From NCBI GenBank assembly GCA_015232315.1, contig JADFZZ010000003.1, forward strand, positions 156,732 to 220,731: 64,000 bases of DNA, written 5' to 3'. The notes beneath the pieces were generated by a model that was given only the letters and a program-made list of their open reading frames with translations, was not told where the DNA came from and searched no databases. The number at the start of each line of letters is the position of its first letter. Position 1 is the first letter of the stretch. The translations under genes were made by a program, and so were the position numbers. This DNA is from SAR324 cluster bacterium (GTDB lineage Bacteria > SAR324 > NAC60-12). This document shows positions 1-64,000 of the stretch, in pieces.

Positions 1-356
1 ATTCTGACTTGAATGAATAACACACTCACAATGTTGAGTGAAATCATTATAGGCAAGGTAATCAATCCCCCGAACCCCGTCGCAAAGCCTGAAAAACCGG
101 CTTTGGCATCTTCAGCAAGAATCAGGTCATTTATTTTTTGGTCTAAGCTTCCATTTCCTTGAAGATATTTTTGGGCTAAATCGTCAGCAGACTTTAATCC
201 GCTCACTCCAGGTTCTAACGCGAAGGCATAGGTCCATTCCAGAGAACGAATCATCAGGCCATCTTTGTTTTTATCCTTTCTAGTAAACAAATCCCCTATG
301 GATCTCACAGGAACTTGTTTACGCATATTGCCCTTATTTTTTTCAGTCTTTTCCAT
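1..356 (-). CDS. Partial CDS (5' part only, continues beyond window start), EcsC-like protein
   Basis: ATG at 356 (minus) lies 7 nt downstream of AGGAGG (rc of 364-369). The frame stays open to position 1, so it is absent from the ORF track. Translation MEKTEKNKGNMRKQ...DAKAGFSGFATGFGGLITLPIMISLNIVSVLFIQVR resembles the Gly-rich/hydrophobic core of EcsC-family proteins. Confidence 0.45.
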   Translation of the reverse strand, partial: MEKTEKNKGNMRKQVPVRSIGDLFTRKDKNKDGLMIRSLEWTYAFALEPGVSGLKSADDLAQKYLQGNGSLDQKINDLILAEDAKAGFSGFATGFGGLITLPIMISLNIVSVLFIQVR

Positions 357-580
357 AATAAACCTCCTGATAATCAATAGTTTACTGTCATATTCACTGA
401 TTTGGTCATAAACGGTTGCTAAATACAACCCACCTCAAATCGGGTAAAAAATATTGCTTTATTTATGAGGGCACACCCTAAGTCGTTTCAGAAAACGTAT
501 ACTTTGAACGGGTGAAAAATTCATTTTTTGTGTATTCTCGAAGAAGACAAAAATTACCCCACTTCTTCATCGAGAGTATT

Positions 581-1140
581 ATGATATCTATCGCATTCAG
601 CAAAAAAGACATTCAAGAACTTCAATATGAAAGGTACCATTATCCCCATCCCCGAGTTCAACAAAGGATAGAGGCCATCTATCTAAAAAGTAAAAATCTT
701 TCTCACCGTGAAATTTGTCGATTATGTCAAATTAGTGACAAAAAGTTTAAGTAAATGGTTGAATTTGTATCAAACGGGTGGATTATCAAGGCTTAAACAA
801 TTTGGAGGGCGTGGGCAACCCAGTAAACTCAATCATCATACCACTGATATAAAAACTTATTTTCAAAATAATCCTCCCCGTACCAGTGGAGAAGCCCAGG
901 AAAAAATCGAGGAACTCACAGGAATTAAACGGAGTCCCTCTCAAGTGAGAGAATTTCTCCATCGAGAAGGCTTTGATTATCGCAAAGCAGGTTGTTTTCC
1001 TGGTAAAAACCTCGATGAAACCAAATTCAATGTTTATATTCCAAATACTATGACCATTTTGATGATGTTTCTCATGCGATTAATGACTGTATTGAGCAGG
1101 CTCCTATAAACCATTCAAAAAAGATTAACTCATTGTTATC
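581..1140 (+). pseudogene. Decayed IS630/Tc1-mariner-family transposase (frameshifted, DDE core deleted)
   Basis: Track ORFs 512-754 and 708-1109 together read as the HTH N-terminus of an IS630-type transposase (REICRLCQIS / SLSKWLNLYQTGGLSRL ... SPSQVREFLHREGFDYRKA). The frame switches at the A-run 740-744. No DDE catalytic core follows. A third frame near 1060-1190 reads a transposase-like C-terminal tail (DHFDDVSHAINDCIEQAPINHSKKINSLL). Confidence 0.6.
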
Positions 1141-1148
1141 ATGGAATT

Positions 1149-2147
1149 TTAAAAATATGAGAAAAATGAACTTTTTACCCGTTTGAAGTATACTTCATTC
1201 AAGAGATTTTTTAGGGCGTTTTTTTCATTTTCGGGTGTGAACAATGCACTCCGGCGGGTGACATGTTCTCTCAAGTTTTGCAGGAAATCAGGTTGCCTGA
1301 ATATTTTTTCCATCAGAACGGCCAGAGCCTTCGTATCCTGTGCGGGGAAATATCCCTGATAATCCGATCCCAGCAAACCAATATTTCCATCAATGCGGGA
1401 TGCCAGCACAGGAGTGCCTAGAACACATGCTTCCGACACCACATTAGCGCCTCCCTCCATCAAGGAAGAGATCACCATTGCCTGACTTTTGGCTATCAAC
1501 CGACGGGTTTTCCATGATTGTAAATTGCCGAGCCATTGATAGCGGGGATTTTCTTGTGTTTCCTTAAACAATCGCTGTTCCATGTCCGCGGAAAGAGGTT
1601 CACCCGCATGAAGAATTCTCAAGGGAATATCCTGTGCCACCAGTCTTGAAGCGTCCGCTGTTCTGAAGGGATCTTTGACTGCCCTCATGTGCCCCACCAC
1701 ACAAATGTCAAACCACTCACGGTTTTTTACAGGCTGTTGCGTCAAGGGGATGCAAGACTGATAAATCAATCGTGTTTTGACCTGATTTTCAGGAGAGAGC
1801 GCCGGAATTCCCAATTCATGCAACACCACGATCCGTTCAGCCCATTCCATTGAGAGCCTGGCTTCAGCGGAATGGTGAATGTCATGATGCAGATCGGTTC
1901 CAGTCAAGACCAGAATAAGCGGACGACCTCCACGCAGGGTTTGAAATTTAAGGATGGATTCATGACTTTTTAAAGCGTGCAAGGCAATCAGCACATCACA
2001 CGATTGCCGTTCATAACGCTCTGAGATCGCAACCCGGCATCCCAGTTCCCGCAGGATTCTGCCCCAGCGGAGCGTTGTGATCCTGTTGCCTTTGCGGGAA
2101 CCCGCGGAAGCCGGTGTGACGATCAATACCTTCAGCGCTTTTTCCAT
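1149..2147 (-). CDS. GT-B glycosyltransferase, SenB-like (selenosugar/thiosugar synthase family candidate)
   Basis: 332 aa. The N-terminus VLIVTPASAGSRKGNRITTLRWGRILRELG ... LILVLTGTDLHHDI matches my recollection of the SenB-type family. The C-terminal half carries a GT4-like EGGANVVSEA region. It overlaps the upstream methyltransferase gene by 16 nt, indicating an operon. Confidence 0.6.
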   Translation of the reverse strand: MEKALKVLIVTPASAGSRKGNRITTLRWGRILRELGCRVAISERYERQSCDVLIALHALKSHESILKFQTLRGGRPLILVLTGTDLHHDIHHSAEARLSMEWAERIVVLHELGIPALSPENQVKTRLIYQSCIPLTQQPVKNREWFDICVVGHMRAVKDPFRTADASRLVAQDIPLRILHAGEPLSADMEQRLFKETQENPRYQWLGNLQSWKTRRLIAKSQAMVISSLMEGGANVVSEACVLGTPVLASRIDGNIGLLGSDYQGYFPAQDTKALAVLMEKIFRQPDFLQNLREHVTRRSALFTPENEKNALKNLLNEVYFKRVKSSFFSYF

Positions 2148-2890
2148 ACCGTCATCTCTGAAAAAGTATGTTGAAATTTTCGACTGGTTTCTCGTATGAC
2201 AAATTCCAGCGGCTCAGGTGGTGCCAGCAATTGAAAAGATGATTCAAAAATTCGGGACATCGCCTCGAACGTATTGAAAAATCGTCCATCCTCATGAAAA
2301 CCTCCAAGCCATTTGTCACGTGGAGTGAATTCTTCCAGCCAGGTGCAGGGGGTTGTTATGAATAAAATGCCTCCTGAAACCAGACGTTGTTGGATTTGTT
2401 GAAGAAACTTCGCTGGAGACGAAAGCCGGTCAATCAGGTTACAGGCAAGAACCAGATTATAATTTTTCGGTAAAAACTCCAGAAACTGTACATCTGCCTG
2501 AACGAAATCAATTTCCGCGCTATTTTGAAATAATCCAAGATTTTCAAGGTTGATCGAACGCTGTGACCGCAACAAACCTTCCTCCTGAACACTCCATGAA
2601 AACGTTCCTGTTTTTTGCAGGGTTTTGCAGGTGTTAATGAAGGAACACGAAAGATCAACACCCGTTACATGTTTAAAATCACGAGCCAACTCAAAGCAGG
2701 AACGTCCCACCGCACATCCCAGATCAAGCGCAAGTCCCTTATCCGCGTTAGCAACATATTTCCGTGCATAAGACACACATCGTTGAGGAAAATTATCTAC
2801 ATTCAAACAGGATGGTCCATAATGAAATTCGAGATACATGGAAAGCGTTTCTGAGGTTTCATAGACCTGATCAGAATCAGACATATTCAT
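2132..2890 (-). CDS. SAM-dependent methyltransferase, stand-alone OvoA C-terminal type (putative 4-mercaptohistidine N1-methyltransferase)
   Basis: 252 aa. SAM motif I is LDLGCAVGRSCFELA. The N-terminal YETSETLSMYLEFHYG is the hallmark I associate with this family. Its start overlaps the upstream gene's stop as ATGA. Confidence 0.6.
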   Translation of the reverse strand: MNMSDSDQVYETSETLSMYLEFHYGPSCLNVDNFPQRCVSYARKYVANADKGLALDLGCAVGRSCFELARDFKHVTGVDLSCSFINTCKTLQKTGTFSWSVQEEGLLRSQRSINLENLGLFQNSAEIDFVQADVQFLEFLPKNYNLVLACNLIDRLSSPAKFLQQIQQRLVSGGILFITTPCTWLEEFTPRDKWLGGFHEDGRFFNTFEAMSRIFESSFQLLAPPEPLEFVIRETSRKFQHTFSEMTVWKKR

Positions 2891-4272
2891 GACTCTCTGG
2901 CACAGGTTCGGAATCCCACAAAAACATCATTGCGGTGAGGAAGATAGGCTTGCCGATAAGTGCCCCGAATGAGCGATGAGGACGTCGCACAGGAGCCTCC
3001 ACGGGTCACTTTATGATAACCGAACTGTAACGTGGACATGAAGGGATACATATCCACACTGAAACCGTTATAGGGTAAGAATTGAGAGGAAGTCCATTCC
3101 CAGACAGTTCCAATCATCTGAATGCAACCAAATGGACTTGGGCTGGTATTCAGGGCATAAACAGGAAGTCTTGCCAACCGGGTTGCGTCCATATCCACGT
3201 TGGTTTCATCCATGATATTTCCCCAGGGATATCGGCGAAATGCAGGCGCCTCCCTGTTGTCCAGTGCGGCGGCTTCCCATTCAAATTCGGTGGGCAGTCG
3301 TCTACCGGCCCATTGGCACCAGGCTTCAGCCTCCCAATAACTGACATGTCTGACTGGATAATCAGGTTCCAGCGGAAGCCACTGGTCAAAATGTTTTTCC
3401 CACCAGCGCCCCTCCTGTTTTTTCCAGTAGACAGGATGAGGAACTTTTATATCCGCACCCTGCACCTGGAGTGGGGAATTCAGTCTGGTTTGAAGCCATT
3501 TTTTTCCACCCCAACTCCAGAGATCTTCACGTTCATAGCCTCTGTCTTCGACAAACTCCTGATATTGCTGATTGGAGACCAGTGTTTTTGAGATGCGGAA
3601 CGGTTCAAGATGATGAATGAAGCCCGGTTTTTCGTTATCAAAGGCAAAGTACTCCATGGCAAAATCCTTATGCTCGGCAGGCATACCAATGTGATAGGCG
3701 CCTCCGGGGATTTCGGTGTCTCCTGCTGATGTTTCAAAACGGAATTCAACAGCAGAATTTTGTGAAAAATCCGGTTTGGGATATCCCAATGTTTGACGAC
3801 ACCAGATCAAGGATTCGATATGCATGTTCTGATGAAAAATCGCGTATTTATAAAGATAGAGATCTTTCGGCGTCAAGGGTTTCTGGTCAATTCTGTTCCG
3901 AATGAGTTCATACACCGCGGCCATGTATGACATTGTGGTTTCACGAGAAGGAATCAATCCCGGGATCCATCGATCTTCATGATCAATGTCAAAAGAATCC
4001 CAGATATTATCAAACCCGGGCATCAATGGCGGGTTATGATCCAGTGCGCGTAAAATAAACACCTCATAAAAAAACGCGGAATGTCCCAATTCCCAGACAG
4101 GTGGATTGATTCCCTGATGATAGGGAACATTCCGTTGTTGTGCCGTCAGTGTGTCCAGCAATGAACGTGTTCTTTCTAAAGTTTGCTCAAAGGCATTCAG
4201 TAATATTTTTTTATCATCCATCAGATTTCCAGAATTAAAAGACAGGGTTGAACAGCAATTTGAGCAGGGCAA
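2887..4272 (-). CDS. Non-haem iron sulfoxide/selenoxide synthase, OvoA N-terminal / EgtB / SenA superfamily
   Basis: DinB-like N-half with an H-x3-H-x-E iron motif (HQNMHIE). FGE-sulfatase-type C-half (...WEWTSSQF...RGGSCATSS...). The start is either TTG 4272 or ATG 4221 (MDDKKILLNAFEQ). Confidence 0.75.
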   Translation of the reverse strand: MPCSNCCSTLSFNSGNLMDDKKILLNAFEQTLERTRSLLDTLTAQQRNVPYHQGINPPVWELGHSAFFYEVFILRALDHNPPLMPGFDNIWDSFDIDHEDRWIPGLIPSRETTMSYMAAVYELIRNRIDQKPLTPKDLYLYKYAIFHQNMHIESLIWCRQTLGYPKPDFSQNSAVEFRFETSAGDTEIPGGAYHIGMPAEHKDFAMEYFAFDNEKPGFIHHLEPFRISKTLVSNQQYQEFVEDRGYEREDLWSWGGKKWLQTRLNSPLQVQGADIKVPHPVYWKKQEGRWWEKHFDQWLPLEPDYPVRHVSYWEAEAWCQWAGRRLPTEFEWEAAALDNREAPAFRRYPWGNIMDETNVDMDATRLARLPVYALNTSPSPFGCIQMIGTVWEWTSSQFLPYNGFSVDMYPFMSTLQFGYHKVTRGGSCATSSSLIRGTYRQAYLPHRNDVFVGFRTCARES

Positions 4273-4320
4273 ACTGAAAACTAAAATTCAGTCTTATTGA
4301 AAGGTGCCCCTCCGACCAAA

Positions 4321-4513
4321 TTATTTTCACCTGTGCAGGTACTTTTTTGCCACGAAGTACACAAAGAACACAAAGTAAAAAAGGGAATATGCACCAGAAA
4401 ACTTGAAAATCAGGGTTTTACTGAGGTCTTCATTTATATAAAAACCTTTTTATTCGTGTTCTTAGCGTTCTTAGCGGCTCATTTTCAAACCACCTGCACA
4501 GGTGGAAAATAAT
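4321..4513 (+). repeat. MITE-like palindromic element, family 2 (~180 bp), copy 1
   Basis: Terminal inverted repeats are ttattttcacctgtgcagg / cctgcacaggtggaaaataa. The internal arms cacgaagtacacaaagaacacaaag and cgtgttcttagcgttcttagcgg are mutually complementary. Near-identical copies occur at 25139-25325 and 41188-41376. Confidence 0.85.
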
Positions 4514-4548
4514 TGCCAGAATCAATTTCAATGGTTGTAATGACGGCT

Positions 4549-6291
4549 CTAATCCCAACGTTTGACCACTCTGCCTGAATGCGTATTTTTGGAAAAACCG
4601 GCTGGTGTCACCGCGACTTTTCCATTGACGAGAACATACTCAATTCCTGACGGATATTGATTCGGAACTTCAGGGGTGCTGTTACTGCGGATGGTTGCAG
4701 GATCAAACACCACCAGATCGGCATAATATCCTTTTCTGACCAGGCCCCGTTTTTTGATGCCAAGTTGTCTGGCGGGCAAACTGGTCGATTTCCGGATCGC
4801 TTCAGGCAGAGTCAGTAATTTTTCATCCCTGACATATTTTGAAAGAATTTTGGGATAGGTGTCATAAAACAAATGGCTGGGTTTCCCGAAGCCCATCAGG
4901 ATGGTATCTGTGACAATGGACACGTTGGGATCCTGAATGGCCGCATAGACGCTCCGTTCTGTGAATTCATCGCCGGGAAAAGTCGGGGTTTCAAAGACCA
5001 GCACATTTCCGTCTTCTTCAACCAGAATGTCACAAATGGCATCAAACGGATGTTGTCCCCGTTCCTTGCCGATCTGTACAAAATGTTTGCCTTCATATTG
5101 TTTGTTCTGTGCACTCACCACACTCATTAAAAATATGGACTTAAATCCCATCACCTTGAAAAAATTCATGGACCATGTGTTTCCCTCACGATGAGGCCAT
5201 TCTGATTTTCCACTACGAATGGCACGGTAGATGATCCGGCGAATATCCTTGTCCGCAATGCGTTGTAGCACTTTTTGCTGATCTCCGGTGAGCACCCACG
5301 GAGGAAAAAACGCCAGGGCATGCGTGAATCCTGTTCCGGTCGGCATGGCGTCAATGCCAAGGGGAAGTCCCCGGGCAATTTCACGGGTGATGGTCTTCAA
5401 TTGTTTTTTGAGCGGCAGATCAAGTGGTAGCGGAACTTTAACTTTTTTATACAACTGCGCCATGGCCCGAGCGGCGGAATTGGTGACAGCATCAACCATT
5501 TGACTGACATGCGGCAACCAGAAAAAATGCGAAATCTGGACTTTGACATTGGTTTTCCGGCTGATCTCAAGCACTTCTTCAATGGCTTGGGGCAATGTGT
5601 TGGAATAGCTTCTCAAATGACTGGTGAAAACCGCGTCATTGCGTACCAGAATTTCAGCCAGGTTTTCCAACTCCTGTTCGTCGGAAGAGACCCCCGGGAA
5701 ATACATGAGTCCCGTGCTCATTCCCAGTGCTCCGGCTTCCAGTCCTTCTTCGAGGTCATAGCGCATGGTCTTCATGGCGTCAGGAGATGGCAGTTCATTT
5801 TTTAATCCCTGCGCGGCAATCCGCAACATTCCATGAGGAACCAGCAAACCGCAGTTCAGGGCAAGTCCACCATCCGCATCCAGGGCCTGAATAAACTCCC
5901 CGAATTTTTCCCAACGGATGAACGAATTGGCATCCTGACTGATCATCGCTTCCATGTAGGTGAAGGCGGCAGCAACATGATTTTTTGACAGAGGAGCCAT
6001 TCCCATTCCGCAATTGCCACCCACGAAGGTCGTGATTCCCTGACGCAAAAGCGGTTCAAGAATATCCGGATGATGCGGCATGTGAATTACCAGATCCGCA
6101 TGGCTGTGCACATCAATGAATCCGGGACACACGACATTTCCGCCGGTGTTGATGCGTTGTGCCGCTTCGGCATGCCGTAAATCGCCAATATCCACGATCC
6201 GGTCATCACGTATGCCAACATCAGCGACATAAGGTGCTTTCCCACTGCCGTCATGAATGAGTCCATTTTCCAGAATGATATCAAATTCCAT
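4549..6291 (-). CDS. D-aminoacylase / N-acyl-D-amino-acid deacylase family amidohydrolase
   Basis: GFIDVHSHAD metal-binding motif and amidohydrolase-3-like layout, with C-terminal ...YADLVVFDP.... ATG 6291 has GGTGGA upstream. The track ORF starts at GTG 6306. Confidence 0.75.
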   Translation of the reverse strand: MEFDIILENGLIHDGSGKAPYVADVGIRDDRIVDIGDLRHAEAAQRINTGGNVVCPGFIDVHSHADLVIHMPHHPDILEPLLRQGITTFVGGNCGMGMAPLSKNHVAAAFTYMEAMISQDANSFIRWEKFGEFIQALDADGGLALNCGLLVPHGMLRIAAQGLKNELPSPDAMKTMRYDLEEGLEAGALGMSTGLMYFPGVSSDEQELENLAEILVRNDAVFTSHLRSYSNTLPQAIEEVLEISRKTNVKVQISHFFWLPHVSQMVDAVTNSAARAMAQLYKKVKVPLPLDLPLKKQLKTITREIARGLPLGIDAMPTGTGFTHALAFFPPWVLTGDQQKVLQRIADKDIRRIIYRAIRSGKSEWPHREGNTWSMNFFKVMGFKSIFLMSVVSAQNKQYEGKHFVQIGKERGQHPFDAICDILVEEDGNVLVFETPTFPGDEFTERSVYAAIQDPNVSIVTDTILMGFGKPSHLFYDTYPKILSKYVRDEKLLTLPEAIRKSTSLPARQLGIKKRGLVRKGYYADLVVFDPATIRSNSTPEVPNQYPSGIEYVLVNGKVAVTPAGFSKNTHSGRVVKRWD

Positions 6292-6349
6292 AAAGGGTAT
6301 TTCCACCAGGGTTCAAGGAATAGTGCATGAAGATCGCTTCAAAGAATAC

Positions 6350-7261
6350 TCATTCTTCACGCAGTGATGAGGAGGATGTGGGGGTTGGCACTATTTTTCC
6401 CGCATTGAGAGAACGGAGTGTTCCGTTTACTGCTTCGGAAGAACGCTCTGTCGCAAGGGGAATGATCACCGGCAGGGCATGTCTCACAATGCTGACAGAT
6501 ACTTTTTGTGCTTTGGTATGAAAATCCAGAATGGAAAACTCCAACGGGTTGATCAGTGATTCAGCCATCACTTCTTCAGAGTTCCCCACTGTTTTCGGCC
6601 GCTTTTTGTATAAGGATTCCAACCAGGGTTTCCAGTTTTTTAATCCGTTTTTTGCAGGTTGCAGGCGTAATCTGCTGTCATTGTGGATTTCATTCAGTGT
6701 CATGCTCATGGAATTCAGTGACGTGGGATGCAAATACACTTTGTGGCAATAAGTCCGATCGGGTAGTGGTTGATGGTCCAGGCAAACTGAAAACCGGCGT
6801 TCCCCCTCTGGAATTGTGATCAGGGCATCTTTCCAGAAATAGATTGTTTCTCTGGAACGATATTCATAATCAGCACGAGCCAGATCAAAGGTAAAAGTAT
6901 GGCCTGCCTTGAAAACCTGCATGGCATGATTCAGGGATTGCGGACGGATCAAAGAGCCAAAAATTTCAAAATGACTCAAGGGCCAGAATCCCGGACTCAG
7001 GTTTTGCCGCAACTCATCAGGGCATTTCATCAATGCGTTCAGCGCATGGAACATGGTGAGAGAATTGCCCAGATAAATGATTTTTTTCCACCCGTCAGAG
7101 ATCATCTGGGACGTCAGGTCAGCAATCGACAGTTGAGGTGTTGTGCACACAAAGGTGAGAGGCACACAGTGTTCTTCAAACAGCGACTGGTGCTGTTTCC
7201 AAAACAGCGAAATCGGCTGATTGTCAAAACTGTCGATGATGAAGCACGTAGAAAGTTTCAT
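6350..7261 (-). CDS. Hypothetical protein (faint, degenerate diacylglycerol-kinase/YegS-like N-terminal fold)
   Basis: 303-aa ORF filling the gap between neighbouring genes. KKIIYLGNSLTMFHALNALM sits where lipid kinases carry GGDGT. No confident family assignment. Confidence 0.5.
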   Translation of the reverse strand: MKLSTCFIIDSFDNQPISLFWKQHQSLFEEHCVPLTFVCTTPQLSIADLTSQMISDGWKKIIYLGNSLTMFHALNALMKCPDELRQNLSPGFWPLSHFEIFGSLIRPQSLNHAMQVFKAGHTFTFDLARADYEYRSRETIYFWKDALITIPEGERRFSVCLDHQPLPDRTYCHKVYLHPTSLNSMSMTLNEIHNDSRLRLQPAKNGLKNWKPWLESLYKKRPKTVGNSEEVMAESLINPLEFSILDFHTKAQKVSVSIVRHALPVIIPLATERSSEAVNGTLRSLNAGKIVPTPTSSSSLREE

Positions 7262-7268
7262 GGCATTC

Positions 7269-7880
7269 TCAAGATTGCGTCAATGGCTGAAGCGCCTGTT
7301 CCACCTGATCATGAAGTTCTTCCAGTGAGCCATTGTTGGTAATCACACAATGAGCGTAAGCCTTCCGTTCTTCATGGGTTAGCTGAGCCTGCAAGCGGGC
7401 TCTTGCCTGATCTTCAGTATAATTCTTATAGTCAACCAGACGTCTAATGGCATGATTCTCATCCGTGGTCACCACCCACACTTCATGACAGGACTTATGC
7501 CATCCGGCTTCAATCAGTATCGCGGCTTCAAGAAAAACAATTTTCTGCCCGGAAAGTTGTTTTATTTCTTCAGCAAACATCCGGGCAATCTGCGGACGGG
7601 AAATAGCATTGAGCTGTTTCAGTTTTTCCGGATCGGCAAACACTACATTTCCAAGTGCCTTGCGGTTGATGGTCTGGTCTTCATTCAAGATATCCGGCCC
7701 AAATATTGCTACTATTTTTCTGTAGCCTTCGTGTTCGGGGTGCAATACCCGATGTCCCAACTGGTCCGCGTCAATGACAGGCAGATTTTTTTGTTTTAAA
7801 TATTGTGTAACCGCGCTCTTGCCTGAGGCGATACTTCCTGTGATGCCAATAATTTTAGGGCTTGAGGGATGAGGGAGCAT
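7269..7880 (-). CDS. coaE: Dephospho-CoA kinase
   Basis: 203 aa. P-loop IGITGSIASGKS followed by VIDADQLGHRVL, the typical CoaE layout. Confidence 0.9.
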   Translation of the reverse strand: MLPHPSSPKIIGITGSIASGKSAVTQYLKQKNLPVIDADQLGHRVLHPEHEGYRKIVAIFGPDILNEDQTINRKALGNVVFADPEKLKQLNAISRPQIARMFAEEIKQLSGQKIVFLEAAILIEAGWHKSCHEVWVVTTDENHAIRRLVDYKNYTEDQARARLQAQLTHEERKAYAHCVITNNGSLEELHDQVEQALQPLTQS

Positions 7881-7968
7881 ATTGTTTTTATCAGCCGACT
7901 TGAATTTTAATAAAGCAACAGCATAATGCGCTGAATTTTTTTATGATAAACCTGTTATGAGAGAGACC

Positions 7969-9363
7969 ATGAGTATCGTTGTTCAAAAATTTGGAGGAAC
8001 CAGTCTGGGAAACAGTGACCGATTGAAGAATGTCGCGGGAATTATCAAAAATACCATCACCTCCCGGGATCTGGTTGTGGTAGTTTCAGCGCTGAGCAGT
8101 TATACCAAAGCGGAAGGAACCACCAACCGGTTATTGCAGGCAGGACAACTTGCCATTCAGGGCGGAGATTTTTCCAAGGTGATTGATCTGATTGAAGACA
8201 CCCATTTGACGGCATTGACACAATCCATCAAAAATCCGATGATCCGCGAAGAAATCAAGGAATATATTCATCATGAACTTCGATCTCTCAAGTCTTTTCT
8301 CGAAGCGATCCATGTGATTCGGGAAATTTCACCCAGATCGCATGACGTGATTGTCGGAACCGGCGAACGGCTGTCTGCCAGGCTGATGTCAGGGGTGTTG
8401 AGAGATCAGAATGTGGATGCGGTGTATGTTGATCTTTCCGAGATTTTACCGGGAACCCGCAACGTGCTGGATAAAAGCTATTACAGAGATCTGCAGAAAC
8501 TGATTGTAGAACATCTTCCCGAAAATCGGAAAACTGTAGCCATTGTCACAGGTTTTTTTGGTTTTGTTTATGGTGGCATCGTTGCCAGTATCGGACGTGG
8601 CTATTCAGACCTGACAGCCGCACTGATCGCCGCGGAACTCAAGGCTGAGGAATTACAAATCTGGAAAGAAGTGGATGGAATCTTCACCGCGGATCCCAGA
8701 AAAGTACCCACCGCCACAGTTCTGGATTACATCACTCCGGCAGAGGCTGCTGAATTGACCTATTTCGGTTCGGAAGTGTTGCATCCCTTCACCATGGAAC
8801 GGGCTATTGAAGCGTCTGTGCCGATTCGAATCAAAAACACCTTCACGCCTGAAAAACCGGGAACCGTTATTTTACCGTCTTCTCAAACTGTTGCACAGAC
8901 GAACCAGAAACAAACCGCTGTCGCTGTGACCACAAAAAAAGACGTAGTGATTATCAACATTCACTCCAACCGGATGCTGCATGCGTCAGGATTCATGTCC
9001 AAAGTGTTCAGCACTTTTCAGAAATTCGGAGTGATCGTGGATCTGATCGCGACTTCCGAAGTCAATATCTCCTGCACTTTAGATGACGCGGACCATCTGG
9101 AAGAGGTGATCAGGGATCTGGAGGGACTGGCCGATGTTACGATTTCCAGGAACAAAGCTATTCTAAGTCTGGTGGGCGAACGCATGAAATATGTTCCCGG
9201 AACGGCTGGTAAAATGTTCACGGCGCTGGCGCAACATAACATCAATATTGAAATGATTTCCCAGGGCGCGTCTGAAATCAATATTTCCTGTGTCATCCGT
9301 CAGGAAGATGCTGAGAAAGCGTTGAATGTGATCCATAAGACATTTCTGGAAAATAACGGATGA
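7969..9363 (+). CDS. Aspartate kinase (monofunctional, with C-terminal ACT domains)
   Basis: MSIVVQKFGGTSLG N-terminus. ACT-like C-terminal repeats (ILSLVGERM..., NISCVI...). ATG 7969 follows GAGAGAG. The track ORF starts at 7957. Confidence 0.9.
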   Translation: MSIVVQKFGGTSLGNSDRLKNVAGIIKNTITSRDLVVVVSALSSYTKAEGTTNRLLQAGQLAIQGGDFSKVIDLIEDTHLTALTQSIKNPMIREEIKEYIHHELRSLKSFLEAIHVIREISPRSHDVIVGTGERLSARLMSGVLRDQNVDAVYVDLSEILPGTRNVLDKSYYRDLQKLIVEHLPENRKTVAIVTGFFGFVYGGIVASIGRGYSDLTAALIAAELKAEELQIWKEVDGIFTADPRKVPTATVLDYITPAEAAELTYFGSEVLHPFTMERAIEASVPIRIKNTFTPEKPGTVILPSSQTVAQTNQKQTAVAVTTKKDVVIINIHSNRMLHASGFMSKVFSTFQKFGVIVDLIATSEVNISCTLDDADHLEEVIRDLEGLADVTISRNKAILSLVGERMKYVPGTAGKMFTALAQHNINIEMISQGASEINISCVIRQEDAEKALNVIHKTFLENNG

Positions 9364-9986
9364 AACAACAACAGATTGACCAGCTATTCATAAAACTGAG
9401 CGAAGCCATTCCAGATCCGACCACGGAATTGGTTCATAACAATCATTTTGAATTGCTGGTCGCTGTCATGTTGAGTGCCCAGGCAACAGACAAGTCCGTC
9501 AATCAGGTCACGCCAGCGCTCTTTGCGAGTTTTCCAACACCGGCTTTGATGGCAGAGGCAGGCGAACACGCCCTTCTGGAAAAAATAAAAACCATTGGAT
9601 TGGCAAAAACCAAGGCCCGAAATATTATAAAAACCTGCCGGATTCTTGTAGAAAAACATCAGGGAGAAGTGCCGGCAGACCGTGACGCCTTGGAAGCCCT
9701 TCCCGGTGTGGGTCGAAAAACAGCCAACGTGATTCTGAACACAGCGTTTCATGTACCAGTGATCGCGGTGGACACCCATGTTTTCAGGGTCTCAAACCGA
9801 ACCGGACTGGCCCCCGGAAAAACGCCGCTGGAGGTAGAAGAAAACCTGATGAAGTTTGTTCCCGAACGCTGGAAACAAGATGCCCACCATTACCTGATCC
9901 TTCACGGACGTTATGTCTGCAAAGCCAGAAATCCCACATGTGACACCTGCGCTGTTTCGCTGGAATGTGAACATCATGAGATTTGA
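9360..9986 (+). CDS. nth: Endonuclease III
   Basis: HhH-GPD motif LPGVGRKTANVIL and a C-terminal 4Fe-4S cluster loop C-x6-C-x2-C-x5-C (CKARNPTCDTCAVSLEC). Start overlaps the aspartate kinase stop. Confidence 0.92.
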   Translation: MKQQQIDQLFIKLSEAIPDPTTELVHNNHFELLVAVMLSAQATDKSVNQVTPALFASFPTPALMAEAGEHALLEKIKTIGLAKTKARNIIKTCRILVEKHQGEVPADRDALEALPGVGRKTANVILNTAFHVPVIAVDTHVFRVSNRTGLAPGKTPLEVEENLMKFVPERWKQDAHHYLILHGRYVCKARNPTCDTCAVSLECEHHEI

Positions 9987-10432
9987 TCGAAGGGGATGAA
10001 CTGTATACTAAAATTGGAAAAAACACGCTCCCCGTGGAATCTCTGGGTTGGACGTTGGTCCTGAGGGAACGATCTTCGCACTTTTTGTGGGCCCTGGAAT
10101 GTGGCCGCAAAGATCGGAAACTATTCAAGAAAGCAAAGAAAAAACTCAAACAAATGATCCGAAAAACAGGAGATTTGTCCCTGTTAACGGACGGAGAGCG
10201 ACGTTGTGGCAATTTACTGTTTGAAATCTGTAACCAGAGCATCCTCAGACCCAACAGAACCTGGATTCCCAGCAAATTCATGCCAATCATGTCGAAGCGT
10301 TCAATGCTTCCCTCCGAAGACGCTGTGCCGGATATCGCGGAAAACTGTCTACTCATTCTTGATACAAGGATCATCAAAACAAGTGTAGACCTCAACAGTC
10401 AGATGGGACAAATTTTTCATGTGACTCAATAG
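9983..10432 (+). pseudogene. DDE transposase fragment (IS1-like), lacking N- and C-terminal parts
   Basis: GDELYTKIGKN...GWTLVLRERSSHFLWALECGRKDRKLFKKA...LLTDGERRCGNLL resembles the DE..(Y/W)..(I/V)GKK / ...TD... core of IS1-type InsB proteins. It begins directly at the nth stop, and its 3' end is overlapped by the convergent CDF gene. Confidence 0.4.
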
Positions 10433-11338
10433 TGATTTATAATACTCAGGCTGTTTGGGAAAATGGGTGACAAGCGAGATGATCGATCCGCAGTGTTCAG
10501 GCCCTACTTTCCATAAATGCAGATCAGAAATCCGGTTATCCGAGTCCGCCTCAATTGTCTTTTTTATTTCAATTTTTTGACCTTCTTCCATAGTGCTGTC
10601 CAACAGGATGGGGCTTGTTTCTTTCAACAATCCAACAGCCCAAACGGTGATAACGCCGGCACCGGCGATTCCGATGACGGGATCCAGCCAGTTCCAGCCA
10701 AGGTATTTTGCGAACAACAGAGCGATCATCGCCAGCAGGGAGGTCATCATATCCGCAAGCACATGGAGGTATGCGGCCTTGAGATTGTGGTCGTGGTGGT
10801 CATGGTCATCGTCATCGTCATGGTGGTGGGCATCATGATCGTGGTGGTGGTGGTGCCCGTGTTCATGATGGCCATGGTGTCCCCGCAACAGAAAGGCGCT
10901 GAAGAGATTGATCAACAGACCAAAAAAAGCGACTCCGATGGCTTCATTGAAATGGATCTCCTGAGGCGTGAATAGACGTTGCACCGATTCGATTGCCATG
11001 ATCAGGGCGACAACTGCCAGGGCGACAGCGCTGGCAAATCCGCCAAGGACGCTGACTTTTCCGCTTCCAAAAGTAAATTGGGGATTTTGAGCGTTCCTGG
11101 CCGCATATTGATAGGCGAAGATGGTGATCGAAAACGCGGCCGCATGGGTGCCCATATGCCACCCATCTGCCAACAGTGCCATGGAGCCAAAAGCGATACC
11201 GGCGGTGATTTCAAGAACCATGGTCGTGGCGGTCAGGAACAGAACCTGTTTCGTTCTTTTTTCTCCCTGTTCCTGGATGGATGCAAAATCATGGGAGTGC
11301 TGCCATTTTTCAAGCGTTTGAGTGTGCATTTTTCTCAT
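10349..11338 (-). CDS. Cation diffusion facilitator, CzcD/ZitB-like, with a long His/Asp-rich cytoplasmic loop
   Basis: 329 aa, six TM segments, HSHDF N-terminus, loop HHGHHEHGHHHHHDHDAHHHDDDDDHDHHDHN, and a C-terminal CDF domain. An alternative start exists at 11329. Confidence 0.88.
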   Translation of the reverse strand: MRKMHTQTLEKWQHSHDFASIQEQGEKRTKQVLFLTATTMVLEITAGIAFGSMALLADGWHMGTHAAAFSITIFAYQYAARNAQNPQFTFGSGKVSVLGGFASAVALAVVALIMAIESVQRLFTPQEIHFNEAIGVAFFGLLINLFSAFLLRGHHGHHEHGHHHHHDHDAHHHDDDDDHDHHDHNLKAAYLHVLADMMTSLLAMIALLFAKYLGWNWLDPVIGIAGAGVITVWAVGLLKETSPILLDSTMEEGQKIEIKKTIEADSDNRISDLHLWKVGPEHCGSIISLVTHFPKQPEYYKSLLSHMKNLSHLTVEVYTCFDDPCIKNE

Positions 11339-11366
11339 CCTTCAACAGGGGTTCATCAATGAAAAA

Positions 11367-12035
11367 TTATCCAATTTTCCAGACAAAGATATTTTTGACA
11401 ATTTCTTCGTCCAGCGCCAGTTCCATTTGTTCAAACTTGATACAGAAAGCGGGTTTTTTACGATGCATCGCGACCACCACACCCGGCATGAGTCCAAAAG
11501 ACATCAACTGGTGCCAATTCGAGTGACTTCCGGGTTTGATGTAGGTAATTTTCCCTTGCTCACCTGGCTCAAGTTCATTCAACGGTGTCACGGTTTTATT
11601 GACAGTCCGATGACCATTTTTACAGCAGGGGCCTTGGGGGATCGGCCTTCCATCAGGGCAAACTTCGGGATGTCCCAGCAGGGTACAAATGGATTCTTCG
11701 ACTTCAGGAAGCAGACTGTGTTCAACCTGGCATGCGATTCTTTCCATTTCCGTTTTTTTCAGTTTCAGGATGCTGGTAACCAGCACTTCCGCCAGCCGGT
11801 GCCGTCGGATAATGGCCTCCGCGTGTTCTTTTCCCTTGCTCGAAAAAACCACCTTGTCGGTCGTCTTCACAATCATGCCTTGTTGTTCTAAGGCTAACAG
11901 ATCCTCAGCAATGATGTCTGTGGAACATTTTTTTTGAATGTCGGTTAAAGAATATTTTTTATTTTCTCCCGCACACCAAATGGCTTCCAGGACTTCTTCC
12001 TGTCGCTCATTGATTCTCAATTGCATCTCAGTCAT
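11367..12035 (-). CDS. DtxR-family metal-dependent regulator fused to a FeoA domain
   Basis: N-terminal winged HTH and RRHRLAEVLV (DtxR hallmark). C-terminal FeoA/SH3-like LEPGEQGKITYIKPG...LMSFGLMPGVVVAM. ATG 12035 is preceded by AGGAG. The track ORF start at 12083 would overlap feoB. Confidence 0.8.
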   Translation of the reverse strand: MTEMQLRINERQEEVLEAIWCAGENKKYSLTDIQKKCSTDIIAEDLLALEQQGMIVKTTDKVVFSSKGKEHAEAIIRRHRLAEVLVTSILKLKKTEMERIACQVEHSLLPEVEESICTLLGHPEVCPDGRPIPQGPCCKNGHRTVNKTVTPLNELEPGEQGKITYIKPGSHSNWHQLMSFGLMPGVVVAMHRKKPAFCIKFEQMELALDEEIVKNIFVWKIG

Positions 12036-12052
12036 TAAGAAACTCCTTTTTT

Positions 12053-14053
12053 TTAGACAAACGTTACGCCCAGCCAACGGCAAACATGATTCACGATACT
12101 ACACAGGATAATGGCATACGCCACGACAGCAATCATAATCGTAGAGGCGGCGCGGTTACCTCTTTCCTTGAACAGAACAATGATCGCGTTGATGCAAGGA
12201 GCCAGAAAAATCATCAGTAACAGATTCACAACCAACTGAAGGTTGGTATAAAGTCCTCGCAGGTGTTCAAGCTCAGCGGCACCACTTTCTCTACGAATCA
12301 TTGTTTTGATAAAAACCTGGATACTTTGCTCAGGCAACCCCAAAGCACTGTCGATCATTGGCCCAAAGGCTGTCTCAACAAATCTCAATCCCCCAAATCG
12401 CTGAAACAGAAAAACAACAATCGCGGCAAATATGAAAACCGGGACGGCTTCTTTCATGAAAAAATAAGTTTTGATGGCTGACATCTTGACTACATCCATC
12501 AATTTGGGAACACGCATGGTTGGTATTTCAAACACCATGGAACTGCTGCCGCCAACCATGATTTTATTGGCCACCATCCCCGCGAAAATCAGTTGTGAAA
12601 AAATGAAGAAAAACACTGTAATTGTCGCTGAGACCGGCAGGCTGTCCAGAATAATAAACATCACCGCGATCAATGGGGCACAGGGCATACAGAGAAAAAG
12701 TAAAAAAGAAGCAATGTTCTTTTCTTTATCGGTATTCAGGACTCGGGTTGTCAGGATTGCCATGGTGACACAGGAAAAACCCATGGTTAATGGAATGACG
12801 CCCTTACCGTTGAGTCCCATTTTTCTGAAAATGCGATCCAGCAAAATGGCAATACGAGGTAAATATCCGGAATCTTCCAAAATCCCGAAGGCGATGTAAA
12901 AGCAGAATATGACGGGCAATACCAACCCTAACGCCAGAAAAACCCCTGTGGGCAACACGCCAAAATCCGGGTCAACCAGCATATCTCTGAAAAATTCACT
13001 GGGAAGGTAAGAAACAAGTTGTGTTGTCCAGGGGATCAGGAATCCATCAAACAGGGTGCCATTGATGGTATCCACCAGAAACGTCGCGCCAAACGCCCCC
13101 ACAAAATAATACATCAGGGTCACCACCCCAAACGCAATGGGAATACCAGTGCTGAGCTGGGTACACCAGTCACCAAAGCGTAAAACCAAGGGATTTTCTG
13201 AAGGGGGTTCTTTGGTTTGCACCTCTTCAGCAAGTTTTGTTGCTTCTTTGTTGTAAAGGTTACTGAGGGGAATTTCAAAGGTGGTTGGGGATTCTTGCCG
13301 GTATTCTTCAGCCAACTGTTGTAACTGTAGTAGCATTCCGGATCCGTATTTTCGTTCAACATAGGTTTCAATCCCGATGTCTCCTGACAGCAGAAGCAGG
13401 CCAATCGCACGGGATGACAGTTGTTGCGGCGATAGCAGTTTTTCTACCAACTCCAGGTACTGTTCAACCTTATCGGAATAGTGGAGTAAAGCCTTCGGTT
13501 TTCTGGCGTGTCCTAATCCTGCGACTAATTCCGGAACTCCGATGCCTTCCCGGGCAATGGTGGTGAAAACAGGTATCCCTAATTTTTCTGAAAGTTTGTG
13601 ATAATTGATCGAAATGCCTCTCGAGGGTGCTTCATCCACCATGTTCACTACAAACACCATCGGCAGACCATACTCCGCATACTGTAATGTGAGGGCCAGT
13701 GATTGTTTCAATTTTTTAGCGTCTGCTAACAATATGATGCAAGGCTGATGGTCTTCAATTCCAGGCATTAAGAACACATCTCGTGAGGCGCGTTCATCTT
13801 CATTTTGCGAAAAAAGAGAATAAATGCCCGGCGTGTCATAAATGGAACTGTCCAGACCTTTTATCTGCCCCCTCGACACTGAAACGGTTGTTCCGGGAAT
13901 GTTAACACTCAAATTCTGAGAACCAGACAGTCTGGAAAACAAGGTTGATTTACCAACATTCATGTTTCCAATGATGACCGCGTTAGACGCAGCCAGGGTC
14001 GACGTTTCGCAGGCATCGTGTTGATCAGAATGGCATTTTTTACATTTAGTCAT
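12053..14053 (-). CDS. feoB: Ferrous iron transporter FeoB
   Basis: 666 aa. G-domain GNMNVGKSTLFSRLSG followed by a polytopic membrane domain. It carries an unusual Cys/His-rich N-terminal extension, MTKCKKCHSDQHDAC. Confidence 0.92.
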   Translation of the reverse strand: MTKCKKCHSDQHDACETSTLAASNAVIIGNMNVGKSTLFSRLSGSQNLSVNIPGTTVSVSRGQIKGLDSSIYDTPGIYSLFSQNEDERASRDVFLMPGIEDHQPCIILLADAKKLKQSLALTLQYAEYGLPMVFVVNMVDEAPSRGISINYHKLSEKLGIPVFTTIAREGIGVPELVAGLGHARKPKALLHYSDKVEQYLELVEKLLSPQQLSSRAIGLLLLSGDIGIETYVERKYGSGMLLQLQQLAEEYRQESPTTFEIPLSNLYNKEATKLAEEVQTKEPPSENPLVLRFGDWCTQLSTGIPIAFGVVTLMYYFVGAFGATFLVDTINGTLFDGFLIPWTTQLVSYLPSEFFRDMLVDPDFGVLPTGVFLALGLVLPVIFCFYIAFGILEDSGYLPRIAILLDRIFRKMGLNGKGVIPLTMGFSCVTMAILTTRVLNTDKEKNIASFLLFLCMPCAPLIAVMFIILDSLPVSATITVFFFIFSQLIFAGMVANKIMVGGSSSMVFEIPTMRVPKLMDVVKMSAIKTYFFMKEAVPVFIFAAIVVFLFQRFGGLRFVETAFGPMIDSALGLPEQSIQVFIKTMIRRESGAAELEHLRGLYTNLQLVVNLLLMIFLAPCINAIIVLFKERGNRAASTIMIAVVAYAIILCSIVNHVCRWLGVTFV

Positions 14054-14322
14054 AAATCACAAACTCAGGGGTTCAACGGATTGACTGGCTTGCGGAAACG
14101 TGTGTTCGCCAGAACTTTACAGGTGATACGTTCAACGTTCCAAAGCACAAATTATCTTGCTATTGTGTAGGGGAAAACTAATGCTCACCAATAGCAAATT
14201 GGTCATTTCGTATATGGTTAATATTGTGCAAAGTCAATTGGTTAAATTGAGAAATTTGAGAATTGCCAGAGCTTTGGTAATTTGTTTTTTGGACAACATG
14301 ACACTTCAATAAAAGGAACATT

Positions 14323-14946
14323 ATGGGCGATTGTTGCAGTAACGCGGGATGCGAAATTGAAAAACTCAGAGAGCGGCAATATGGAACTTTAAAATGGGTA
14401 TTGATCATCAACGCAACCATGTTTCTGGTGGAAATGACCGCGGGAATCATGGCTCATTCGACAGCCCTCCTTGCCGATTCATTGGACATGTTGGGTGATG
14501 CCATTACCTATGGTTTCAGCTTGTATGTGGTCAACCGATCAATGCTGTGGAAAGCAAAAGCCTCGCTATTGAAAGGCGGGATCATGGCCAGCTTCGGAGT
14601 GTTTGTGTTGGGAGAAGCCGTCTACAAGATTTTGTATCCAACCGTTCCAACCTATGAAACCGTTGGTGCGATTGGTCTTCTAGCTCTGGTCGCAAATGCT
14701 TATTGTCTGTTCCTTTTGTGGCAACATAGATCTGAAGACATCAACATGCGTTCTGTTTGGCTTTGCTCCCGAAATGATATCATTGCCAATGTATCAGTTT
14801 TAGCTTCCGGGGTGGGTGTTTGGCTGACTCACGAACAGTGGCCCGATATTGTTGTGGGGCTTGGAATTGCGACCCTCTTTTTACAAACTTCGTTTCATGT
14901 CATTAAAGAAGCCCTGGCTGTAGTCCCCGAAAGCCAAAATGCATGA
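14323..14946 (+). CDS. Short cation diffusion facilitator (transmembrane domain only)
   Basis: 207 aa. TM2 motif LLADSLDMLGD. Six TM segments, and the protein ends right after TM6 with no cytoplasmic CTD. Cys-rich N-terminus MGDCCSNAGCE. Confidence 0.75.
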   Translation: MGDCCSNAGCEIEKLRERQYGTLKWVLIINATMFLVEMTAGIMAHSTALLADSLDMLGDAITYGFSLYVVNRSMLWKAKASLLKGGIMASFGVFVLGEAVYKILYPTVPTYETVGAIGLLALVANAYCLFLLWQHRSEDINMRSVWLCSRNDIIANVSVLASGVGVWLTHEQWPDIVVGLGIATLFLQTSFHVIKEALAVVPESQNA

Positions 14947-15281
14947 TGTTTTATTTGGACTATAAATATAAAAATTACCTCTTGAAAAGTAATTTAATTC
15001 GTATATAAGAAGATTATTCACTTCATAAGGTAATTTTTTATTAACAGGAGACGACACATCTCCAAATGAAACAACTTGAAAGGCAGGGGTTTATGATTTC
15101 GGAAATAATAATTGTTATTGCGACAATCTATTTTGGATACATTTTTTTCACAAAAGTGTCTCAGTTCTTCAGCAAGGTATTTCGGGTTGTGACATTGATT
15201 TATTTGGAAGATAAAATCCGGGCCATTAATGAAAGGGGCGCCTCTGCTTAAAAATCCAGAGGCCTGAGGCGATGATGGGTT

Positions 15282-15716
15282 TTATACGAAATGAACATGT
15301 CCTTTGGCCTCCAAATCCCTGAGGACCGTTTGGCAAAACCCTTGTTTTCCTCTGATAAGAAAGGTTTTACGCTCTCCTTTTTCATGTGTAAACAAGCCCC
15401 ACAACAGTTCAACTTTTTTATAATCGGGGCTGGTCCACTCAATTTTGAATTCTTCATCGACCTGAGTCATCTTTTTAAGGGAGAAACCTAAGGAAGAGAC
15501 TGGAATCTGCTTACGTTTCCGCTTAAAGGTTTCTTCTGTGATGACGATTGGTTTTGCTTGTTCAAGCTCATTTGTTTTATGCGTTTTTTGTGTAATGACA
15601 ATTGGCACAGTTTCAATTTTTTCCTGCCGCTGAGCGTTTTTCCCCACTGTAGAAACAGCAATCAGTTTTCTATTCATTTTTGAATTTTCCGGCAATTTTT
15701 TGAATTTTTTATGCAT
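15282..15716 (-). CDS. Hypothetical protein, translationally coupled to mamK copy 1
   Basis: ATG 15716 follows GGAGGAG with a 5-nt spacer and overlaps the mamK-1 stop (ATGCATAA). 144 aa with a Lys-rich N-half. The C-half reads FSLKKMTQVDEEFKIEWTSPDYKKVELLWGLF.... No family recognised. Confidence 0.6.
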   Translation of the reverse strand: MHKKFKKLPENSKMNRKLIAVSTVGKNAQRQEKIETVPIVITQKTHKTNELEQAKPIVITEETFKRKRKQIPVSSLGFSLKKMTQVDEEFKIEWTSPDYKKVELLWGLFTHEKGERKTFLIRGKQGFCQTVLRDLEAKGHVHFV

Positions 15717-17241
15717 TAACTCCTCCTTCAATGACTTCGCCTAATTCATTCCAGTTTTCAACTGGAACCTCCATCGCAATTTTCAAAGCTCCATGACATC
15801 CCGCAAAATCAGGATCTTCAACACCTGTCACATAGACCGACCCATAATCCCTCAGATGTTCCTGCAAAACTTTATCCAGCCCTTTTATCCTGGAACAACG
15901 TCCTGAAAGATAGATGTTATTCAAGGTATCATCCTGATCTTCCGGATCAATCCGTTGTAGCAGTGTTTCCATACAATCCAGGATCGGTTCGATCAAGGTT
16001 TCACAGGCTGTTCTGATTTCTCTGGTAAGGTCAAACTGTTGAGGTTTCCCCGCTACCCTTAACGTCACAATCACCGATTTTTCGGGTTTACCGACAAAGG
16101 CATGCTGCTCTTTGATCGATTGTACCTGTTTTTTTGAAATTTGAACTTCGGGAAAGTGTTCTGAAATCAATTTTTTTAATATGTGATCAATATAATCCCC
16201 TCCCTGGGCAATCGTTAATTGCTCCTCGTCTTCAGGAATTTTTCCTGTCAAAACACAGATATCCGTCGTGCCGGCACCAATATCGATCACAATCGCATGA
16301 TTCAATTTCCCTAATCCATAGGCCACCATGAATGGCTCAGAAACAACAAGTGTTGTCCCTGCCAAATCCCGGGCCAGTTTGAGGAGATCTTCCTTGTGGT
16401 TGAATGATGTTCTTGCGGGGACACCAATGACAAGGGAAATGTCGTCGTGTTCCCCGGGTTGTGCCAGCTTCACCGCATGCTCAAGAATTAATCTGGCAGA
16501 ATCCATTTCTGTTGCTTTGATCACACCAGCTTCCAGTGGATAATGGATATCAAGCGATGATTGTTTCGAAAGAGCCTCTTCGCCAATCGCTTTTGTTCCA
16601 TTCAACAACTGAGCTCCAATAAGATCCTTCGGATAACCCACGACTGAAGGAAACATGGCTTTTGCGCCTCTATTGGATTGAACCGCGGTTTTTGATGTAC
16701 CCAGTTCAATGCCGATTCTCAGTTGATTGCTTGAATCTTTATTCATCGCGGAACCCCCAGGTTGTTTTGAATCAGTGGTCATTATTTTTTTAGCGGCCTG
16801 GATGTTTTGTGCCAGTTCCTCAACTTTACGGAGCAAGCTCCCGTGTGAGGGTTTTTGCGGTGCGGCTGGTGATTCAACGGATGATTTCGTTGATTCTTTT
16901 TCATGAGTTGCTTCACGTTTCAGGGGCTCCTTTTTTGTTTTATTGTTGCCTGATTGAGCGTCTGCTTCTGTTGTGAGCGATTTTGGGCCTGTCTTGTCAT
17001 TCCTGGCCGTGGTTCCCAGTATGGCATTTTTCACCAGGGATACGGCAGAGGTTTTATCTTTTTTTTCAGGCTCATCCGCAGATGCGGATTCATCAATTTT
17101 TTCAGAGGCCTTAAACGTTTCCACAACATGTTCTTTGGCGGTTAGGGTTTCCTCAGTCTGATCATCAGCATCTGGTTGACCAGCAATCTTGTCAGGATTG
17201 CCTAATAACATCCCCATGATGTCTGGTGTGTTTTTACGCAT
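15709..17241 (-). CDS. mamK: Actin-like magnetosome filament protein MamK (copy 1) with a ~170-aa acidic/Lys-rich N-terminal extension
   Basis: The C-terminal ~337 aa are colinear with the copy at 31042-32067 and carry actin-fold motifs (LRIGIELGTSKT, VIDIGAGTTDI, IYLSGRCS). ATG 17241 overlaps the parA-like stop (ATGCGTAA). An internal alternative start lies at ATG 16746 (MNKDSSNQLRIG). Confidence 0.85.
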   Translation of the reverse strand: MRKNTPDIMGMLLGNPDKIAGQPDADDQTEETLTAKEHVVETFKASEKIDESASADEPEKKDKTSAVSLVKNAILGTTARNDKTGPKSLTTEADAQSGNNKTKKEPLKREATHEKESTKSSVESPAAPQKPSHGSLLRKVEELAQNIQAAKKIMTTDSKQPGGSAMNKDSSNQLRIGIELGTSKTAVQSNRGAKAMFPSVVGYPKDLIGAQLLNGTKAIGEEALSKQSSLDIHYPLEAGVIKATEMDSARLILEHAVKLAQPGEHDDISLVIGVPARTSFNHKEDLLKLARDLAGTTLVVSEPFMVAYGLGKLNHAIVIDIGAGTTDICVLTGKIPEDEEQLTIAQGGDYIDHILKKLISEHFPEVQISKKQVQSIKEQHAFVGKPEKSVIVTLRVAGKPQQFDLTREIRTACETLIEPILDCMETLLQRIDPEDQDDTLNNIYLSGRCSRIKGLDKVLQEHLRDYGSVYVTGVEDPDFAGCHGALKIAMEVPVENWNELGEVIEGGVNA

Positions 17242-17971
17242 AGACCCTCTCGGTAAGTTGTTCATAATCTATTGCGCCTTGAGATTGAGGAGCAAATTCA
17301 TAGATGGTTTGCGCATATCCCGGTGCTTCAGAGAGTCGAACATTGTAATGAATCGGATTACAAAGTCGATCAGGATAAAATTCTTCCAACTGTTTTAATA
17401 TTTCTACAGATTTTTTAACGCGTCCATCCAGAAAAGTAGGGACAATATAGCGTAATTTTAAGTTTTTATTGTATTTCTGAACAGCTTCCACACTCTTGAT
17501 AAAGCTTGAAAGGCCATGAATGGTCATGACTTCCAGTGAAATCGGGCACAGAATTTCTTCAGCATAAAACAGGACATTCAAGGTCACTGAATCCCACCCC
17601 GGTGAGGTATCGACCAATACAAAATCAAACTTTTTTTCAATGGATGTGAACGCTTCTGAAAGGGTGTATTCCCCCCCGAGGTCTGTTCTGTCAATCAAAC
17701 GTTTGATCCCGGCTATTTCACGTCCTCCCGCGATAATCCACAGATTTTCTCTGACTTGAATGGTTGCCTCATCCACGCCACAGTCCCCAGTGATCACATC
17801 TGACAGATTCACTTTAGGTTTCAAACCAAACATGAAAGACACCTGCCCCTGTGTATCAGTGTCCAACAGCAAGACCCTGGCCCCTTTTTTCGCAAGGCCG
17901 GCAGCGAGATTCACTGCCGTCGTGGTTTTTGCGACCCCCCCCTTACTCAATGATATGGCAATTTTTCTCAT
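17234..17971 (-). CDS. ParA/MinD-family P-loop ATPase
   Basis: Deviant Walker A SKGGVAKTT, then LLLDTDTQG and Walker B FVLVDTSPG. ATG 17971 follows GGAGA. The track ORF begins at TTG 18016. Confidence 0.85.
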   Translation of the reverse strand: MRKIAISLSKGGVAKTTTAVNLAAGLAKKGARVLLLDTDTQGQVSFMFGLKPKVNLSDVITGDCGVDEATIQVRENLWIIAGGREIAGIKRLIDRTDLGGEYTLSEAFTSIEKKFDFVLVDTSPGWDSVTLNVLFYAEEILCPISLEVMTIHGLSSFIKSVEAVQKYNKNLKLRYIVPTFLDGRVKKSVEILKQLEEFYPDRLCNPIHYNVRLSEAPGYAQTIYEFAPQSQGAIDYEQLTERVYA

Positions 17972-18204
17972 TCTTGATCTCCGAATAGGGTACTTCCTCC
18001 TTGATGTATCTACCAACTAGGTTCGTTTAACATGCTGCCACAAAGGATGCAAGCCCTCTGGAAAACAGGAATCAAAGGTGGAAACGGCCATCACATACTC
18101 ATAAGTTGGCTGAAGAATTTTAAACACAACCTTTATAGAACATTTCAGGGCAGTTAAAGACAAAAATCATGTCAATATACCCAATTTTTATTTTATTTTT
18201 TCCT

Positions 18205-18233
18205 TTGATATTCTCATTTAATCCGTGTAGTTT
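18205..18233 (+). promoter_or_regulatory. Candidate sigma70-type promoter for the mamI-1 operon
   Basis: TTGATA-17 nt-TAGTTT within the 270-bp AT-rich divergent intergenic region between the parA-like gene and mamI-1. Sequence pattern only. Confidence 0.25.
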
Positions 18234-18289
18234 GCCGCTGATCATCACTTTATCTCAGTGAAAACCTGTCTCCAGTCATCTTTTTTTGA

Positions 18290-18547
18290 GTGAGAAAAAT
18301 GAAAATTTTAAATTTTGAAACCAATGATATAAAAAATAAGCTGAAACTAGACAGTATGCCCAACGGGAATCTATTTGTCGGATTGGTGGTCTGCCTCCTT
18401 GGTTTTTGGGGACTCTATGTCTGGTGGTGGTCTGTTGCGGAAGTGTTACGGGGAGTTGTGCCCATTATCCTTATTTTATTCGGTTTGGTTGCAATTGGCG
18501 CAGGTATCTCTAAAAAACAAACCAATAACCAGGTCGATGAAAAATAA
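18290..18547 (+). CDS. mamI: MamI (copy 1)
   Basis: Two-TM hairpin with the hallmark GFWGLYVWWWSVAEVLRGVVPI, matching GLWSLFIWWWSVAEFLRGFTPI in copy 2. The start is uncertain (GTG 18290, ATG 18299 or ATG 18356). Confidence 0.8.
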   Translation: MRKMKILNFETNDIKNKLKLDSMPNGNLFVGLVVCLLGFWGLYVWWWSVAEVLRGVVPIILILFGLVAIGAGISKKQTNNQVDEK

Positions 18548-18558
18548 AAAAGGCTGTT

Positions 18559-20091
18559 ATGAGTTCTGATACTGGAAATTGTCCCAGAAGATTGCGCAAA
18601 TATTTTTACATGATTCCAATCGCTTCAGTCGCGCTTGTTTTTTTCCTGTACTGGAACGATATGTTCTTTGACAATCGTACTCACAAAGGGACGACCGCAG
18701 AGATGTTCAGTGTGGCCTTCAATGCGTTGACAGGAGGTGATAATCCGACGACTTCTGTACAGGCACGTCAAAATCCAATGCCTTATGCCCAAAATCCTGT
18801 TGCCGTGCCTGTGGCGCAAGCCCCTCAGAATACGATGATATATGGACAACAGCCCTTTGCGAATTCGCCTCAAAATGCCACGACTCTTGCCCAAACTCCC
18901 TTTGTCGTGCCTGTAGTCCAGGCCCCTCAGAATAAGATGAGTTTTGCGCAAACCCCCTATGCTGTTCAGGTTGTTGAATCGCCCTTCACTCGAGTTGCTG
19001 AGTTTGCTAAACAAACTGTAGTGAATATCAGTGCGTTGCGTTTTACCGGTGCGCAACAAAATATGCAACCGGATACTCAGCAACCTACGTTCACCGCACC
19101 ATTCAGTGGTCAGGCCGTTGAAAGTATCGGTTCGGGGGTGATTGTTACGCAAGATGGGTATATTGTTACAAATTTTCATGTTGTTGAAAATGCTGATGAA
19201 ATTTTTGCGACAGTTTTTTTAAATAATGGATCGACCCAGTATCATGCCGATGTCATTCAATTATCTGAACTGCTGGATCTCGCGCTCATCAAAATTGAGC
19301 CGGCGACGCCTTTACAACCGGCACCTTTGAGTGATGAGAATCGCGTCATCAGAGTGGGCGAAGAAGTGTTGGCCATCGGCAGTCCTTTTGGTCTTGATCA
19401 AACAGTGAGCAAAGGAATCATTTCAGGCTTAAAAAAATCAATCCGGATTGATAACATTACCCACAAAAACCTGATCCAGACTGATGCCGCGATTAATCGT
19501 GGAAACTCCGGAGGCCCGCTGGTTGATATGGCCGGTTATGTGATCGGAGTTAACACCGCGATTTTTACTCCAACCGCTTCTTTCGTGGGAATCAGTTTTG
19601 CCATCCCATCGACCGAGGTTATCGAATTTCTGGAAGGTCTCATCACACTCCCCACGGTGCAGCCAAACTTGAACACTCCTGCAACAGCAACTCGAGTCGC
19701 AGGGCAAAAACTACCCTCAGTTATTGGCGAAAATCGCTTTTCAATACCTCCGTATGTTCCTTCGCAGGGGATGAACGTTGCCTTTAATCCCAATGGAAAC
19801 ATTGTGGAGTGGATGGGCGCCGAACTGACCGACATCACAACGGCCATACAAAAGAATTTTAATCTGGATAGCGGTGCGTTTCTGACCAATGTGTATTCCG
19901 GATCGAATGCCGACAAGGCCGGATTGCAACCTGGCGATGTGATATTCAGGGTTGATGGCAGGCCCGTTGGAAATGTCAATGAGCTGATCAATTTTGCTGA
20001 TCAAAATGGCGGTACCGCTCGTGTGTCAGTCATCAGGAATGGTCAAAAACGCAACATTGATATTGATATTGACAACAATAAAGCCCCTTGA
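18559..20091 (+). CDS. mamE: MamE-like HtrA/trypsin-type serine protease with one PDZ domain and no magnetochrome (copy 1)
   Basis: 510 aa: TM, Gln/Pro-rich linker, intact triad contexts TNFHVV / LDLALIKI / GNSGGP, and a C-terminal PDZ (GLQPGDVIFRVDG). No CxxCH motif anywhere in the protein. Confidence 0.85.
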   Translation: MSSDTGNCPRRLRKYFYMIPIASVALVFFLYWNDMFFDNRTHKGTTAEMFSVAFNALTGGDNPTTSVQARQNPMPYAQNPVAVPVAQAPQNTMIYGQQPFANSPQNATTLAQTPFVVPVVQAPQNKMSFAQTPYAVQVVESPFTRVAEFAKQTVVNISALRFTGAQQNMQPDTQQPTFTAPFSGQAVESIGSGVIVTQDGYIVTNFHVVENADEIFATVFLNNGSTQYHADVIQLSELLDLALIKIEPATPLQPAPLSDENRVIRVGEEVLAIGSPFGLDQTVSKGIISGLKKSIRIDNITHKNLIQTDAAINRGNSGGPLVDMAGYVIGVNTAIFTPTASFVGISFAIPSTEVIEFLEGLITLPTVQPNLNTPATATRVAGQKLPSVIGENRFSIPPYVPSQGMNVAFNPNGNIVEWMGAELTDITTAIQKNFNLDSGAFLTNVYSGSNADKAGLQPGDVIFRVDGRPVGNVNELINFADQNGGTARVSVIRNGQKRNIDIDIDNNKAP

Positions 20092-20150
20092 TGAATACAG
20101 TTCCTCAAAAACCAATACAAAAATGACACAGACTCAACTCTAGATTCACA

Positions 20151-20325
20151 TAGATTAGCGTGAGTTCGGGATAATGATTATCATGGAATAGACATTCCCC
20201 TAACCCCTTTCCAAGGGGGAATTATGAAGCAATCCACCGAGATAATCCCCTTTGAGGGGGGCTTGGGGGGGCAATGCGGATTTAATTCGCTTTAATTTCT
20301 TAATCCCGAACTCACGTTAGATTAG
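20151..20325. repeat. MITE-like element related to family 1 (variant with its own termini)
   Basis: Terminal inverted repeats are agattagcgtgagttcggga / tcccgaactcacgttagatt. It contains the family hairpins cccctaacccctttccaaggggg and cccctttgagggggg, but in swapped order. Confidence 0.7.
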
Positions 20326-20362
20326 AAATATCCACCAAATTAGAAAACGTGGCAGGAAAGCA

Positions 20363-21118
20363 ATGAATGATTTAAGTAAATATTTTTTGCCAATGGCGTT
20401 GCTCATTTTTGCGGGTATTCTCCTAGTCAACCTGTTTGATTCACCCGATTATGAGAAGGTCAGGGAACCGGTCGAGTCTGAGCCTGTCACCGCCAAAGAG
20501 GTAGTAGGCATGCCGGTCGCCATGACGGCTCCCATGACCACAAATCCCACGGTGCCTTCCTATATTTCCCCCACGATACAATTGGCGGAAGGGCATTGGC
20601 AGGGCATGGAAACGATTCCCCTGTCCGTTGAAATTAAAAAAAAGCTGAATATTCCCCTGTCAATGGAAGGCGTTCTCATTGATGAAGTGACACTGAGTTC
20701 CTTCGAGTCAGGTGTGGTCGCTGGTGATATCCTGGTTGCGATTGCCCGGAATAAAGTTAGAACCATTGAAGATGTAGAGCGACTTTCAAAACAGGTAAGA
20801 GAATCAAGCAGTGTTTTATTAACGGTGGTCAGAAAGAACAGAACTTTAGAATTTGTACTTAAAAGCAAAGATATTTTGGGGTTTTCACAATCTGAAACCG
20901 CACCGATGATTCTCCCCAGTGATATCATGCCGCATCCCTATCGTGGGGAGTGTGTGAGTTGCCATCCTATCGGAACAATTGGGCATATCACACCTGACCC
21001 TGACGGGATTCCGTTACCTGTACCAACTATCAGGGTAGGGGCCGTCAGTCCGCATAGAGATCGAGGTCCCTGTGAGGCCTGCCATGTGATAATAGCCAAT
21101 AAACAGACATTGAGATAG
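20363..21118 (+). CDS. mamP: MamP-like (or MamE-Cter-like) PDZ protein with two magnetochrome domains
   Basis: 251 aa: N-terminal TM, a PDZ (GVVAGDILVAIARNKV), then PHPYRGECVSCHPIG and PHRDRGPCEACHVI (two CxxCH units in magnetochrome context). RBS GGCAGGAAAG. Confidence 0.75.
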   Translation: MNDLSKYFLPMALLIFAGILLVNLFDSPDYEKVREPVESEPVTAKEVVGMPVAMTAPMTTNPTVPSYISPTIQLAEGHWQGMETIPLSVEIKKKLNIPLSMEGVLIDEVTLSSFESGVVAGDILVAIARNKVRTIEDVERLSKQVRESSSVLLTVVRKNRTLEFVLKSKDILGFSQSETAPMILPSDIMPHPYRGECVSCHPIGTIGHITPDPDGIPLPVPTIRVGAVSPHRDRGPCEACHVIIANKQTLR

Positions 21119-21216
21119 TTTTGAGGTGTTGAGATAGTATTCTGTGATTTTCTCATGTTTGTGATGCGATGCGTCCTTAAATTTTTATTACTATTAACCC
21201 CCGGGATTTAAATTTT

Positions 21217-21987
21217 ATGGTGGAGGAATACCAATCTCCGTTAGAGGACAAAAAAGAACGTTTCCAGCGCATGAAGGAGATGGCGGAACGGTTGTTCCAT
21301 GAGATAAAGCCCAAGAAAAAACCACTTCAGATCAAGCGCCAGGGACCTGTCATTTGGGTTTCTATTTTAGCGGCCATCGTGTTGCTGGTGACGGTCCTTA
21401 TCGAGATCAATATTTTTATTCTTAATGAAGAGAAGGCGCTGGCGGCAACGGCTAATGTGCAAACATCGTTGCAACGCCGGGCGGATTTGTTTGTGAATAT
21501 TGTCAATGTGGCACTCAACCAGGCTGTGCTGGAATATGAATTAATCCAGTATGTCGCGGATTCACGATCTCAACTTACAAAAGTGAAGGATCTCGACACG
21601 GCAAAGCTAAAGCTGGAGGCTATCGAAAACCTGAAAAAAGGTTCCCCCTCCGAATTTTCTATGACCAAACTGACAGCGTTGGTGGAACAATACCCTCAAA
21701 TAAAATTTTCATCGACTTACGCCTTATTGATTAATCAGTTGATGGAAATGGAAAACCAGATTACCAGAAGGCGAGTGCTTCAAAATGAAGCTATACGGAT
21801 GTATAACACTGCAATCACTCAATTCCCCTGGAATTATCTTGCGCAGATGACTGGCTTTCATCATTATCAGTACTATGAAATGAAAGACAAAACGTCGCAC
21901 ACTGTTCCCGTTTTACAGTCGGATATGTTTAATGAATTATTGCCTGACGTAACACGTTCCACGAACCAACCACCGGTTAACGAATAA
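21217..21987 (+). CDS. mamQ: MamQ (LemA family), copy 1
   Basis: 256 aa: N-terminal TM and LemA core (LQRRADLFVNIVN...YPQIKFSSTY...RRRVLQNEAIRMYNTAITQFPWN). Paralogue of 36070-36813. Confidence 0.85.
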   Translation: MVEEYQSPLEDKKERFQRMKEMAERLFHEIKPKKKPLQIKRQGPVIWVSILAAIVLLVTVLIEINIFILNEEKALAATANVQTSLQRRADLFVNIVNVALNQAVLEYELIQYVADSRSQLTKVKDLDTAKLKLEAIENLKKGSPSEFSMTKLTALVEQYPQIKFSSTYALLINQLMEMENQITRRRVLQNEAIRMYNTAITQFPWNYLAQMTGFHHYQYYEMKDKTSHTVPVLQSDMFNELLPDVTRSTNQPPVNE

Positions 21988-22004
21988 ATCAAGGTTGTAT
22001 AAAA

Positions 22005-22472
22005 ATGGCCAAAGACAAGAAAAAAGGAAGGAATCAAATCATCCTTATACTGGTGTTGATCGCCTTGGTAATTTCCGGTGGAACAGGTGTTATTTTAAGG
22101 CATGAACTGACTCATCGTGAGGCCGGTTTGATTTTTGGACATTTCCCGAAACCCACAGAACCTCGTTTGATGCAACCCATCGTCAATCGGGTACTGGGCA
22201 CAGAACCTAAAAAAGTTCTCATTAGACGCATTCCTAAAATCAGTAGCAATATGCGCATGCCTCATGCCTACTGGGGGGAATGCAGTAGATGTCATTTGTA
22301 CAGTGATAAAACGGTCAATTATAGCGCGACACCAGTAGGAAAGTTACTGGGAGAAGTTTCATCCATTAAAAAAGTAGGTCCACGCATCAGGCCTGATTCA
22401 TTCATGCCCCATCCTGCCGCAGGGCGATGTATCATGTGTCATGATATTGTCATAGACAGTAGTAAATCTTAA
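22005..22472 (+). CDS. mamT: MamT-like double-magnetochrome protein
   Basis: 155 aa: TM, then MPHAYWGECSRCHLY and MPHPAAGRCIMCHDIV (two CxxCH units preceded by P-H). Confidence 0.6.
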   Translation: MAKDKKKGRNQIILILVLIALVISGGTGVILRHELTHREAGLIFGHFPKPTEPRLMQPIVNRVLGTEPKKVLIRRIPKISSNMRMPHAYWGECSRCHLYSDKTVNYSATPVGKLLGEVSSIKKVGPRIRPDSFMPHPAAGRCIMCHDIVIDSSKS

Positions 22473-22543
22473 TTCATCTCAATGGTGTCACCTCTCCAAA
22501 ATCATCTGGTCGTCAACTGTTGCACTTATAAAAGAGATCAATC

Positions 22544-23869
22544 ATGTCAATGATCGCAAGCTGGCTCTGGAATCCTCTGCTCAGCTTTATATATATTGAA
22601 CTGGGTGTGCTGATACTCGTCCTCACTGGATTTGCCGCCTGGCGTAACGTGATTCCAGCTCTAAGGAACAGTTGGACGCAAAGAAACCTCCATAAAAAAC
22701 AAGAGGATGACCATGCTCGTTATATCTCACCTGTTCATGGATTTTTTGCCGCACTGGCCGCAAGCGTTGGCGTTGGTAATTTAGCGGGTGTCGGTACTGC
22801 CATTCATCTGGGAGGCCCGGGGGCCTTGTTCTGGATGTGGGTTTCAGCACTGGTTGGGATGAGTTTTCGTTTGTGTTCTGTCTGGTTGGCAATGCGTTAT
22901 CAAAGCGAGGATCACACAGATCTGGCTTATGCAACGCCCATGTCCTACTTGCAACGATTACAACCGGGTTGGGCCTGGATTCCTGTGGCGTTGGCCACCC
23001 TGTTGATGGTTAAGGGCTTTATCACCTCCAATCTGATTCAATCCAACTCCGTTGCTCATGCGTTGCAGGACGAATTGGGAATTTCCAGTTTTCTGGTTGC
23101 AATCTGCATGTCTGCTCTGGTGGCGTTTGTGATTCTTGGCGGGATGCAGAGAATCGTAGATTTCAGTGTGACAGTGGCGCCCTGGATGGTGCTGGTTTAT
23201 TTCATTGGTGGAATGGTCATTTTATTATCAAACCTGTCAGCCACTGTTCAGGTTATTGGTCTGGTTTTTAAGCATGCTTTCACACCTTATTCCGCCACTG
23301 GTGGACTGATTGGTTATGGCGTTCTGCAAAGCATCCAGTTTGGAACATCCAGAGGCATTTTTTCGCATGCCTCTGGAATCGGAGTTGCCCCGTTTCTTCA
23401 TGCAACGAATAATGCCAGTAAAAAGGATAATGCCTATCTTGCCGCATTTGTTCCCGTTGTAGATACCTTGATTGTCTGTTCGGTGACAGGCCTGGTCATC
23501 CTGACTGTTGGAAACTGGACCCGGTTCAATGGTGCCTATTTAACCTCTTCCTCTTTTCAGTCGTTTTATGGAAACTGGGGCGTTGTGATGCTCATGACTT
23601 GTTTGGTCGTCTTTGCGTTCACCACCATGATCAGTTGGGCCTATTATTCTGAACGATGTTATCAATACCTTGGCGGAACAAGAATCCGGGCATTCCGTTG
23701 GTTCTTTGTGTTCATCACGTTTTGCGGTCCTTTTCTTCCAGTTCGCCTGATTTGGTCAGTTGCGGATATCATGATTGGATTGGTCATTATTATCCATCTC
23801 TTCCCTCTGGTTTATCTGGTTCTACAGCATCGAGATGATTTACTGAGAGAATTGGTTGGCGATCACTGA
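22544..23869 (+). CDS. Alanine/glycine:cation symporter (AGCS) family transporter
   Basis: 441 aa. Signature ALAASVGVGNLAGVGTAIHLGGPGALFWMW. Polytopic membrane protein. Confidence 0.8.
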   Translation: MSMIASWLWNPLLSFIYIELGVLILVLTGFAAWRNVIPALRNSWTQRNLHKKQEDDHARYISPVHGFFAALAASVGVGNLAGVGTAIHLGGPGALFWMWVSALVGMSFRLCSVWLAMRYQSEDHTDLAYATPMSYLQRLQPGWAWIPVALATLLMVKGFITSNLIQSNSVAHALQDELGISSFLVAICMSALVAFVILGGMQRIVDFSVTVAPWMVLVYFIGGMVILLSNLSATVQVIGLVFKHAFTPYSATGGLIGYGVLQSIQFGTSRGIFSHASGIGVAPFLHATNNASKKDNAYLAAFVPVVDTLIVCSVTGLVILTVGNWTRFNGAYLTSSSFQSFYGNWGVVMLMTCLVVFAFTTMISWAYYSERCYQYLGGTRIRAFRWFFVFITFCGPFLPVRLIWSVADIMIGLVIIIHLFPLVYLVLQHRDDLLRELVGDH

Positions 23870-24285
23870 GAAAAACCTCTGTTGATAAATCCGGTTAAAA
23901 TCATTCAGCATCGGTGTAATGGCATGAAATCATTCATGTAATCTGTTTTTTTTTGGGGGGGGTAGTAAAAAGATTTGTCCATAAAAATGTTTTTTATCAT
24001 GAATAAAAATATATTAAATATATAGTTTATTGTTGAAATTGTTGCATCAATTGGCTATCTACCCAGTGGGTACAGATTGCACTGTTTTTTATTCCTTTGA
24101 TCTCATCAGGGGGTGGCTTGGAAGTTGCTCATGCTGATTTTGTTTGTGCAATCAGAAAACAGGAGTTCCGTAAAACTCCCGTTTGCTCATTTGCATGAAG
24201 TAGTAACAGTAACTGTTCTCGTCGAAAAATCAGATGAGAAAATTGGTACTTACGTACCGTAATCGTTGAATAATAAGGAGACGAT

Positions 24286-24528
24286 ATGATTGATAAATTG
24301 GGTGATCTTGTTGAGTATGGTATAGAAGGGATCGAATATATTGGCACGGGTTGCAAAACAGTTGCCGGATGTGACTCTTATAGTTTTTATACTGGCACAA
24401 AAGCCGCGGCGTTTTTTGGTATCGGGGGAATCGGTTTTTCAGTGCTTGGACCGGCAATCTTGCTTTTGCTGGCTGTAGGTGGAGTGTATTGGTGGTATCT
24501 GAGCAATCAACCCGGTGAGGTTGAATAG
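24286..24528 (+). CDS. Small membrane protein, unknown function
   Basis: Strong RBS AAGGAGA 6 nt upstream. 80 aa with a Gly-rich C-terminal TM, AAFFGIGGIGFSVLGPAILLLLAVGGVYWWYL. Confidence 0.5.
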   Translation: MIDKLGDLVEYGIEGIEYIGTGCKTVAGCDSYSFYTGTKAAAFFGIGGIGFSVLGPAILLLLAVGGVYWWYLSNQPGEVE

Positions 24529-24680
24529 GAACAAACTACAGGTTTCTTTATGGTGGAAACCTTTGTAAAACCCGCGTTTGCGGGAACGAGGCCCAGCTTC
24601 GTAAGTAGGAACCGTGCCCTATGTCACAGGGCATGTTCAAAAATCCTTGATGTGATTAAAACTAAATTTAGAGGAATGAT

Positions 24681-25007
24681 ATGCCTGAATCAAAGGTTTT
24701 GGAAAGTGAGTTTACGATGAAATCGTATGTATTAGCGTTCATGAGTTATCTTGGCATTTTATGTTTGGTGCCAATCCTGTTGAATAAGGATGATGAATAT
24801 GTTTATTTCCATGCCCGGCAAGGATTAGTATTGTGGATATGGAGCGTCATTGCGATTTTCGCACTCTATATTCCTGTCATTGGACAATTCTTCTTCGGCT
24901 TATCTGCTTTTATCATCTTAATATATTCATTTGTCGGGATAACTTCCGTATTGCTGGCCAAAGCCTGGAAACTTCCGTTTGTTGGTGATTGGTCAGAAAA
25001 ATTATAA
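24681..25007 (+). CDS. Small multi-TM protein, DUF4870-like
   Basis: RBS AGAGGAA. 108 aa. ...LNKDDEYVYFHARQGLVLWIW... resembles the F-H-A-x-Q motif of DUF4870-type membrane proteins. Confidence 0.55.
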   Translation: MPESKVLESEFTMKSYVLAFMSYLGILCLVPILLNKDDEYVYFHARQGLVLWIWSVIAIFALYIPVIGQFFFGLSAFIILIYSFVGITSVLLAKAWKLPFVGDWSEKL

Positions 25008-25138
25008 AAAAAGAGATGAGATCGGAGTTCAACTCACAAAATGCTCCCTTGAAGTCAGTTGGTTTTTAGTCGAAAAAACTATGGATCAACTGATTTTCGT
25101 CCATATCCAATAATGTATTCTCATGATAATCAATTTTT

Positions 25139-25325
25139 AGAGCTGTGCAGGTACTTTTTTAGCCACGAAGTACACGAAGAACACAAAGTAAAAAAGGGAA
25201 TATGCACCAGAAAACTTGAAAATCAGGGTTTCACGGAGGACTTCATTTATATAAAAAACCTTTTTTTTCGTGTTCTTAGCGTTCTTAGCGGCTCATTTTC
25301 AAACCCACCTGCACAGCTCGAATAA
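25139..25325 (+). repeat. MITE-like palindromic element, family 2, copy 2
   Basis: Near-identical to 4321-4513. Termini are gagctgtgcaggt / acctgcacagctc. Track ORF 25059-25325 merely reads through it. Confidence 0.85.
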
Positions 25326-25749
25326 TTTGAGGATGAAATCCTGTGACCGGTCACCACGGTAGTTCACTTCTTCTGATACAGCAGGAGTTTTCTACATAAA
25401 AAACATGAGAGCATGGTTCTGAGAATACATGCGTCATAGCTGAAAATTTGTTAGAGGTGTTTTTATTCAGACATTAACAATCAATATCCCCTTAACAGCG
25501 TAATAAATGTGTAGTCTGAGCAGGAAAAAATTCTTTTTTGAAAGTTAAACCAATCCCAGACAGAAAACGTTAGTTTTGGCGCCCCTGGAAGCCGGATCAA
25601 GTCCGGCATGACAATCACTCCACAGTGTCATTCCGGGCGAAGACCCGGAATCCAGAAAATTCCACAAAACTACACATTTCTGCTTAGGTTTGGTTTATTT
25701 CAGAATTGTGTCATGTTTCGGTGCTAAGTATAAAAAATGGAGTTGTGAT

Positions 25750-25944
25750 ATGCCAAGTATAGTTGTAGGAACATTGTCTTTTGCTTTAGGATTGTGGAGT
25801 TTGTTCATTTGGTGGTGGTCTGTGGCTGAATTTTTACGGGGATTCACACCTATCGCTCTCATATTGTTCGGACTGATTGCCATAGGCGCATCAATGTCCA
25901 CAAAGGAAAACAGGACAAAGGACAAAAAGGATAATGACTTATGA
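25750..25944 (+). CDS. mamI: MamI (copy 2)
   Basis: ATG 25750 lies 7 nt after GGAG. 64 aa: MPSIVVGTLSFALGLWSLFIWWWSVAEFLRGFTPIALILFGLIAIG. The stop overlaps the mamE-2 start (ATGA). Confidence 0.85.
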   Translation: MPSIVVGTLSFALGLWSLFIWWWSVAEFLRGFTPIALILFGLIAIGASMSTKENRTKDKKDNDL

Positions 25945-28679
25945 GTATTAAAGATACCTGTCCTCAACGAGAAACTTGCTTGAACAGTGATGATTGTGGC
26001 GATAAAAAGATTTGTCCGCAAAGATATAAAAAATATATCGTCATCACTGCAATCATTTCTTTAATTTTTGTATTTGCGGTCGTCCGATACGAATTGTATG
26101 ACGAATACTATGGCTCACAGAAAAATACCAGCCATCATGCGATCTTCCCGACACCGGATGCAAATCAATATCAGCCTCGGAACCCTGTGCCTGGTCCATC
26201 GCTGTCTCAACAAAATACTCAGCCTGGCAATGGTAATGGCGGTCCATATCGTTCACCAAACCCCAATGGAGGTCACCGTTCCCCCCCCAATAACGGCCCA
26301 CTCCGATCACAGAATCCTAATGGAGGAGGTCCATACCGTTCACAAAATCCTGTGAATGCTGTTGCTGTGGCGCAAACTCAAACTCCGATGGCAACCATGC
26401 CTGTCCAGCAAAGCCCCCTGGTACAGATAATCGAGTTTGCCAAACAAACGGTGGTGAACATCAGTACAATTCGCCCTATATCTACCCAAAAACAGAATCA
26501 AAATCCGAATCAGCAAGCTGGATTCACTTCACCTAATAGTGGTGAAGGAATGGAAAGTATCGGATCAGGCGTAATTGTCACCCAGGATGGGTATATTGTC
26601 ACCAATTATCATGTTGTGCAAAAATCACCGGATCTTTACGTCATCGTTTTCACAGACAATGGAACATCCCAGTACCCTGCTGAGATCATTGCCATGTCAG
26701 AACGACTTGATCTGGCGTTGATAAAGATTGAACCGAATATGATGCTTCAACCAGCTCCCTTGAGTAATGATCGCAGACTCAGCCTGGGCGAAGAAGTCGT
26801 CGCGATTGGCAGTCCTTTTGGTCTGGACCAGACTGTGAGTAAAGGGATCATTTCCGGCTTAAAAAAATCAATCAGAATTGACAACATCACCCATAAGAAT
26901 CTGATCCAGACAGATGCCGCCATCAATCGGGGGAATTCTGGAGGACCATTGATTGATATGACCGGTTATGTCATTGGGATAAACACAGCCATTTATGTCC
27001 CATCCGCGTCTTTTGCAGGGATCAGCTTTGCGGTTTCTTCCAAGGATGCGATCGAATTTTTAGAGGACTTGATTCGGTTACCACGCATTCAGCCAAATCT
27101 GAATGCCCATGCAAAAGCAATTAGGGTCGCGGCGGTAAACGCACCGGCAATTGTGGCCGGAACGCCCAATCCGCATGGTGATAGAGGTCCCTGTGAACTA
27201 TGTCATCAGATTATCGGAAATCAATCCACCGGACAGTTCAACAATGCCATGCCTGTCGCGGCGGTCATTGCGCCACCCATCATGGCAGGTGCCGCCATGC
27301 CGCATGGCGACAGGGGACCTTGCGAACAATGTCATCAAATCATCAATCCAACTCAGTCTAATGCGGCCATGCCTGTCGCCGCGATCATTGCGCCACCCAT
27401 CATGGCAGGTGCCGCCATGCCACATGGTGACAGGGGACCTTGCGAACAATGTCATCAAATCATTGGCAATCAATCACCTGGACAGCAATTCGCTGCTTCC
27501 CCCAATGTTGTCGCGCAACAGAATCAATTCGCCATGCCACCCGGACGTTATCAGGGGAATCAGGTTCCAGGCCAACCACAGGGAGCAAATGTGGCGTTCA
27601 CTGTGCCAAACATGGATTTGGAGTGGATGGGGGCCTTCCTGAAACAAATGACTCAAGATGTCGGTGGCGGTGTGTTTTTAAGTGCGATTACACCGAATTC
27701 CAAGGCACAGAAAGCTGGTTTGCAAGCAGGTGATATCATCTTTCGGGTGGAGGGGAAAAAAATACTGGATCCAAAAGATCTGATTGAGTTTACAAAGAAT
27801 ATCAATGATACCGCACGCGTGTCAGTGATCAGGAATGGGAATAAGCAGGATATCTTTGTGGACCTGCAGAACAAACCCGCGCCTGTTGACAATGTCGGTC
27901 CACCGGAAGTAACTCCACCAGATCAACCTGCGGCAGTAGGAAATGGTATTCAACAACCGATTGCTGGAAATGGTGCTGAACCACCGTTTGCTGGAAATGG
28001 TGCTGAACCACCGTTTGCGGGAAATGGTATTCAGCGTCCTCCCAGACGCAGACCAGCTCTGACTGAACTTGAATTATTAGGAATGGAGCTTACCCCGAAT
28101 ATGAACGGACAAGCTCAAGTCACTGATATTGGACGTAATTCAGTGGCATTCCGGTCTGGCATTCGAATGAATGATCTGATTCTTTCAATTGATCAGGTTC
28201 CCATTGAGTCACTTGCCACCGTCAATGAGTTGATCAATATCAACCAACCGGACAATGCTATTGAAATTGTACGGGGTAACCGTCAATTTTTTATCAGACT
28301 CACCGACAACCCCATGCCACAGAATCAACAGGCAATGGCTGGAAATGTCGCTTTGCAGAACCGTATGTCGGCAAATCAAGGGGGTGGGGCAGTGAATGGA
28401 GCTATGCAGAATCCTGCACCAGGACCAGCAGTCACAGAACTGGAAATATTAGGAATGGAAATTAAACCCACTCCAGAGGGCGGGGCGCTTGTAAGAAATG
28501 TTGATATCAATACCCTGGCATACAATGCGGGAATTCGAAAAAATGATATCATCGTCTCAATTGATCAGGTTCCAATAAAAGATCTTGCTACGATGCAGGA
28601 AATGATCAACGTCAAACAACCCGATAATCTGGTTGAAATTGCGAGAAATAATCGTAAGCAATTTTTAACTCTTAAATAA
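25941..28679 (+). CDS. mamE: MamE (copy 2): protease core + three magnetochromes + three PDZ domains
   Basis: 912 aa: Cys-rich N-terminus, TM, Pro/Asn/Gly-rich linker, intact triad contexts TNYHVV / LDLALIKI / GNSGGP. Three magnetochrome units each read PHGDRGPC-E-x-CHQII. Three PDZ-like segments follow. Confidence 0.9.
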   Translation: MSIKDTCPQRETCLNSDDCGDKKICPQRYKKYIVITAIISLIFVFAVVRYELYDEYYGSQKNTSHHAIFPTPDANQYQPRNPVPGPSLSQQNTQPGNGNGGPYRSPNPNGGHRSPPNNGPLRSQNPNGGGPYRSQNPVNAVAVAQTQTPMATMPVQQSPLVQIIEFAKQTVVNISTIRPISTQKQNQNPNQQAGFTSPNSGEGMESIGSGVIVTQDGYIVTNYHVVQKSPDLYVIVFTDNGTSQYPAEIIAMSERLDLALIKIEPNMMLQPAPLSNDRRLSLGEEVVAIGSPFGLDQTVSKGIISGLKKSIRIDNITHKNLIQTDAAINRGNSGGPLIDMTGYVIGINTAIYVPSASFAGISFAVSSKDAIEFLEDLIRLPRIQPNLNAHAKAIRVAAVNAPAIVAGTPNPHGDRGPCELCHQIIGNQSTGQFNNAMPVAAVIAPPIMAGAAMPHGDRGPCEQCHQIINPTQSNAAMPVAAIIAPPIMAGAAMPHGDRGPCEQCHQIIGNQSPGQQFAASPNVVAQQNQFAMPPGRYQGNQVPGQPQGANVAFTVPNMDLEWMGAFLKQMTQDVGGGVFLSAITPNSKAQKAGLQAGDIIFRVEGKKILDPKDLIEFTKNINDTARVSVIRNGNKQDIFVDLQNKPAPVDNVGPPEVTPPDQPAAVGNGIQQPIAGNGAEPPFAGNGAEPPFAGNGIQRPPRRRPALTELELLGMELTPNMNGQAQVTDIGRNSVAFRSGIRMNDLILSIDQVPIESLATVNELININQPDNAIEIVRGNRQFFIRLTDNPMPQNQQAMAGNVALQNRMSANQGGGAVNGAMQNPAPGPAVTELEILGMEIKPTPEGGALVRNVDINTLAYNAGIRKNDIIVSIDQVPIKDLATMQEMINVKQPDNLVEIARNNRKQFLTLK
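27244..27470 (+). repeat. Tandem 120-bp duplication inside mamE-2 (duplicated magnetochrome unit)
   Basis: 27244-27343 and 27364-27463 are nearly identical and encode AMPVAA(V/I)IAPPIMAGAAMPHGDRGPCEQCHQII twice. Confidence 0.9.
27939..28046 (+). repeat. Four tandem 27-bp units inside mamE-2
   Basis: They encode GNGIQQPIA-GNGAEPPFA-GNGAEPPFA-GNGIQRPP. The two central units are identical at the DNA level except the last codon. Confidence 0.85.
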
Positions 28680-28695
28680 ATAGGGGGGATCCAGT

Positions 28696-30816
28696 ATGGC
28701 TAGTGGAGAAAGTAATCAAATAAGAAGACAGTCTACAAGACAAGCAGATGCATCAGAGACTGTTCTGCAATTGAACAGGCTTGAGACAAACCCCTGGAGA
28801 AATACCGGGGAGAGTTCACGAATTTCTTCGTCAATTATCACAAGAACCTTGCCTCGATCAAATAATGAAGATTCTGACCAGCCAAGGAACTTTGTCAAAT
28901 TTTCAGAAAACGAAAATCCATGGAAAAAAGCTGAAACCCAACAACCCGAAAAGGTCGGACCCCTGAACATTACTAAAAGGACCCATGTATACCATGCAAC
29001 GAATAATCCATGGGATCGAGCCGCTGAGCGAGAGCGTATAGCCGCGGAACAACGCCTTGCGGCGCAAAAGGCTGAAGAGGAAGCAAAAGCGGCAATTGCC
29101 GAGCAGGAACGACAATTGAGAGAAGCCGAACTGGAACGCATCACAGTTCAACGGGCTTTGGATGAAAGAAAAGCGGCAATTGCCGGGCAGGAACGACAAT
29201 TGAGAGAAGCCGAGTTGAAACGTTTGACTGAGCAGAAAAAAGAAGAGACTCGAAGAGCGGCTTTGGCTGAACAGGAGCTTCAGGCAAAAGAAGCTGAACT
29301 GAAGCGTTTGGCCGCACAAAAAGAAACTGAGGCCCGAAGAGCGGCGTTGGCTGAGCAGGAGCTTCAGGCAAAAGAAGCTGAACTGAAGCGCTTAACTGAA
29401 CAAAAAGCGGCAGAGGCGGGAAGATTGGCCTTGGTAGAACAGGAACTTCTGGCAAAACAACGGGAACTTGAACAGCAATCCTCGAAGGAAAAAGAAAAAG
29501 AGTACCTTGCCGAACAGGAAATTCAGACAACTGAAGAAGATTCGGAAACGCAGGATTCCGAACATGAGCAGGAACTTCAGGCAAAAGAAGCTGAACTGAA
29601 AATTTTAGCTTCGGAGAAGGCCGAAGAAGAAAGAAAAATTGCTTTGCTTGAGCAGGAGCGTCAGGCAAAAGAAACCGAATTGAAGCGTTTGGCCGCGGAG
29701 AAAACCGAAGACGAGAAAAGAGCCGCGATGGCAGAGCAGGAGCGTCAGGCAAAAGAAACCGAATTGAAGCGTTTGGCTGCGGAGAAAGCCGAAGACGAGA
29801 AAAGAGCCGCGATGGCAGAGCAGGAGCGTCAGGCAAAAGAAGCCGCATTAGAACTTCAAGTTGCTCAGAAAGCAGCAGAAACAAGAAAAGCGGCTCTTGC
29901 AGAGCAAGAACGTCAGTTAAAGGAAGTAGAGCAGGAACTTCACGCAGCACAGAAGGCCGAAGAAGAAAGAAGATTTGCCCTGTATGAACAAGAACGTCTG
30001 GCAAAGGAAGCTGAGGAGGACCGTTTGGAAAAGGAAGCAGAATTAGAAAAACAAGCCTTTGAAATTCCCGGTGAAAATACAAGCCGACGGGGTTTTAATA
30101 TTCCTAAAATCATGCTGGAACGCCAATCTGTTCAGGAACGTCAGGCAAAAGAAAAGGCAGAGGCTGAACTGAAAGCTTCTCAAGTAGCCCGGGAAGACCG
30201 GGCAAAAGAAAAAGCAGAGGCTGAAAGAACCGCATCCCTTGCGACCAGCGAAAGTCAGGCCCGTGAAGTGGAATCTGAACCACGGGTATCCCCGGAGAAA
30301 ACCACAAAGGTAGAAAATGAAACAGCACTGGTTGTTGTTAATACAAAGCAAAAGAAAAAAAGGTCTATAGCGGTTTCAGGTGTTGGAAGCAAACGTGTGT
30401 CTCTCCCAAAAGTGCGTGAGACTTCTGATAAAACAGACACTGTCAGGAAAAAAGTTGGTTTCGGATTTTTTAGAGCTAAAGCAAAAGGAGAAACCGAAAC
30501 CAAAAATGAAAATTCAGTCATCAAACCGGCTTTGCAAAGCCGACTTGGTTTTCGTAAAAAGGTAGAAACTGAAAATTCTGAAGCCAGGTCACAAACACCT
30601 AAAAAAATAAATTTCGGGAAATCCTTCAAATTACCGGATTTTTCAATAGCGTCATCCAAACCAAAACAGAAAATCAGTATTGAGGTTTCAGGAACTAAAG
30701 AAGCATCAACTTCCGAAACTGAAACGTCTTTAATCAAAGCCAGGTCAGGGAATACACTGGACTCTGGAAAAAAACTTTTTACTTCCTATGAAGTAAAAAG
30801 AAAGAAAAAAGCATAA
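28696..30816 (+). CDS. Highly charged repeat / coiled-coil protein at the mamJ position
   Basis: 706 aa. A G-rich RBS lies upstream. About eleven tandem 28-aa E/K/A/Q-rich repeats (e.g. AEQERQAKETELKRLAAEKAEDEKRAAM) are followed by a Ser/Lys-rich tail. No family recognised. Confidence 0.8.
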   Translation: MASGESNQIRRQSTRQADASETVLQLNRLETNPWRNTGESSRISSSIITRTLPRSNNEDSDQPRNFVKFSENENPWKKAETQQPEKVGPLNITKRTHVYHATNNPWDRAAERERIAAEQRLAAQKAEEEAKAAIAEQERQLREAELERITVQRALDERKAAIAGQERQLREAELKRLTEQKKEETRRAALAEQELQAKEAELKRLAAQKETEARRAALAEQELQAKEAELKRLTEQKAAEAGRLALVEQELLAKQRELEQQSSKEKEKEYLAEQEIQTTEEDSETQDSEHEQELQAKEAELKILASEKAEEERKIALLEQERQAKETELKRLAAEKTEDEKRAAMAEQERQAKETELKRLAAEKAEDEKRAAMAEQERQAKEAALELQVAQKAAETRKAALAEQERQLKEVEQELHAAQKAEEERRFALYEQERLAKEAEEDRLEKEAELEKQAFEIPGENTSRRGFNIPKIMLERQSVQERQAKEKAEAELKASQVAREDRAKEKAEAERTASLATSESQAREVESEPRVSPEKTTKVENETALVVVNTKQKKKRSIAVSGVGSKRVSLPKVRETSDKTDTVRKKVGFGFFRAKAKGETETKNENSVIKPALQSRLGFRKKVETENSEARSQTPKKINFGKSFKLPDFSIASSKPKQKISIEVSGTKEASTSETETSLIKARSGNTLDSGKKLFTSYEVKRKKKA
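29030..30050 (+). repeat. Array of 84-bp (28-codon) tandem repeats within the 706-aa gene
   Basis: Units 29651-29734 and 29735-29818 are almost identical. Earlier units (about 29270-29440) form a second near-identical pair, and the outer units are more diverged. Confidence 0.85.
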
Positions 30817-31041
30817 TCATTTTCTAAAATTTGTAATCGTAAAAAATTTCCTGCTGTCAATAATTTGGTGAAGAAATCCTGTGGTTTCCCACGATGTCAT
30901 CCCCGTGAAAACGGGGAACCAGGAGTGCGCCGATGGATTCCGTGTCAAGCACGGAATGACGCCGGGCAAAGGTTTGAACCGGATGCCATCGTCAGAAAAT
31001 TTACAGCGGGAAAAATTATTAGTCCAATCATGAGGGGGTAT

Positions 31042-32067
31042 ATGAAAAAAACACAATTGAGAATAGGTATTGATCTTGGCACATCAAGAACAGCAGTTCG
31101 TTCAGACCGTGGCGCAAAAGCCGTTTTTCCATCGGTGGTCGGGTATCCACGAGACATTATTGGAACCAAGCTGTTGAATGGAACAAAAGCCGTGGGTGAT
31201 GATGCCATTGAAAAAAGGTCATACTTGACGCTGATCAATCCTCTGGATTTGGGCGTGATCAAGGAAACAAGTGAAATCGATATGGAAGCGGCAAAAGATA
31301 TTTTGGAACATGCCATAGCGATTACGCAACCGGAAGAACATGATGAGATTTGTGCTGTGATTGGTGTTCCTGCCAGAGCCTCCTTTTCCAACAAGGAAAC
31401 TCTGCTTCGCTTGGCAAAAGAACTGACTGAAGTGACACTGGTCGTTTCTGAACCATTCATGGTGGCCTATGGGATGGGCAAACTGAACAAGGCTATCATG
31501 ATTGATATTGGTGCCGGAACAACGGATATTTGCGCGTTGAAAGGGGTTGTGCCCAATTCAGAGGATCAGGTTACAATCTCAAAAGGCGGAGATCATATTG
31601 ACCATCTGTTGAAGGCGATGATACAGGAACATTACCCTGATATTCAGATCACCAAACGCGTTGTTCAGAATATTAAAGAAAAATACTCCTTCGTTGGAGA
31701 CATCAAAGAACCGGTGATCGTTCAGTTCAGAGCCAATGGAAAACCCAAGGAATATGATGTGTCTAAAGAAATAAAAGCCGCCTGTGAATCTTTGATAGCG
31801 CCGATTGTCGAGCAGGTTGAATATTTACTGGTCCGGTTTGATCCTGAAGATCAGGAAGAAGCATTACTGAATATTTATCTTGCTGGAAACGGATCTCTGA
31901 TCAGGGGCCTGGACAAAGCAATCGCGGAAAAACTGAAGGAATGTGGTGAGGTCAAGGTGTCCTGTGTGGCTGATCCTGATTTTGCAGGATGCAATGGGGC
32001 CTTGAAGCTCGCGGTGGATCTGCCGATTGAGCACTGGCATCAAATCGGAGACGTCATAGGATCTTAA
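31042..32067 (+). CDS. mamK: Actin-like magnetosome filament protein MamK (copy 2)
   Basis: ATG 31042 follows GAGGGGG. 341 aa with LRIGIDLGTSRT, MIDIGAGTTDI and IYLAGNGS. The track ORF start at 30865 runs through REP-like hairpins and is unlikely to be real. Confidence 0.9.
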   Translation: MKKTQLRIGIDLGTSRTAVRSDRGAKAVFPSVVGYPRDIIGTKLLNGTKAVGDDAIEKRSYLTLINPLDLGVIKETSEIDMEAAKDILEHAIAITQPEEHDEICAVIGVPARASFSNKETLLRLAKELTEVTLVVSEPFMVAYGMGKLNKAIMIDIGAGTTDICALKGVVPNSEDQVTISKGGDHIDHLLKAMIQEHYPDIQITKRVVQNIKEKYSFVGDIKEPVIVQFRANGKPKEYDVSKEIKAACESLIAPIVEQVEYLLVRFDPEDQEEALLNIYLAGNGSLIRGLDKAIAEKLKECGEVKVSCVADPDFAGCNGALKLAVDLPIEHWHQIGDVIGS

Positions 32068-32071
32068 ACTC

Positions 32072-32299
32072 ATGGTAATGGCAAAACGCATTTTTTCATT
32101 CATTCTATGGGCATTGGTCCTGGTTTTTACCCTGGAAAATTTTGATATTGTCCAGGTGCGATTTATTGCAGGGCCTCTTGTGAAAATGCCCCTTGCGTTT
32201 GTTTTGGTGATCGGCTTTGTTGCCGGTTATCTACTTGCCGCAATCAGCACAAGAATAAAAATATACAAGCGTGACAGAGAACTGGAAGATAATGATTAA
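32072..32299 (+). CDS. mamL: MamL-like small two-TM protein (LapA-domain-like)
   Basis: 75 aa. FSFILWALVLVFTLENFDIVQVRFIAGPLVKMPLAFVLVIGFVAGYLL followed by a basic/acidic tail. It sits between mamK and mamM, as mamL does in mamAB operons. Confidence 0.45.
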   Translation: MVMAKRIFSFILWALVLVFTLENFDIVQVRFIAGPLVKMPLAFVLVIGFVAGYLLAAISTRIKIYKRDRELEDND

Positions 32300-32319
32300 A
32301 GCGGAACGATCGGTCAAAA

Positions 32320-33222
32320 ATGCAATTTTCTAAATGTACTGTTTGTTATAAAACAATTGGCTGGACGGGGCTTGTCTCCAATATTTTTCTGTCAGGCTTG
32401 AAGTTGTTTGTCGGGATCGTCGCAGGCTCGCAGGCGCTGATTGCGGACGCGATGTATTCATTTAAAGATCTCATTTCGTCGGTTCTGATCATCATCGGAT
32501 TGAAAATTTCCTTAAAACCGGTTGATCTTGAGCACCCTTACGGGCATGGCAAGGTTGAATTTATCCTTACCTTGGTGGTCAGTGTGGTCTTTATCGGTTT
32601 GACGGGATTAATACTCCTGTTGACCATGGACCATTTTTTTCAGGGCTACCACAAACCACCTCACCTTATCGCGTTAGCTGTCGCTGTATTTTCCGTCGTC
32701 GCGAATCTGTTCCTGTTCAAATATACCAGATGTGTTTCGACTCAAATCAACAGTCCAATGGTCAAAACCTTATCCAAGCATCATGGTGCTGACGCCTTGT
32801 CATCCGTCGCTGTTTCGGCGGGTATCATCGGCGCGCATTACATGGGCCTGATCTGGATGGATTCGCTGGTAGCCGTCTTTGAAACGATCCATCTGTTATA
32901 TCTCGGTGTTGAGATATTCTGGGAATCGTTTAAAGGTTTGATGGATTATTCCGCTCCAGCCGATGTTTTGAGAAAAATTCAACAGACAGTATTGGACTTT
33001 GACGAGGTAAAGACGGTAGAAACCCTCAAAACAAGGCAAGTTGGACAAGGTATATGGATTGATATTGTGATTGGAGTGAATCCTGATTTGAGAGTGGATG
33101 AAGCCTATGATGTCGGGTGTCAGGTTGAAGCTGTGCTGTTTGAAACGATCGAGCATGTGGCCGCTGTGAATGTACGTTTTGGAGCTCATGATTCCAGAAA
33201 ACTCCTTACTCAAGGATTGTAA
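32320..33222 (+). CDS. mamM: MamM (CDF family)
   Basis: 300 aa. The N-terminus MQFSKCTVCYKTIGW, the TM2 site LIADAMYSFKD (Tyr/Asp) and TM5 HHGADALSS match what I recall of MamM. A C-terminal CDF domain is present. Confidence 0.85.
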   Translation: MQFSKCTVCYKTIGWTGLVSNIFLSGLKLFVGIVAGSQALIADAMYSFKDLISSVLIIIGLKISLKPVDLEHPYGHGKVEFILTLVVSVVFIGLTGLILLLTMDHFFQGYHKPPHLIALAVAVFSVVANLFLFKYTRCVSTQINSPMVKTLSKHHGADALSSVAVSAGIIGAHYMGLIWMDSLVAVFETIHLLYLGVEIFWESFKGLMDYSAPADVLRKIQQTVLDFDEVKTVETLKTRQVGQGIWIDIVIGVNPDLRVDEAYDVGCQVEAVLFETIEHVAAVNVRFGAHDSRKLLTQGL

Positions 33223-33224
33223 TC

Positions 33225-35072
33225 ATGAAAAAAGAACAATTTTTTTGTGAAAGCCAGTGGAAAATAGGAGCGGCATTTCTGACAATTATCGCTGTTTCCT
33301 TATTTTTCTGGGGTGTCCATATTCTTACGGAGCACCACGAATACAACATCTCCTATGTTCCAGAGACATCGACTCCGGATTCTGCCAAGGCAGTTTCAGT
33401 CAAAGCTGAAGTTGCTCAAAAACCTGTATTTCCAGCCGATTTTGAAAAGACGATTGTCTCGATTGGAATTGACAGTGGCCAGGATACTCCACTTGCGATA
33501 TTAGGTTCGGGGGTCCTTGTCAGCGATGATGGGCATATTGTGACGGCTGACCATTTGGTTGCCGGTTTATCCGGTTTACATGTTCTGCAAAACAATGTTC
33601 GTTATGAATCACATCTCATCAAAAGAGTTGCCAAGTCCAACATAGCCCTCTTGAAAATTGAATCACTCAAAGCCTTTCCCTTTACCTCCATTGATTGTTC
33701 GATGATTGAAATTGGTACGCCTGTTTACGCGTTTGGAAGGGATCAAGGGATCATAGCAAAAGAAGGCATTGCCCGGAATACAGGTGTGTCTCTGGCCATC
33801 AATGACATGATCTATCCTGACCTGATCACAACTGACGCGATCTATACCTGGGCTCAAAGCGGTGGACCCTTGATGAATGTTTTCGGCAATATGGTAGGAC
33901 TGAACATCGCGATCAGTGGCCCACAGAATTCGATTCAGGGTTTTGCTGTACCGGCACCAACTATTTGCTCAAAATTCCGAGAGATTGTTCACGTTGATTC
34001 GATCACAAATATTAAGGTTTATGCCGGGGGCCTCACCAGTCAGTTCTGGAAAAACACCAGAGAAACAGCGAGTGAATACGCTACTCAAATTCGAAATACG
34101 ATTGAATCCAGTTCATCATCTGACTTGATGGTCTACATCGAAGGGAATAAGGGGGATCTCTGGAAACAAGCCAGATTTGTCGCGGATCGAATGGCTGAAA
34201 TCTACAATAAGGCTGATGGGATCAACTACTTGAACAATGCGGTGAGTGATCCTGAACTCAATTTTTTCGGCTACCATATCAGTGGGGTTATCGGACTCCT
34301 GCTCCTCGGGTTTGTCTCCGGTATCAGTGCCGGTATGGTGACAATGGGCGGTGGGATCATTAAAGTCAGTGGCTTGATGATTATTTTTGGCTATGGTCTG
34401 ATCATCATCCGGCCTGTGGCCTATATCACTAATATATTTGTCTACAGTGCCGCGGCCCTGCGTTACAAAAAAGACAATCTGATTTCCTGGCACAACGTAA
34501 AACCGCTCATTCCATTTGCGCTTTTTGGTTTCGTTTTTGGCTATTTTACAGGGATTTATTTAAACAATTCAACAATCAGAATGATGCTTGGGATATATGC
34601 GTTATTGATTGGAATAAAAGTGGTCACAGAAATTATAAGAAGCGCCATGGGATATCCTGAATTTGAAGGGATTTCTCAAAACCAGACAGGTCATCGCTTC
34701 AAAAATAGCTGGCTGGGATTGCCGATGGGAGTTATGAGTGGTATTTTGGGAATCAGCGGGGGTGTCATTGAGGTTCCATTACAGCGTTATGTTGCCAAAG
34801 TTCCTTTGAAAGAGGCCATTGCCAACAGCTCCGTGTTAGTTTTCTGGACATCTTCACTGGGTGCTGTAATCTCCATGGTGCATGGTGCGGGGATTGGCGC
34901 GTTTGAGATCGATACCCCTCTGATCCTGGCATTGATTGTAATACCCGGTGCGTATTTCGGTGGAATGGTGGGAGCATGGCTTACCAAAATAATGCCGATA
35001 AACCTCCTCAAGAGTATCTACTGTGTCTTGATGTTCTTAATTGCGGCACGAATGATGTTATTCACTTTTTAA
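33225..35072 (+). CDS. mamO: MamO: trypsin-like domain fused to a TauE/SafE-type transporter
   Basis: 615 aa. N-terminal protease-like domain (GSGVLVSDDGHIVTADHLV; SNIALLKIE; AQSGGPLMN). The C-terminal ~250 aa have two TauE-type half-repeats (MGGGIIKVSG..., ISGGVIEVPLQ...). Confidence 0.88.
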   Translation: MKKEQFFCESQWKIGAAFLTIIAVSLFFWGVHILTEHHEYNISYVPETSTPDSAKAVSVKAEVAQKPVFPADFEKTIVSIGIDSGQDTPLAILGSGVLVSDDGHIVTADHLVAGLSGLHVLQNNVRYESHLIKRVAKSNIALLKIESLKAFPFTSIDCSMIEIGTPVYAFGRDQGIIAKEGIARNTGVSLAINDMIYPDLITTDAIYTWAQSGGPLMNVFGNMVGLNIAISGPQNSIQGFAVPAPTICSKFREIVHVDSITNIKVYAGGLTSQFWKNTRETASEYATQIRNTIESSSSSDLMVYIEGNKGDLWKQARFVADRMAEIYNKADGINYLNNAVSDPELNFFGYHISGVIGLLLLGFVSGISAGMVTMGGGIIKVSGLMIIFGYGLIIIRPVAYITNIFVYSAAALRYKKDNLISWHNVKPLIPFALFGFVFGYFTGIYLNNSTIRMMLGIYALLIGIKVVTEIIRSAMGYPEFEGISQNQTGHRFKNSWLGLPMGVMSGILGISGGVIEVPLQRYVAKVPLKEAIANSSVLVFWTSSLGAVISMVHGAGIGAFEIDTPLILALIVIPGAYFGGMVGAWLTKIMPINLLKSIYCVLMFLIAARMMLFTF

Positions 35073-35133
35073 TCCGGGATAATTTCGGGAGCAACCCTGA
35101 CTTGATTATCAAGTAATTACCGGGGCTCTCATA

Positions 35134-35281
35134 CAATGTCATCAACTCTGAATGGTGCTGAGCATTAATTCCCCCTTGGTTTAAGGGGGATAGGGGGATG
35201 TAATTCTGAGTGTTAAATCCCCCATACCCCCTTTGTAAAGGGGGATTATCCAGCGAAGAATTTTTTAAGTTGACGACATTG
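35134..35281 (-). repeat. MITE-like element, family 1 (~150 bp), with flanking direct repeat
   Basis: Termini are caatgtcatcaac / gttgacgacattg. The core carries hairpins cccccttggtttaaggggg and ccccctttgtaaaggggg. GGGCTCTCATA occurs at 35123-35133 and again at 35281-35291. Confidence 0.85.
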
Positions 35282-35400
35282 GGCTCTCATAGCCCGATGT
35301 GTTCGGAGGAACTCCGTATAAAAATAACAAAGACCGAATCAGAACGCATGCCATTGAGTGTCTGGTTCGTACAAAAAACAATCGTTAATGTGGAGAAACC

Positions 35401-36063
35401 ATGGCAAATAAAAAGAAAATAGAGGTTGATGTTGATTTTTCAGATACCCTCAGTTTTTACCTGCATTCCGGATTGAAGACAGCGCAGAAAATTTCTGATG
35501 CGTCGATTGAGTGGTATCGGAACATTTTTTCTCTCGAAAATGAGGAAAAAACTGATTATTTTTATGCCAAAGGAATTGATCACGCAAAGAAAGGAAAATA
35601 CGCAAAGGCGATTCCCTTACTAAGCGCAGTCCATCAGGGCATGCCCCAGGATGCTGAGGTATTACACTATCTTGGACTATCCTATCTGAAAACAGGTGAA
35701 GAAGAGAAGGGACTCGCCTGTTTGGAAAAAGTGACAAAAATTGAAGGAACCCATACAAAAACAATGATCCTGCTTGGTTTGCTCTATAGCAAAAAGAAGG
35801 ACTATGAAAAAGCGGTCGCGGTTCTTGAAAATGCGGTTGCCTATGAAAAAAAGGATCCCGCGCTGTATTATCGCCTGGGGTTTGCGTATGATAATCTGAA
35901 AAAACATGACAAGGCCATTCAATGTTTTGAAAAAGCACTTGATCTGGATCCCGACAATGTCAATGTTTGCCAGGCTCTTGGACTTGCGCATGAGTCTCAG
36001 GGAAATCGGGACGAGGCCGTTGCGTATTTCAAGAAAGCCCTGGAAATGGAAGAGAAAGTGTGA
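35401..36063 (+). CDS. mamA: MamA (TPR protein)
   Basis: 220 aa. Consecutive TPR units (AEVLHYLGLSYLKTGEEEKGLACLEKV..., ALYYRLGFAYDNLKKHDKAIQCFEKAL..., NVCQALGLAHESQGNRDEAVAYFKKAL). It follows mamO, as in mamAB operons. Confidence 0.8.
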   Translation: MANKKKIEVDVDFSDTLSFYLHSGLKTAQKISDASIEWYRNIFSLENEEKTDYFYAKGIDHAKKGKYAKAIPLLSAVHQGMPQDAEVLHYLGLSYLKTGEEEKGLACLEKVTKIEGTHTKTMILLGLLYSKKKDYEKAVAVLENAVAYEKKDPALYYRLGFAYDNLKKHDKAIQCFEKALDLDPDNVNVCQALGLAHESQGNRDEAVAYFKKALEMEEKV

Positions 36064-36069
36064 GGCCCT

Positions 36070-36813
36070 ATGGGGGATGAAACCACAATTGACAGGGAAC
36101 AAGAGGAACGAATACGCCGCACAAGAGAACTGGCGGAGCGTTTGTTTCAGGATGAAATCAACCCCAAAAAAGCATCCCGCAAGAAAAAACAAGGTCCTAT
36201 CGTTTTAATTTATTTCATAGGATTTATTGTTTTTGCGATTTCAGTCTTATACCGTGTCAATATGTTCATTAGTTTGGAAGAAGAAGTTTTTGCCTCGGTG
36301 GGACAGATTGATGTCGCGTTGCAAAGACGAATGAATTTATTTGAGAATATTGTGAACACAACACTCAATCAAGGGATTCTGGAATATAAAATTGTTAAAA
36401 ATGTCGCGGATTCCCGTGCGGGTTTTGCTCAAAATTCTGAACTCAGTGGTGTGGTTGACAACCTGGAAAATCTGGAGGCTCTTAAATCCTCACTCGAGGG
36501 GGCTTCTTTTTCCAAACTGATTGCGCTGATGGAACAATATCCGGAAATAAAATTTTCAGACAACTATTCCCGGTTGATCAACAACCTGGTTGATCTGGAA
36601 GATCTCCTGCTTAGAAAACGAGATGCCCGAATTGAACAAATCCGCATTTACAATACCGCGATTACCACGTTTCCTTCAACGTTTCTCGCAAAAATAACAG
36701 GGTTTAAGCGCTATGAATATTTCGAAATGGAGCTACAGTCCCTCCATAACGTGCCAATGTTGAAACCAACTATGTTTAAGCGACTTTTACCTGAATCCAG
36801 GAAGAGCCCATGA
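36070..36813 (+). CDS. mamQ: MamQ (LemA family), copy 2
   Basis: 247 aa. LemA core (LQRRMNLFENIVN...YPEIKFSDNY...RIEQIRIYNTAITTFPSTF). Colinear with copy 1. Confidence 0.88.
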   Translation: MGDETTIDREQEERIRRTRELAERLFQDEINPKKASRKKKQGPIVLIYFIGFIVFAISVLYRVNMFISLEEEVFASVGQIDVALQRRMNLFENIVNTTLNQGILEYKIVKNVADSRAGFAQNSELSGVVDNLENLEALKSSLEGASFSKLIALMEQYPEIKFSDNYSRLINNLVDLEDLLLRKRDARIEQIRIYNTAITTFPSTFLAKITGFKRYEYFEMELQSLHNVPMLKPTMFKRLLPESRKSP

Positions 36814-37676
36814 GATTTGAAGCCTGTAAACAATGCCGAACTGAACAGGGGATCCACTCCTTTTTAGTCAATCTGTTCATGGCCCTTTTTAAAGGGGTGC
36901 TGGGTGTTTTAACCGGAAGCGCGGCGCTGGTCGCTGACGGGTTGCATTCTTCAGCCGATGTGATCGCCACCAGTGTGACCATGGTCAGCGTTTGGATATC
37001 CGGAAAACCGGCAAGTAAATCCTATGCGTATGGCTATGGAAATATTCAGTTTATTTCCGCGGCAATTGTTGGAATGATCCTGTTGTTAGGTGCGCTTTAC
37101 TTATTTGTAAACGCCACCATCAACATCGTCAGTGGTCTCATCGAAAGCCCCAATATGCTGGCCGTGATTGGCGCCATCGTTTCTATCACCATGAATCAGT
37201 TATTGTTCCATTATCAAAAGTGTGTCGGGCAGGAAAACAACAGTCCGGCAATCATGTCCAATGCCTGGGACAATCGTTCGGATGCGCTTTCCTCAGCGGC
37301 GGTGTTGTTTGGAATCATTGTGGCTGTTTTAGGTTTTCCGATCGCGGATCCCTTGGCGGCTATCGCTGTTTCACTCGTAATCGTCAAGATCGCTGTTGAA
37401 CTTCTTATCGATGCGGTCAATGGATTGATGGATCATTCACCAGATATCACTGAATTGCATGAAGTTTATCGTGTTGCTGAAAGCATTGAAGGGGTTCGTG
37501 GTATTTCATCCCTTAAAATGAGACGTCATGGTGAAATAACACTGGTTGATATTGGAATCAAAGTTCCCCCGGATATGAGAGTTTATGAAGGCGATTTAAT
37601 TGCTCTGGCGGTGAAGGTAAAAGTTTCCAAATCCATGGAGCATGAAACGGACGTTCAAGTTTTTGTAGGAGTTTGA
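36810..37676 (+). CDS. mamB: MamB (CDF family)
   Basis: 288 aa. The N-terminus MRFEACKQCRTEQ, TM2 LVADGLHSSAD (His/Asp) and TM5 WDNRSDALSS (Asp/Asp) match my recollection of MamB. ATGA overlap with the mamQ-2 stop. Confidence 0.88.
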   Translation: MRFEACKQCRTEQGIHSFLVNLFMALFKGVLGVLTGSAALVADGLHSSADVIATSVTMVSVWISGKPASKSYAYGYGNIQFISAAIVGMILLLGALYLFVNATINIVSGLIESPNMLAVIGAIVSITMNQLLFHYQKCVGQENNSPAIMSNAWDNRSDALSSAAVLFGIIVAVLGFPIADPLAAIAVSLVIVKIAVELLIDAVNGLMDHSPDITELHEVYRVAESIEGVRGISSLKMRRHGEITLVDIGIKVPPDMRVYEGDLIALAVKVKVSKSMEHETDVQVFVGV

Positions 37677-37677
37677 A

Positions 37678-38256
37678 ATGAGGCCAAAAGAGTTTTCAGT
37701 TCCCATGGGAATTGTTGTGCTGATTGTTATATCGATTCTCGCGATTGGTTATAATAATAAATTAACCAAAGAAAATTCATTGCCGCCAACCGACCCGAAT
37801 CAGCAGGATCTGACTCAATCGACACTACATCCAGCAGTTCAAGGGGTTCCGCAAACACCTGATATCCCAGTGCAGATGGCTCCACAAACTCAGTCAACGA
37901 TTCCTACTCAAGTTCCCTTGAAAGCAGCTCCAACAAGGTTCAGAGATCCCCTCATAGTGACGTTCAGCGGGACTATTACGGCTGCGCATGAAATTGTTGA
38001 TCAAGGTGGGATGACGCATATGTTTATTCAAAATGACATGGGTCTGGAACAGGAAATATCTGTGGCACCAGCATGGTATCTTGTATTCATTGGTTGCCCT
38101 TTAGCCACTGGAACGTATGTCGATGGGAAAGGTTTTGTTTTCGATAGAATGGATGGTGACGCGTCGATTTACGCGAAAAAAATTCGCCTGGCAACAGGAG
38201 TTTGTCGATTCCGCAATGATGAAGGATTTGCGCTTTGGTCTGATCGGTTGAGATAG
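37678..38256 (+). CDS. Single-pass membrane protein at the mamS position (possible MamS-like)
   Basis: 192 aa: N-terminal TM, Pro/Gln-rich linker, and a C-terminal globular part ...VAPAWYLVFIGCPLATGTYVDGKGFVFDR...CRFRNDEGFALWSD. Tightly coupled to mamB (1-nt spacer). Homology to MamS could not be verified here. Confidence 0.6.
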   Translation: MRPKEFSVPMGIVVLIVISILAIGYNNKLTKENSLPPTDPNQQDLTQSTLHPAVQGVPQTPDIPVQMAPQTQSTIPTQVPLKAAPTRFRDPLIVTFSGTITAAHEIVDQGGMTHMFIQNDMGLEQEISVAPAWYLVFIGCPLATGTYVDGKGFVFDRMDGDASIYAKKIRLATGVCRFRNDEGFALWSDRLR

Positions 38257-38280
38257 CAGGGCTGTTCCGTTCTCTGGTAG

Positions 38281-38300
38281 GACGGGACTACGTGCCCGTC
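38281..38300 (+). terminator. Weak hairpin downstream of mam module 2
   Basis: gacggg-actacgtg-cccgtc (6-bp stem), with a T-run 12 nt later. It could equally be a REP-like repeat. Confidence 0.25.
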
Positions 38301-38336
38301 AAACATACGATTTTTGGTGTTGGCGGGGCCTGTAAT

Positions 38337-38494
38337 CCAATGTCGTCAACTTAAGAAATTTTTCGCTGGGAAATCCCCCTTTACAAAGGGGGCCAGGGGG
38401 ATTTAACGCTCAGAATGACATCCCCCTAACCCCCTTGAACCAAGGGGGAATGGAGACACAGGACCATTCAAAATGCTTAAGTTGACGACATTGG
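38337..38494 (+). repeat. MITE-like element, family 1, with a perfect 19-bp TIR
   Basis: ccaatgtcgtcaacttaag ... cttaagttgacgacattgg. The core carries ccccctttacaaaggggg and cccccttgaaccaaggggg. Imperfect flanking duplication GCCTGTAATCC / GCATGTAATCC. Confidence 0.9.
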
Positions 38495-38679
38495 CATGTA
38501 ATCCCCGCCTACCATCCGGTTGACGCTCAAAATAAGGAGAAATGAACAGCCCTGACTGGATACCTGCCTTCGCAGGTAGGACATTGAAGGGCAAACTGTA
38601 AACTAAAATGCAGTCTTTTTGAGAAGAAAAATTAAAACAGATTGGGGAAAAAGCGTTCTCTGTTTTGGGGCATTTTTAG

Positions 38680-39531
38680 CTAAATGAAATGCGTTGACAG
38701 ACTCTCGATCGCATCAGAATCTTTCATGATATATTCAATCAACGATAACAGATAAACAATCTCCCTGCTCATCTCTTTCATCTCAGAATAATACCATTCC
38801 GCCTGCTGATCCTCGTTTTTCCTGAGAGCCTCCACCGTATTTTGGGCCACTTCATGAAAAAACACATGCAACTCATCCAGTTTTTTAATCTCTTGGATTG
38901 AATTGTAATGTTGTGCTTGGAGATTTTTAGTCCAAAACCCGAGATCGCACTCAGTTGCTGTTGCCAGCGATGTGTGTCGTCCTCGATTTTTGAAGGCGGA
39001 AGGCATATTTTCTGTCCATTGCACATGCTTCAATCGCACATGACTGACCTGAAGTGGACTACCAAGGTTCTGTTCCGGATCACGCTGAGTCTTGGTGTTC
39101 ATGAGATAATCCAGCAAAGAACTCAAGGGATGCGACATCTTTTCCTGGCGCTCCTGCATTTGCGTTGAGGCAAGTTCCAATTCTGTCAAAAGATAGATAA
39201 TCTCCCGACTTACTTCAGTCAGACTTTCCAGCTTCAGATTGATTTCCTCCGTGGTTTTATCCGTCCGGTTTGACATAAGTTCGGAAACTTTGTCATGAAA
39301 CTGAGTATGAACAGAATCCAGCCGTTGAACCGCGTCAAACTGATGAAACTTTTTCAATCCTGAAGCCTTCAACCATAAACCCAAATCGCATTCCATATGG
39401 TTATCGACAGGAGAAAGTGTCTCCTCATTTGTCAGTGCCTGTTTCAAATCAAACATCCATTTCAAATGCAGGATTCTGGCAATATTCACATCGAGAGTTT
39501 CACTATTTTTTCGCATAGACCGATTCTCCAT
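38680..39531 (-). CDS. Stand-alone protein with two tandem CZB (chemoreceptor zinc-binding) domains
   Basis: Two complete CZB signatures: HLKW...CDLGLW...HTQFH and HVQW...CDLGFW...HVFFH. Each is followed by a helical segment containing REI(I/V)YLL. Confidence 0.8.
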   Translation of the reverse strand: MENRSMRKNSETLDVNIARILHLKWMFDLKQALTNEETLSPVDNHMECDLGLWLKASGLKKFHQFDAVQRLDSVHTQFHDKVSELMSNRTDKTTEEINLKLESLTEVSREIIYLLTELELASTQMQERQEKMSHPLSSLLDYLMNTKTQRDPEQNLGSPLQVSHVRLKHVQWTENMPSAFKNRGRHTSLATATECDLGFWTKNLQAQHYNSIQEIKKLDELHVFFHEVAQNTVEALRKNEDQQAEWYYSEMKEMSREIVYLLSLIEYIMKDSDAIESLSTHFI

Positions 39532-39739
39532 TCAACTTCACAAAAGTAATTTCAAAATTTCCCTGAGATTCTCACAACCGGGCTATGGCCCACAACTGCT
39601 TTCCCATACACTCATAAATTTTCATAATCAAGAGTAGTTTTTATCTCAGTTCAATTGACTTATTCCTGATGATCTTATATGTGAAGCTGGTGATCTGATT
39701 GTTAACAATTTTGCATTAATTTATGAACGTGAACCAAAC

Positions 39740-41161
39740 ATGGGACTCTTGATGGAAAAACAACCGGTTCTATTAATCATAGATGATGAGCCAGACCTTT
39801 GGGAGACGATCAAAAACGCTCTCAAGCGGGAAGCCTATGAACTGGTATTTGCTCAAAATGGAAAGCAGGGTCTTGAGCTTTTTCATGAAAGAACTCCCAG
39901 CCTCATTCTATTGGATTTACGCATGCCGGGCATGAACGGCCTGGAGTTTCTGCAAACCATCAAACCAGAACCCTCTGATCCATATTTTGTTTATGTTTTG
40001 ACAGGACATGGAAACAATGAAGATGTTAAAGCTTGTTATGCGGCAGGAGCTCACGGGTTTTTACGTAAACCTTTCAACATCCATGAGCTTCGTGGAGTCT
40101 TGAAACGAAGCATTCAGCTCATTAAAAACAGGGAATTAAGTTCTAACAACAAAGATGCTTACGTCGATTTTATTGTAAACAGCTCCAACTGTCGTACACC
40201 GGAACAATTAACTGAAACCTTCTTCGAAGCTGTCAAACGCCTTTATTTTGAAAACTGGGGTTCACTCAACGTTTCAATCCTTACCAGGAATGAGGGGAGC
40301 GTTTTTGGACTTTCAGACCAAACCTCAGTTGTGAAAGATGGTGCCGCACTTGAGCGGACAGACTTAAATTCTGTCACGAACCTGAGTGCCTTGGAACAGA
40401 AAATATTAAAAAAAACATTGAATGAATATACGGTTGAAACCAAAGAAGGTCAGGCAAAGGATGCACCCACAGTCCATGCCGCCTGGGCAATTTTCTGGGA
40501 ACTGGAGGGGGATCCTGCTGATTCAAGTGGGCTGGCGGTCCTCATACGCAATTATCCATCGCTTGAATGTTCTGATGAAACTCAGTTGGCAACGAGGAAA
40601 AATATCAGGGAAGACATTGAGAATGCTGTGGCCAAGATGCTTGAACGGGTTTCTGAAGTTATGGAAAAACTCAACACCCAAAGAAAGCTGAAAGAAACCA
40701 ATGCTTTGCTGGAAAAACAAAAAACCGAACTTGAACATGAACGGGAAACAACTAAAAAGATTGTGCTTTTCTCTGTGCAGGAATTTCAGGTCATCTTTGA
40801 GGACAGCAATGACAATCAGGAAAAACAGATGGAACTTTGGGAAAACGCGCTCGCCTCTGTTAAAGAATCCTTCAATAAAGCCCTTGAGGCCACTGAAAAT
40901 ACGGTTAGAAGTCGAAATCAACAAATTTCAATGTGGAGGGATTCTGTGGATCAAGTGACCCGGTCCTTCACACAGGCAATGTCCTGTTTCACCGAATTGC
41001 AACCCGGCCAGCAGACCTTTCTGACGAATCTGAATAAACTGAAATCCCTTTACAGTGACACGGATTTGAATGAAAAACTAACACCCGGACAAATGAGTCA
41101 TACCGACGTGTCGGGCCAACAGGAAAACGTTGATGACCTGCTGGCCTCCTTAGGCTTGTGA
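39740..41161 (+). CDS. Response-regulator receiver protein with unknown central domain, coiled coil and CheZ-type C-terminal peptide
   Basis: 473 aa. REC with IIDDE, LLDLRMP, LTGHG, FLRKP. The C-terminus ...SGQQENVDDLLASLGL resembles the CheZ C-terminal CheY-binding peptide (...QDQVDDLLDSLGF). Confidence 0.8.
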   Translation: MGLLMEKQPVLLIIDDEPDLWETIKNALKREAYELVFAQNGKQGLELFHERTPSLILLDLRMPGMNGLEFLQTIKPEPSDPYFVYVLTGHGNNEDVKACYAAGAHGFLRKPFNIHELRGVLKRSIQLIKNRELSSNNKDAYVDFIVNSSNCRTPEQLTETFFEAVKRLYFENWGSLNVSILTRNEGSVFGLSDQTSVVKDGAALERTDLNSVTNLSALEQKILKKTLNEYTVETKEGQAKDAPTVHAAWAIFWELEGDPADSSGLAVLIRNYPSLECSDETQLATRKNIREDIENAVAKMLERVSEVMEKLNTQRKLKETNALLEKQKTELEHERETTKKIVLFSVQEFQVIFEDSNDNQEKQMELWENALASVKESFNKALEATENTVRSRNQQISMWRDSVDQVTRSFTQAMSCFTELQPGQQTFLTNLNKLKSLYSDTDLNEKLTPGQMSHTDVSGQQENVDDLLASLGL

Positions 41162-41187
41162 AACTCAGCGTCCGGAAACCCGATCAA

Positions 41188-41376
41188 AAGTTTCCACCTG
41201 TGCAGGTGGTTTGAAAATGAGCCACCAAGAACGCTAAGAACACGAAAAAAAGGTTTTTTATATAAATGAAGTCCTCCGTGAAACCCTGATTTTCAAGTTT
41301 TCCGGTGTATATTCCCTTTTTTACTTTGTGTTCTTCGTGTACTTCGTGGCTGAAAAAGTACCTGCACAGCTCGATG
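41188..41376 (-). repeat. MITE-like palindromic element, family 2, copy 3 (inverted)
   Basis: Its reverse complement is near-identical to 25139-25325. Track ORF 41184-41441 merely reads through it. Confidence 0.85.
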
Positions 41377-41425
41377 TTATTTATTGAACGTTTCTTAGCC
41401 GGATAATACATCTTCAGAAAATAAA

Positions 41426-43693
41426 ATGAAAAAACTGCCACTCATTTTGATCATTGACGATGAAACCGATATTTGGGATGTGATTTCGCACGCCCTCAAA
41501 CGGGAGTCTGTTGAGTTGATCTTCGCGAAAAACGGGAAGGAAGGCCTGGAACTTTTTTATGAACGGAAGCCCCTTGTGGTGCTTCTTGATCTGCGCATGC
41601 CTGTCATGAACGGAATGCGCTTTCTGGAAACGCTCCAACCCAAACATTCAGACCCTTATTCTGTGCTGGTTTTAACCGGTCATGGGGACGATGAAGAAGT
41701 AAAAATCTGTTACCAATCGGGCGTTCATGGATTTCTGCGTAAACCAATCAATGTGTTTGAACTTCGTGGACTGCTCCTGCAGACGATTGAACTGAAACAG
41801 GCACAGGTTGATTTAAAAAATCAGTTTGAACAACTCCGGCAACTCCAGCTTGAGAAAGATCAGGAATCGCATCGGTTAGCCGATGAACAAGACATTTCCG
41901 GTTTTTTCAGCTCTGTGTTTTATCTGTTTGTTCTGGCCAACCTGGAAGAACGGTCGGTGGATGAAATTCTCGAATCCGCTGAAGACTTTTTAAAAAATGA
42001 GATGAAGCTCGATGTCGTATTGATGCTGGACTCCGAAAAATCTAACAGTGTTTTTCAGGAAGGAGAACAGGAGCTTTTGCTAAGGGCTGTCATTTCCGGA
42101 GAATCCATCACTCGTCTGGAACAGGCCTTCATCTGCTATGTCCCGCCGTTGGCTGTTCTGGTGAGAGATCAAGTCAATATTGATCAGGATAAAATTCAGA
42201 CTTTCGTTTCAGCGGCCGCGTCACGACTGCTCTTCGCCATTGCGGAAGAAAACAAACGTATCATGAACAGAATCCTGGAAGAGGCCATTTTCATGGTCAA
42301 TTCCAGGGGGAAAATCGAGCCGGGTTTCAGTGATGTGTGTTTATCCATGTTTCAAATCAAAGATCGGGAGCAGTTTATTGAAATGCTTCCCGGTGAATTG
42401 TTGTTCGGGAAAAACGCTAAAGCGGAACAATTCTTTGAATGGCTTCAGTTATGTTATAACAGTTTTCTGGATTTTGATGATTTGGTGGCTGTTCAACCCT
42501 CTGAACTTCTTACTGAAGAGGGCAGATGCTTAAGTTTGAAAATGAGTCCGGTCTATAATAATGATCGACAACTGCATTTCATTTTGTTCAAATTGACTGA
42601 CATCACTGAACAAAAACTTCAACGTGCCAAAGTCACGGAAGAGGAAGAACACAATGCGATGATCATCAAAGTCGCCTCCGATCAGGAAGGCTTTCTCCAG
42701 TTACTGGATGAGGTGGAGATGTTATTTCTGGAAATTTACGGGGAATTGAGCCTGCCTGAGGAGGAACTCAATATCCAGAAACTGTTTCGCTATTTTCACA
42801 CTCTCAAAGGCGGAACAGCCAGTTACGGCATGAAACGTGTCGCCGCCGCGTTCCATGAACTTGAAAATCAACTGACCCTCTTTCAGGATTCCTTTCAGTC
42901 TATTGATCTAATATTCATTTCCCAAATGCTCAACAACACCAACGAAGTTCAGGCGCTTTACAACCAGACCCTGGAATACCTCAACGCCTTTATCCCTCAG
43001 GCTCCCGGCAAATCCCGCGAAAAAAACTATAAGGTTTCTGAATTAAAAGTTAAAAAGGTTGAAGAGGCCGCCGCCAGAATTCTGCCGATTCCCCTGTTAC
43101 AACCGATACTGATCGAAGTGGATCGTTTGCGGATGGAACCGATTGGCTCACGCTTCAAAAGACTGGTCTTCATGGTGGAAGAACTTTCCACCCGTTTCAA
43201 TAAACTGGTGGAAGTCAAACTTGTCGGGACAGACCTCGAAGTTCATATAGAGCCCCTGAGATACTTTTTGGGAACCCTGGTCCATTTGATCCGGAATTGT
43301 GTGGATCATGGGATTGAAGAACCGGAAACGAGAATCCGCAACGGTAAACCCGAAACCGGCACAATCACCATTAAAACCTTTAAAGAAGGAAATCTCTTAA
43401 AAATTTCGATTGCGGATGATGGAAAAGGGATTGATGTCAGAACCCTTGCGAGAATCGCTCTGGAAAAAAAGTTGATGAACGAAGAAGCCCTCGAAGCCGC
43501 CACAGAACAGGACTTGCTACAACTCATTTTCGCAGCTGGTTTTTCTACAAAAGAGGAAATTTCGGATATTTCCGGACGTGGTGTGGGAATGGGCGCCATC
43601 AAGAGCGCTGTGGAGGCTCTGCGAGGGTCCATCAGCATCATCAGCACGTTGGGCGAAGGAACAACCTTCGAAATTGCTATCCCCCATTTTTAA
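41426..43693 (+). CDS. REC - GAF/PAS-like - HPt - CheA-type ATPase kinase lacking a CheW-like domain
   Basis: 755 aa. REC (IIDDE, LLDLRMP, LTGHG, FLRKP). HPt motif FHTLKGGTASYG. CheA P4-type boxes HLIRNCVDHGIE, DDGKGID, GRGVGM, GEGTTFEIAIP. The protein ends 3 aa later. Confidence 0.85.
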   Translation: MKKLPLILIIDDETDIWDVISHALKRESVELIFAKNGKEGLELFYERKPLVVLLDLRMPVMNGMRFLETLQPKHSDPYSVLVLTGHGDDEEVKICYQSGVHGFLRKPINVFELRGLLLQTIELKQAQVDLKNQFEQLRQLQLEKDQESHRLADEQDISGFFSSVFYLFVLANLEERSVDEILESAEDFLKNEMKLDVVLMLDSEKSNSVFQEGEQELLLRAVISGESITRLEQAFICYVPPLAVLVRDQVNIDQDKIQTFVSAAASRLLFAIAEENKRIMNRILEEAIFMVNSRGKIEPGFSDVCLSMFQIKDREQFIEMLPGELLFGKNAKAEQFFEWLQLCYNSFLDFDDLVAVQPSELLTEEGRCLSLKMSPVYNNDRQLHFILFKLTDITEQKLQRAKVTEEEEHNAMIIKVASDQEGFLQLLDEVEMLFLEIYGELSLPEEELNIQKLFRYFHTLKGGTASYGMKRVAAAFHELENQLTLFQDSFQSIDLIFISQMLNNTNEVQALYNQTLEYLNAFIPQAPGKSREKNYKVSELKVKKVEEAAARILPIPLLQPILIEVDRLRMEPIGSRFKRLVFMVEELSTRFNKLVEVKLVGTDLEVHIEPLRYFLGTLVHLIRNCVDHGIEEPETRIRNGKPETGTITIKTFKEGNLLKISIADDGKGIDVRTLARIALEKKLMNEEALEAATEQDLLQLIFAAGFSTKEEISDISGRGVGMGAIKSAVEALRGSISIISTLGEGTTFEIAIPHF

Positions 43694-43703
43694 TCAGGAA
43701 AAG

Positions 43704-46031
43704 ATGGAACATCTGGAAAAACTGAAAATTCTGGTACTCGATGATGAAACCGATCTCTGGGAAACCATTCAGGATGCTTTGAAACGGGAACCTTATGAAT
43801 TACACTTTGCCAAAAATGGCAGGGAAGGGTTAGAGCGTTTTTATGAAGTGAAACCCATCGCTGTCCTGCTTGACTTACGCATGCCCGTCATGGACGGTTT
43901 CGCCTTTCTGGACAAGCTTCGTCCAAACCGGGAAGATCCGTATTTTGTTCTTGTCCTCTCGGGTCATGGGGATGATGACGATGTGAAAGCCGCTTATCAG
44001 TTGGGCGCGCAGGGATTCCTTCGCAAGCCGTTCAATGTGTTTGAACTCCGGGGAATCCTCAAACAAAATATTGACTTAAAACAAACGCAAAACCATTCAA
44101 AACAGGAATTACAGCGTCTCTATCAGGAACAATTACAGGAAGCCGCCCGCCTGAAAGCCGAGCAGGAAATATCGGCCTTTTTCAGTTCGGTGTTCTATTT
44201 TGTGCTGGAAAATCTCGAGGAGAGGTCCCCTGAAGAAATATTGGCCTCCATTGAAAGTTTCCTGCGGGATGAAATGCGTCTGGATGTCGCGGTAATTCTG
44301 GATTCCCGACAACAACTGAACAGCTTCAATACCGTGGAAAAAGAACTACTGCTCAATGCGGAAGCGGAAGGAGAACTGATTTTTCGGGAAGGCGGTTATC
44401 TCATCTGCCTGATACGCCCCCTGTATGTCCTGATCAGAAATCCGCCGGATGATTTCGACCAGGACAAACTCCACACCTTTGTTTCTACCGCGGCGTCACG
44501 CCTGGGTTTCGCGATTGCCCAGGACAGCAAACGGATCATGCATGAGGTGTTTGAAGAAGCCGTACTCTTGATCAACAGTCTCGGAGAGATTGAACCCGGC
44601 TTCACTGATATTTGTTTGAAGTTGTTCCATATTGCCGATAAGGCCACGTTTCTGCAAACAACACCGGGAACCCTGATGTATGGAAACACCCCTGACGCGG
44701 AACACTTTCAGGAATGGATTCGCTTATGTTTTGAGGGGGCGCTGGATTTTTCGGACATGCGTGCGTTGCAACCGACAGAAATGAAATCCCCGGACCACAA
44801 AATTCTGGAGATAGAGATGATCCCTATCCGTGATAAGGATCAGAGTTTGAAATTTATATTGATAAAATTTAAAGACGTCACCGCCTTGCGTGAACAGCAG
44901 GTTGAACTTGAACACCAGCAACATGTGCAGTTAGCAACCCTGAAAGTCATCAAAAATCGATCAGCATTCCTGAATTATTATCGCCTGGTGATGGATAGTT
45001 TTTCCAGTCAGGACGCAATCTTATCGGTTCCGCATACTGATCTGATTCGTTCGTTACATACCGCAAAAGGGATGTCAGGTGTCTTTTACCTGAAAGGCAT
45101 CCAGCAAAAATGTCATGATGCCGAAACCCTGTTAAAACTTGAACCGACACTTTCACCGGGAAGTTCTGTGATCGAATTGATCCAATCCATTGCTGACTGG
45201 CTTCAGGATTTCATCAACAAAGAGGTTTTACACTGGGTTCTGGGGGAAGATGACCGGTCCTTCACCGTTGACAAAAACTGGTTTTTACATATCCAGCGTC
45301 AGTTTCAGGTTCAAACGGATTTCACGCAGAACAGGGTTCAGCATCTTCTGCGGCAAATCACCTTCATCCCGTTGATATCTCTGTTCAAGCATTTTGAAAC
45401 GGTTCTGCAGGATTTGGCAGTGGCTCGGGGTAAAAGTCTGTACCCTCTCATGATCAATGACGATTCCGGCATTTTTGTACCACCGAAGGTATTGGATAAC
45501 TTAATAAACTCCATGAGTCATCTCTTTCGCAATGCGGTCGATCATGGCATAGAAACCACTGAGACCAGGACCATGCTGGATAAAAATGAAATGGGTCGTA
45601 TTGATCTTCATTTAGAAAGTGATGCGACTCACCTGATCATCCGGGTTTCAGATGATGGACAAGGCATTGATCAAAACAAACTGTTGAAGCATGCCGTCTC
45701 AAAAAACCTGATTTCGGCTGAAAAAGCCACAACGCTGAACAACGATGAAATCCGGCATCTGGTTTTTTGGGATGGCCTATCCACAAAAGAAGAAGTTGAT
45801 CTGGTGAGCGGTCGAGGTGTCGGGATGAGTGATGTGAGAGCCTCATGCAGGGAACTTGGCGGCACCATTGATTATCAAACCGGGATTGGTAAAGGAACCA
45901 TCTGGACCATCGCTCTGCCCCTGGAACGTATTTATGGCGAACTGGTTCCGCCTGAATACTATGCGTTGAACATTGTTGAATCTGTCCCTGAAAAGTCGGG
46001 GGTTGGTCCTGTTTTCTGTCACAAATTGTAG
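43704..46031 (+). CDS. REC - GAF/PAS-like - HPt - CheA-type ATPase kinase (paralogue of 41426-43693)
   Basis: ATG 43704 follows AGGAAAAG. 775 aa. Same REC signatures, HPt LHTAKGMSGVF, ATPase boxes HLFRNAVDHGIE, DDGQGID, GRGVGM, GKGTIWTIALP. No P5-like domain. Confidence 0.85.
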   Translation: MEHLEKLKILVLDDETDLWETIQDALKREPYELHFAKNGREGLERFYEVKPIAVLLDLRMPVMDGFAFLDKLRPNREDPYFVLVLSGHGDDDDVKAAYQLGAQGFLRKPFNVFELRGILKQNIDLKQTQNHSKQELQRLYQEQLQEAARLKAEQEISAFFSSVFYFVLENLEERSPEEILASIESFLRDEMRLDVAVILDSRQQLNSFNTVEKELLLNAEAEGELIFREGGYLICLIRPLYVLIRNPPDDFDQDKLHTFVSTAASRLGFAIAQDSKRIMHEVFEEAVLLINSLGEIEPGFTDICLKLFHIADKATFLQTTPGTLMYGNTPDAEHFQEWIRLCFEGALDFSDMRALQPTEMKSPDHKILEIEMIPIRDKDQSLKFILIKFKDVTALREQQVELEHQQHVQLATLKVIKNRSAFLNYYRLVMDSFSSQDAILSVPHTDLIRSLHTAKGMSGVFYLKGIQQKCHDAETLLKLEPTLSPGSSVIELIQSIADWLQDFINKEVLHWVLGEDDRSFTVDKNWFLHIQRQFQVQTDFTQNRVQHLLRQITFIPLISLFKHFETVLQDLAVARGKSLYPLMINDDSGIFVPPKVLDNLINSMSHLFRNAVDHGIETTETRTMLDKNEMGRIDLHLESDATHLIIRVSDDGQGIDQNKLLKHAVSKNLISAEKATTLNNDEIRHLVFWDGLSTKEEVDLVSGRGVGMSDVRASCRELGGTIDYQTGIGKGTIWTIALPLERIYGELVPPEYYALNIVESVPEKSGVGPVFCHKL

Positions 46032-46058
46032 GGGCGAACCTGTGTGTTCGAACTGATA

Positions 46059-46346
46059 CCAATGTCGTCAACTTAAGGCGTTCTTCGCCGTGGAATCCCC
46101 TTTTCAAAGGGGTCATGGGGGATTTAAAGCTCAGAATAACATCCCACTAACCCCCTTGAACCAAGGGGAATTGGTGCCAGCGCCTTCACAATGTCGTCAA
46201 CTTAAGGCGTTCTTCGCCGTGGAATCCCCCTTTTCAAAGGGGTCATGGGGGATTTAAAGCTCAGAATAACATCCCCCGCCCCAGCACCCTTAAACCAAGG
46301 GGGAATTGGTGCCAGCACCTTCACAGGGCTTAACTTAACAGACGTG
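46059..46346 (+). repeat. Two head-to-tail family-1 MITE copies (46059-46188 truncated, 46189-46346 complete)
   Basis: Both begin caatgtcgtcaacttaaggcgttcttcgccgtggaatcccc. Only the second has a right end, and it is of the other subtype (cttaacttaacagacgtg). Confidence 0.85.
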
Positions 46347-46628
46347 GACGAGACGTCAGGAACCAGAGTAGTGTTAAAAAACTTTTGATCGGGTACTTAC
46401 CATCCGGTTGACGCTAAGGAACATTCGAAAAATAAAACAGATAAATTCTCCGAACAATATTTCCTGTCGGGCACACGTAGAGACGCGCTATAGCACGTCT
46501 CTACAGACCAGAACAGGAGAGACTGGATTGGAAAATGTTTACAACTTATTCTTTTGCCGTTCCTAAAATCATAAGAACAACCCCGGGTGTACTGTCGGCG
46601 CAATCCGTTTCATTAAAAGGTTTCAAAC

Positions 46629-49508
46629 ATGCTGCATATAGGCATTATCGGTGGATCTCAAAAACAGATTGATACCTTACTGGCCATCCATAACACCAAT
46701 AAAGTCCCCTTTTTTTCCAGATCAAATGCTGTCATTTCCGTGATTGAAGCGGAGGAATCCGCAGAGGAATTGCTGATTGATGCATTGTTTTATGTGTCGC
46801 CAGTCAGTCATCTGGAACATGATTCAAAGCAGGCGAGAGCGTCCATGAAATGGATCCGGGGACTCCGGAACTACTCCTCTTATGGCGTCCGGAAAACGAT
46901 ACGAGGTTGTCACCATCTGTTGATCGGAGACATTCCACAGTATTTGAACCAGATCAAAAAAATGGATATAGATCTGTTTGTTCATTTTCAGGAGAACCCT
47001 GAATGGCAAATCGTCGACAGCATAGAACTCTTGTTCCATAAGAGGGACTTGATTGAAATGCCCGAGATCCATTCTGTGACAGATTCCTCCAAAAACACGC
47101 GTCAAGCCTCAACGAATGTCCGTATCCCTGTCAGTGAAATCGATACAGTCCGGTTTCAGGAAAACGGGGATAATGAGAAGGCGTCCTTGAACGAATCATC
47201 GCCCCGGTTTCATTCGGTGCGCCTGAAAGATCAGGAAGGAGCCCAAACGATTGCGGAACTGAAGGGTGTGGATATTCCGTTTCAAAATATCACCTCCCTG
47301 ACTTTCAAGCAAAAAGGCCAGGGCAGGATGTCCCTGCCCGTTGATTCAATCCAGGCCTTGAAATCCGGGAAACACAACGTTTGGGCGCTGGAATTATTCG
47401 AATTGTGGAAAATCCGGGAAAAAGTATGTGCTTCGGGGACATTTCAGTTACGTCTGGACGCGACAGCCTTCAAAGACCTGGTCATTGATGAGGCTTCCTA
47501 TCTGCCGATCAGATTGAATCATGCTCTTTCGCGGGTCAACCGCCGGTGTGAAGCGCAACAATGGGACAAGTACATGGAATTCCGGACCTTCAGTCTTCAG
47601 GAACGTCCTGTTTTGATCGCGCTTGACGCGGATTTGGCGGCCATCCTGGTGAAACAGATCGGGAACATCGGGTTCAAGGATGTACGGATCATTACCAATG
47701 ATGATGAACTCGGGCAGACACTGAATGAATGCCATCTCTTCAATGAAAATCAGGAGTTTTCAACCACAGTCAAGTTTCCTACCTTAATCACGACCCAGGC
47801 TCGACAAGCGCAGATTAAACAACAATATCCGGCAATCCAATGTTATGGAATTCCCGGGTTTGACCTCATTGATCCCAAAAATATCGGGCAAAACGCGGAA
47901 CGGGAACTTTTAAAAAATGAAGTCGAAAACAAGATTCAGAGTCTCCTGCAAGAGGCTGAAAACAACCCCTTGCAGACGTTTTACCTCAAAATCGTTCATC
48001 TGTTCATGATGTACCAGCTTGAGGAAAATACCACTGATATCATCGCCAAACTGCAGAAACAGACGGAACATTTTATTGGAAATTTATCCAGACTGTTTCA
48101 GGCGGAAGCCCGGAAAATTCAGGAACAGAAGAATCTAAAACTGAAAATAGAGGCTAAAATCAAAGAATTGAACGCGGAGATTACCAAATTAAACCTTGCG
48201 ATCACTGAGGCGGAACAAAAAATCAAAAAACTGGATGGAGCTTTGCAGCAAAAAAAGGCCCTGACGGATCAAATGGCTGAACAGGAACATACCGTGAATG
48301 ATCTCAAAGACCAAATCAGCGCGACAATCCTGGAACAGGAAAAACTGAAACTGGAAGTCGAGGCCGACCGTGCGGATCGTGAGCAAACTACTCTGCAACT
48401 GGAAGAACTTAAAAAAAAGTATGATGATTTGTTGTTCCAGCACGAAAAAAATAAAGTGATTTTCGGTACGCCGGAGCAGGTCGCAAGAATCAAAAAACAG
48501 ATTCAAAAATTCCCTGCACGGAAACAGTCGCTGGAGGACCAGATTGCGGCAACTCAAAATATGCTCGACACACTGTCTGTTGCGGTGAAGCAACTCAACG
48601 GAACACAAAATAAATGTGCTCAACTCGAAACGCGTCTGAAAAATGAGAAGCATACCCTGGAACAGTTATCCGAAAAAGTGGAAGTCACCATGGGAAAACA
48701 TGAACGGGCCTTGAAGGCGTTTCTGTTGCATCATGAGAAGGTTACAAGCCGTTTGAATCTGGTTCAGGAAGCCTTGAATAAACTGAACCTCCGCTATCAA
48801 AAACTCAGCACCGATCTGATGGGGCGTGAATCGGCCTACCAACAGGAAAAGAGCCATGCTGAGTCGTTTGGTCAAAAAATTCTGAACTGGATCAGAAATA
48901 TCGGGGACATCAGTGAACTGGGCGAAGGGCTTTCCACTCTGGGAAACGAGGCCGATGTGGGCTTGCGGGAAATTAAAGAACTGATTGAGATGATCAATAA
49001 ATTGATGACTCTGCGGAAAATTCAGGATGCCGACCAGTCCCTGGTAACAGATGTCATGGCGACCCTGGAGAAAAATTTCACTTTTTATCATTTGCCGCAA
49101 CTGGAACAACTGGAGGCTCCGCTCGTTTTTATCGGGGACAAGATGAATTATCCTGTTTTCACCAACAAGTTACTGTCCATGGTTCAGGCCAATGAACAAA
49201 AGGGCGTCACGTTGAACTGGGATCGGTTTGAACATACCAATGTCTCATTTTCCAAACAGATCATCCTGCTCGACCTTTCAGATCGGGCCGACGATGAAGA
49301 ACTTCATGCGAAAGTCGGTGAGTTTTGCATGCAACTGGCGTTGCAAAACTTTATGATCATCCTGTTACCTGATGAAGTTCTCTTTGACCCTAAATGGCAG
49401 GTCTTCAGAAGCATGTCACTCTGCCTTCCCGCAAAACATCTGGACACCTTTCTGGCACCGCCCTTGTTCCAATGGATGCAAAACATCCAAAAATGGAATG
49501 CGCTGTAG
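46629..49508 (+). CDS. Large coiled-coil protein, unknown function
   Basis: 959 aa. The central ~330 aa are heptad-rich (KIKELNAEITKLNLAITEAEQKIKKLDGALQQKK...). The globular N- and C-terminal parts have no recognisable catalytic motifs. Confidence 0.75.
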   Translation: MLHIGIIGGSQKQIDTLLAIHNTNKVPFFSRSNAVISVIEAEESAEELLIDALFYVSPVSHLEHDSKQARASMKWIRGLRNYSSYGVRKTIRGCHHLLIGDIPQYLNQIKKMDIDLFVHFQENPEWQIVDSIELLFHKRDLIEMPEIHSVTDSSKNTRQASTNVRIPVSEIDTVRFQENGDNEKASLNESSPRFHSVRLKDQEGAQTIAELKGVDIPFQNITSLTFKQKGQGRMSLPVDSIQALKSGKHNVWALELFELWKIREKVCASGTFQLRLDATAFKDLVIDEASYLPIRLNHALSRVNRRCEAQQWDKYMEFRTFSLQERPVLIALDADLAAILVKQIGNIGFKDVRIITNDDELGQTLNECHLFNENQEFSTTVKFPTLITTQARQAQIKQQYPAIQCYGIPGFDLIDPKNIGQNAERELLKNEVENKIQSLLQEAENNPLQTFYLKIVHLFMMYQLEENTTDIIAKLQKQTEHFIGNLSRLFQAEARKIQEQKNLKLKIEAKIKELNAEITKLNLAITEAEQKIKKLDGALQQKKALTDQMAEQEHTVNDLKDQISATILEQEKLKLEVEADRADREQTTLQLEELKKKYDDLLFQHEKNKVIFGTPEQVARIKKQIQKFPARKQSLEDQIAATQNMLDTLSVAVKQLNGTQNKCAQLETRLKNEKHTLEQLSEKVEVTMGKHERALKAFLLHHEKVTSRLNLVQEALNKLNLRYQKLSTDLMGRESAYQQEKSHAESFGQKILNWIRNIGDISELGEGLSTLGNEADVGLREIKELIEMINKLMTLRKIQDADQSLVTDVMATLEKNFTFYHLPQLEQLEAPLVFIGDKMNYPVFTNKLLSMVQANEQKGVTLNWDRFEHTNVSFSKQIILLDLSDRADDEELHAKVGEFCMQLALQNFMIILLPDEVLFDPKWQVFRSMSLCLPAKHLDTFLAPPLFQWMQNIQKWNAL

Positions 49509-49819
49509 ACCCCTCATTTTCCTCCATTGTAATTAATTTTTTTCCTCCCGGCTAAAATAGATTTTTTGGCATGGTCTTTGTTATATTCTGTCCTGAAGGT
49601 CAGATGTTGTCCTGAATCTCATATCCTGTATTGCTTTTATGCAATAAAACAGGTTATAGCTAACATGATGTGTTCCGGGTTTCTGATTCCCGATGTTTTG
49701 TAAAAACCTCATCGAACCAGTCCTGATCACATCACAAACGCAGGAGACAGACTCCACGTATTGAGCATTCTTCAACTGGAATGCGGAAATATTGAATAAC
49801 CTTTTGCAATAAAAACGAT

Positions 49820-50185
49820 ATGTCCAAGAAAGCTTTGGTAATGGATGATTCACCGATTATCCGGAAAATGTTGACACATGGCCTGACCCGTTCGTTTGGC
49901 TTTGAGGTCATTGAAGCCGAAAATGGTCAGGATGGATTGACAAAGACCTCCCAACACGAGTTTGATTTGATTTTTTCCGATATCAATATGCCGGTCATGA
50001 CGGGGGTAGAATTTCTTGAAAAGTTCCGTAGCACCAACACCACAACCCCGGTGTTCATGCTTACCTCGGAAAAAGAAGATGTTTACAAACAAAAATGTCT
50101 GGATTTAGGAGCAACCGATTTTTTCAAAAAGCCGTTCAAACCAAATACCATCGAAGCCGCGTTGAAACAACTTCTGGAGGGGTGA
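49820..50185 (+). CDS. cheY: Single-domain response regulator, CheY-like
   Basis: 121 aa. VMDDS, FSDINMP (acceptor Asp), MLTSE (Thr), FFKKP (Lys). Confidence 0.85.
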   Translation: MSKKALVMDDSPIIRKMLTHGLTRSFGFEVIEAENGQDGLTKTSQHEFDLIFSDINMPVMTGVEFLEKFRSTNTTTPVFMLTSEKEDVYKQKCLDLGATDFFKKPFKPNTIEAALKQLLEG

Positions 50186-50233
50186 TCAGGCTGATTCATC
50201 AATTGCCAGACTTCTGGTTCCCATGCTCTGCGT

Positions 50234-50388
50234 CAAGGCTGTTAAGTTAAGAAATTACCTGCGAGAAAATCCCCCTTTTCAAAGGGGGCATGGGGGATTT
50301 AACGCTCAGAGTTACATCCCCCTAACCCCCCTTAAACCAAGGGGGAATTGGTGCCAGTGACTTCACAGGGCTTAACTTAACAGACGTG
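50234..50388 (+). repeat. MITE-like element, family 1, flanked by an 11-bp direct repeat
   Basis: Termini are caaggctgttaagttaag / cttaacttaacagacgtg. ATGCTCTGCGT occurs at 50223-50233 and 50389-50399. Confidence 0.9.
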
Positions 50389-50414
50389 ATGCTCTGCGTG
50401 GGAACCTCCGGGGG

Positions 50415-50566
50415 CAATGTCGTCAACTTAAGGCGTTCTGCGCCGGGGAAGCCCTCTTTTCAAAGGGGGCTTGGAGGATTTAACGCTCAGAATTACATCC
50501 CCCTAACCCCCTTGAAACAAGGGGGAATTGAAACACAGCACCATTCAGAATGCTTAACTTCTAACA
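50415..50566 (+). repeat. MITE-like element, family 1, with a degenerate right end
   Basis: It starts caatgtcgtcaacttaaggcg, has a conserved core, and its right terminus is decayed (cttaacttctaacacc). It lies 26 bp after the previous copy. Confidence 0.8.
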
Positions 50567-50577
50567 CCTGAAAACAA

Positions 50578-53500
50578 ATGGGTATAGTCATTGAACTGAG
50601 AGACTACAAAGACAATAGTGACAGTGGCGACTTGCCGTTAGGCAAAGACAGCTTTCAGGAAGTGACAACGGCCAGACAGTTGGTCGCGTTTGTCAAAAAG
50701 ACTGAAGGCAGTTGCGCTCTGACGATCAATTTGCCCAAAGTTGAATTGGCTAAAGCCATTCCCCAATTGGTTGAGTTACTGCACAAAAGCAATCCGGCAA
50801 TCCAGAAGCATGTGCTGGAAATCCTTGGCAATATGGGAATGCCGGAAGTCGTTCCCCACATCATTCCTTATTGTTTTCAACCAGACCCCTATCTCAAAGC
50901 CCAGGCAGTCAAGTCGCTCGAACTGTTGGGGCAACCGTCGGCGATCCTGCCCTTGAAAGATTTGCTCAATGATAAAAATCAACGCATTCAGAAAATTGTC
51001 AGGAATGCCTTGAGTAAACTCATCAGCAATGAATTTTTGTTGACGATGGTCAGCAACGAAGAAGAAAAATCAGGAATTTCTACAGAAGAAACATTCTTTG
51101 AGCTGATTTCTATCTTCAATGAAGAAGAATTCCATAATTTGTCTCCCGGCACAATGAAGTCAATTATTGAATTCTTCCGTAAAAATCATGAGAAAGCCCG
51201 ACGAACCGAAGAAAAACTCCTGCAAAAGCAATGGGAAGCCGATGCGGTAACGCAAAAATTATTTGAACTGCAACAGCAGTTGAAACAGAAATACTCTGAA
51301 TCCAGACTGGAACTCGATCTTTTCAGGAAAAGTATTTTGTCCCACACCGAAGAGCGGCATCTCTTACCGGGGGTGATCGACACTCAAAGTCATGAGTTGG
51401 AGCAGTTACATACACGTTTTGATGATCTTACCCGTGAAAACGCTGACGCCAAACTTGAGATTTCAAAGTTGCTGGCCACGCTTGAAGAGCAAAGGTCACA
51501 ACACAGGGCATCCCTGGCAACCCGGGAAACAGAAGCCGAGGCGGATGAAATCGGGTTGGAGCAAGCCTTAACCGCATCTCTCGAAGAAAATGAAACAGAA
51601 AATGAGGATGACGAACTAGAGCTGGAAGAGTCTTTAGGCGCTCTTGATTCAGCCTCCGACAACGAATTGACAGCGGAACATTTTGATCCGGGCATTGTAA
51701 TCTTTAATGAAGAAATCCTGGACGATCTGCTACTCAATGATCAAGCCCTTGAGTCCAGTGCACCGGCCAAACGGATGTTGTCTGAAAAAATTGTGATGGT
51801 CGAGCAAAATCATGATGCGTCAGACTACCTCAAAAGTTTGTTGAGATATGCCGGCTTTTCCAACATTGTGGTGTTTCATGATGGCCGACTTGCTTATGAA
51901 ACAATCCGTCAATCCCATGATACCATCAGCCTGATTCTGACGGCACGGTCTATTCCGCAAATGAACGGTCTGGAACTGTTAACCAAAGTGCGATCGTTTG
52001 AACAGGAAGACGGCTTGAAACCCTGTCCGGTGTTGATGATCACTGAAGATCTCAACACCTACAAAGTCAATGAACTCCACAAAGCCGGAGCAGCCGAAGT
52101 ATTTCCAAGGTTATTTATTCCTGAAAACTTCGTTGACAGGGTTATTCACCATTCTGGCGCCGAAAAGGCCTTGAGTGCTTCGAATCTGACCCTGGAGGCG
52201 GCCAAAGAAGAACTGCTCAATCTTGCTAAAACCTGTCAAGTCCAGTTTTGTAAAACCACTAAAAAACGCATCACCCTGTCTGTCAAATTCCCTCAGGATC
52301 TTCGTGCCGCGCCAACACGCATTCCCGGATTTCAGGAGATTTTTAAAACACTCATCGAATTCAGCATCGTTTCCGCGGTAAACCGCTCAACAGTCACTCT
52401 GCATTTCAAATCAACGGACTCATCCCGCGATTCAGTATTCCAGTTGAACGCCAGTTTTATTCCAGACAAAGGGAACACTTTTCTTTCTCTGGAAAATCAA
52501 TTCAATGATTTAGAGGACGTTGCCTCTGGAGAATTGAAAGAAGTTCAGAACACGGATACCCTGGGACAAAAATTCATCCAGATCACACTGGCGTTCTCAC
52601 AGCAGGGAATGATTCAATCCACTAAAGATGGACGTCACTCCAGTGAAGACTTCGATGATGAAGAAGTCTTTGATTTACTGGACGATCTGGAAGAAGACGG
52701 AAGCGATATCCAGAAAATTGTCTCCTCCCTGCATAAACTTTGTGAGGAAGAACCGTTCCGGTTGTTTTCAGTATTGGACTATCTCCATGATGGCCATTTC
52801 GAACAGGCTCACCGGGAAATTTTAGAAATGTTGCAGAAGTTGGACAGGGTCGATATCATCCCCTATTTAATCCGGCGTTTTCCTCAACTGCACAAGGAAT
52901 ACAAGCTGTGGACACTGTCCTTCATTGCTGAAAAAGATCTCAAAGCAGGACTGTACTTTATCATCAGTGTTCTCCGGGACGAGGATGAAGAAGTTCGGCA
53001 TCGGGTTCTGTCGGTTCTGCTCAAGCATTTTGACGCGTCTTTTCTGCACCTGTTGATGCATTCTTTTGTCCGTACCTTCCACCTGCCACGGACGATCAAA
53101 CAGACCGATATCCTCAGACGCCTTCCGCCAAAGGAACGCTCGGCGTTTTTTCAGGTTCTGTTGTACAATGAATCCTTTGAACTATCGGTTCCGTTCCTGT
53201 TCGGCTATCTGGACGCGGCGGCGCCCTATGAACAAGAATCGATTTACACTGCGTTGGCGGCCCAGGAATCGCTGGCGTATCTGGCTGAAGAACAGACAGA
53301 AATTCTCAAAAACCATTTTGAACAACAGCACGTTCTGCGACGTTTGCCTCGAATCACCTTGAGTTTGTTGCTGTCCACCAAGGCCGATCTGCTGAAATGG
53401 TTGATGAAACAGATCAAGCCCGCTCATTGGGTCGAAGTCTTCAAAGCAAGATTTGTGAAAGACATCAAATCAGGCTGGGAAGCCATGGGCATGTTTGTTC

Positions 53501-54426
53501 AGGAGGGAATGCAGGAAATACTCGATCATATCGTCCAGGCCGATGAATTGCTGGAAGCTGAGACTCTGGCAGAAGATCAGGAAAAAGAGATTTATCGAAT
53601 GCTTCACATGAGTAAAGGCATTGCCTTGAGTCTGGACCTGGAAATATTGGTCGCACTCTATCATTATGTGGAAGATCTGTGGTCCCATACCTTGAACAGG
53701 GACGACATGGATTTGGCAGAGTTGGACACTTTTAAAAAGCACTATAAATGCTTGCTCGATGTGACAAAAGCCGCTTCACGGATCTTGCGTCTGGCTGAAC
53801 ATGACGACTCCTTCCTGCGTGAAAAAATCGCGCTCAACAGTGTTTTCCCGAGAATGCAGCACCTCTTCAATAAATTGACAACGATGCTGAGAAAAAAAGC
53901 AACGTTGACCCTGCTCGAAGAAAAAGAGTTTTACCTGAACCCGAATTTGCTGAATTCCTTGAATGAGATGCTTATTCAATTATTAAAAAACAGTGTGGAC
54001 CATGGTGTGGAACTGAGTGAAGCCCGTCTTCGGGCCGGGAAATCTGAGGTTGGTGAAATTCAGTTGAGAATTGGTGAAAACAACGGGAACCTTCAGATCA
54101 TTGTTTCTGATGATGGCCAGGGACTTCAAATTGAGAGAATCGCAAAAAAATGTATTGAGAAAAATTTGTTGACTGAAGCTCAGGCAACGGCTCTTCTGAC
54201 AGACCCTGCCAGACACCATGAACTGTATGAGTTTATTTTTGCGTCTCAATTCAGCACAGCTCAAACCACCTCTGAGGTTTCCGGACGAGGCGTTGGTATG
54301 GATATCATCAAATCAGAATTGAATGACATGGGTGGAACGATCGCTATCGAATCAAAAGCCGGAATCGGCAGTTCCTTCATTCTTCAAATCCCCTTGCAGG
54401 AAAATCAAATCGTAACTGAAGCCTGA
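50578..54426 (+). CDS. HEAT-repeat / pseudo-receiver / HPt / CheA-type ATPase giant kinase
   Basis: 1282 aa: N-terminal HEAT/PBS-lyase-type repeats, a coiled coil, an acidic tract, and a REC-like fold without an acceptor Asp (LILTARSIPQMNG). More HEAT-like repeats follow, then HPt LHMSKGIALS and ATPase boxes LLKNSVDHGVE, DDGQGLQ, GRGVGM, GIGSSFILQIP. No P5 domain. Confidence 0.8.
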   Translation: MGIVIELRDYKDNSDSGDLPLGKDSFQEVTTARQLVAFVKKTEGSCALTINLPKVELAKAIPQLVELLHKSNPAIQKHVLEILGNMGMPEVVPHIIPYCFQPDPYLKAQAVKSLELLGQPSAILPLKDLLNDKNQRIQKIVRNALSKLISNEFLLTMVSNEEEKSGISTEETFFELISIFNEEEFHNLSPGTMKSIIEFFRKNHEKARRTEEKLLQKQWEADAVTQKLFELQQQLKQKYSESRLELDLFRKSILSHTEERHLLPGVIDTQSHELEQLHTRFDDLTRENADAKLEISKLLATLEEQRSQHRASLATRETEAEADEIGLEQALTASLEENETENEDDELELEESLGALDSASDNELTAEHFDPGIVIFNEEILDDLLLNDQALESSAPAKRMLSEKIVMVEQNHDASDYLKSLLRYAGFSNIVVFHDGRLAYETIRQSHDTISLILTARSIPQMNGLELLTKVRSFEQEDGLKPCPVLMITEDLNTYKVNELHKAGAAEVFPRLFIPENFVDRVIHHSGAEKALSASNLTLEAAKEELLNLAKTCQVQFCKTTKKRITLSVKFPQDLRAAPTRIPGFQEIFKTLIEFSIVSAVNRSTVTLHFKSTDSSRDSVFQLNASFIPDKGNTFLSLENQFNDLEDVASGELKEVQNTDTLGQKFIQITLAFSQQGMIQSTKDGRHSSEDFDDEEVFDLLDDLEEDGSDIQKIVSSLHKLCEEEPFRLFSVLDYLHDGHFEQAHREILEMLQKLDRVDIIPYLIRRFPQLHKEYKLWTLSFIAEKDLKAGLYFIISVLRDEDEEVRHRVLSVLLKHFDASFLHLLMHSFVRTFHLPRTIKQTDILRRLPPKERSAFFQVLLYNESFELSVPFLFGYLDAAAPYEQESIYTALAAQESLAYLAEEQTEILKNHFEQQHVLRRLPRITLSLLLSTKADLLKWLMKQIKPAHWVEVFKARFVKDIKSGWEAMGMFVQEGMQEILDHIVQADELLEAETLAEDQEKEIYRMLHMSKGIALSLDLEILVALYHYVEDLWSHTLNRDDMDLAELDTFKKHYKCLLDVTKAASRILRLAEHDDSFLREKIALNSVFPRMQHLFNKLTTMLRKKATLTLLEEKEFYLNPNLLNSLNEMLIQLLKNSVDHGVELSEARLRAGKSEVGEIQLRIGENNGNLQIIVSDDGQGLQIERIAKKCIEKNLLTEAQATALLTDPARHHELYEFIFASQFSTAQTTSEVSGRGVGMDIIKSELNDMGGTIAIESKAGIGSSFILQIPLQENQIVTEA

Positions 54427-54591
54427 ACAATAGTAAGCGTTCAGCCGTCAGTTATCAGTACGATATTTTTTGCTATTGAGTTATAATGCTTCTGAAGCGT
54501 ATAAACACTGAAAGCTGAATAATGAAAGCTGAACGCTTACGAACAATATTCTGTTCAGGTGTCAGTTTGACACCAAATCAATAGGAGAAAT

Positions 54592-54891
54592 ATGCTACCC
54601 ACTACTGAAAAAAAAAATGACCGTATTACAGCACGAGTGCCTACAGATATACGCGAACGTCTGATAGAAGCCGCAGCGTTTTCTGGAGCGACCCTGAACC
54701 AGTTTTTAATCCAGGCCGCAATTGAAAAGGCCAACACAATCCTTGAAAAAGAACGGATCATCCATCTCTCTTATCATGATGCGGAAGTATTTTTTAAGGC
54801 ACTGGAAAATCCCCCCAAGCCCAATCAACGTTTACGGAAAGCCATAACAAAATATAAAGATTCAGGCCTCTATGAACCCGTTCAAGATTGA
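54592..54891 (+). CDS. Type II antitoxin, DUF1778 / TacA-like (RHH)
   Basis: 99 aa. RITARVPTDIRERLIEAAAFSGATLNQFLIQAAIEKA. Overlaps the downstream GNAT gene by 20 nt. Confidence 0.85.
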   Translation: MLPTTEKKNDRITARVPTDIRERLIEAAAFSGATLNQFLIQAAIEKANTILEKERIIHLSYHDAEVFFKALENPPKPNQRLRKAITKYKDSGLYEPVQD

Positions 54892-55375
54892 GCTACTGAC
54901 AACAAAACATCACAAACAGAAATTTGATTGTGGTGTGAAAGAACTTAATCATTACCTTCAATCAATGGCATCTCAACATGCCACTAAAGGAATTTCCAGA
55001 ACTTTTGTTCTCGTACATCCTCAGGAACCAGAGAATATCCTGGGGTTTATCACTCTGTCCATCTGTGAGATTAACGCTCAAATACTTCCAACGCAGTTCG
55101 CCAAGAAGTTTCCCTCTAAAGTTCCTGGCGCAAAGATTGGTCGATTAGCCATCTCCCGAAAACATCAACGACAAGGATTAGGAGAACTCTTGATGCTTCA
55201 TGCAATGAATCAAACGCTTCTGGTTCATCATGTCTTTGGCCTTACCGGAGTATTAGTTGATGCTAAACATGAACAGGCACAACAGTATTACATCCGCTAT
55301 GGATTTATCCCATTACCCCAAATACCACTGACGTTATTTCTTCCGATAAAAACTCTCTTGGAAGCATTTAAATGA
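54872..55375 (+). CDS. GNAT-family acetyltransferase toxin (TacT/AtaT-like)
   Basis: 167 aa. FDCGVKELNHYLQ..., RLAISRKHQRQGLGELLMLHA (acetyl-CoA site), ...YYIRYGFIPL. The pairing with a DUF1778 gene is typical. Confidence 0.85.
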   Translation: MNPFKIELLTTKHHKQKFDCGVKELNHYLQSMASQHATKGISRTFVLVHPQEPENILGFITLSICEINAQILPTQFAKKFPSKVPGAKIGRLAISRKHQRQGLGELLMLHAMNQTLLVHHVFGLTGVLVDAKHEQAQQYYIRYGFIPLPQIPLTLFLPIKTLLEAFK

Positions 55376-55415
55376 ACAATCGCAATTGTTCGAGAAAGCC
55401 AACAGGGAAAACGCA

Positions 55416-56642
55416 ATGACTAATAAAGTTATCGATCTGTACCACTACAGAGATCCATCCTCCACCATGGAGACTGTCCTGACGCTTTTGTCGAAATGGT
55501 CACAAAAATCCCGGGAGCAGGCAAACCTTGATCATTTGAGATTAAGGAGCCTCCTGCCAGCCCTGTTTCTGGAATTCAACCATTATGAAATGGAGCTCAG
55601 AATCAAAGTGATCGATCTGCTGGCACAGGCTCAGATTTCAGAAGCTGTGCCCTTTCTGGTTGCCTATCTGAGTGATTCTGACCCGGAAATGAAAGCAAGT
55701 GTAATTCAGGCCCTGGGCGTGCTGAAGAATCACTTTGCGGTTCTGCCTTTGAAAAACGCCTATGATCATGAATCCCCGGAACTCAGGCAGGAGATTCTCA
55801 AAGCACTGAGCCTGCTGGTGGACGATGTGTTCTTTTCTCATTTTTTGGGGAGTGATCCAAATCTGAACAGAATTACGATTGCCATGGAACTTCTGGACAT
55901 GCTCTCGTCCGAAAATCAGCAATTACTATCTCCCCGGGGATTCAGAATGTTCCTGGATCAACTGCTTCCACATTTTTTAAAAATCCGACGTGCGGATTTT
56001 GATGTAAAAACATTAAAACAGACCATAAACACACTCGAAAATGAATTACATACGCATCATGATCAACATGAGCGTGCCCTTGAAACAATGAAATTCCAAA
56101 TGAAAATCCAGCATTTGCAGTTACAGGGTTTTCTGGAAGTTCCTTCTGCCCGGGATGTTTTGGAAAGTGACGCGCCTGTTGAGGAAAAACCGTACCCTGT
56201 GCAACCTCAAAAGTTTTTGAGTTTGAAGGAGGTGATTATTCAGGCAAACAAAAGTGTCCTTGAAGAAGACACCCGTAACAATGTGAGGAAAAAGGTAACC
56301 TTTACCAAAACGCTACAGCTCGAACCTTCGATGGCTGAGAACTTACTGTTGCTTCTGAAACACCTCATGAGCCTGGCAAATTCAATTGCGAGACCAGACC
56401 GGAAGGTTCAGATCCGGATCAATGACATACACGCGGATCAACCTAGCACTTCCACTATTATCACGATGAAAGGAACCGCCGTTGATCCAACCTCACTTGA
56501 ACGTTTGATCTCAACCCATCCCGTGTATCAGGAACTGAAAAGAACGGTTTCTTTTCTTGGCTGGACAGTAGACAGAACCATGGATCGTGGTGATTTCTGT
56601 ATCACGATTCAGGTAAAATCTCCCTCTTCAACTTTACCTTGA
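55416..56642 (+). CDS. HEAT-repeat protein, paralogue of the N-terminal part of the 1282-aa kinase
   Basis: About 408 aa from ATG 55416 (the track ORF begins at TTG 55386). VIDLYHYRD... and the HEAT units (AVPFLVAYLSDSDPEMKASVIQALGVL...) parallel VIELRDYKD... and PHIIPYCFQPDPYLKAQAVKSLELL in the larger protein. No HPt or ATPase boxes. Confidence 0.7.
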   Translation: MTNKVIDLYHYRDPSSTMETVLTLLSKWSQKSREQANLDHLRLRSLLPALFLEFNHYEMELRIKVIDLLAQAQISEAVPFLVAYLSDSDPEMKASVIQALGVLKNHFAVLPLKNAYDHESPELRQEILKALSLLVDDVFFSHFLGSDPNLNRITIAMELLDMLSSENQQLLSPRGFRMFLDQLLPHFLKIRRADFDVKTLKQTINTLENELHTHHDQHERALETMKFQMKIQHLQLQGFLEVPSARDVLESDAPVEEKPYPVQPQKFLSLKEVIIQANKSVLEEDTRNNVRKKVTFTKTLQLEPSMAENLLLLLKHLMSLANSIARPDRKVQIRINDIHADQPSTSTIITMKGTAVDPTSLERLISTHPVYQELKRTVSFLGWTVDRTMDRGDFCITIQVKSPSSTLP

Positions 56643-56702
56643 AAACAATAAGGAATTGTAAAAGAATCAATTGTAAAAGTTTGCTCGTGCCCTACGTCCC
56701 GT

Positions 56703-56856
56703 TCAGGGCTGTTAAGTTAAGAAATTACCTGCGAGAAAATCCCCCTTTTCAAAGGGGGCAGGGGGATTTAAAGCTCAGAATAACATCCCCCTAACCCCCT
56801 TAAACCAAGGGGGAATTGGTGCCAGTGCCTTCACAGTGCTTAACTTAACAGACGTG
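56703..56856 (+). repeat. MITE-like element, family 1, flanked by a 10-bp direct repeat
   Basis: Termini are tcagggctgttaagttaag / cttaacttaacagacgtg. TACGTCCCGT occurs at 56693-56702 and 56857-56866. Confidence 0.9.
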
Positions 56857-56925
56857 TACGTCCCGTGGTTCCTAACCAGAAAGTTTTCCCTGTTATTTTT
56901 TGAACGTTCCTAACAGTTGTTTCCT

Positions 56926-58050
56926 ATGATTGAGCACAAAATTATCATTGTTGATGATGAAATGATCATCCGGCATATGATAGAAAAAAAATTATCAGAT
57001 CAGGGTATTGAGGTGCTTCAGGCAACCGATGGACTCAGTGGACTCCAATTGATTCTTGAACATCCTGAGGTCAAACTTATTGTGACTGATTATAAAATGC
57101 CCCGGATGGATGGTTTTACCATGCTGAAAAAAGCCAGAGAGATCCGCTCGGACTTTCGTTTTATTCTGATGTCCGGTCATGCTCAAGGAGGCGATATTAT
57201 TGATGCCTTGAGGTTGTCTGCCAGTGATTTTTTTATTAAACCGTTCAATTTGGGGACTTTTTCGACATCCATCAAACGCAATTTGATTGAAATCGAGCAG
57301 GAAGCCACACAAAAGCACCTACAGGAACAATTGCTCCAGTCTGCCAAATTGGCTTCCATCGGGGAGTTAGCCACTGGAATTGCTCATGAAATAAATCAAC
57401 CACTGTCCTATATCAGCGGCCATGTTCAAACACTTCTGGAAGATATTGAACTGGAAGATGTCACCTTGAAGGAGGTTTATGCTTTAATGAAAGAGTTCGA
57501 AAAACGCATCGGGCGAATCAACTCCATAATATCCCATCTCCGCTTCTTTGGTCGTGAGCACGGATCAACATTCAGTGAGACAAATCTGGTCGATGTTTTC
57601 GAAAGCTGTCTGCTACTCCTCAACGAAAAAATTCGCCTCAGAAGCATTGAACTGAAATTTGAACACAGTGAAAATCTGCCTTTGATCAAAGGAAATTCTC
57701 ATCAGTTGGAGCAGGTGTTGATCAACTTGTTCCAAAATGCCATTGACGCTCTGGAACATCGAAACGATGGGCGCATCACCGTTCAAATCAACCATCATCC
57801 TGAAAAGGAGGTCATTGAGATACGCTTTACAGACAATGGAAGCGGCATTTCACCCAAGGATTTAGGTCACATTTTTGATCCGTTCTTCACGAAAAAACCG
57901 GTAGGAAAGGGGACGGGTCTCGGGCTATCCATCTCGTTTGGCATCATCCAGGCCCATCGGGGAACCATTGTCTGTGAGTCGGAACTCAATAAGGGAACCT
58001 GTTTCATCATCACCTTACCGACACCAACGGATCGAGAACAGACAGACTAA
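56926..58050 (+). CDS. Hybrid REC - HisKA - HATPase_c sensor histidine kinase
   Basis: REC (IVDDE, IVTDYKMP, LMSGH, FFIKP). H-box GIAHEINQPLSYI, N-box NLFQNAIDAL, G1 DNGSGI, G2 GTGLGLSIS. The track ORF begins at TTG 56917. Confidence 0.88.
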   Translation: MIEHKIIIVDDEMIIRHMIEKKLSDQGIEVLQATDGLSGLQLILEHPEVKLIVTDYKMPRMDGFTMLKKAREIRSDFRFILMSGHAQGGDIIDALRLSASDFFIKPFNLGTFSTSIKRNLIEIEQEATQKHLQEQLLQSAKLASIGELATGIAHEINQPLSYISGHVQTLLEDIELEDVTLKEVYALMKEFEKRIGRINSIISHLRFFGREHGSTFSETNLVDVFESCLLLLNEKIRLRSIELKFEHSENLPLIKGNSHQLEQVLINLFQNAIDALEHRNDGRITVQINHHPEKEVIEIRFTDNGSGISPKDLGHIFDPFFTKKPVGKGTGLGLSISFGIIQAHRGTIVCESELNKGTCFIITLPTPTDREQTD

Positions 58051-58063
58051 GGGGCCGCCAAAC

Positions 58064-58092
58064 GTAGAGACGGGTTTGAAACCCGTCTCTAC
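58064..58092 (+). terminator. Stem-loop 14 nt after the kinase stop (possible intrinsic terminator or REP-like hairpin)
   Basis: gtagagacgggt-ttgaa-acccgtctctac (12-bp perfect stem) followed by cggttatttcttt. A related hairpin, gtagagacg...cgtctctac, occurs at 46477-46504. Confidence 0.5.
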
Positions 58093-58214
58093 CGGTTATT
58101 TCTTTATGCCCCCTAAACCTGAAGGCAATGATTGATTTTATGACAGAATTTTAATCTTGTGAATGTGCCGTCAATCATTATTCTGACGCCCTTGATTATT
58201 TCCGGGGTAACGTT

Positions 58215-58367
58215 CACGTTTGTTACGTTAAGCACTGTGAAGGCACTGGCACCAATTCCCCCTTGGTTTAAGGGGGTTAGGGGGATGTTATTCTGAGCTT
58301 TAAATCCCCCATGCCCCCTTTGAAAAGGGGGATTTTCTCGCAGGTAATTTCTAACTTAATAGCCTTG
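58215..58367 (-). repeat. MITE-like element, family 1 (inverted orientation)
   Basis: Reverse complement of the 56703-type copy. Imperfect flanking duplication (G)GGGTAACG(TT) / (A)GGGTAACG(CG). Confidence 0.85.
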
Positions 58368-58485
58368 AGGGTAACGCGTGTGTCTCCTGATTCATCTTTC
58401 GTCAGTTTTTTTACATCAATCTGGTTCGGGAATTGTTCCAGCCAAGAATTATGATCTATTTTTTCAATGATTGTCTGATAATAAA

Positions 58486-59640
58486 ATGAAAACACAGACC
58501 GCCTCAGATCCCTATTCCTTTGACCGTATTTCTCCTGCTCCTGTTTCCGCTGACCAATGCACAGATTGCCGTAGCTATTTAATCTCTCTTTCTTTTTTCG
58601 CGAACGTAATTTTTGTGGTGATAGAAGGGTTTGTTGGAATCATGGCCGGTAGTCATGCCCTGGTCGCGGGCGCACTGCATTCACTGTCAGACACCACCAC
58701 TTTTGGCCTGAATTATTTTGAGGATCGGCGGCATTTAGCCAACGTACAAAAGGTGAATCCGGGCATCAATGTTTTCATGGGTGTCACCATGTTCATCGCG
58801 GGGGCCTGGATATGTGCCCGCAGTGTGTCGGCTCTTGTGATCAATGACCCCTATCGTCCCGGACTCATGGGGCTTTCGGTCGCGGCGATTTCAGTCGGCC
58901 TCAACTGGTATCTGTGGAATTTATCAAAATGTGTCTATGAAAATCACAAAGACCAGCGCGTCAACATCTGCAAGATTCAAAACACCCTCAATTTTTTTTC
59001 AGCGGTATTGACACTGACTGGCGTTTTGCTGGCTGATCTTGGTTTTGTATTTTTTGACCCCCTGTTTGCCGTTTTTATTGCTCTCACCATGATTTTCGCT
59101 TCCTCGTCCATCCTGCGAGAGACCTTTGGGGCCGATGATAATTTTACGCCGAAATCCAGGATGGTGATTTATCTGGTCATAGCCTTCCATGCCGCAATCA
59201 TTATATTCTTTGTGACGGCTACAACCATCAAAGTCCTTGATAGCCGCAATGTGATTCTTATTCCTTCAGAAGGCACAACGCTCGATAGCAAAATAGATTC
59301 CAGGCTGGGAAGATCCAACTATTTTATCATTTACGATATTCGCACTGACAGTGCTGTCACTGTGATCAATACAGACCGGAATGTCGAAGGGGACGTGAGC
59401 CACAACTTAATTGGTGTGATCGATGAGTACAACGTCGGTGTTGTGATCGCGCCGCATGTTGGCAAAGAAGTGTTTGATAAACTGGTATCAAAAAAGACAG
59501 CGATGTATTATGACGGTCACAATGTCACTGTCAACCAGGCCTTGCAGGATCAACAATCCGGACTTCTGGAGCAGGCTACAATCAACAACGTGGATCGTGG
59601 CTATGGCCGTAATGTTGTCAAATGGCTCAGTGTCTGGTAA
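58486..59640 (+). CDS. CDF-like membrane domain fused to a NifX/NifB-C-terminal-like (Nitro_FeMo-Co type) domain
   Basis: About 384 aa from ATG 58486. TM2 SHALVAGALHSLSD is CDF-like with Gly in place of the first Asp. After an extra TM, the C-terminal ~110 aa (SRLGRSNYFIIYD...VGVVIAPHVGKEVFDKL...MYYDGHNVTVNQAL) match the NifX-type cofactor-binding fold pattern. Confidence 0.65.
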   Translation: MKTQTASDPYSFDRISPAPVSADQCTDCRSYLISLSFFANVIFVVIEGFVGIMAGSHALVAGALHSLSDTTTFGLNYFEDRRHLANVQKVNPGINVFMGVTMFIAGAWICARSVSALVINDPYRPGLMGLSVAAISVGLNWYLWNLSKCVYENHKDQRVNICKIQNTLNFFSAVLTLTGVLLADLGFVFFDPLFAVFIALTMIFASSSILRETFGADDNFTPKSRMVIYLVIAFHAAIIIFFVTATTIKVLDSRNVILIPSEGTTLDSKIDSRLGRSNYFIIYDIRTDSAVTVINTDRNVEGDVSHNLIGVIDEYNVGVVIAPHVGKEVFDKLVSKKTAMYYDGHNVTVNQALQDQQSGLLEQATINNVDRGYGRNVVKWLSVW

Positions 59641-59757
59641 GTACTCGACCATAAATCTTTAACCATTTTTTCTGGTTCCCTACCTCTGGTGGGGAACCCT
59701 CCTTATCCCCCTCCGGTGGCTTGCCAACGAGCCGTGGAAGGGCACCAGAGGTGCGTT

Positions 59758-59952
59758 ATGGAACGGTTCCCGACGAGATGTCTTGAAGCACAAAAAACAG
59801 GTAATGAACGATTAAGTCGAATGGAAACACGTCTGGCTCATGTAGAGCATGAGCTTCATTCAGGGTTCCATGAACTCAGTTCAAAAATGGATCAAACTCG
59901 CCAGGAAACAGTTGATTTATTACGTCAACTCGTCACAAACACCCGAAAATAA
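59758..59952 (+). CDS. Small hypothetical helical protein
   Basis: ATG 59758 follows GAGGTG. 64 aa: MERFPTRCLEAQKTGNERLSRMETRLAHVEHELHSGFHELSSKMDQTRQE.... No family recognised. The longer track ORF (from 59689) reads through a hairpin repeat. Confidence 0.3.
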   Translation: MERFPTRCLEAQKTGNERLSRMETRLAHVEHELHSGFHELSSKMDQTRQETVDLLRQLVTNTRK

Positions 59953-60041
59953 AAACTAAATGCCCCCAAAAAAGCCAAAATCATTATTCGCCCCTACCGA
60001 TTGCATTCCGTTCCACTTCGTTTTCCCCAAAAGAGATCTAC

Positions 60042-61193
60042 ATGTCTGACAACCTGAGTCAGCTTCTCAGTGAAACTGATTTGTTCCGAATTAATCGAAA
60101 AGGCCGGTTTTTAATGTGTGAGTTATTGACCGCGCATCAAACCCTGACCACGAGTTATGTGAATGGGGGCTTCAGGGAAAACCAGAAATGGCTGATCAAT
60201 CACCAAAGCTGTGAAGCGTCGGCTCATGAGGAGGTACATTCCAGAATCGCGGAACTTGGACAGGCCCGATACCACACAACCATTTGCGATTCCTTCGGGT
60301 TTTCTGAGGAGCAGGTTTCTCTGATGAGCACCGCGGCCAACATGCACTATGCCGCTGTCAAACAGGAAACATTTCGTGACATGACTGTAACAGCTTGTGT
60401 GACCGCAGGCGTTCAGGGCAATGCTTCTCGCAGTGGCGACCCCGCCAAATATGATGAATCCTTCAAGGGCTGGAATGAAGTCCCACCAGAGGGAACCATC
60501 AATACATTGCTGTTGATCAATGTGCCCTTAACTCCTGCCGCCGTGACCAGATCTGTTGTGACAATGACTGAAGCCAAAAGCGCGGCGTTGGAAGAACTGT
60601 CTGTGGGAAGCCGATATTCTCAAGGCTTGGCCACAGGAACCGGGACAGACCAGTTTTGTATTGCCTCACCGATTGCCCCTGAACAATACTCAAAAACATG
60701 GACTGGCGCTCATACAAAAATTGGTGAGTTGATCGGCAAAGCTGTCACTTTATCAACCAGAGAAGCCTTGCGCTGGCAAAATGGTCTGGAAATGTCTTAT
60801 ACCCGAAGTGTGTTTCACATCCTGCAACGGTATGGATTGACTGAAGCAGTCTGGAACCAAATGCTTGCCCGTTTTTCAACAGAGCAGGAACTTCGATTGT
60901 TCAAAGCAAATCAAAAGGCTTTTATCTACGATCCTCAAATTTCCTGCGGTGCCTTCACCCTTGCGGTTTTGCTTGATAAACAACGTTATGGCGTCATCCC
61001 TGAAGCGGTTGTTGCTGAACAGATTGTTCATGAGCTTGCCTTGCTGATGTGTGTTTTAGGGCAGAATCACCAACAATTTGCCGCAAATCTGCATACCTTG
61101 AAACAGAATTCACTCCCGCCACTTGAACTGTTTGTGTATGCCATTGTGGAAGGAACCAGACTGAAATGGTCTGAGAAGGAGAATAGCGCATGA
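60042..61193 (+). CDS. cbiZ: Adenosylcobinamide amidohydrolase CbiZ
   Basis: 383 aa. VTACVTAGVQGNASRSGDP ... GTINTLLLINVPLTPAA...TEAKSAALEEL...ATGTGTDQFCIA matches the CbiZ pattern. Confidence 0.8.
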   Translation: MSDNLSQLLSETDLFRINRKGRFLMCELLTAHQTLTTSYVNGGFRENQKWLINHQSCEASAHEEVHSRIAELGQARYHTTICDSFGFSEEQVSLMSTAANMHYAAVKQETFRDMTVTACVTAGVQGNASRSGDPAKYDESFKGWNEVPPEGTINTLLLINVPLTPAAVTRSVVTMTEAKSAALEELSVGSRYSQGLATGTGTDQFCIASPIAPEQYSKTWTGAHTKIGELIGKAVTLSTREALRWQNGLEMSYTRSVFHILQRYGLTEAVWNQMLARFSTEQELRLFKANQKAFIYDPQISCGAFTLAVLLDKQRYGVIPEAVVAEQIVHELALLMCVLGQNHQQFAANLHTLKQNSLPPLELFVYAIVEGTRLKWSEKENSA

Positions 61194-62149
61194 TTTCCTG
61201 CCTTACTGTTCTGATCGGAATGTTGTTGCTGGACGCCTTGCTTGGAGATCCCCGTGTTGCCTGGCATCCTGTTTGTCTGATAGGCCGATCCTTGAGTTTT
61301 TTTGAGGAAAAACTGCGTCAAATCGGCTGGAATGGTTATATCGGCGGAATACTCCTGTTTTTTTGTCTGGCTGTGACATGGGTGCTGCCTGTGACAGGGA
61401 TCATGATCTGGCTTGCCAGAGAAATGCCGATCGCTGGCTGGCTGTTTCAGATTATAACCGGATTTTTCCTGCTGGCGATACACTCCCTGTTGGCACATTC
61501 CTGGAACATACTGAAAGCCGCTGATTCAGGCAATCTGGATCTGGCCCATCAGGAAACAGCGAAACTGGTAGGACGGGATACCGCACCCATGAGTCTGGAT
61601 GATTGCAGACGATCGGCGGTTGAGAGCATGGGCGAAAGCTTGACGGATGGAATCATCGCACCCCTGTTTTATTATTTTCTGCTGGGAATTCCCGGAATGC
61701 TGATGTTTAAAATCATCAGTACGATGGACTCCATGGTGGGATATAAAACGGAAAAGTACCTGAAATTCGGCTGGTTTGGCGCACGGGCTGATGATGTCCT
61801 CAATTATATCCCTGCCCGACTCAGTTTTATTCTAATCACCTTGCTTGCCTCGGTGTTACCCGGTTATTCAGGACGGTATGCTTTCAAAATCGGCTGGTCT
61901 CAGCATCATCTGATCCCCGGTCCCAATGCCGGCTGGAGTGAAGCCGCAATGGCCGGAGCACTGCGTATCAGAATTGCGGGGCCTATCTGGAAAAAAGGTG
62001 TGAAGGTCACAGATCTCTGGATTGGAGACTCTCAAGATCCTGAGGCCTGCTCTCATGGTGAGGTGTTTAAAACCATGGCTATGGTCGTCTTGAGTTCCCT
62101 GGTGTTCTGTATGATTTCAATAGTTACGATTTTCTGGATTGTCGGATAA
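61190..62149 (+). CDS. cobD: Adenosylcobinamide-phosphate synthase CobD/CbiB
   Basis: 319 aa. LLDALLGDPRVAWHPVCLIGR N-terminal hallmark. Membrane protein. Start overlaps the cbiZ stop (ATGA). Confidence 0.88.
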   Translation: MISCLTVLIGMLLLDALLGDPRVAWHPVCLIGRSLSFFEEKLRQIGWNGYIGGILLFFCLAVTWVLPVTGIMIWLAREMPIAGWLFQIITGFFLLAIHSLLAHSWNILKAADSGNLDLAHQETAKLVGRDTAPMSLDDCRRSAVESMGESLTDGIIAPLFYYFLLGIPGMLMFKIISTMDSMVGYKTEKYLKFGWFGARADDVLNYIPARLSFILITLLASVLPGYSGRYAFKIGWSQHHLIPGPNAGWSEAAMAGALRIRIAGPIWKKGVKVTDLWIGDSQDPEACSHGEVFKTMAMVVLSSLVFCMISIVTIFWIVG

Positions 62150-62157
62150 GACAGACC

Positions 62158-62892
62158 ATGCGAGATGAATTATTCAAACATCCGGAATCATCCAAAAAAT
62201 TTGAATTCAACGAAGCGGTCGCCAATGTTTTTGAGGACATGCTGTCGCGCTCAATTCCATTTTATCAGGAAGTGCTTCGACTCACCGGGGAATTAACCCT
62301 GAAATTCTGTCATCCCGGCAGCGTGATTTATGATCTGGGATGTTCCACTGGAACCCTGATTCATTATCTGGCGGATCTCATCGCCCCCTTCCGGATTCCG
62401 GTAACCATCAAGGGAATTGACTCCTCACAGGCGATGCTGGACAAGGCCAGAAGCCAAAGTAACTCAAGCCATGAACCGTTAGCCATCGAATGGATTTGTG
62501 GTGATATCCAGACAACACCAATACTCAAGCCGACCGTAATCATCCTGAATTACACCCTGCAGTTCGTTTCTCCAGAGACCCGTCAAGCTTTTGTTACAAA
62601 ACTCCATGCTGAACTGGAACCGGGCGGCCTGTTGATCATGAGTGAAAAATTACGGTCTGATCAGCTTGTGGTCCGTGAACTGGAAACCGAATGTTATGAA
62701 AGTTTGAAACGACGTCATGGATATTCAGAAATAGAAATTTCCAGAAAACGACAGGCTCTGGAAAATGTTCTGGTTAGTTTCTCTCTGGAGGATAACCTGT
62801 CTCTGTTGCGGAACGCCGGTTTTGAATCTTCGGGTATCGCCTTCAAATGGCATAATTTCGCGACCTTCTGGGCTGTAAAAGATCCTATGTGA
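62158..62892 (+). CDS. cmoA: Carboxy-S-adenosyl-L-methionine synthase
   Basis: 244 aa. FEFNEAVANVFEDMLSRSIPFYQEV, YDLGCSTG, LNYTLQFV, GYSEIEISRKRQALENVL are colinear with E. coli CmoA. Confidence 0.88.
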   Translation: MRDELFKHPESSKKFEFNEAVANVFEDMLSRSIPFYQEVLRLTGELTLKFCHPGSVIYDLGCSTGTLIHYLADLIAPFRIPVTIKGIDSSQAMLDKARSQSNSSHEPLAIEWICGDIQTTPILKPTVIILNYTLQFVSPETRQAFVTKLHAELEPGGLLIMSEKLRSDQLVVRELETECYESLKRRHGYSEIEISRKRQALENVLVSFSLEDNLSLLRNAGFESSGIAFKWHNFATFWAVKDPM

Positions 62893-62920
62893 TCGGTCCT
62901 TGAACCTTCTCAGGCATTCT

Positions 62921-64000
62921 ATGAAAACCCCTCCAAAATCGGGCACTCCGTTGTCTTACTGGAATTTTATCATTCCAATGTTCAGTTTGAATTTTTGTGT
63001 GTTTGTGGATCATCTGATGATGATTCCGCTCAGTGGGCAAATTGCCGGGGATATTGGCATGTCCATCGAAAACAGCGCGATGCTGGTCTCGGCGTATCCG
63101 TTTGCCGCAGCCGTTTCTCTGGTGTTACTGGCCCCCTTCTCGGACAGGATCGGCCGTAAACGCATGTTGTTGTTCCTGACCCTTGGATTTGCCTTTGCCA
63201 CCCTGGGGATCACGTTTTCGAAAAACATCATCCTGGTCTTTTTATTCAGAATTCTGGCCGGAGTATTTGGCGGACCGATTGTGCCAAACGCCCTGGCCTT
63301 TGCGGGAGATTCGTTTGAAGGTCCGCTGAGGACCCGGGCACTGACCAATCTCATGCTGGCGTTTTCTGTTTCATCCATTCTGGGTGTCCCTTTTGGTGCG
63401 GCACTTGGGGATATGTTTGGCTGGGAAGCCGCCTTCTATGCGGTTTCAACCGGTTCATTCCTGTGTTGTCTGATTTTATTGAAATTGCAGGCGGTGCCGA
63501 CCGGTGCTGAACGCGGCAGAATATCCCGGCAATATGTCGAATTGATATCCTTATGGAAAGAACCTTATATCCGGCGGGTATTTTATCTTCAGATTTTCAT
63601 GATGATCGGATTGTTTGGCATGGTTCCCAATCTCAGCGCCTGGCTTGGCACCAACTGGCAGATGACGTCCACTCAAATCGGACTGCTTTATACCCAGGGC
63701 GGTGTCGCGGCGGTGATCTCCAATATTCTGGCCGGAAGATTGATGCGGGCAGGCTATAAACTGGAACTCATCACCGCGGGATCCCTGATTATGGGAGTTA
63801 CAATGATGATGTTCACCCTGGAGTTTTTCACCATGGCCACCGCAGGATTGGTCTTTGCCGGCATCATGTTTGGCGGAACCATCCGTATGCCGGCCTTTCA
63901 GATCATCCTGTCCGAGATTGTAGATATTTCACGACGGGGCCGATTGATGTCCATGAGCATGATTGTGGCCAACATGATCATGGGACTGGGGGGAATCTGG
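62921..64000 (+). CDS. MFS transporter (partial, 3' end beyond window)
   Basis: ATG 62921. The frame is open to 64000 (360 codons), so it is absent from the track. FSDRIGRKRMLL (MFS motif A-like) and multiple TM segments. Confidence 0.8.
   Translation, partial: MKTPPKSGTPLSYWNFIIPMFSLNFCVFVDHLMMIPLSGQIAGDIGMSIENSAMLVSAYPFAAAVSLVLLAPFSDRIGRKRMLLFLTLGFAFATLGITFSKNIILVFLFRILAGVFGGPIVPNALAFAGDSFEGPLRTRALTNLMLAFSVSSILGVPFGAALGDMFGWEAAFYAVSTGSFLCCLILLKLQAVPTGAERGRISRQYVELISLWKEPYIRRVFYLQIFMMIGLFGMVPNLSAWLGTNWQMTSTQIGLLYTQGGVAAVISNILAGRLMRAGYKLELITAGSLIMGVTMMMFTLEFFTMATAGLVFAGIMFGGTIRMPAFQIILSEIVDISRRGRLMSMSMIVANMIMGLGGIW

Follow-up and report, generated by a model that had tools for sequence, protein, structure and literature searches.

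Three neighbouring SAR324 genes with one type of receiver head: a possible CheA-type phosphorelay assembled by domain shuffling

Introduction

Three neighbouring genes that open with nearly the same receiver (REC) domain encourage us to ask whether they are copies of one ancestral gene or different proteins that share a head, and what they could do together. The genes, M1, M2 and M3, lie on the plus strand beside a magnetosome gene cluster in a 64,000-nucleotide stretch of DNA (the window) from a SAR324 bacterium (table 1). The source organism is known from metagenome bins only. A first-pass annotation described a tandem triplication in which M1 is the member lacking the kinase half. Our comparisons suggest a domain mosaic rather than a simple triplication: a common type of REC head is placed on differing bodies, M1 belongs to a protein family that has apparently not been described, and M2 and M3 appear to be two unusual soluble CheA-type kinases. 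We lean slightly towards the view that the locus is a modular CheA-type phosphorelay, independent of chemoreceptors (MCP) and built by domain shuffling rather than gene triplication.

Table 1. Positions of the genes, domains and repeat element in the window
Feature	Position	Strand	Evidence
Protein with two CZB (zinc-binding chemoreceptor-type) domains, divergent	38680..39531	-	
M1: REC, GAF-like alpha/beta, long helical hairpin, flexible linker, CheZ-type peptide	39740..41161	+	ORF, Pfam, AlphaFold2
M1 receiver, 'type A' head	39767..40111	+	Pfam E 1.3e-28; 59-63% identical to M2, M3 REC
M1 GAF-like alpha/beta domain, motif LA(V/I)L(I/V)RN.P	40199..40555	+	AF2 model, Foldseek
M1 helical hairpin, helices 276-380 and 385-436	40577..41059	+	AlphaFold2 prediction, family alignment
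M1 C-terminal amphipathic helix QQENVDDLLASLGL with stop codon, putative CheZ-type (CheY-binding) peptide	41111..41161	+	Pfam CheZ, hhalign
MITE-like inverted-repeat element, ~185 bp, M1-M2 intergenic	about 41190-41375	.	terminal inverted repeats
M2: REC, coiled coil, central alpha/beta, PAS-like, HPt (P1), P3-like helices, CheA-type P4	41426..43693	+	
M2 receiver, type A	41444..41767	+	Pfam E 5.8e-22
M2 central domain A, small alpha/beta; motifs FFSSVFY, NLEE, PLAVLVRD	41957..42241	+	alignment, low-confidence model
M2 central domain B, PAS-like fold	42251..42601	+	Pfam PAS_9, AF2, alignment of five relatives
M2 HPt (P1) four-helix bundle, acceptor motif FHTLKGG (His458)	42605..43000	+	Pfam Hpt E 7.7e-9
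M2 P3-like helices and CheA-type ATP-binding P4	43040..43684	+	Foldseek, P4 tree
M3, M2-like architecture, 775 aa; HATPase_c 45513-45926	43704..46031	+	Pfam, alignment, P4 tree
M3 REC	43728-44054	+	Pfam Response_reg E 3e-21
959-aa coiled-coil protein between M3 and the CheY-like gene, no family assignment	46629..49508	+	
CheY-like single-domain response regulator	49820..50185	+	
HEAT, REC, HPt, P4 kinase, 1282 aa	50578..54426	+	

Results

Receiver heads

The close relationship of the three heads was borne out: their pairwise identity is 57-67%, they match Pfam Response_reg with E-values from 1.3e-28 to 3e-21, and their catalytic residues are intact, none of the receivers being degenerate. M1 keeps the DD pair, the acceptor Asp (LLDLRMP), Thr (VLTGHG) and Lys (LRKP). 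The claim that Asp, Thr and Lys are retained in all three holds for M1 but has to be amended for M3, where the conserved hydroxyl position is occupied by Ser (VLVLSGHG), a functional equivalent of Thr.

Since third codon positions are only 39-46% identical among the heads, their likeness is old and maintained. The shared head is, judging from the sequences compared, specific to this lineage. In L001, the sister SAR324 genome, the REC heads of the equivalent genes are just 21-25% identical to each other, despite kinase bodies that are 48-50% identical to M3, and heads compared between genomes reach 18-28% identity. The type A head is also found on HisKA kinases, PAS kinases and a GAF-HD protein.

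M1: body, tail and family

The maximal open reading frame of M1 encodes 473 aa; its translation probably begins at 39749 or 39752, which gives the 470 or 469 aa of the public records. The AF2 model gives the alpha/beta domain the order H-E-E-H-E-E-E; no cofactor-binding motif is evident in it. The best Foldseek matches to the model are REC-GAF fragments of dual-sensor kinases (6OAP/6OAQ/6OB8, E 2e-12, ~340 columns). Two motifs of the family, NQEKQMELWEN and LQPGQQTFL, lie in the predicted hairpin (residues 276-436), the latter reading DQITDQKFL in distant members; Q359 and E364 are nearly invariant and Q421 is present in most members.

The body of M1 constitutes a family of its own and is not a truncated kinase. 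Outside REC, BLASTP detected no significant similarity between M1 and M2, and the hhalign comparison of the bodies was not significant (E 0.03, probability 1.7%). The family accounts for 41 clusters in a set of 1.84 billion representative proteins; a word search returned seven M1 homologues. Homologues of the body, 26-57% identical over full length, occur in genomes, and in gene neighbourhoods, that lack these kinases. The M1-family alpha/beta domain and kinase central domain A give only a faint co-linear match, which includes the LA(V/I)L(V/I)RN strand and the common H-E-E-H-E-E-E order.

A coiled coil and a CheZ-like peptide had been expected at the end of M1, and both the model and the profile comparisons agree with this. 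CheZ (Pfam PF04344) is the CheY~P phosphatase of beta- and gammaproteobacteria, and the order hairpin, linker, helix in the M1 model mirrors it. The tail QQENVDDLLASLGL matches the final 21 positions of the Pfam CheZ model (182-202 of 203, E 0.029), and local hhalign against the C-terminus of a five-sequence CheZ profile gave a probability of 91.6% (E 8e-7). The tail, with the family motif Q..VDDLLASLGL, is the best conserved part of the M1 family (top-residue frequency 0.70 vs 0.45) and stands at the extreme C-terminus in 33 of 45 members. On the other hand, the Pfam CheZ score of M1, 14.7 bits, lies far under the cut-off of 30.7. Because only the tail aligns and M1 shows no detectable MAQDFQDLTGQ, the active-site motif of CheZ, phosphatase activity is a guess.

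It is therefore possible, although we regard it as less than likely, that M1 is an adaptor or an autoinhibited switch, whose tail binds the REC surface of M1 itself, of M2/M3 or of CheY in order to localise or sequester partners; the tail could indeed bind a REC other than CheY, its own included. The undetectable catalytic motif and the GAF-like domain, which suggests ligand control, point in this direction, and so do the STAS-domain genes that adjoin M1-family genes in three other contexts, so that such an adaptor may be linked to STAS partner-switching modules. However, the window contains no STAS gene, and the near-invariant Q359 and E364, with Q421 in most members, lie on helices where CheZ has its catalytic Gln.

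The M1-M2 gap does hold a MITE-like element, as noted earlier. The element has three copies in the window, the others at 25140-25330 (94%) and 4331-4508 (93%), and as RNA it would fold into a single long hairpin (-76 kcal/mol, z -5.3).

M2 and M3: two kinases of mosaic origin

The most likely start of M3 is ATG 43704 and not GTG 43578; it lies 10 nt past the M2 stop, behind an RBS-like AGGAAA motif, and therefore the two genes do not overlap, a spacing in keeping with an operon. Both proteins were expected to share the central region and the HPt-ATPase output, and they do: they align end to end with 41% identity over 756 positions, the alignment covers the central motifs ISxFFSSVFY, NLEERS and EMxLDV, and both match Pfam Hpt and HATPase_c. 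The central domains are thus related. The Hpt match of M3, at 22.8 bits, stays under the gathering score of 24.6, but the HTAKG histidine motif is retained in all relatives. The N, G1, F and G2 boxes of M2 P4 are intact and, together with the HPt His, are conserved across the four aligned kinases. M2 P3P4 aligns in Foldseek with T. maritima CheA P3P4 (4XIV) over 264 columns (34% identity, E 2e-19), and M2 P4 superimposes on P4 structures with a TM of about 0.9.

Whether the central region is GAF or PAS, as had been asked, can be answered for one half: domain B is PAS-like, with a PAS_9 match under the cut-off (E 0.0046), an AF2 pLDDT of 85-91 and two cysteines (C305 and C343 in M2) that do not vary among the five known relatives. 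Domain A is a small alpha/beta domain which, like the P3-like region, is modelled with low confidence.

P2 and the P5/CheW domain are absent from M2 and M3. Neither protein matches Pfam CheW or H-kinase_dim at E<=0.1, NCBIfam CheA models match over the P4 region only, and the C-termini extend just 2-36 residues beyond the P4 match.

Identity between M2 and M3 differs by part: 67% in REC, 59% in central domain A, 19% in HPt and linker, and 34% in P4. In the P4 tree, M2 joins canonical CheA and the metagenomic protein P0006 (bootstrap 100), whereas the clade of M3 (bootstrap 100) is a separate one that takes in kinases from two further SAR324-type genomes. The HPt-P3-P4 modules of the two proteins thus stem from different lineages, and both genes are mosaics.

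It is reasonable to propose that the N-terminal REC regulates these kinases; an equally standard reading of a REC fused to CheA is the phosphate sink (PMC10782961). The receiver would then be a sink or an intramolecular relay station, passing phosphate to or from HPt and shortening signal lifetime, with no external signal. This role is common and experimentally supported for CheY-like domains fused to CheA (PMC10782961); the catalytic residues of REC are all intact, and one polypeptide holds both HPt and REC. We nevertheless consider it unlikely here. A long continuous helix (residues 110-171 of the M2 model) joins REC to the sensor domains; dual-input kinases, 6OAP for example, are built likewise, and the geometry suits conformational control. 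The locus has a dedicated CheZ-like partner, M1; in surveyed genomes with a single REC-bearing CheA, phosphatases are mostly absent (PMC10782961). Finally, M1 bears the same head without an HPt, which argues for an external phosphodonor.

Neighbouring genes

The candidate for a shared output and for the partner of the M1 tail is the CheY-like protein, which NCBIfam rates as a generic single-domain REC (61.6 bits vs a CheY cut-off of 189). At 73% identity to its sister-genome counterpart it is better conserved than any other REC in the cluster, the heads reaching 18-28%; this fits an invariant M1 tail and CheY as its partner. The HEAT-REC kinase is the third P5-less CheA-type kinase of the locus; it forms its own P4 clade, is 29% identical to M2 (347 aa, E 6e-29) and is conserved in L001 and L009. 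The 959-aa coiled-coil protein has no homologue in the scanned loci L001, L002, L004, L009, L012 and L014, and in L003, a public locus nearly identical to this one, the CZB-domain gene is again the neighbour of M1.

M1-family genes adjoin P5-less CheA-type kinases in L001 and L012, a HEAT-REC protein truncated where the contig of L014 ends, and a multi-kinase cluster in L020. Elsewhere they stand apart from such kinases, near STAS proteins or alone.

The magnetosome cluster fills 10-38 kb of the window and ends with a MamS-like gene (37678-38256), 400-1500 bp before the locus starts. A sensory module dedicated to the magnetosome island, serving magnetotaxis or magnetosome formation rather than general signalling, seems quite improbable to us. 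It is favoured by this proximity, by the sister genome, where 2 kb separate the cluster from a gene closely homologous to the island-linked FeoB of the window, and by the fact that at least two of the three kinase-family genomes belong to the JADG... series, which we assume to be that of the magnetotactic-bacteria survey (PMC7602337). However, the adjacency is seen in one genome only, mam genes were not seen on the sister contig, the magnetosome gene cluster papers that were read are silent on these genes, and M1-family members occur in clearly unrelated contexts.

Discussion

Domain content, intact catalytic motifs, mosaic ancestry and conservation of the tail across the M1 family were obtained directly. 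The reading as a tandem triplication is only partly borne out. That one REC-sensor-kinase gene was triplicated, M1 then losing its kinase half and gaining a coiled coil, is very improbable: adjacency on one strand, the similar heads and the faint alpha/beta match speak for it, but the M1 body has its own family, the sister genome carries the same gene set with unrelated heads, and the P4 tree and per-domain identities are incongruent with whole-gene triplication. Shuffling of domains would account for the assembly of the locus.

In the phosphorelay that we favour, M2 and M3 would be soluble sensor kinases with a CheA core (P1/HPt, P3-like helices, P4) that has presumably lost P5, the CheW-like domain coupling CheA to receptor arrays, and P2, which docks CheY. 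The lost parts would be replaced by inputs of their own: the N-terminal receiver, a coiled-coil spine, the alpha/beta domain and the two-Cys PAS-like domain, whose cysteines may provide a second, possibly redox, input. M1 belongs to a family of its own whose head is built similarly (REC, helix, GAF-like); its output would be the long helical hairpin, flexible linker and CheZ-type CheY-binding peptide. Because the REC heads form one REC subfamily, a single upstream phosphodonor could coordinately set all three proteins. We infer that M2, M3 and the HEAT-REC kinase autophosphorylate the HPt His and pass the phosphate to the single-domain CheY-like protein; likewise inferred are the target of the M1 tail and any phosphatase activity, the tail perhaps binding CheY~P for CheZ-like dephosphorylation or for sequestration or localisation.

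Comparison with known systems

M2 and M3 share with CheA (class II histidine kinase, HPK9; T. maritima 4XIV, 1B3Q, 1I58) the HPt with its HxxKG His, the P3-like helices preceding P4, and a superimposable P4 (34-43% identical to that of T. maritima, TM about 0.9). They differ in having neither P2 nor the P5/CheW-like domain and in carrying their own sensors, alpha/beta and PAS-like, and an N-terminal REC; all 13,673 CheA sequences surveyed have Hpt, H-kinase_dim, HATPase_c and CheW, and CheA is described as having no sensor domain and a mostly C-terminal REC (PMC10782961).

M1 resembles CheZ in its C-terminal Q..VDDLL(A/D)SLG(F/L/I), identical in nine of ten positions to the Cupriavidus and Ralstonia tails; in both proteins a long helical hairpin and then a flexible linker precede this tail. 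However, M1 has roughly double the length, carries a REC at its N-terminus and a GAF-like domain, and its hairpin cannot be aligned with that of CheZ; the signature missing from M1 is the one that we take to contain Asp143 and Gln147 in E. coli CheZ.

The REC-helix-GAF-helix layout of the dual-sensor kinase fragments (6OAP, 6OAQ, 6OB8) recurs in M1 and is also predicted for the M2 head, at a sequence identity to M1 of only 17-18%. The fragments show no CheZ-like hairpin, and the full protein has, by name, a histidine-kinase output, presumably HisKA-type, with a GAF domain that presumably binds bilin.

P0006 (uncharacterised, metagenomic, 1248 aa), with Fe-hydrogenase-like, Fe-S, PAS, HPt, P4 and CheX-like domains, differs from M2 in its N-terminal sensor, in having no REC head and in its fused CheX-type domain. 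It is likewise without P5, its P4 clusters with those of M2 and canonical CheA, and it shares with M2 one module running from the end of PAS through HPt and the P3-like helices to P4 (30% identity, 414 aa, E 1e-41).

Receiver heads of M1, M2 and M3

The interval 39740-46031 holds three open reading frames, all on the forward strand. The longest frame of M3 begins at GTG 43578, within M2, and the ATG start listed in the table gives the length found in public records. A receiver domain (REC) is found at the N-terminus of each protein by Pfam (E 1e-28 to 3e-21), the three heads scoring 99.8, 78.4 and 76.1 bits with PF00072 against a curated cut-off of 30.2. Their pairwise identity is 57-67%, and the alignment shows that the acidic pair DD, the acceptor Asp (LLDLRMP), the hydroxyl residue and the Lys (LRKP) are kept in all three. 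The first-pass annotation had described three related, intact receivers, which is what we find, and had assigned Asp, Thr and Lys to each of them; Asp and Lys stand, whereas the hydroxyl residue of VL(T/S)GHG is Thr in M1 and M2 but Ser in M3.

At third codon positions the heads agree by only 39-46%, and no identical stretch among them is longer than 16 nt. Recent gene conversion is therefore ruled out, and the similarity of the heads is old and maintained. The same subfamily of heads (type A) is found as well on HisKA kinases, PAS kinases and a GAF-HD protein, and a different REC clade heads other members of the M1 family, i.e. the homologues of the M1 body. In one family member, P0126 from 'Deltaproteobacteria bacterium TL4' (L007), the REC seems degenerate, with DN in place of DD, Met/Pro where the Thr would be and Arg-Gly instead of Lys-Pro, and the body and CheZ-like tail are conserved; the head of some family members may be a pseudo-receiver.

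Features of the window and segments of the AlphaFold2 models (nucleotide positions in the window unless stated otherwise)
Feature	Position	Strand	Remarks
M1	39740-41161	+	public gene calls begin at 39749 or 39752, giving 470 or 469 aa
M2	41426-43693	+	755 aa
M3	ATG 43704	+	775 aa; 10 nt past M2 stop, AGGAAA motif in front
Coiled-coil protein			959 aa; downstream of M3
CheY-like protein	49820-50185		single-domain; downstream of M3
HEAT-REC kinase			1282 aa; downstream of M3; last 350 residues are HPt and CheA-type P4, no P5
TacA-like antitoxin (99 aa, called in L003) and GNAT acetyltransferase toxin-type gene	54872-55375 and ~300 bp before; L003 16367-17150		after HEAT-REC kinase
HEAT-repeat protein	55386-56642		418 aa, separate
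REC-HisKA-HATPase kinase	56917-58050		follows HEAT-repeat protein
~130-bp repeats	46060-46190, 46189-46325, 50268-50388, 50415-50552, 56738-56860, 58211-58334, 38337-38486, 35146-35282		
Magnetosome gene cluster	10349-38256		about 10-38 kb
FeoB	12053-14053	-	
Cation-diffusion facilitators	10349-11338, 14323-14946, 32320-33222, 36810-37676		
Actin-like, MamK-type	15709-17265	-	
Actin-like, MamK-type	30865-32067		
ParA-like	17234-18016	-	
MamE-like	18559-20091		
MamE-like	25941-28679		trypsin, 3 magnetochrome, PDZ
Magnetochrome proteins	20363-21118, 22005-22472		
LemA/MamQ-like	21217-21987, 36070-36813		
MamO-like	33225-35072		
TPR MamA-like	35401-36063		
MamS-like	37678-38256		
M2 Cys305	42338-42340		PAS-like domain
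M2 Cys343	42452-42454		PAS-like domain
M2 model	residues 1-105		REC
M2 model	residues 110-171		single long helix
M2 model	residues 178-272		small alpha/beta domain (central domain A); low confidence, pLDDT 46-80
M2 model	residues 276-392		PAS-like domain; pLDDT 85-91
M2 model	residues 394-525		HPt helical bundle with FHTLKG
M2 model	residues 539-568		two short helices
M2 model	residues 570-753		P4
M1 model	from N-terminus		REC, then helix
M1 model	residues 150-268		alpha/beta domain
M1 model	residues 276-436		helical hairpin, helices 276-380 and 385-436
M1 model	residues 437-453		disordered linker
M1 model	residues 454-466		terminal helix

M2 and M3 are CheA-type kinases without P5

Both M2 and M3 match Hpt and HATPase_c in Pfam, the HPt score being 36.1 bits in M2 and 22.8 bits, just under the cut-off of 24.6, in M3; all four kinases compared keep the phosphorylatable His of H(T)xKG. 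The NCBIfam CheA models cover P4 only (E 3e-52 in M2, 1e-39 in M3). In Foldseek comparisons of the M2 model, P4 lies on CheA P4 structures with a TM of about 0.9 and 40-43% identity, and the C-terminal part aligns with P3P4 of Thermotoga maritima CheA (4XIV) over 264 columns (34% identity, E 2e-19). The CheA-type output proposed earlier for these two proteins is thereby supported. H-kinase_dim (PF02895, P3) gave no Pfam match at E<=0.1, and the two helices preceding P4 in M2 have a pLDDT of 36-60. Neither CheW (P5) nor P2 was matched in M2 or M3, and the P4 match is followed by 2 residues in M2 and about 36 in M3. A survey of 13,673 CheA sequences, all of which contain Hpt, H-kinase_dim, HATPase_c and CheW, describes CheA as lacking a sensor domain and its CheY-like domains as mostly C-terminal (PMC10782961). 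HPt and P4 are common to these proteins and to M2 and M3, but the latter use CheA parts and miss a family-defining feature, because the CheW-like P5 present in every surveyed CheA is absent from them (PMC10782961).

The two kinases are 41% identical in a full-length alignment, which includes the central motifs on which a shared central region had been proposed and so upholds that region. AlphaFold2 modelled M2 from a 21-row alignment with a mean pLDDT of 76.8 and gave residues 276-392 a PAS-like order of strands and helices at high confidence; PAS_9 matches the central region with E 0.0046 and 17.7 bits, under its cut-off of 27, and GAF has no Pfam match in M1, M2 or M3. Foldseek matches of the whole models are dominated by REC and P4. 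All five known kinases of this family have cysteines at the positions of M2 Cys305 and Cys343 in the PAS-like domain, within D(V/I)CL and ELC(F/Y) motifs, which hints at thiol/redox sensing or covalent attachment of a cofactor. The central region is very rare: beyond the window and its near-identical public copy (L003), it was found only in the sister SAR324 genome GCA_015231885.1 and in 'Deltaproteobacteria bacterium TL4' (L009), and in none of the JGI metagenome contigs.

The M1 family and its C-terminal peptide

M1 had been taken for a member of the same sensor family that lacks the kinase half. That view is not sustained, since M1 belongs to a family of its own and its similarity to M2 outside the REC is not significant (profile comparison by hhalign, E 0.03, probability 1.7%); this comparison, of the M1 body with the kinase central region, was rejected as a sign of homology and counts as a faint lead only. 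The M1 body as query retrieved six SAR324-type homologues of 437-467 aa. An exhaustive profile search defined the family as 41 representative clusters at 50% identity, most of them 420-445 aa long with a REC head and a few with a PAS head. A PDB sequence search with the M1-body profile gave nothing at E<=10. The AlphaFold2 model of M1 (7 sequences, pLDDT 74.7) finds its top structural matches in the REC-GAF fragments of the dual-sensor kinase 6OAP, 6OAQ and 6OB8 (E 2e-12, about 340 columns, Foldseek), and its predicted helical hairpin agrees with the coiled coil noted earlier near the C-terminus.

The best conserved part of the family is the C-terminal peptide Q..VDDLL(A/D)SLG(L/I/M/F), with a top-residue frequency of 0.70 versus 0.45 elsewhere; in 33 of 45 members the protein ends with this motif. 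In a local hhalign comparison the last 15 residues of M1 align with the C-terminus of a profile built from five annotated CheZ proteins (Escherichia coli, Ralstonia, Pantoea, Photobacterium and a Cupriavidus ORF; probability 91.6%, E 8e-7), which confirms the CheZ-like tail recognized at first reading, and the Cupriavidus and Ralstonia tails read VDDLLASLGF. Pfam CheZ (PF04344) reaches 14.7 bits on M1 against a cut-off of 30.7, over the last 21 residues only, and matches 6 of 31 family members at E<=1, the best at 0.0032. The CheZ signature MAQDFQDLTGQ, with the catalytic Asp and Gln (QDFQDLTGQ in the five aligned CheZ), is absent from the M1 family, which has instead DQITDQKFL (LQPGQQTFL in SAR324) and YQxMKExQM. 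A manual alignment of DQITDQ with QDLTGQ is suggestive for the Gln alone and was set aside as evidence. The hairpins of M1 and CheZ gave no local alignment, and global hhalign gave no credible column confidence outside the tail. Literature searches found nothing on REC-fused CheZ-like proteins, and the M1 family appears to be undescribed in Pfam, NCBIfam and the searchable literature.

A mosaic rather than a triplication

The locus had been explained as a tandem triplication. A mosaic origin is indicated instead, since the kinase modules of M2 and M3 fall into different P4 clades and the heads of the sister genome lack the similarity seen here. GCA_015231885.1 clusters the same gene set (a CheY-like gene, two HEAT-REC kinases, two REC kinases and an M1-like gene), and its bodies are recognizable, the kinases being 48-50% identical to M3 and the M1-like protein 45% to M1; its REC heads are 21-25% identical among themselves and 18-28% to those of the window. 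Judged from these sequences, the similarity of the heads is specific to the lineage of the window.

Between M2 and M3, identity falls from 67% in REC and 59% in central domain A to 42% in the PAS-like domain, and it is lowest in HPt and linker (19%) and in P4 (34%). With the M3 kinase module as query, M2 scores no higher than a canonical CheA. In the P4 tree (neighbour joining with midpoint rooting, three genomes only), M2 groups with canonical CheA and P0006, a 1248-aa metagenomic protein, and M3 joins the kinases found in the other two genomes (bootstrap 100 in both cases). In the sister genome, the two REC kinases in tandem (L001 4551-9167) arose by a duplication of their own, both copies being M3-type (bootstrap 99), and are not the counterpart of the M2/M3 pair; among the genomes found, the M2-type kinase module is confined to the window's organism. 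P0006 and M2 have in common a module of PAS-end, HPt and P4 (30% identity over 414 aa), and P0006 is otherwise unrelated. The simplest reading is repeated domain shuffling, in which a REC head, or perhaps REC with the alpha/beta domain, of the M1-family kind would have been joined to PAS-HPt-P4 bodies of two different lineages. P0006 itself carries Fe-hydrogenase-like, Fe-S and PAS domains, the P5-less HPt-P4 module and a CheX-like domain, and resembles a CheA-type kinase joined both to an input of the sensory-hydrogenase type and to a CheY phosphatase domain.

Genomic setting

Relatives over the full length were found solely in genomes annotated as SAR324 cluster bacteria. The public contig of GCA_015231535.1 (L003) has the same genes in the same order, and its M1-M2 spacer is 100% identical to that of the window. 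This spacer of 264 bp contains the MITE reported there previously, an inverted-repeat element of about 185 bp with terminal inverted repeats of 20-32 nt, which is non-coding and has two other copies dispersed in the window; all three are intergenic and 93-94% identical. The transcript of this element folds as a single long hairpin (-76 kcal/mol, z -5.3), and the element may therefore uncouple M1 from M2 and M3. M2 and M3, with a spacer of 10 nt, are probably co-transcribed. Copies of a second repeat family of about 130 bp (78-95% identical) are intergenic in the signalling cluster and at the end of the magnetosome cluster, two lying in tandem directly after M3 and two ahead of the HEAT-REC kinase. 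No Rfam family was found in 38200-50600, and promoter and terminator scans were not above shuffled expectation.

The magnetosome cluster, in which a MamP-like protease is also listed among the MamE- and MamO-like proteases, lies directly upstream of the M1-M3 locus, and a divergent gene upstream of M1 encodes a protein with two CZB domains. Magnetotactic SAR324 bins have been described by Lin et al. 2020 (PMC7602337), with no mention of the kinases of this locus, and literature searches found nothing on kinases beside SAR324 magnetosome clusters. In the sister genome the signalling cluster is 2 kb from a 666-aa FeoB (L012 13599-16360), which is very similar to the FeoB of the window (phmmer 1057 bits versus 1469 for self); in the window, magnetosome genes separate FeoB from the signalling cluster. 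A second M1 paralogue, P0122 (body 57% identical), lies elsewhere in the genome of the window's organism (GCA_015231535.1, L002 10001-13762), with a STAS-domain gene and a methyl-accepting chemoreceptor of the 4HB_MCP type as neighbours. STAS genes or domains likewise flank M1-family genes in L001/L012 and L004/L005.

Proposed pathway and comparison with known chemotaxis proteins

In the proposed mechanism, the CheY-like protein would be supplied with phosphate by M2, M3 and the HEAT-REC kinase after their autophosphorylation on HPt. The M1 tail would bind CheY~P, which M1 would then either dephosphorylate or sequester. Since the head is shared, a single upstream donor could set both kinases and M1 together, with the Cys-bearing PAS-like domain as a second input. 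The invariant M1 tail fits a well conserved partner: identity between genomes is 73% for the CheY-like protein, and the REC heads are not conserved. Alternatively, M1 could be an adaptor or partner-switching protein, as the STAS neighbours of M1-family genes in three other loci would suggest; no STAS or DUF7793 partners were found within the window. Two further alternatives are that the REC heads act as phosphate sinks and that the locus is specifically tied to the magnetosome island. In the most far-reaching reading, which is possible but on balance unlikely, the M1 family would be a hitherto unrecognised class of signal-regulated CheY~P phosphatases or CheY~P-binding effectors, and in magnetotactic SAR324 it would form, with P5-less, self-sensing CheA-type kinases, a taxis pathway that needs no receptors and is attached to the magnetosome island.

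As for the kinases, CheA by definition has no sensor itself and relies on receptors, to which it is coupled by the CheW-like domain. The three CheA-type kinases of the locus depart from this on both counts: in M2 and M3 an N-terminal receiver is combined with sensor domains of their own, and the third has its receiver behind HEAT repeats. They offer a clear example of signalling proteins assembled by the exchange of heads, sensors and kinase cores, and their adjacency to the magnetosome cluster makes the locus a concrete candidate for coupling of sensing and motility in an uncultured magnetotactic lineage.

M1, on the one hand, differs from CheZ: it is not demonstrably a CheZ, because nothing outside the tail aligns, the signature is missing and the Pfam score is far under the threshold. 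On the other hand, as far as sequence and predicted structure tell, it has the general layout of CheZ, namely a long helical hairpin, a flexible linker and a terminal helix, together with a putative CheY-recognition peptide. If M1 is a receiver-controlled analogue of CheZ, the removal of CheY~P would here be regulated and not constitutive, and CheZ-type chemistry, or at least CheY recognition, would reach well past the beta- and gammaproteobacteria.

What the first reader, a model, noticed from the sequence alone, without database searches (positions are those of the whole stretch)
41081..41161. CheZ-type C-terminal CheY-docking peptide on a REC protein
The 473-aa REC protein ends ...TPGQMSHTDVSGQQENVDDLLASLGL. 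The C-terminus of E. coli CheZ, which tethers CheZ to CheY-P, reads ...ASQDQVDDLLDSLGF. The match (V-D-D-L-L-x-S-L-G-hydrophobic at the very C-terminus, preceded by Q-rich acidic residues) is striking. A stand-alone CheY is encoded 8.7 kb downstream. I could not find the CheZ catalytic D/Q motif (QDFQDLTGQ); the nearest string is VQEFQVIFED. The protein may therefore dock CheY without being a classical phosphatase, or it may act through its own receiver as a phosphate sink.
Basis: partly seen in the sequence, partly recalled or inferred. Interest (0 to 1): 0.65.

Follow-up and report, generated by a model that had tools for sequence, protein, structure and literature searches.

The report
CheZ-type CheY-docking tail, non-CheZ protein
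A response-regulator protein next to a magnetosome gene cluster ends in the same flexible linker and short docking helix that the chemotaxis phosphatase CheZ uses to hold phosphorylated CheY, but the rest of the protein belongs to a small undescribed family that joins this tail to a sensor domain and a helical hairpin, so it may be a signal-controlled CheY phosphatase or CheY binder.

Summary
ORF 39740-41161 (473 aa; REC, an α/β middle domain, then a long helical region) ends in ...QQENVDDLLASLGL*. This tail cannot be told apart from real CheZ tails, for example Ralstonia ...NQEQVDDLLASLGF. The last 49 residues are 45% identical to the C-terminus of a real CheZ (E=7e-7). A profile-profile comparison of tail against tail gives P=9e-12. 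The similarity stops at the linker and tail. With the tail removed, the Pfam CheZ model no longer matches, and a core-against-core hhalign comparison (P=0.44) scores no better than reversed-sequence controls. No DxxxQ motif is conserved. The protein belongs to a rare, unannotated family of about 25 proteins with either a REC or a PAS domain at the N-terminus. All members carry a predicted helical hairpin, a disordered linker and an almost invariant [VI]DDLL[AD]S[LM]G[LIMF]* tail. Conserved, predicted-exposed residues are E348, E368 and Q421/Q425 (QxxxQ). One member lies in a cheW-cheB-cheR-X-Hpt-REC operon. In two SAR324 lineages, including this window, the gene lies beside REC-Hpt-CheA-type kinases. 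Best reading: the tail tethers a CheY-like protein in its phosphorylated form. The hairpin is then either a sensor-regulated phosphatase analogous to CheZ or a non-catalytic binder. It is not a CheZ family member. Binding and catalysis were not tested.

The parts
39740..41161 (+). Whole gene: 473-aa REC / middle domain / helical hairpin / linker / CheZ-type tail protein. A public gene call uses the ATG at 39752 and gives 469 aa.
   Evidence: ORF list. Identical protein P0001 in the database. Orthologues P0002 (57% identity), P0003 and P0004.
39773..40099 (+). Receiver (REC) domain, residues 12-120. It has the canonical D15/D16, D59, T89 and K110. It is 63% and 50% identical to the REC domains of the two kinases immediately downstream.
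   Evidence: Pfam PF00072 E=1.3e-28. Key residues. Paralogy.
40148..40564 (+). Uncharacterised α/β middle domain, about residues 137-275, with the conserved motif GLAVLIRNYPS. It may be shared with the adjacent kinases.
   Evidence: Secondary structure from a low-confidence AF2 model. No Pfam or NCBIfam hit. Weak hhalign match to the kinases' middle regions, P=0.0016 against 0.59 for the reversed control.
40577..40888 (+). First long helix of the hairpin, residues about 280-383. It carries the conserved stretch KKIVxFSxxEF (E348 at 90% or more). It also carries NQEKQMELWENA, with M364 and E368 invariant and E361 and Q363 at 90% or more.
   Evidence: AF2 on an 18-sequence alignment, pLDDT 76.8, helix 301-383. 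Conservation. Translation.
40904..41056 (+). Second helix of the hairpin, residues 389-439.
   Evidence: AF2 helix 389-439 after a turn at 384-388.
41000..41020 (+). Invariant QxxxQxF motif (Q421, Q425, F427; here QPGQQTF, and DQITDQKF in most members). The two Gln residues fall at predicted exposed e and b heptad positions. This is the candidate CheY-facing or catalytic patch.
   Evidence: Translation. Invariance in 22 sequences down to 22% body identity. Heptad assignment.
41057..41116 (+). Disordered linker, residues 440-459. It contains the semi-conserved motif (N/K)LxPGQ at residues 446-451. In CheZ the corresponding place holds the conserved LNGPQ.
   Evidence: pLDDT below 50 for residues 441-461. 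hhalign pairs NEnL-PGqM with CheZ nqsllngpqv. The Gly-Pro of the CheZ linker is strictly conserved and functionally critical (bioRxiv 10.1101/607010).
41117..41161 (+). CheZ-type C-terminal helix with stop codon: GQQENVDDLLASLGL*, residues 460-473.
   Evidence: Predicted helix 460-470. Top-residue frequency 0.87 against 0.53 for the body. Matches real CheZ tails.
41426..46031 (+). Two tandem REC / middle region / Hpt / CheA-type ATPase kinases (755 aa at 41426-43693 and 776 aa from the ATG at 43701 to 46031). No CheW/P5 domain was detected. These are likely sources of phosphoryl groups for the local CheY-like protein.
   Evidence: Pfam Response_reg, Hpt and HATPase_c. NCBIfam best matches are CheA models over the P4 region (E=3e-52 and 2e-40). 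The same pair of kinases lies next to family member P0004 in another SAR324 MAG.
49820..50185 (+). Stand-alone CheY-like receiver, 121 aa. It is a candidate partner of the tail, but this is not established.
   Evidence: Pfam E=2.1e-29. 35% identical to E. coli CheY, with canonical D/D/D/T/K but K at the positions of I95 and V108.
50578..54426 (+). HEAT-repeat / REC / CheA-type ATPase protein, 1282 aa, part of the same conserved kinase set.
   Evidence: Pfam. NCBIfam CheA P4 region E=4e-36. Two proteins with the same architecture are in L023.

Best explanation
The 473-aa protein belongs to an undescribed family of sensor-coupled proteins. Each member has an N-terminal input domain: a receiver plus an α/β domain in this protein, and a PAS domain in others. 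The input domain is joined through a long helix to a helical hairpin, which probably pairs in a dimer to form a four-helix bundle. The hairpin is followed by a disordered linker of about 20 residues and a 10-14-residue amphipathic helix of the CheZ C-terminal type.

Proposed mechanism:
- The tail docks on the α4-β5-α5 face of a phosphorylated CheY-like response regulator and holds it next to the bundle. This step is inferred from sequence.
- The bundle surface carrying the invariant exposed residues (Q421/Q425, with E348 predicted to lie opposite them, and E368) then acts on CheY-P. The most likely action is to accelerate its dephosphorylation with an amide/acid pair, as CheZ (D143/Q147), CheX (E/N) and HisKA-type phosphatases do. 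This step is a hypothesis.
- The state of the input domain tunes this activity through the connecting helix. This step is a hypothesis.

In this window the receiver is a close paralogue of the receivers on the two adjacent CheA-type kinases. One upstream signal could therefore control kinase and phosphatase reciprocally, in a CheA/CheY/'CheZ-like' circuit beside the magnetosome genes.
For: Tail:
- The sequence is confirmed.
- All 22 family members end in [VI]DDLL[AD]S[LM]G[LIMF]*.
- The tail is 78% identical where the bodies are 22% identical.
- Real CheZ tails fetched from E. coli, Ralstonia, Cupriavidus, Pantoea, Photobacterium, Aeromonas and Pseudomonas read Q..VDDLL[ADS]SLG[FI].
- hhalign tail against tail gives P=8.8e-12.
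- BLASTP against a real CheZ gives 45% identity over 49 residues, E=7e-7.
- The Pfam CheZ model hits only the tail region.
- CheZ (1kmi_Z) is the second-best PDB sequence hit of the family profile (E=0.054).

Architecture: AF2 (pLDDT 76.8) predicts helix 301-383, a turn, helix 389-439, a disordered stretch 440-459 and helix 460-470. This layout of hairpin, linker and C-terminal helix is the one described for CheZ (PMC7750401).

Conserved residues: E348, E361, Q363, M364, E368, Q421 and Q425 are at 90-100%. The Gln pair sits at i and i+4 in predicted e and b positions.

Genomic context:
- P0008 lies in cheW-cheB-cheR-[X]-Hpt-REC.
- P0004 (SAR324) lies beside two REC-Hpt-HATPase kinases and two HEAT-REC-HATPase kinases, as in this window.
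- P0002 lies beside an MCP and a STAS protein.
- P0007 lies among hybrid kinases with an MCP nearby.

Modular input: REC-type and PAS-type members share the hairpin and tail.
Against: - No binding or enzymatic data exist, and no complex model could be made.
- The hairpin body shows no detectable homology to CheZ. hhalign core against core gives P=0.44, and reversed controls give 0.15-0.17. Pfam CheZ disappears when 22 C-terminal residues are removed. Foldseek finds only generic hairpins at E of 0.17 or more.
- The CheZ DxxxQ motif is absent. No phosphatase is known to me that uses QxxxQ.
- The family alignment is shallow (22 sequences), and the dimeric bundle is an inference.
- The PAS-type members lie next to cytochrome b561, YceI and RsmJ genes, not che genes.
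- The local CheY has K at the I95 and V108 positions.
Confidence: 0.45

Rival explanations
1. Non-catalytic CheY-P binder. The tail captures CheY-P, and the hairpin sequesters it, localises it (for example to another coiled-coil partner or a cell pole), or competes with FliM or CheZ for it. The sensor domain controls this. No phosphatase chemistry is involved.
For: Only the tail and linker are CheZ-like. No known phosphatase motif (DxxxQ, ExxN) is conserved. The PAS-type members occur in Pseudomonadales-like MAGs. From general knowledge, that group normally has its own CheZ, so these proteins could act as competitors. I did not check these genomes for cheZ. A 959-aa coiled-coil protein lies in the local cluster.
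Against: Invariant exposed Gln and Glu residues on the hairpin point to a specific functional surface beyond the tail. The linker keeps a conserved Pro-Gly motif where CheZ has the Gly-Pro it needs for function. This fits productive positioning of CheY on the bundle.
Confidence: 0.27
2. A true but extremely diverged CheZ. The whole C-terminal module descends from CheZ, has gained N-terminal sensor domains and has changed its catalytic motif. The candidate equivalent is QITDQ / QPGQQ in place of DLTGQ.
For: The layout is the same: hairpin, linker, C-terminal helix (PMC7750401). Linker and tail look homologous. The CheZ bundle is known to vary between lineages, while the active site and C-terminus are the conserved parts (PMC7750401). 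The QxxxQ motif lies in the second hairpin helix, 39 residues before the tail. An hhalign run against E. coli CheZ alone gave 69% probability over the N-terminal helix.
Against: Core against core hhalign with a 13-sequence CheZ profile gives probability 0.1%, no better than reversed controls. Pfam CheZ scores 14.6 bits against a cut-off of 30.7, and nothing at all without the tail. The AxxFQ-DxxxQ signature is absent, and the Asp is replaced.
Confidence: 0.13
3. The first reader's phosphate-sink idea or an autoregulatory variant. Either the tail brings CheY-P close so that phosphoryl groups drain into the protein's own receiver, or the tail folds back onto its own receiver or the paralogous kinase receivers.
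For: The window protein's REC has all the phospho-acceptor residues. It is 63% and 50% identical to the receivers of the neighbouring kinases.
Against: The hairpin and tail are kept in members that have a PAS domain instead of REC, and in members with pseudo-receivers lacking D57 and K109 (P0012 and the L010 protein). The receiver therefore cannot be the conserved partner or sink. I know of no precedent for direct REC-to-REC transfer (my own knowledge).
Confidence: 0.08
4. The C-terminal motif has nothing to do with CheY. It is a degron or a generic hydrophobic C-terminal tag, and the resemblance to CheZ is convergent or accidental.
For: Function was never tested. The family tails end in L, I or M, whereas CheZ tails usually end in F.
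Against: Identity covers 11 of 13 tail residues with the Ralstonia CheZ, and the match extends into the linker. A real CheZ also ends in I (Pantoea plasmid). The motif is found only in CheZ and this family in the loci examined. One member lies in a che operon.
Confidence: 0.05

Closest known systems
CheZ (Pfam PF04344), the CheY-P phosphatase of Beta-, Gamma- and Epsilonproteobacteria and some Alphaproteobacteria
   Same: The C-terminal helix is Q..VDDLL.SLG followed by a hydrophobic residue at the very C-terminus. A disordered linker with a conserved Pro/Gly motif precedes it. A long helical hairpin of similar size comes before that (about 139 residues here, against 134 in E. coli CheZ). One family member occupies a position in a che operon of the kind where a cheZ gene can lie.
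   Different: No detectable sequence homology in the hairpin. No AxxFQ-DxxxQ active-site motif; the invariant residues are QxxxQ, E348 and E368 instead. The N-terminus carries sensor domains (REC plus α/β, or PAS), which I do not know from classical CheZ. The linker is shorter, with 39 residues from Q425 to the tail against 58 from Q147 in E. coli. The tail ends in L, I or M rather than F.
DHp (HisKA / HisKA_3) four-helix bundles of histidine kinases acting as phosphatases (E/DxxT/N and DxxxQ motifs; my own knowledge)
   Same: A sensor domain leads through a signalling coiled coil into a helical hairpin expected to dimerise. In the PAS-type members the coiled coil reads ITxRKxxExEIxxLNENLExRVxERTAELE. 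Conserved acid and amide residues lie on the bundle.
   Different: No phospho-accepting His, no catalytic ATPase domain, and no Pfam HisKA hit even at E up to 10. The response regulator would be recruited by a tethering peptide rather than by the bundle alone.
FliM N-terminal CheY-binding peptide, and CheC/CheX/FliY phosphatases
   Same: Short peptides that tether CheY-P by its α4-β5-α5 face. The phosphatases use an acid/amide pair (my own knowledge).
   Different: The motifs are unrelated in sequence (LSQxEIDALL; ExxN), and CheC/CheX have an α/β fold. No Pfam match to these families.
ChePep of Epsilonproteobacteria (a receiver-domain protein that partners with CheZ; mentioned in PMC7750401)
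   Same: It is a chemotaxis accessory protein with an N-terminal REC domain and a long non-globular region.
   Different: ChePep is not known to me to carry a CheZ tail. No sequence was available for comparison, so this was not tested.

Membership tests
CheZ (PF04344) | Score above the Pfam gathering threshold, that is, overall sequence homology | tested here: not met
   14.6 bits (E=0.031) against a cut-off of 30.7, and only for residues matching profile positions 182-202. Other members give E of 0.004-0.46. No hit at E up to 10 after removing the last 22 residues. hhalign core against core gives probability 0.1%, P=0.44.
CheZ (PF04344) | Catalytic DxxxQ (E. coli D143/Q147) with the adjacent AxxFQ on the second hairpin helix | tested here: not met
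   VQEFQVIFED lies in the first helix, and its D and Q positions vary among orthologues (V/K and D/Q/G). The only invariant i, i+4 pair in the second helix is Q421/Q425. Motif definition from PMC7750401.
CheZ (PF04344) | C-terminal amphipathic CheY-P-binding helix (E. coli residues about 200-214) at the very C-terminus | tested here: met
   At the sequence level only: hhalign tail against tail gives probability 97.5%, P=8.8e-12. 45% identity over 49 residues to a real CheZ, E=7e-7. Predicted helix 460-470. Binding was not tested.
CheZ (PF04344) | Disordered linker between the bundle and the C-helix, with a conserved Gly-Pro | tested here: inconclusive
   The disordered linker 440-459 is predicted. 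The motif is (N/K)LxPGQ, with Pro-Gly rather than Gly-Pro, present in about 75% of members. hhalign pairs it with LLNGPQ. Significance of the CheZ Gly-Pro: 10.1101/607010.
CheZ (PF04344) | Helical hairpin that dimerises into a long four-helix bundle | tested here: inconclusive
   AF2 monomer model: helices 301-383 and 389-439 with a turn between them, pLDDT 76.8. Dimerisation was not modelled. Foldseek gives only generic hairpins, and CheZ is not in the top 50.
Response regulator receiver (PF00072) | Receiver fold with D12/D13, D57, T87 and K109 | tested here: met
   Pfam E=1.3e-28. The window protein has D, D, D, T and K at these positions.
CheC/CheX/FliY phosphatases | α/β CheC fold with D/S-x3-E-x2-N-x22-P motifs | tested here: not met
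   No Pfam hit to CheC-type families at E up to 10. The C-terminal module is all-helical.
HisKA-type DHp domain | Phospho-accepting His with an E/DxxT/N motif, and a Pfam HisKA match | tested here: not met
   No HisKA hit at E up to 10 in ten tail-less modules. No invariant His.

The most novel reading that the evidence does not exclude
This is the founding example of a new class of signal-regulated response-regulator phosphatases. A four-helix bundle unrelated to CheZ uses an exposed Gln pair (QxxxQ) with a facing Glu, and it has acquired or retained the CheZ linker and docking helix to tether CheY-P. Its activity is gated directly by a receiver or PAS input. In magnetotactic SAR324 bacteria it forms the 'off' arm of a push-pull circuit with P5-less, receiver-gated CheA-type kinases encoded beside the magnetosome genes. 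That circuit would be a dedicated signalling pathway for magnetotaxis.
Probability: 0.25. Interest if true: 0.8.

Novelty: new variant of a known kind. Interest (0 to 1): 0.6.

Why it matters
CheZ is the textbook example of a phosphatase that finds its substrate with a tethering peptide. As far as I know, and from four literature searches on CheZ-related terms that turned up no such report, that peptide has been described only on CheZ itself. Finding the same linker and tail on a different helical scaffold, fused directly to sensor domains, has three consequences.
- It gives a sequence signature, the terminal VDDLLxSLGx*, for finding CheY-interacting proteins outside the CheZ family.
- It suggests that CheY-P removal or capture can be controlled directly by a second signal (phosphorylation or a PAS ligand), which classical CheZ, as I know it, lacks.
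- It marks the cluster at 39.7-58 kb as a chemotaxis-like circuit physically linked to magnetosome genes in SAR324. How magnetotactic bacteria outside the Alphaproteobacteria couple sensing to swimming is, to my knowledge, poorly understood.

The tests are straightforward: peptide binding and CheY-P decay assays.

Tried and rejected
- PDB sequence search with the 44 C-terminal residues found nothing at E up to 10 because the query is too short. The full-length search returned only receiver domains.
- AF2 on the full-length protein with a 3-sequence alignment gave pLDDT 51, which is unusable beyond secondary structure.
- Foldseek of the module model against the PDB gave no match better than E=0.17, all generic hairpins (LSD1 tower, STAT). 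It is uninformative about CheZ.
- The third large protein search, with E. coli CheZ as query, returned only enterobacterial CheZ proteins of 79% identity or more. That was useless for a diverse profile. I obtained diverse CheZ sequences from tblastn on plasmid and chromid records instead.
One of these is a real CheZ. No full taxonomic census is therefore available.
- The promoter and terminator scan around the gene found nothing above shuffle expectation.
- I tried to judge the partner CheY from groove residues (I95, Y106, V108, K119, K122). The result was inconclusive for both the window CheY and the L021 CheY.
- The idea that VQEFQVIFED is a degenerate CheZ active site is rejected. It lies in the wrong helix, and its D and Q positions are not conserved.
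- The idea that the module is a degenerate HisKA domain has no profile support.
- An hhalign run against E. coli CheZ alone gave 69% probability on an N-terminal helix. This was not reproduced with a 13-sequence CheZ profile, so I treat it as noise.
Full report
**1. The observation**

window:41081-41161 (+) translates to TPGQMSHTDVSGQQENVDDLLASLGL*. This is the C-terminus of the 473-aa ORF 39740-41161. Pfam finds one domain in it, a receiver at residues 12-120 (E=1.3e-28).

**2. Is the resemblance to CheZ real?**

I fetched E. coli cheZ from NC_000913. I also fetched six diverse annotated or Pfam-consistent CheZ genes from plasmid and chromid records. Their C-termini are:
- E. coli: ...SQDQVDDLLDSLGF
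- Ralstonia: ...NQEQVDDLLASLGF
- Cupriavidus: ...DQSQVDDLLASLGF
- a Pantoea plasmid copy: ...TQDDVDDLLASLGI
- Photobacterium, Aeromonas and P. aeruginosa: ...GQDDVDDLLSSLGF

The window protein (...GQQENVDDLLASLGL) falls inside this range of variation. The supporting comparisons are:
- BLASTP against E. coli CheZ aligns only the last 21 residues (E=0.008).
- BLASTP against a real gammaproteobacterial CheZ aligns the last 49 residues at 45% identity, E=7e-7. That CheZ scores 236 bits on Pfam CheZ and lies downstream of flhA, flhF, a ParA/MinD-family ATPase gene and a sigma-70-family (fliA-like) gene. The match includes PGQ.S.DV..GQ..VDDLLASLG.
- hhalign of the family's linker and tail against that of 13 CheZ proteins gives probability 97.5% and P=8.8e-12.
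- A relaxed motif occurs once in the six-frame translation of the window. In 258 kb of other loci it occurs only in CheZ proteins and this family, always one residue before the stop.

**3. What the protein is**

A search of 5.8 billion proteins with the non-receiver part found only two relatives, both annotated as plain 'response regulator' (SAR324 MAG, 57% identity; 'Deltaproteobacteria bacterium TL4', 43%). All three keep the tail.

An exhaustive HMMER search of 1.84 billion representatives with the C-terminal 188 residues found 11 proteins. A profile search added 13 more. Together they define a rare family with two architectures:
- (a) REC, an α/β middle domain, and the helical module. Members are the window protein, P0002-4, P0007, P0008, P0012 and the L010 protein.
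- (b) PAS, a signalling-helix coiled coil, and the helical module, about 290 aa. Members are P0006, P0011 and P0013-24. The loci L008, L009 and L011 come from Oleiphilaceae, Moraxellaceae and Ketobacteraceae MAGs.

All 22 full-length members examined end in [VI]DDLL[AD]S[LM]G[LIMF]*. The tail (residues 461-473) has a mean top-residue frequency of 0.87, against 0.53 for the body and 0.39 for the linker. Between the window protein and non-SAR324 members the body is 22% identical and the tail 78%. Neither Pfam nor NCBIfam has a model for the helical module.

**4. Anatomy of the module**

AF2 with an 18-sequence alignment (pLDDT 76.8) predicts, in window-protein numbering, helix 301-383, a turn at 384-388, helix 389-439, a disordered stretch 440-459 (pLDDT below 50) and a terminal helix 460-470. 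This is a helical hairpin, a flexible linker and a short C-terminal helix. The same layout is described for CheZ: hairpin 35-168 forming a four-helix bundle in the dimer, linker 169-199 and C-helix 199-214 (PMC7750401).

Columns at 90% identity or more are E325, L331, V342, E348, E361, Q363, M364, E368, Q421, Q425, L434, L447, Q461 and V464-G472. Q421 and Q425 (QPGQQTF here, DQITDQKF in most members) are an i, i+4 pair at predicted e and b heptad positions. E348 and E368 fall at predicted c and b positions, although the register of the first helix is weak. From the hairpin geometry (turn at about residue 386), E348 should lie roughly opposite Q421-Q425.

The linker carries (N/K)LxPGQ 11-15 residues before the tail. 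hhalign pairs this with the CheZ LLNGPQ. The Gly-Pro of the CheZ linker is strictly conserved, and G188E and P189L are loss-of-function mutations (bioRxiv 10.1101/607010).

**5. Is it a CheZ?**

No, by every test I could run.
- Pfam CheZ scores 14.6 bits against a cut-off of 30.7, and only over profile positions 182-202. Other members give E of 0.004-0.46.
- When the last 22 residues are removed from ten members, CheZ no longer appears even at E up to 10.
- hhalign of the family core against a 13-sequence CheZ core gives probability 0.1% and P=0.44, no better than reversed-sequence controls (0.15 and 0.17).
- Foldseek finds only generic hairpins (best E=0.17), and CheZ is not among the top 50.
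- The CheZ signature AxxFQ-DxxxQ (PMC7750401) is absent.

A very remote common origin of the whole module cannot be excluded. CheZ bundles are known to be variable. The family profile's second-best PDB hit is 1kmi_Z at E=0.054. But the evidence supports homology only for the last 25-50 residues.

**6. Context**

The gene lies directly downstream of a magnetosome gene cluster. Its components are:
- MamK-like actins at 15709-17265 and 30865-32067
- Trypsin-PDZ-magnetochrome proteins at 18559-20091 and 25941-28679
- a PDZ-magnetochrome protein at 20363-21118
- LemA proteins at 21217-21987 and 36070-36813
- cation-efflux (CDF) transporters at 32320-33222 and 36810-37676
- a Trypsin-TauE protein at 33225-35072
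- a TPR protein at 35401-36063

SAR324 MAGs with magnetosome clusters are known (PMC7602337).

Downstream of the gene lie:
- two REC-x-Hpt-HATPase proteins whose ATPase domains match CheA models best (E=3e-52 and 2e-40) and which lack a CheW/P5 domain
- a 959-aa coiled-coil protein
- the 121-aa CheY-like protein
- a HEAT-REC-CheA-type ATPase protein
- a HEAT-repeat protein
- a REC-HisKA-HATPase protein

The receiver of the 473-aa protein is 63% and 50% identical to those of the two kinases. Their middle regions may also be related (hhalign P=0.0016 against 0.59 for the reversed control, which is weak).

Elsewhere:
- P0004 (SAR324) lies after two REC-Hpt-HATPase kinases and two HEAT-REC-HATPase kinases and before a STAS protein, with feoAB nearby. 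The kinase set is thus conserved in two lineages.
- P0008 lies in cheW-cheB-cheR-[P0008]-Hpt-REC.
- P0002 lies next to a STAS protein and an MCP.
- P0007 lies among hybrid kinases with an MCP nearby.
- The PAS-type genes lie after cytochrome b561 and YceI genes and before rsmJ, with no che genes in view.
- P0003 has no informative neighbours.

**7. Mechanism**

What is shown: the sequence identity of the tail with CheZ tails, its strong conservation, the predicted hairpin-linker-helix layout, the conserved polar residues, and the association with chemosensory or CheA-type clusters in several members.

What is inferred: that the tail binds CheY-P on its α4-β5-α5 face as the CheZ peptide does, and that the hairpin dimerises into a bundle.

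What is hypothesised: that the bundle surface with Q421, Q425, E348 and E368 catalyses dephosphorylation, using an amide/acid pair as in CheZ, CheX, Rap and HisKA phosphatases (my own knowledge), and that the sensor domain gates it.

The main rival is a non-catalytic binder or competitor.

PAS-type members lack a receiver. P0012 and the L010 protein have pseudo-receivers, with S, H, E, L/V and P at the D12, D13, D57, T87 and K109 positions.

The local CheY is canonical at the phosphorylation site, but it has K at the positions of I95 and V108. It is therefore a candidate partner, not an established one.

**8. Novelty and verdict**

The tail is a known kind of element. The protein family that carries it, its fusion to sensor domains, and its link to P5-less CheA-type kinases beside a magnetosome cluster appear undescribed. 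Four of the six literature searches I ran were on CheZ-related terms, and they found nothing comparable. I rate it a new variant of a known kind, with interest 0.6. Confidence that the tail is a CheY-docking element is about 0.7. Confidence in the full tether-plus-regulated-phosphatase model is about 0.45.

Noticed in passing
window 15709-37676, also 58471-59640: A magnetosome gene cluster. It contains two MamK-like actins, Trypsin-PDZ-magnetochrome (MamE-like) proteins, a PDZ-magnetochrome (MamP-like) protein, two LemA (MamQ-like) proteins, a Trypsin-TauE (MamO-like) protein, a TPR (MamA-like) protein and two CDF transporters (MamB/M-like). A further CDF protein fused to a Nitro_FeMo-Co domain lies at 58471-59640. 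The closest homologues of the studied protein come from SAR324 MAGs, so the window is probably from a magnetotactic SAR324 bacterium.
   Followed up: partly
window 41426-46031 and 50578-54426; L023 1-9612: These kinases have an N-terminal receiver (or HEAT repeats plus a receiver), an Hpt domain and a CheA-type (P4) ATPase domain, but no CheW-like P5 domain. The same set of four lies next to family member P0004 in another SAR324 MAG. They look like receiver-gated, receptor-independent CheA relatives. They may form a signalling unit associated with the magnetosome island.
   Followed up: partly
window 46629-49508: A 959-aa protein with a long central coiled coil (weak SMC/Rad50-like matches only) lies between the kinases and the CheY-like gene. 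Its role is unknown. It could be a scaffold.
   Followed up: no
window 38680-39531 (- strand): A 283-aa protein with two chemoreceptor zinc-binding (CZB) domains and no MCP signalling domain is transcribed divergently from the studied gene.
   Followed up: no
L004-L007 (for example L005 7612-10736), and L001 8019-8603: In gammaproteobacterial MAGs the PAS-type family members sit in a conserved order: cytochrome b561, YceI, the PAS-tail protein, then RsmJ on the opposite strand. A YceI gene also lies about 1.4 kb upstream of the SAR324 orthologue P0002. This may be coincidence, or a hint of a redox or quinone-related input.
   Followed up: no
L023 9614-9988 and 11458-11796; L024 971-1345 and 2815-3153; L001 11421-11726: Small STAS-domain proteins lie immediately next to the SAR324 orthologues P0004 and P0002, and a DUF7793 protein lies just upstream of P0004. 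No STAS gene was seen next to the window's copy.
   Followed up: no
database hits P0026, P0027, P0030, P0032, P0041, P0058: Several public gene calls of 297-347 aa combine Pfam CheZ and Response_reg in E. coli-like sequences. They are almost certainly cheY-cheZ read-through or mis-called genes, not natural REC-CheZ fusions.
   Followed up: no
L015 310-930 (Pantoea soli plasmid): An annotated CheZ on a Pantoea plasmid ends in ...VDDLLASLGI, with I instead of the usual F. It also lacks the conserved Gly-Pro of the linker. So real CheZ tails already span the terminal-residue variation seen in the new family.
   Followed up: no

Follow-up and report, generated by a model that had tools for sequence, protein, structure and literature searches.

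HK1, a HEAT-repeat protein with a predicted CheA-like kinase core encoded at the edge of a magnetosome gene cluster in a SAR324 bacterium

Genes at the locus

The window, that is, the whole stretch of 64,000 nucleotides of a SAR324 cluster bacterium analysed here, contains homologues of MamE, MamP, MamQ, MamK, MamM/B, MamO and MamA between 18.5 and 37.7 kb, and because of this mam gene cluster the magnetosome context originally suggested for HK1 is real. At the edge of the cluster lies a signalling module; a MamB/M-like CDF fusion is encoded on its far side at 58.5 kb, and cobalamin genes begin past it at 60 kb. The genes and repeat described below are as follows.

39740..41161, + strand: 473-aa response regulator with an uncharacterised C-terminal region (Pfam REC only)
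41426..43693, + strand: K755, a REC-Hpt-P4 kinase of 755 aa without CheW (Pfam REC, Hpt and HATPase_c)
43704..46031, + strand: K775, a second REC-Hpt-P4 kinase of 775 aa from ATG (domains; canonical receiver)
46629..49508, + strand: 959-aa coiled-coil protein, first gene of the module (SMC/Rad50-like coiled-coil similarity)
49820..50185, + strand: CheY-like single-domain response regulator (Pfam Response_reg, E = 2e-29; complete catalytic set DD, D, T and K)
50578..54426, + strand: HK1, a 1282-aa HEAT / pseudo-receiver / pseudo-CA / solenoid / HPt / CheA-P4 kinase (open reading frame list, domain searches including Pfam and NCBIfam, orthologues)
54592..54891, + strand: TacA-like (DUF1778, ribbon-helix-helix) antitoxin (Pfam TacA1, E = 1.1e-22, 80 bits against a cut-off of 21)
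54872..55375, + strand: GNAT acetyltransferase, toxin candidate (Pfam Acetyltransf_7, _10 and _1 above cut-offs)
55416..56642, + strand: truncated HK2, 408 aa from ATG, with HEAT repeats, a short helical stretch and a degenerate CA-like domain (alignment, AF2, Foldseek)
56700..56861, no strand assigned: copy of a dispersed MITE/REP-like intergenic repeat

The module comprises the coiled-coil protein, the CheY-like protein, HK1, one or two REC-HPt-P4 kinases, HK2, a STAS-like protein and a response regulator, and its gene order is conserved in the relatives L001-L003 and L008. In every genome the CheY-like gene directly precedes HK1, and no gene of the module is more highly conserved (72-78% identity). 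Its product scores 61.6 bits against a CheY equivalog cut-off of 189, far below it, so that a flagellar output does not follow from it; neither CheW nor MCP genes turned up among the open reading frames scanned in the window. The 959-aa protein belongs to no Pfam family, shows heptad periodicity over residues 463-812, and in L001 and L003 its orthologues (40% identity) precede CheY and HK1.

K755 has a canonical LLDLRMP acceptor, HTLKG, G1 and G2, and is 29% identical to the C-terminus of HK1 (HPt and P4; E = 2e-32). K775, which the open reading frame list instead starts at GTG 43578 (817 aa), has orthologues located between HK1 and HK2 in the relatives. Both kinases share with HK1 a P5-less P1-P4 core, but differ from it in having a canonical N-terminal receiver and neither HEAT repeats nor a pseudo-CA domain. 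The counterpart of the 473-aa response regulator in L002 follows HK2 and DUF7793.

Domain organization of HK1

From N- to C-terminus, HK1 contains PBS-type HEAT repeats, a heptad-rich helical stretch, an acidic tract, a receiver, a CA fold, a second alpha-solenoid, an HPt/P1 domain and P4. The reading frame is real, and both it and the HK2-type gene downstream lie where the original prediction placed them; the HEAT repeats, pseudo-receiver, HPt and CheA-type ATPase named there are confirmed as parts of one gene, but a degenerate CA-like domain (residues 539-675) had been overlooked. The AF2 models used below are of moderate quality (mean pLDDT 72.6, pTM 0.45), with input alignments of only 9-10 sequences.

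50587..50616, + strand: N-terminal motif VIELRDYKDN, aa 4-13 (columns invariant or conserved in HK1 and HK2 alignments)
50713..51072, + strand: PBS-lyase-type HEAT repeats, aa ~46-165 (Pfam HEAT_2, PDB phmmer)
51166..51507, + strand: heptad-periodic helical, coiled-coil-like stretch, aa ~197-310 (hydrophobic periodicity)
51583..51630, + strand: acidic tract EENETENEDDELELEE, aa 336-351 (read from the sequence)
51778..52152, + strand: pseudo-receiver, aa ~401-525 (Pfam Response_reg, CheY alignment)
52192..52602, + strand: degenerate histidine-kinase CA-like (GHKL-fold) domain with preceding helix, aa ~539-675 (AF2, Foldseek, hhalign)
52645..52707, + strand: second acidic linker EDFDDEEVFDLLDDLEEDGSD, aa 690-710 (common to HK1 and HK2)
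52660..53409, + strand: second alpha-solenoid, HEAT-like, aa ~695-944 (AF2, weak Pfam HEAT, hhalign)
53419..53802, + strand: HPt / CheA-P1-like helix bundle, aa ~948-1075 (PDB profile, BLASTP, AF2 helices)
53833..54399, + strand: CheA P4-type ATPase, aa ~1086-1274 (phmmer, Foldseek, motif positions)

The N-terminal motif, disordered in the AF2 model (pLDDT <50), is indeed shared with HK2, in which its counterpart is VIDLYHYRD. The HEAT call is borne out by a Pfam HEAT_2 match over residues 61-145 (E = 1.3e-15, 57.9 bits against a cut-off of 27.7), and in phmmer searches of the PDB by PBS-HEAT-derived alphaRep proteins (E = 3e-18) and the phycocyanobilin lyase CpcE (E = 4e-4). The anticipated coiled coil and acidic tract were also seen: over residues 197-308 hydrophobic positions recur every 3.5 residues (z = 2.5 and z = 5.2 relative to shuffled sequences, by a rough test), and the tract differs in length among orthologues. 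In an exhaustive HMMER search of 1.84 billion representative proteins, about 3480 generic HEAT proteins matched HK1 in the HEAT stretch only, and no relatives beyond the HEAT region were found outside the HK1 and HK2 clusters themselves; the fusion is thus as unusual as had been supposed.

The receiver with an Ala acceptor was recovered by Pfam Response_reg over residues 405-521 (41 bits against a cut-off of 30.2), the C-terminal half of its fold being of low confidence in AF2. Alignment with E. coli CheY places Ala456 (codon 51943-51945) at the position of the phospho-acceptor Asp57, which is A/A/S/A across the HK1 orthologues; the acidic pair DD is replaced by E-Q (EQ or EE in orthologues), and Lys109-Pro110 by R-L in every orthologue. 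From these substitutions the HK1 receiver is predicted to be one that cannot be phosphorylated.

The CA-like domain, which follows the pseudo-receiver and precedes the second helical region, is modelled as a helix and a beta-alpha-beta-beta-alpha-beta-beta unit, and the N, G1 and G2 boxes are all missing from it. Its comparison with P4 by hhalign gave E = 3e-4 at a probability of 38%, and its homologue in the 408-aa protein resembles CA domains of the PDB (VanS 8dvq, TM 0.73; MprB, ThkA and CckA), phytochrome HKRD and DivL being also among its fold matches. Pseudo-receiver and pseudo-kinase modules are found in CikA and DivL. As in HK1, acceptor-less receivers and motif-less CA domains, including the plant phytochrome HKRD, are kept as interaction or regulatory modules, but in HK1 both dead modules share a polypeptide with an apparently active CheA-type core. 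Bacterial pseudo-receivers have been reviewed (PMC12632262).

Further HEAT-like repeats had been proposed after the receiver. This region is all-helical in the AF2 model (about 14 helices, pLDDT ~80), but its HEAT signal by sequence is weak: residues 794-814 match Pfam HEAT at E = 0.0019, hhalign relates it to the N-terminal HEAT repeats of HK1 with a probability of 70% (E = 4e-5), and a PDB profile search returned nothing significant, the best matches being alphaRep and YibA at E = 0.1-0.3. It is nevertheless the best-conserved part of the family, with 72-75% identity within HK1 and 52-55% to HK2.

The HPt assignment is a tentative one made from weak scores (PDB profile E ~5e-4). The two top PDB matches of an eight-sequence profile were CheA P1 domains (2ld6, E = 4.4e-4; 1tqg, E = 7.9e-4), and His1010 (codon 53605-53607), within the motif YRMLHMSKG, aligns with the phospho-His of CheA P1 and, by BLASTP, also with the Hpt domain of K755. 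HMSKG is unchanged in all HK1 orthologues. No Pfam match was obtained for HPt in HK1; the HK2 orthologue P0081 matches Pfam Hpt (E = 2.3e-4). In P4, all of the N (1135-1145), G1 (1178-1183), F (1221-1228) and G2 (1235-1242) boxes are present. P4 matches that of Thermotoga maritima and E. coli CheA by phmmer at E ~1e-32, with about 30-33% identity to the former, and the modelled domain resembles CheA P4 in Foldseek (TM ~0.9, rmsd 1.7-2.8 A).

The core of CheA consists of P1, P3, P4 and P5 (PMC10782961). HK1 resembles it in the HPt/P1 phospho-His within H-x-x-K-G and in a P4 with CheA-type N, G1, F and G2 boxes. However, HK1 ends at P4: the CheW/P5 domain is absent in a Pfam domain search, P2 is absent, and the P3 dimerisation hairpin is not recognisable in the sequence, whereas about 950 residues of HEAT repeats, pseudo-receiver, pseudo-CA and solenoid stand ahead of P1. 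Because CheW/P5 is missing and P3 undetected, HK1 is CheA-like in its P1 and P4 core only and is not a CheA, so that the earlier "CheA-like" description holds for P1 and P4 and not beyond them. The missing P3 could impair in HK1 the trans-phosphorylation typical of CheA. In CheA3 of Cereibacter sphaeroides, degenerate Hpt, P2, P3 and HATPase domains lie between the working Hpt and CheW (PMC10782961). Like HK1, CheA3 keeps recognisable non-functional signalling domains and teams with a paralogous kinase of the same locus, but its kinase domain is dead and CheW is present, whereas the dead domain of HK1 is an extra CA of class-I type and P4 is apparently intact.

The truncated HK2 gene and the predicted toxin-antitoxin pair

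The HK2-type gene is separated from HK1 by the predicted toxin-antitoxin pair, which the Pfam TacA1 and Acetyltransf matches corroborate. As in TacA/TacT-type (DUF1778-GNAT) type II systems, to which the pair is assigned from its genes, the gene of a TacA1-family antitoxin and a small GNAT gene overlap, here by 20 nt. The TacA-like gene is missing at this place in the relatives L001-L003 and found in L004, and the pair is a lineage-specific insertion outside the conserved module.

The open reading frame list starts the downstream gene at TTG 55386 (418 aa) and gene callers at ATG 55416 (408 aa), the latter being most likely the start. In the relatives, HK2 is a second giant kinase, full-length in all four orthologues (1316-1356 aa). 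Residues 1-255 of the 408-aa protein are 55-58% identical to the N-terminus of these proteins, and residues 265-403 are 26-33% identical to HK2 residues ~530-689; the receiver, solenoid, HPt and ATPase, about 900 residues kept in 4/4 orthologues, are gone, with no remnant anywhere in the window. By this alignment, the 408-aa gene is a cut-down orthologue of the full-length HEAT kinase HK2. The original description of a kinase-less HEAT paralogue therefore holds for the HEAT architecture and the lack of HPt and ATPase, but not for an independent paralogue of 418 aa. The HK2 receiver is canonical in three of the four relatives (P0080-P0082); in the fourth, P0079 of nPCR_bin7, the HPt His is replaced by Gln and the receiver Asp by Glu, and the G2 box is degenerate.

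HK2 in the source lineage has shrunk to HEAT repeats and pseudo-CA, probably retained as a scaffold, and the TacA/GNAT pair has come to lie between HK1 and HK2. That the gene is instead a functionless pseudogene decaying after the deletion seems to us rather unlikely. In favour of decay, besides the loss itself, divergence is somewhat greater than among the full-length orthologues, both in HEAT (56-59% identity to them, against 62-69% among them) and in pseudo-CA (25-30% against 41-42%), and a copy of the dispersed repeat sits about 60 nt past the stop codon. The inverted partner of this repeat is at 58210-58352, the pair bracketing a REC-HisKA-HATPase gene, and its exact core was not found in L001-L003. 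However, no stop interrupts the 408 codons, the two breakpoints coincide with domain borders, the HEAT domain is modelled as well folded (pLDDT ~90), its identity to orthologues equals that of intact HK1 for the same species pairs, and a second assembly has the gene in identical form.

A possible scaffolded phosphorelay

On the basis of these domains and their neighbours, we consider the chances slightly better than even that HK1 is a soluble, chemoreceptor-independent histidine kinase in a scaffold-tethered multi-kinase phosphorelay, anchored most probably to magnetosome-chain or cytoskeletal proteins. P4 would bind ATP and phosphorylate His1010, from which the phosphoryl group would pass to a receiver, most likely the CheY-like product of the gene directly ahead of HK1; alternatives would be the canonical receivers of K755 and K775 or, in relatives, the one in HK2. 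The N-terminal HEAT repeats and coiled coil would serve docking and dimerisation. The non-catalytic modules, with the second solenoid right before HPt, may tune kinase activity or location by protein-protein contacts rather than ligand sensing, and stand in place of the P5/CheW coupling to chemoreceptor arrays and of the P3 hairpin.

In Desulfovibrio magneticus RS-1 a magnetosome gene cluster encodes Mad23, a protein with HEAT repeats and a coiled coil that binds two coiled-coil proteins, Mad25 and Mad26, and joins magnetosomes into subchains (PMC12748827). HK1 also combines HEAT repeats with a coiled coil and is preceded by a large conserved coiled-coil protein, but Mad23 has no kinase, receiver or HPt, and the resemblance does not go beyond architecture, since repeats of the PBS HEAT type are common. 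We infer the tie of the module to magnetosomes from gene neighbourhood, seen in two species (L002, L003 and L008 being too short to show a magnetosome cluster), and from a phyletic pattern of four species that is confounded by shared ancestry.

It is possible, though we think it the less probable case, that the module is a lineage-specific two-component or Che-like pathway for another cellular function, such as development, stress or surface behaviour, that is functionally unconnected with magnetosomes and shares only a variable region with the magnetosome genes. No magnetosome-specific domain was found in the module, which lies at the cluster edge and not within it, with cobalamin genes following; the dispersed repeats and the toxin-antitoxin pair mark a rearrangement-prone region, and the four carrier species may form one clade. 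Against this, a MamB/M-like CDF gene lies beyond the module, its HEAT and coiled-coil architecture is that of a chain-organising magnetosome protein, and cluster-type genes adjoin it in a second species despite rearranged order: in nPCR_bin7 it abuts an MmsF-like gene and a Na/Ala symporter found inside the magnetosome cluster of the window.

HK1 might also be a catalytically dead scaffold, since it already holds two degenerate signalling domains and the degenerate HPt, receiver and G2 of P0079 indicate that decay to a pseudokinase occurs in the family. This is improbable, however, because all five HK1 orthologues retain the HPt His together with the N and G1 boxes, the four that reach that far (P0005 is partial) also retain the F and G2 boxes, and superposition brings the P4 model to within ~2 A of CheA P4. 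An assembly or frameshift artefact fusing separate genes, the chance of which is negligible, is refuted by full-length HK1 in four SAR324 species (52-58% identity), those of the three other species being collinear and 1242-1244 aa long, and by a 99% identical 1282-aa copy with unchanged neighbours in an independent second assembly; with the HEAT repeats supported, the gene conserved and two assemblies alike, neither ground for doubting HK1 remains. In short, HK1, read as a kinase of a scaffolded phosphorelay, would be a candidate for linking the magnetic organelle to cell signalling in a magnetotactic SAR324 bacterium.

Domain architecture of HK1

The giant kinase HK1 is encoded by a single reading frame:

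50578-54426, + strand, HK1, 1282 codons

The original prediction described a CheA-like kinase with HEAT repeats and a pseudo-receiver; that observation is confirmed and extended here, and the interpretation placed on it is partly supported. The gene is genuine: a join of two genes by misassembly or frameshift is excluded by full-length, collinear orthologues (1242-1244 aa, 52-58% identity) in the SAR324 MAGs nPCR_bin10 and nPCR_bin7 and in 'Deltaproteobacteria bacterium TL4', and by the independent assembly GCA_015231535.1, in which a 1282-aa copy (99% identical) has exactly the same neighbours, including a toxin-antitoxin pair and a downstream 408-aa gene. One further orthologue is partial. 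A chimera with the C-terminus of HK2, the second giant HEAT kinase of the relatives, was also rejected, the C-terminal 900 residues sharing 56-60% identity with HK1 orthologues, against 37-39% with HK2.

Residues 4-13 carry the motif VIELRDYKDN, conserved across the paralogous HK1 and HK2 families. The form common to both, K-(V/I)-I-(E/D)-L-x-x-Y-(K/R)-D, is found at 50587-50616 and 55425-55451, before the HEAT repeats; it is disordered in the model and may be a docking peptide. The predicted PBS-lyase-type HEAT repeats lie at residues ~46-165 (Pfam HEAT_2 E = 1.3e-15, 57.9 bits; the 408-aa protein scores 40 bits, against a gathering score of 27.7 bits), and phmmer relates this region to the PBS-HEAT-derived alphaRep proteins (E = 3e-18) and to CpcE (E = 4e-4) in the PDB; the HEAT region of the 408-aa protein was modelled with a pLDDT of ~90 (AF2). 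In a helical stretch at residues ~197-310 hydrophobic residues recur significantly with a period of 3.5 (z up to 5.2 in a rough test), and the acidic tract of the original prediction occupies residues 336-351.

The receiver fold (residues ~401-525) scores 41 bits with Pfam Response_reg against a cut-off of 30.2, and AF2 shows its beta-alpha pattern at residues 401-502, the second half with low confidence. It was aligned with the neighbouring CheY-like protein and with E. coli CheY. Ala456 stands at the position of the acceptor Asp57, as had been proposed, Glu-Gln replaces Asp12/13, and Arg-Leu replaces Lys109-Pro110. Since the acceptor is replaced in all four orthologues compared (A/A/S/A), this is a conserved pseudo-receiver.

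A further domain, unseen in the original prediction, follows the receiver. AF2 gives a helix and then a beta-alpha-beta-beta-alpha-beta-beta unit at residues ~539-675, homologous to the C-terminal domain of the 408-aa protein (residues 270-401), which was modelled separately. The best PDB fold matches of the 408-aa model (Foldseek, E ~1e-5) are histidine-kinase CA domains (VanS 8dvq, with TM 0.73 and rmsd 3.8 A; MprB, ThkA and CckA), and the degenerate kinase-related domain of plant phytochromes is also among them; the GHKL fold was thus tested on the 408-aa model, and is assigned to HK1 through homology and the same order of secondary structures. The Pfam HATPase_c profile matches neither segment, and the N, G1 and G2 boxes are absent (no Asn, DxGxG or GxGxG at the corresponding positions, in the sequences or in hhalign comparison with P4). 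Because a GHKL fold is found without the HATPase_c match and without these motifs, residues ~539-675 probably represent a pseudo-CA domain.

A second acidic linker (residues 690-710) and a solenoid of ~14 short helices (residues ~695-944, pLDDT ~80, AF2) come next. More HEAT-like repeats had been placed here; the region is all-helical in the model, and its HEAT-like nature is suggested by weak but concordant signals from sequence: Pfam HEAT at E = 0.0019, under the cut-off; BLASTP at E = 5e-4 in pairwise comparison with the HEAT region of the 408-aa protein; and hhalign against the N-terminal HEAT profile (probability 70%, E = 4e-5). The solenoid profile found nothing significant in the PDB, where the top two, non-significant, matches were HEAT-type proteins. 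It is the best-conserved region of the family, with 72-75% identity within HK1 and 52-55% between HK1 and HK2.

For the C-terminal part, HK1 was judged by the CheA core domains as defined in PMC10782961. A helix bundle at residues ~948-1075 contains YRMLHMSKG, of which HMSKG is invariant in the HK1 orthologues. The two best PDB matches of an eight-sequence HPt profile are CheA P1 structures (E = 4.4e-4 and 7.9e-4), whose phospho-His aligns with His1010; BLASTP aligns the same residue with the Pfam-recognised Hpt of the 755-aa neighbour, and Pfam Hpt matches one HK2 orthologue directly. Pfam Hpt does not match HK1 itself and P1 profile scores are weak, and a P1/Hpt domain with a phosphorylatable His is predicted at this strength. 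The P4 ATPase (residues ~1086-1274) matches CheA of T. maritima and E. coli at E ~1e-32 (phmmer), has the CheA P4 fold (TM ~0.9, rmsd ~2 A, Foldseek) and retains intact N, G1, F and G2 boxes; P4 also dominated the matches in the fold search with a 903-residue HK1 model. The HPt and CheA-type ATPase of the original prediction are both supported.

The label 'CheA-like' holds in part. The match to NCBIfam CheA models is confined to residues 1086-1273 (125 bits against a whole-protein cut-off of 793), and the chain stops 8 residues past P4, so that HK1 has no CheW/P5 domain; Pfam CheW gave no match at E up to 0.1, and the domain is absent in all orthologues too. No P2 was found. For P3, neither a Pfam H-kinase_dim match nor a recognisable hairpin was found, P3 being known to escape HMMER (PMC10782961); a single long helix (residues 1046-1075) lies between the HPt core and P4, and in phmmer its counterpart is the second helix of P3 in 4xiv. 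With P5 absent, HK1 falls outside CheA as strictly understood, and represents a new variant in architecture, built around the CheA P1-P4 core.

A truncated HK2, a toxin-antitoxin pair and dispersed repeats

Genes and repeat copies around the truncated HK2 gene
54592-54891, + strand, TacA1-family antitoxin (Pfam TacA1, 80 bits against a cut-off of 21)
54872-55375, + strand, small GNAT protein (Pfam GNAT families above cut-offs), overlapping the antitoxin gene by 20 nt
55386-56642, + strand, truncated HK2 as listed (418 aa); 408 aa from ATG 55416 (ORF list and gene calls)
56917-58050, REC-HisKA-HATPase kinase
35227, 38375, 46096-46346, 50216-50530, 56700-56861 and 58210-58352, copies of a MITE/REP-like repeat

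The truncated HK2 most likely starts at ATG 55416, because similarity to the relatives begins there and two independent gene calls agree. The gene had been taken for an independent kinase-less paralogue of HK1. Its HK1-like N-terminal architecture without HPt and ATPase stood, but it is a truncated orthologue of HK2, a kinase of 1316-1356 aa with HK1's domain order that is encoded in the modules of nPCR_bin7, nPCR_bin10 and TL4. The 408-aa protein shares 55-58% identity with the HK2 N-terminus over its residues 1-255 and 26-33% with HK2 residues ~530-689 (pseudo-CA) over its residues ~265-403, the acidic and receiver segment and everything past the pseudo-CA domain being missing. A split or frameshifted HK2 is ruled out, since tblastn with four HK2 proteins detected no trace in the window of the missing parts (receiver, solenoid, HPt and ATPase). 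In a word-indexed homology search the 408-aa protein matched only itself; the link to HK2 comes from neighbourhood and BLAST.

The HK2 receivers are canonical in three of the four relatives (T/S-D-W acceptor, a DD or ED pair, K-P), so the ancestral pair consisted of an HK1 with a dead receiver and an HK2 with a live one. The full-length HK2 of nPCR_bin7 (P0079, at 16284-20234 of locus L001) looks like a pseudokinase: its HPt His is replaced by Gln (LQQSKE), its receiver Asp by Glu, and its G2 box is degenerate (SGRETGLN). Since this protein is point-mutated and that of the window truncated, HK2 catalysis seems to have been lost twice, by different routes, with the HEAT end kept. The pair thus shows stepwise decay across species, from an intact HK2 (three relatives) to a point-mutated pseudokinase (nPCR_bin7) and a truncated protein (window). 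The HEAT region of the window's HK2 is 56-59% identical to its orthologues, compared with 49-59% for the intact HK1 in the same species pairs and 62-69% among the other HK2s; the gene may encode a retained scaffold protein or may be a young pseudogene.

As had been predicted, a toxin-antitoxin pair separates HK1 from the 408-aa gene; judged by its two families, it belongs to type II, TacA/TacT (DUF1778-GNAT), with putative toxin activity. The pair is absent from the relatives' modules (L001-L003). A search for flanking direct or inverted repeats around it gave just a 26-nt hairpin past the HK1 stop and no insertion scar. Located at 54433-54540, immediately past the HK1 stop and ahead of the TacA-like gene, this inverted repeat has arms that are 81% complementary and 56 nt apart, and could be a terminator or a toxin-antitoxin operator.

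Promoter and terminator scans gave no excess over shuffle expectation, and a dispersed repeat surfaced in them. This MITE/REP-like intergenic repeat (~110-190 nt) has the hairpin core CCCCCTTTGAAAAGGGGG and the ends CTTAACTTAACAG; one pair of terminal inverted repeats lies at 50216-50251 and 50371-50406. Copies occur at the junctions K775/coiled-coil gene, CheY/HK1 and truncated HK2/REC-HisKA-HATPase, and, inverted, between the last kinase and a CDF fusion gene, so that the REC-HisKA-HATPase gene is bracketed by copies in opposite orientation (arms of 126 nt, 90% identity). One copy starts ~60 nt past the truncated HK2 stop. Searching the loci of the relatives gave no match to the exact core. 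Repeat-mediated rearrangement would be a plausible cause of the altered gene order and of the HK2 truncation.

The signalling module beside the magnetosome cluster

Composition of the cluster and further genes
Upstream part: CDF transporters, DtxR/FeoA, FeoB, a 518-aa actin-like protein, a ParA/MinD-like ATPase, a MamE-like protease, a MamP-like PDZ-magnetochrome protein, LemA/MamQ and a magnetochrome protein
Main part: a trypsin-magnetochrome-PDZ MamE, MamK-like actin, CDF (MamM/B-like), trypsin-TauE (MamO-like), TPR (MamA-like), a second LemA and a second CDF, to 37.7 kb
15709-17265, - strand, second actin-like protein (518 aa, MreB/Actin family)
17234-18016, - strand, ParA/MinD-like ATPase beside it
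28696-30816, + strand, 706-aa protein without a Pfam match, between the MamE-like and MamK-like genes
30865-32067, MamK-like gene
38680-39531, - strand, stand-alone CZB protein (two chemoreceptor zinc-binding domains), encoded between the mam genes and the module
43578-46031, + strand, K775 as listed, 817 aa from a GTG overlapping the preceding gene
46629-49508, + strand, 959-aa coiled-coil protein
58471-59640, + strand, CDF membrane domain fused to a Nitro_FeMo-Co (NifX/NifB-like) domain

A magnetosome gene cluster is present in the window, and a Na/Ala symporter is embedded between its two parts. Magnetosome-type genes are duplicated at 18559-23869 and 25941-37676 (two LemA/MamQ, two trypsin-PDZ MamE-like and at least five CDF genes), and the 518-aa actin-like gene is additional to the MamK-like gene. 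The 706-aa protein, possibly a coiled-coil protein of the chain resembling MamJ or the Mad proteins, consists of many ~31-33-aa repeats of the type AEQERQAKEAELKRLAAEKAE and is encoded in a strongly purine-skewed region.

The module runs from the CZB protein (- strand) through a 473-aa response regulator, the REC-Hpt-P4 kinases K755 and K775, the 959-aa coiled-coil protein and the CheY-like protein to HK1; the toxin-antitoxin pair, the truncated HK2, the REC-HisKA-HATPase kinase and the CDF/Nitro_FeMo-Co fusion follow, with cobalamin genes from 60 kb. The relatives' modules begin with the coiled-coil gene, followed by the CheY-like gene, HK1, one or two REC-Hpt-P4 kinases, HK2, DUF7793 (SpoIIAA-like) and a regulator, and no equivalent of the CZB protein was called in these loci. 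K755 and K775 (755 and 775 aa) have canonical receivers and no CheW; the near-identical second assembly calls the latter from ATG 43704, at 775 aa. The 959-aa protein has a central coiled coil (residues ~463-812) between regions without a family match, and is ~40% identical to the first module gene of nPCR_bin7 and TL4, and the CheY-like protein is the most conserved member (72-78%). The unusual CDF fusion is conserved in the second assembly, and its best NCBIfam matches are MamM and MamB (~63 bits, far under the cut-offs). The module of nPCR_bin7 borders on an MmsF-like gene and on a Na/Ala symporter 62% identical to the one inside the window's cluster.

Distribution and possible roles of the family

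The fusion of HEAT repeats to a CheA-type kinase is as unusual as had been supposed. In an exhaustive HMMER search with residues 1-1075 against 1.84 billion cluster representatives, only two clusters matched past the N-terminal HEAT region, namely HK1 (representative P0004) and HK2 (P0082), and the remaining ~3480 matches were generic HEAT proteins aligned to residues ~50-160. A scan of 185,579 species representatives found HK1 in three species, and the family is confined to four SAR324 species, adjoining magnetosome genes. In literature on SAR324 magnetosome clusters, HEAT repeats with CheA and magnetosome histidine kinases we found no description of the family or module, and these kinases are unmentioned for the published SAR324 clusters (nKLK_bin6 and nPCR_bin7; PMC7602337).

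Compared by architecture and setting alone, HK1, with its HEAT and coiled-coil front end and its large coiled-coil neighbour in a magnetosome locus, resembles Mad23, which with Mad25/26 organises magnetosome subchains (PMC12748827). No Mad family was among the NCBIfam matches listed. The multi-kinase layout of the module recalls CheA3/CheS3 of R. centenum, reportedly a Che-like phosphorelay in which phosphate passes between hybrid kinases. It also recalls CheA3 of C. sphaeroides, which keeps dead kinase domains (PMC10782961).

By its sequence and models, HK1 combines an apparently intact P1-P4 pair with two solenoids, a receiver predicted to be unable to take up phosphate and a CA fold in which the ATP motifs are missing, and it lacks coupling to chemoreceptors. 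His1010 would be phosphorylated in an ATP-dependent manner and the phosphoryl group handed on to a receiver, either the CheY-like protein encoded next to HK1 or another one in the module, HK1 might dimerise through the coiled coil or the pseudo-CA domain in place of P3, and protein contacts mediated by the HEAT repeats may control or place the kinase.

It is debated whether magnetotaxis results from passive alignment and aerotaxis alone or also involves signalling from the magnetosome chain, for which the main lead so far is the MamK-binding chemoreceptor of Magnetospirillum. A functional tie of the HK1 module to magnetosomes is a reasonable hypothesis. A fuller proposal, which we consider rather improbable, is that HK1, HK2, the 959-aa protein and the CheY-like regulator form a dedicated chain-tethered pathway, in which the HEAT and coiled-coil regions dock the kinases on the chain or on actin-like filaments and the state, position or mechanical load of the organelle is converted into CheY-like phosphorylation. 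Active magnetoreception, or feedback on organelle positioning, would in that case have a route at the level of kinases that bypasses chemoreceptor arrays. In the CheA-type cores of the module, coupling to chemoreceptors has been lost and putative docking modules (HEAT and coiled coil) similar in kind to those of the chain organiser Mad23 have been added, and the locus, conserved in one lineage only and beside magnetosome genes, offers a concrete set of proteins for testing signalling from the chain. Magnetosomes aside, the family illustrates clearly how a CheA P1-P4 core has been rebuilt in nature by the addition of a pseudo-receiver and a pseudo-CA domain.
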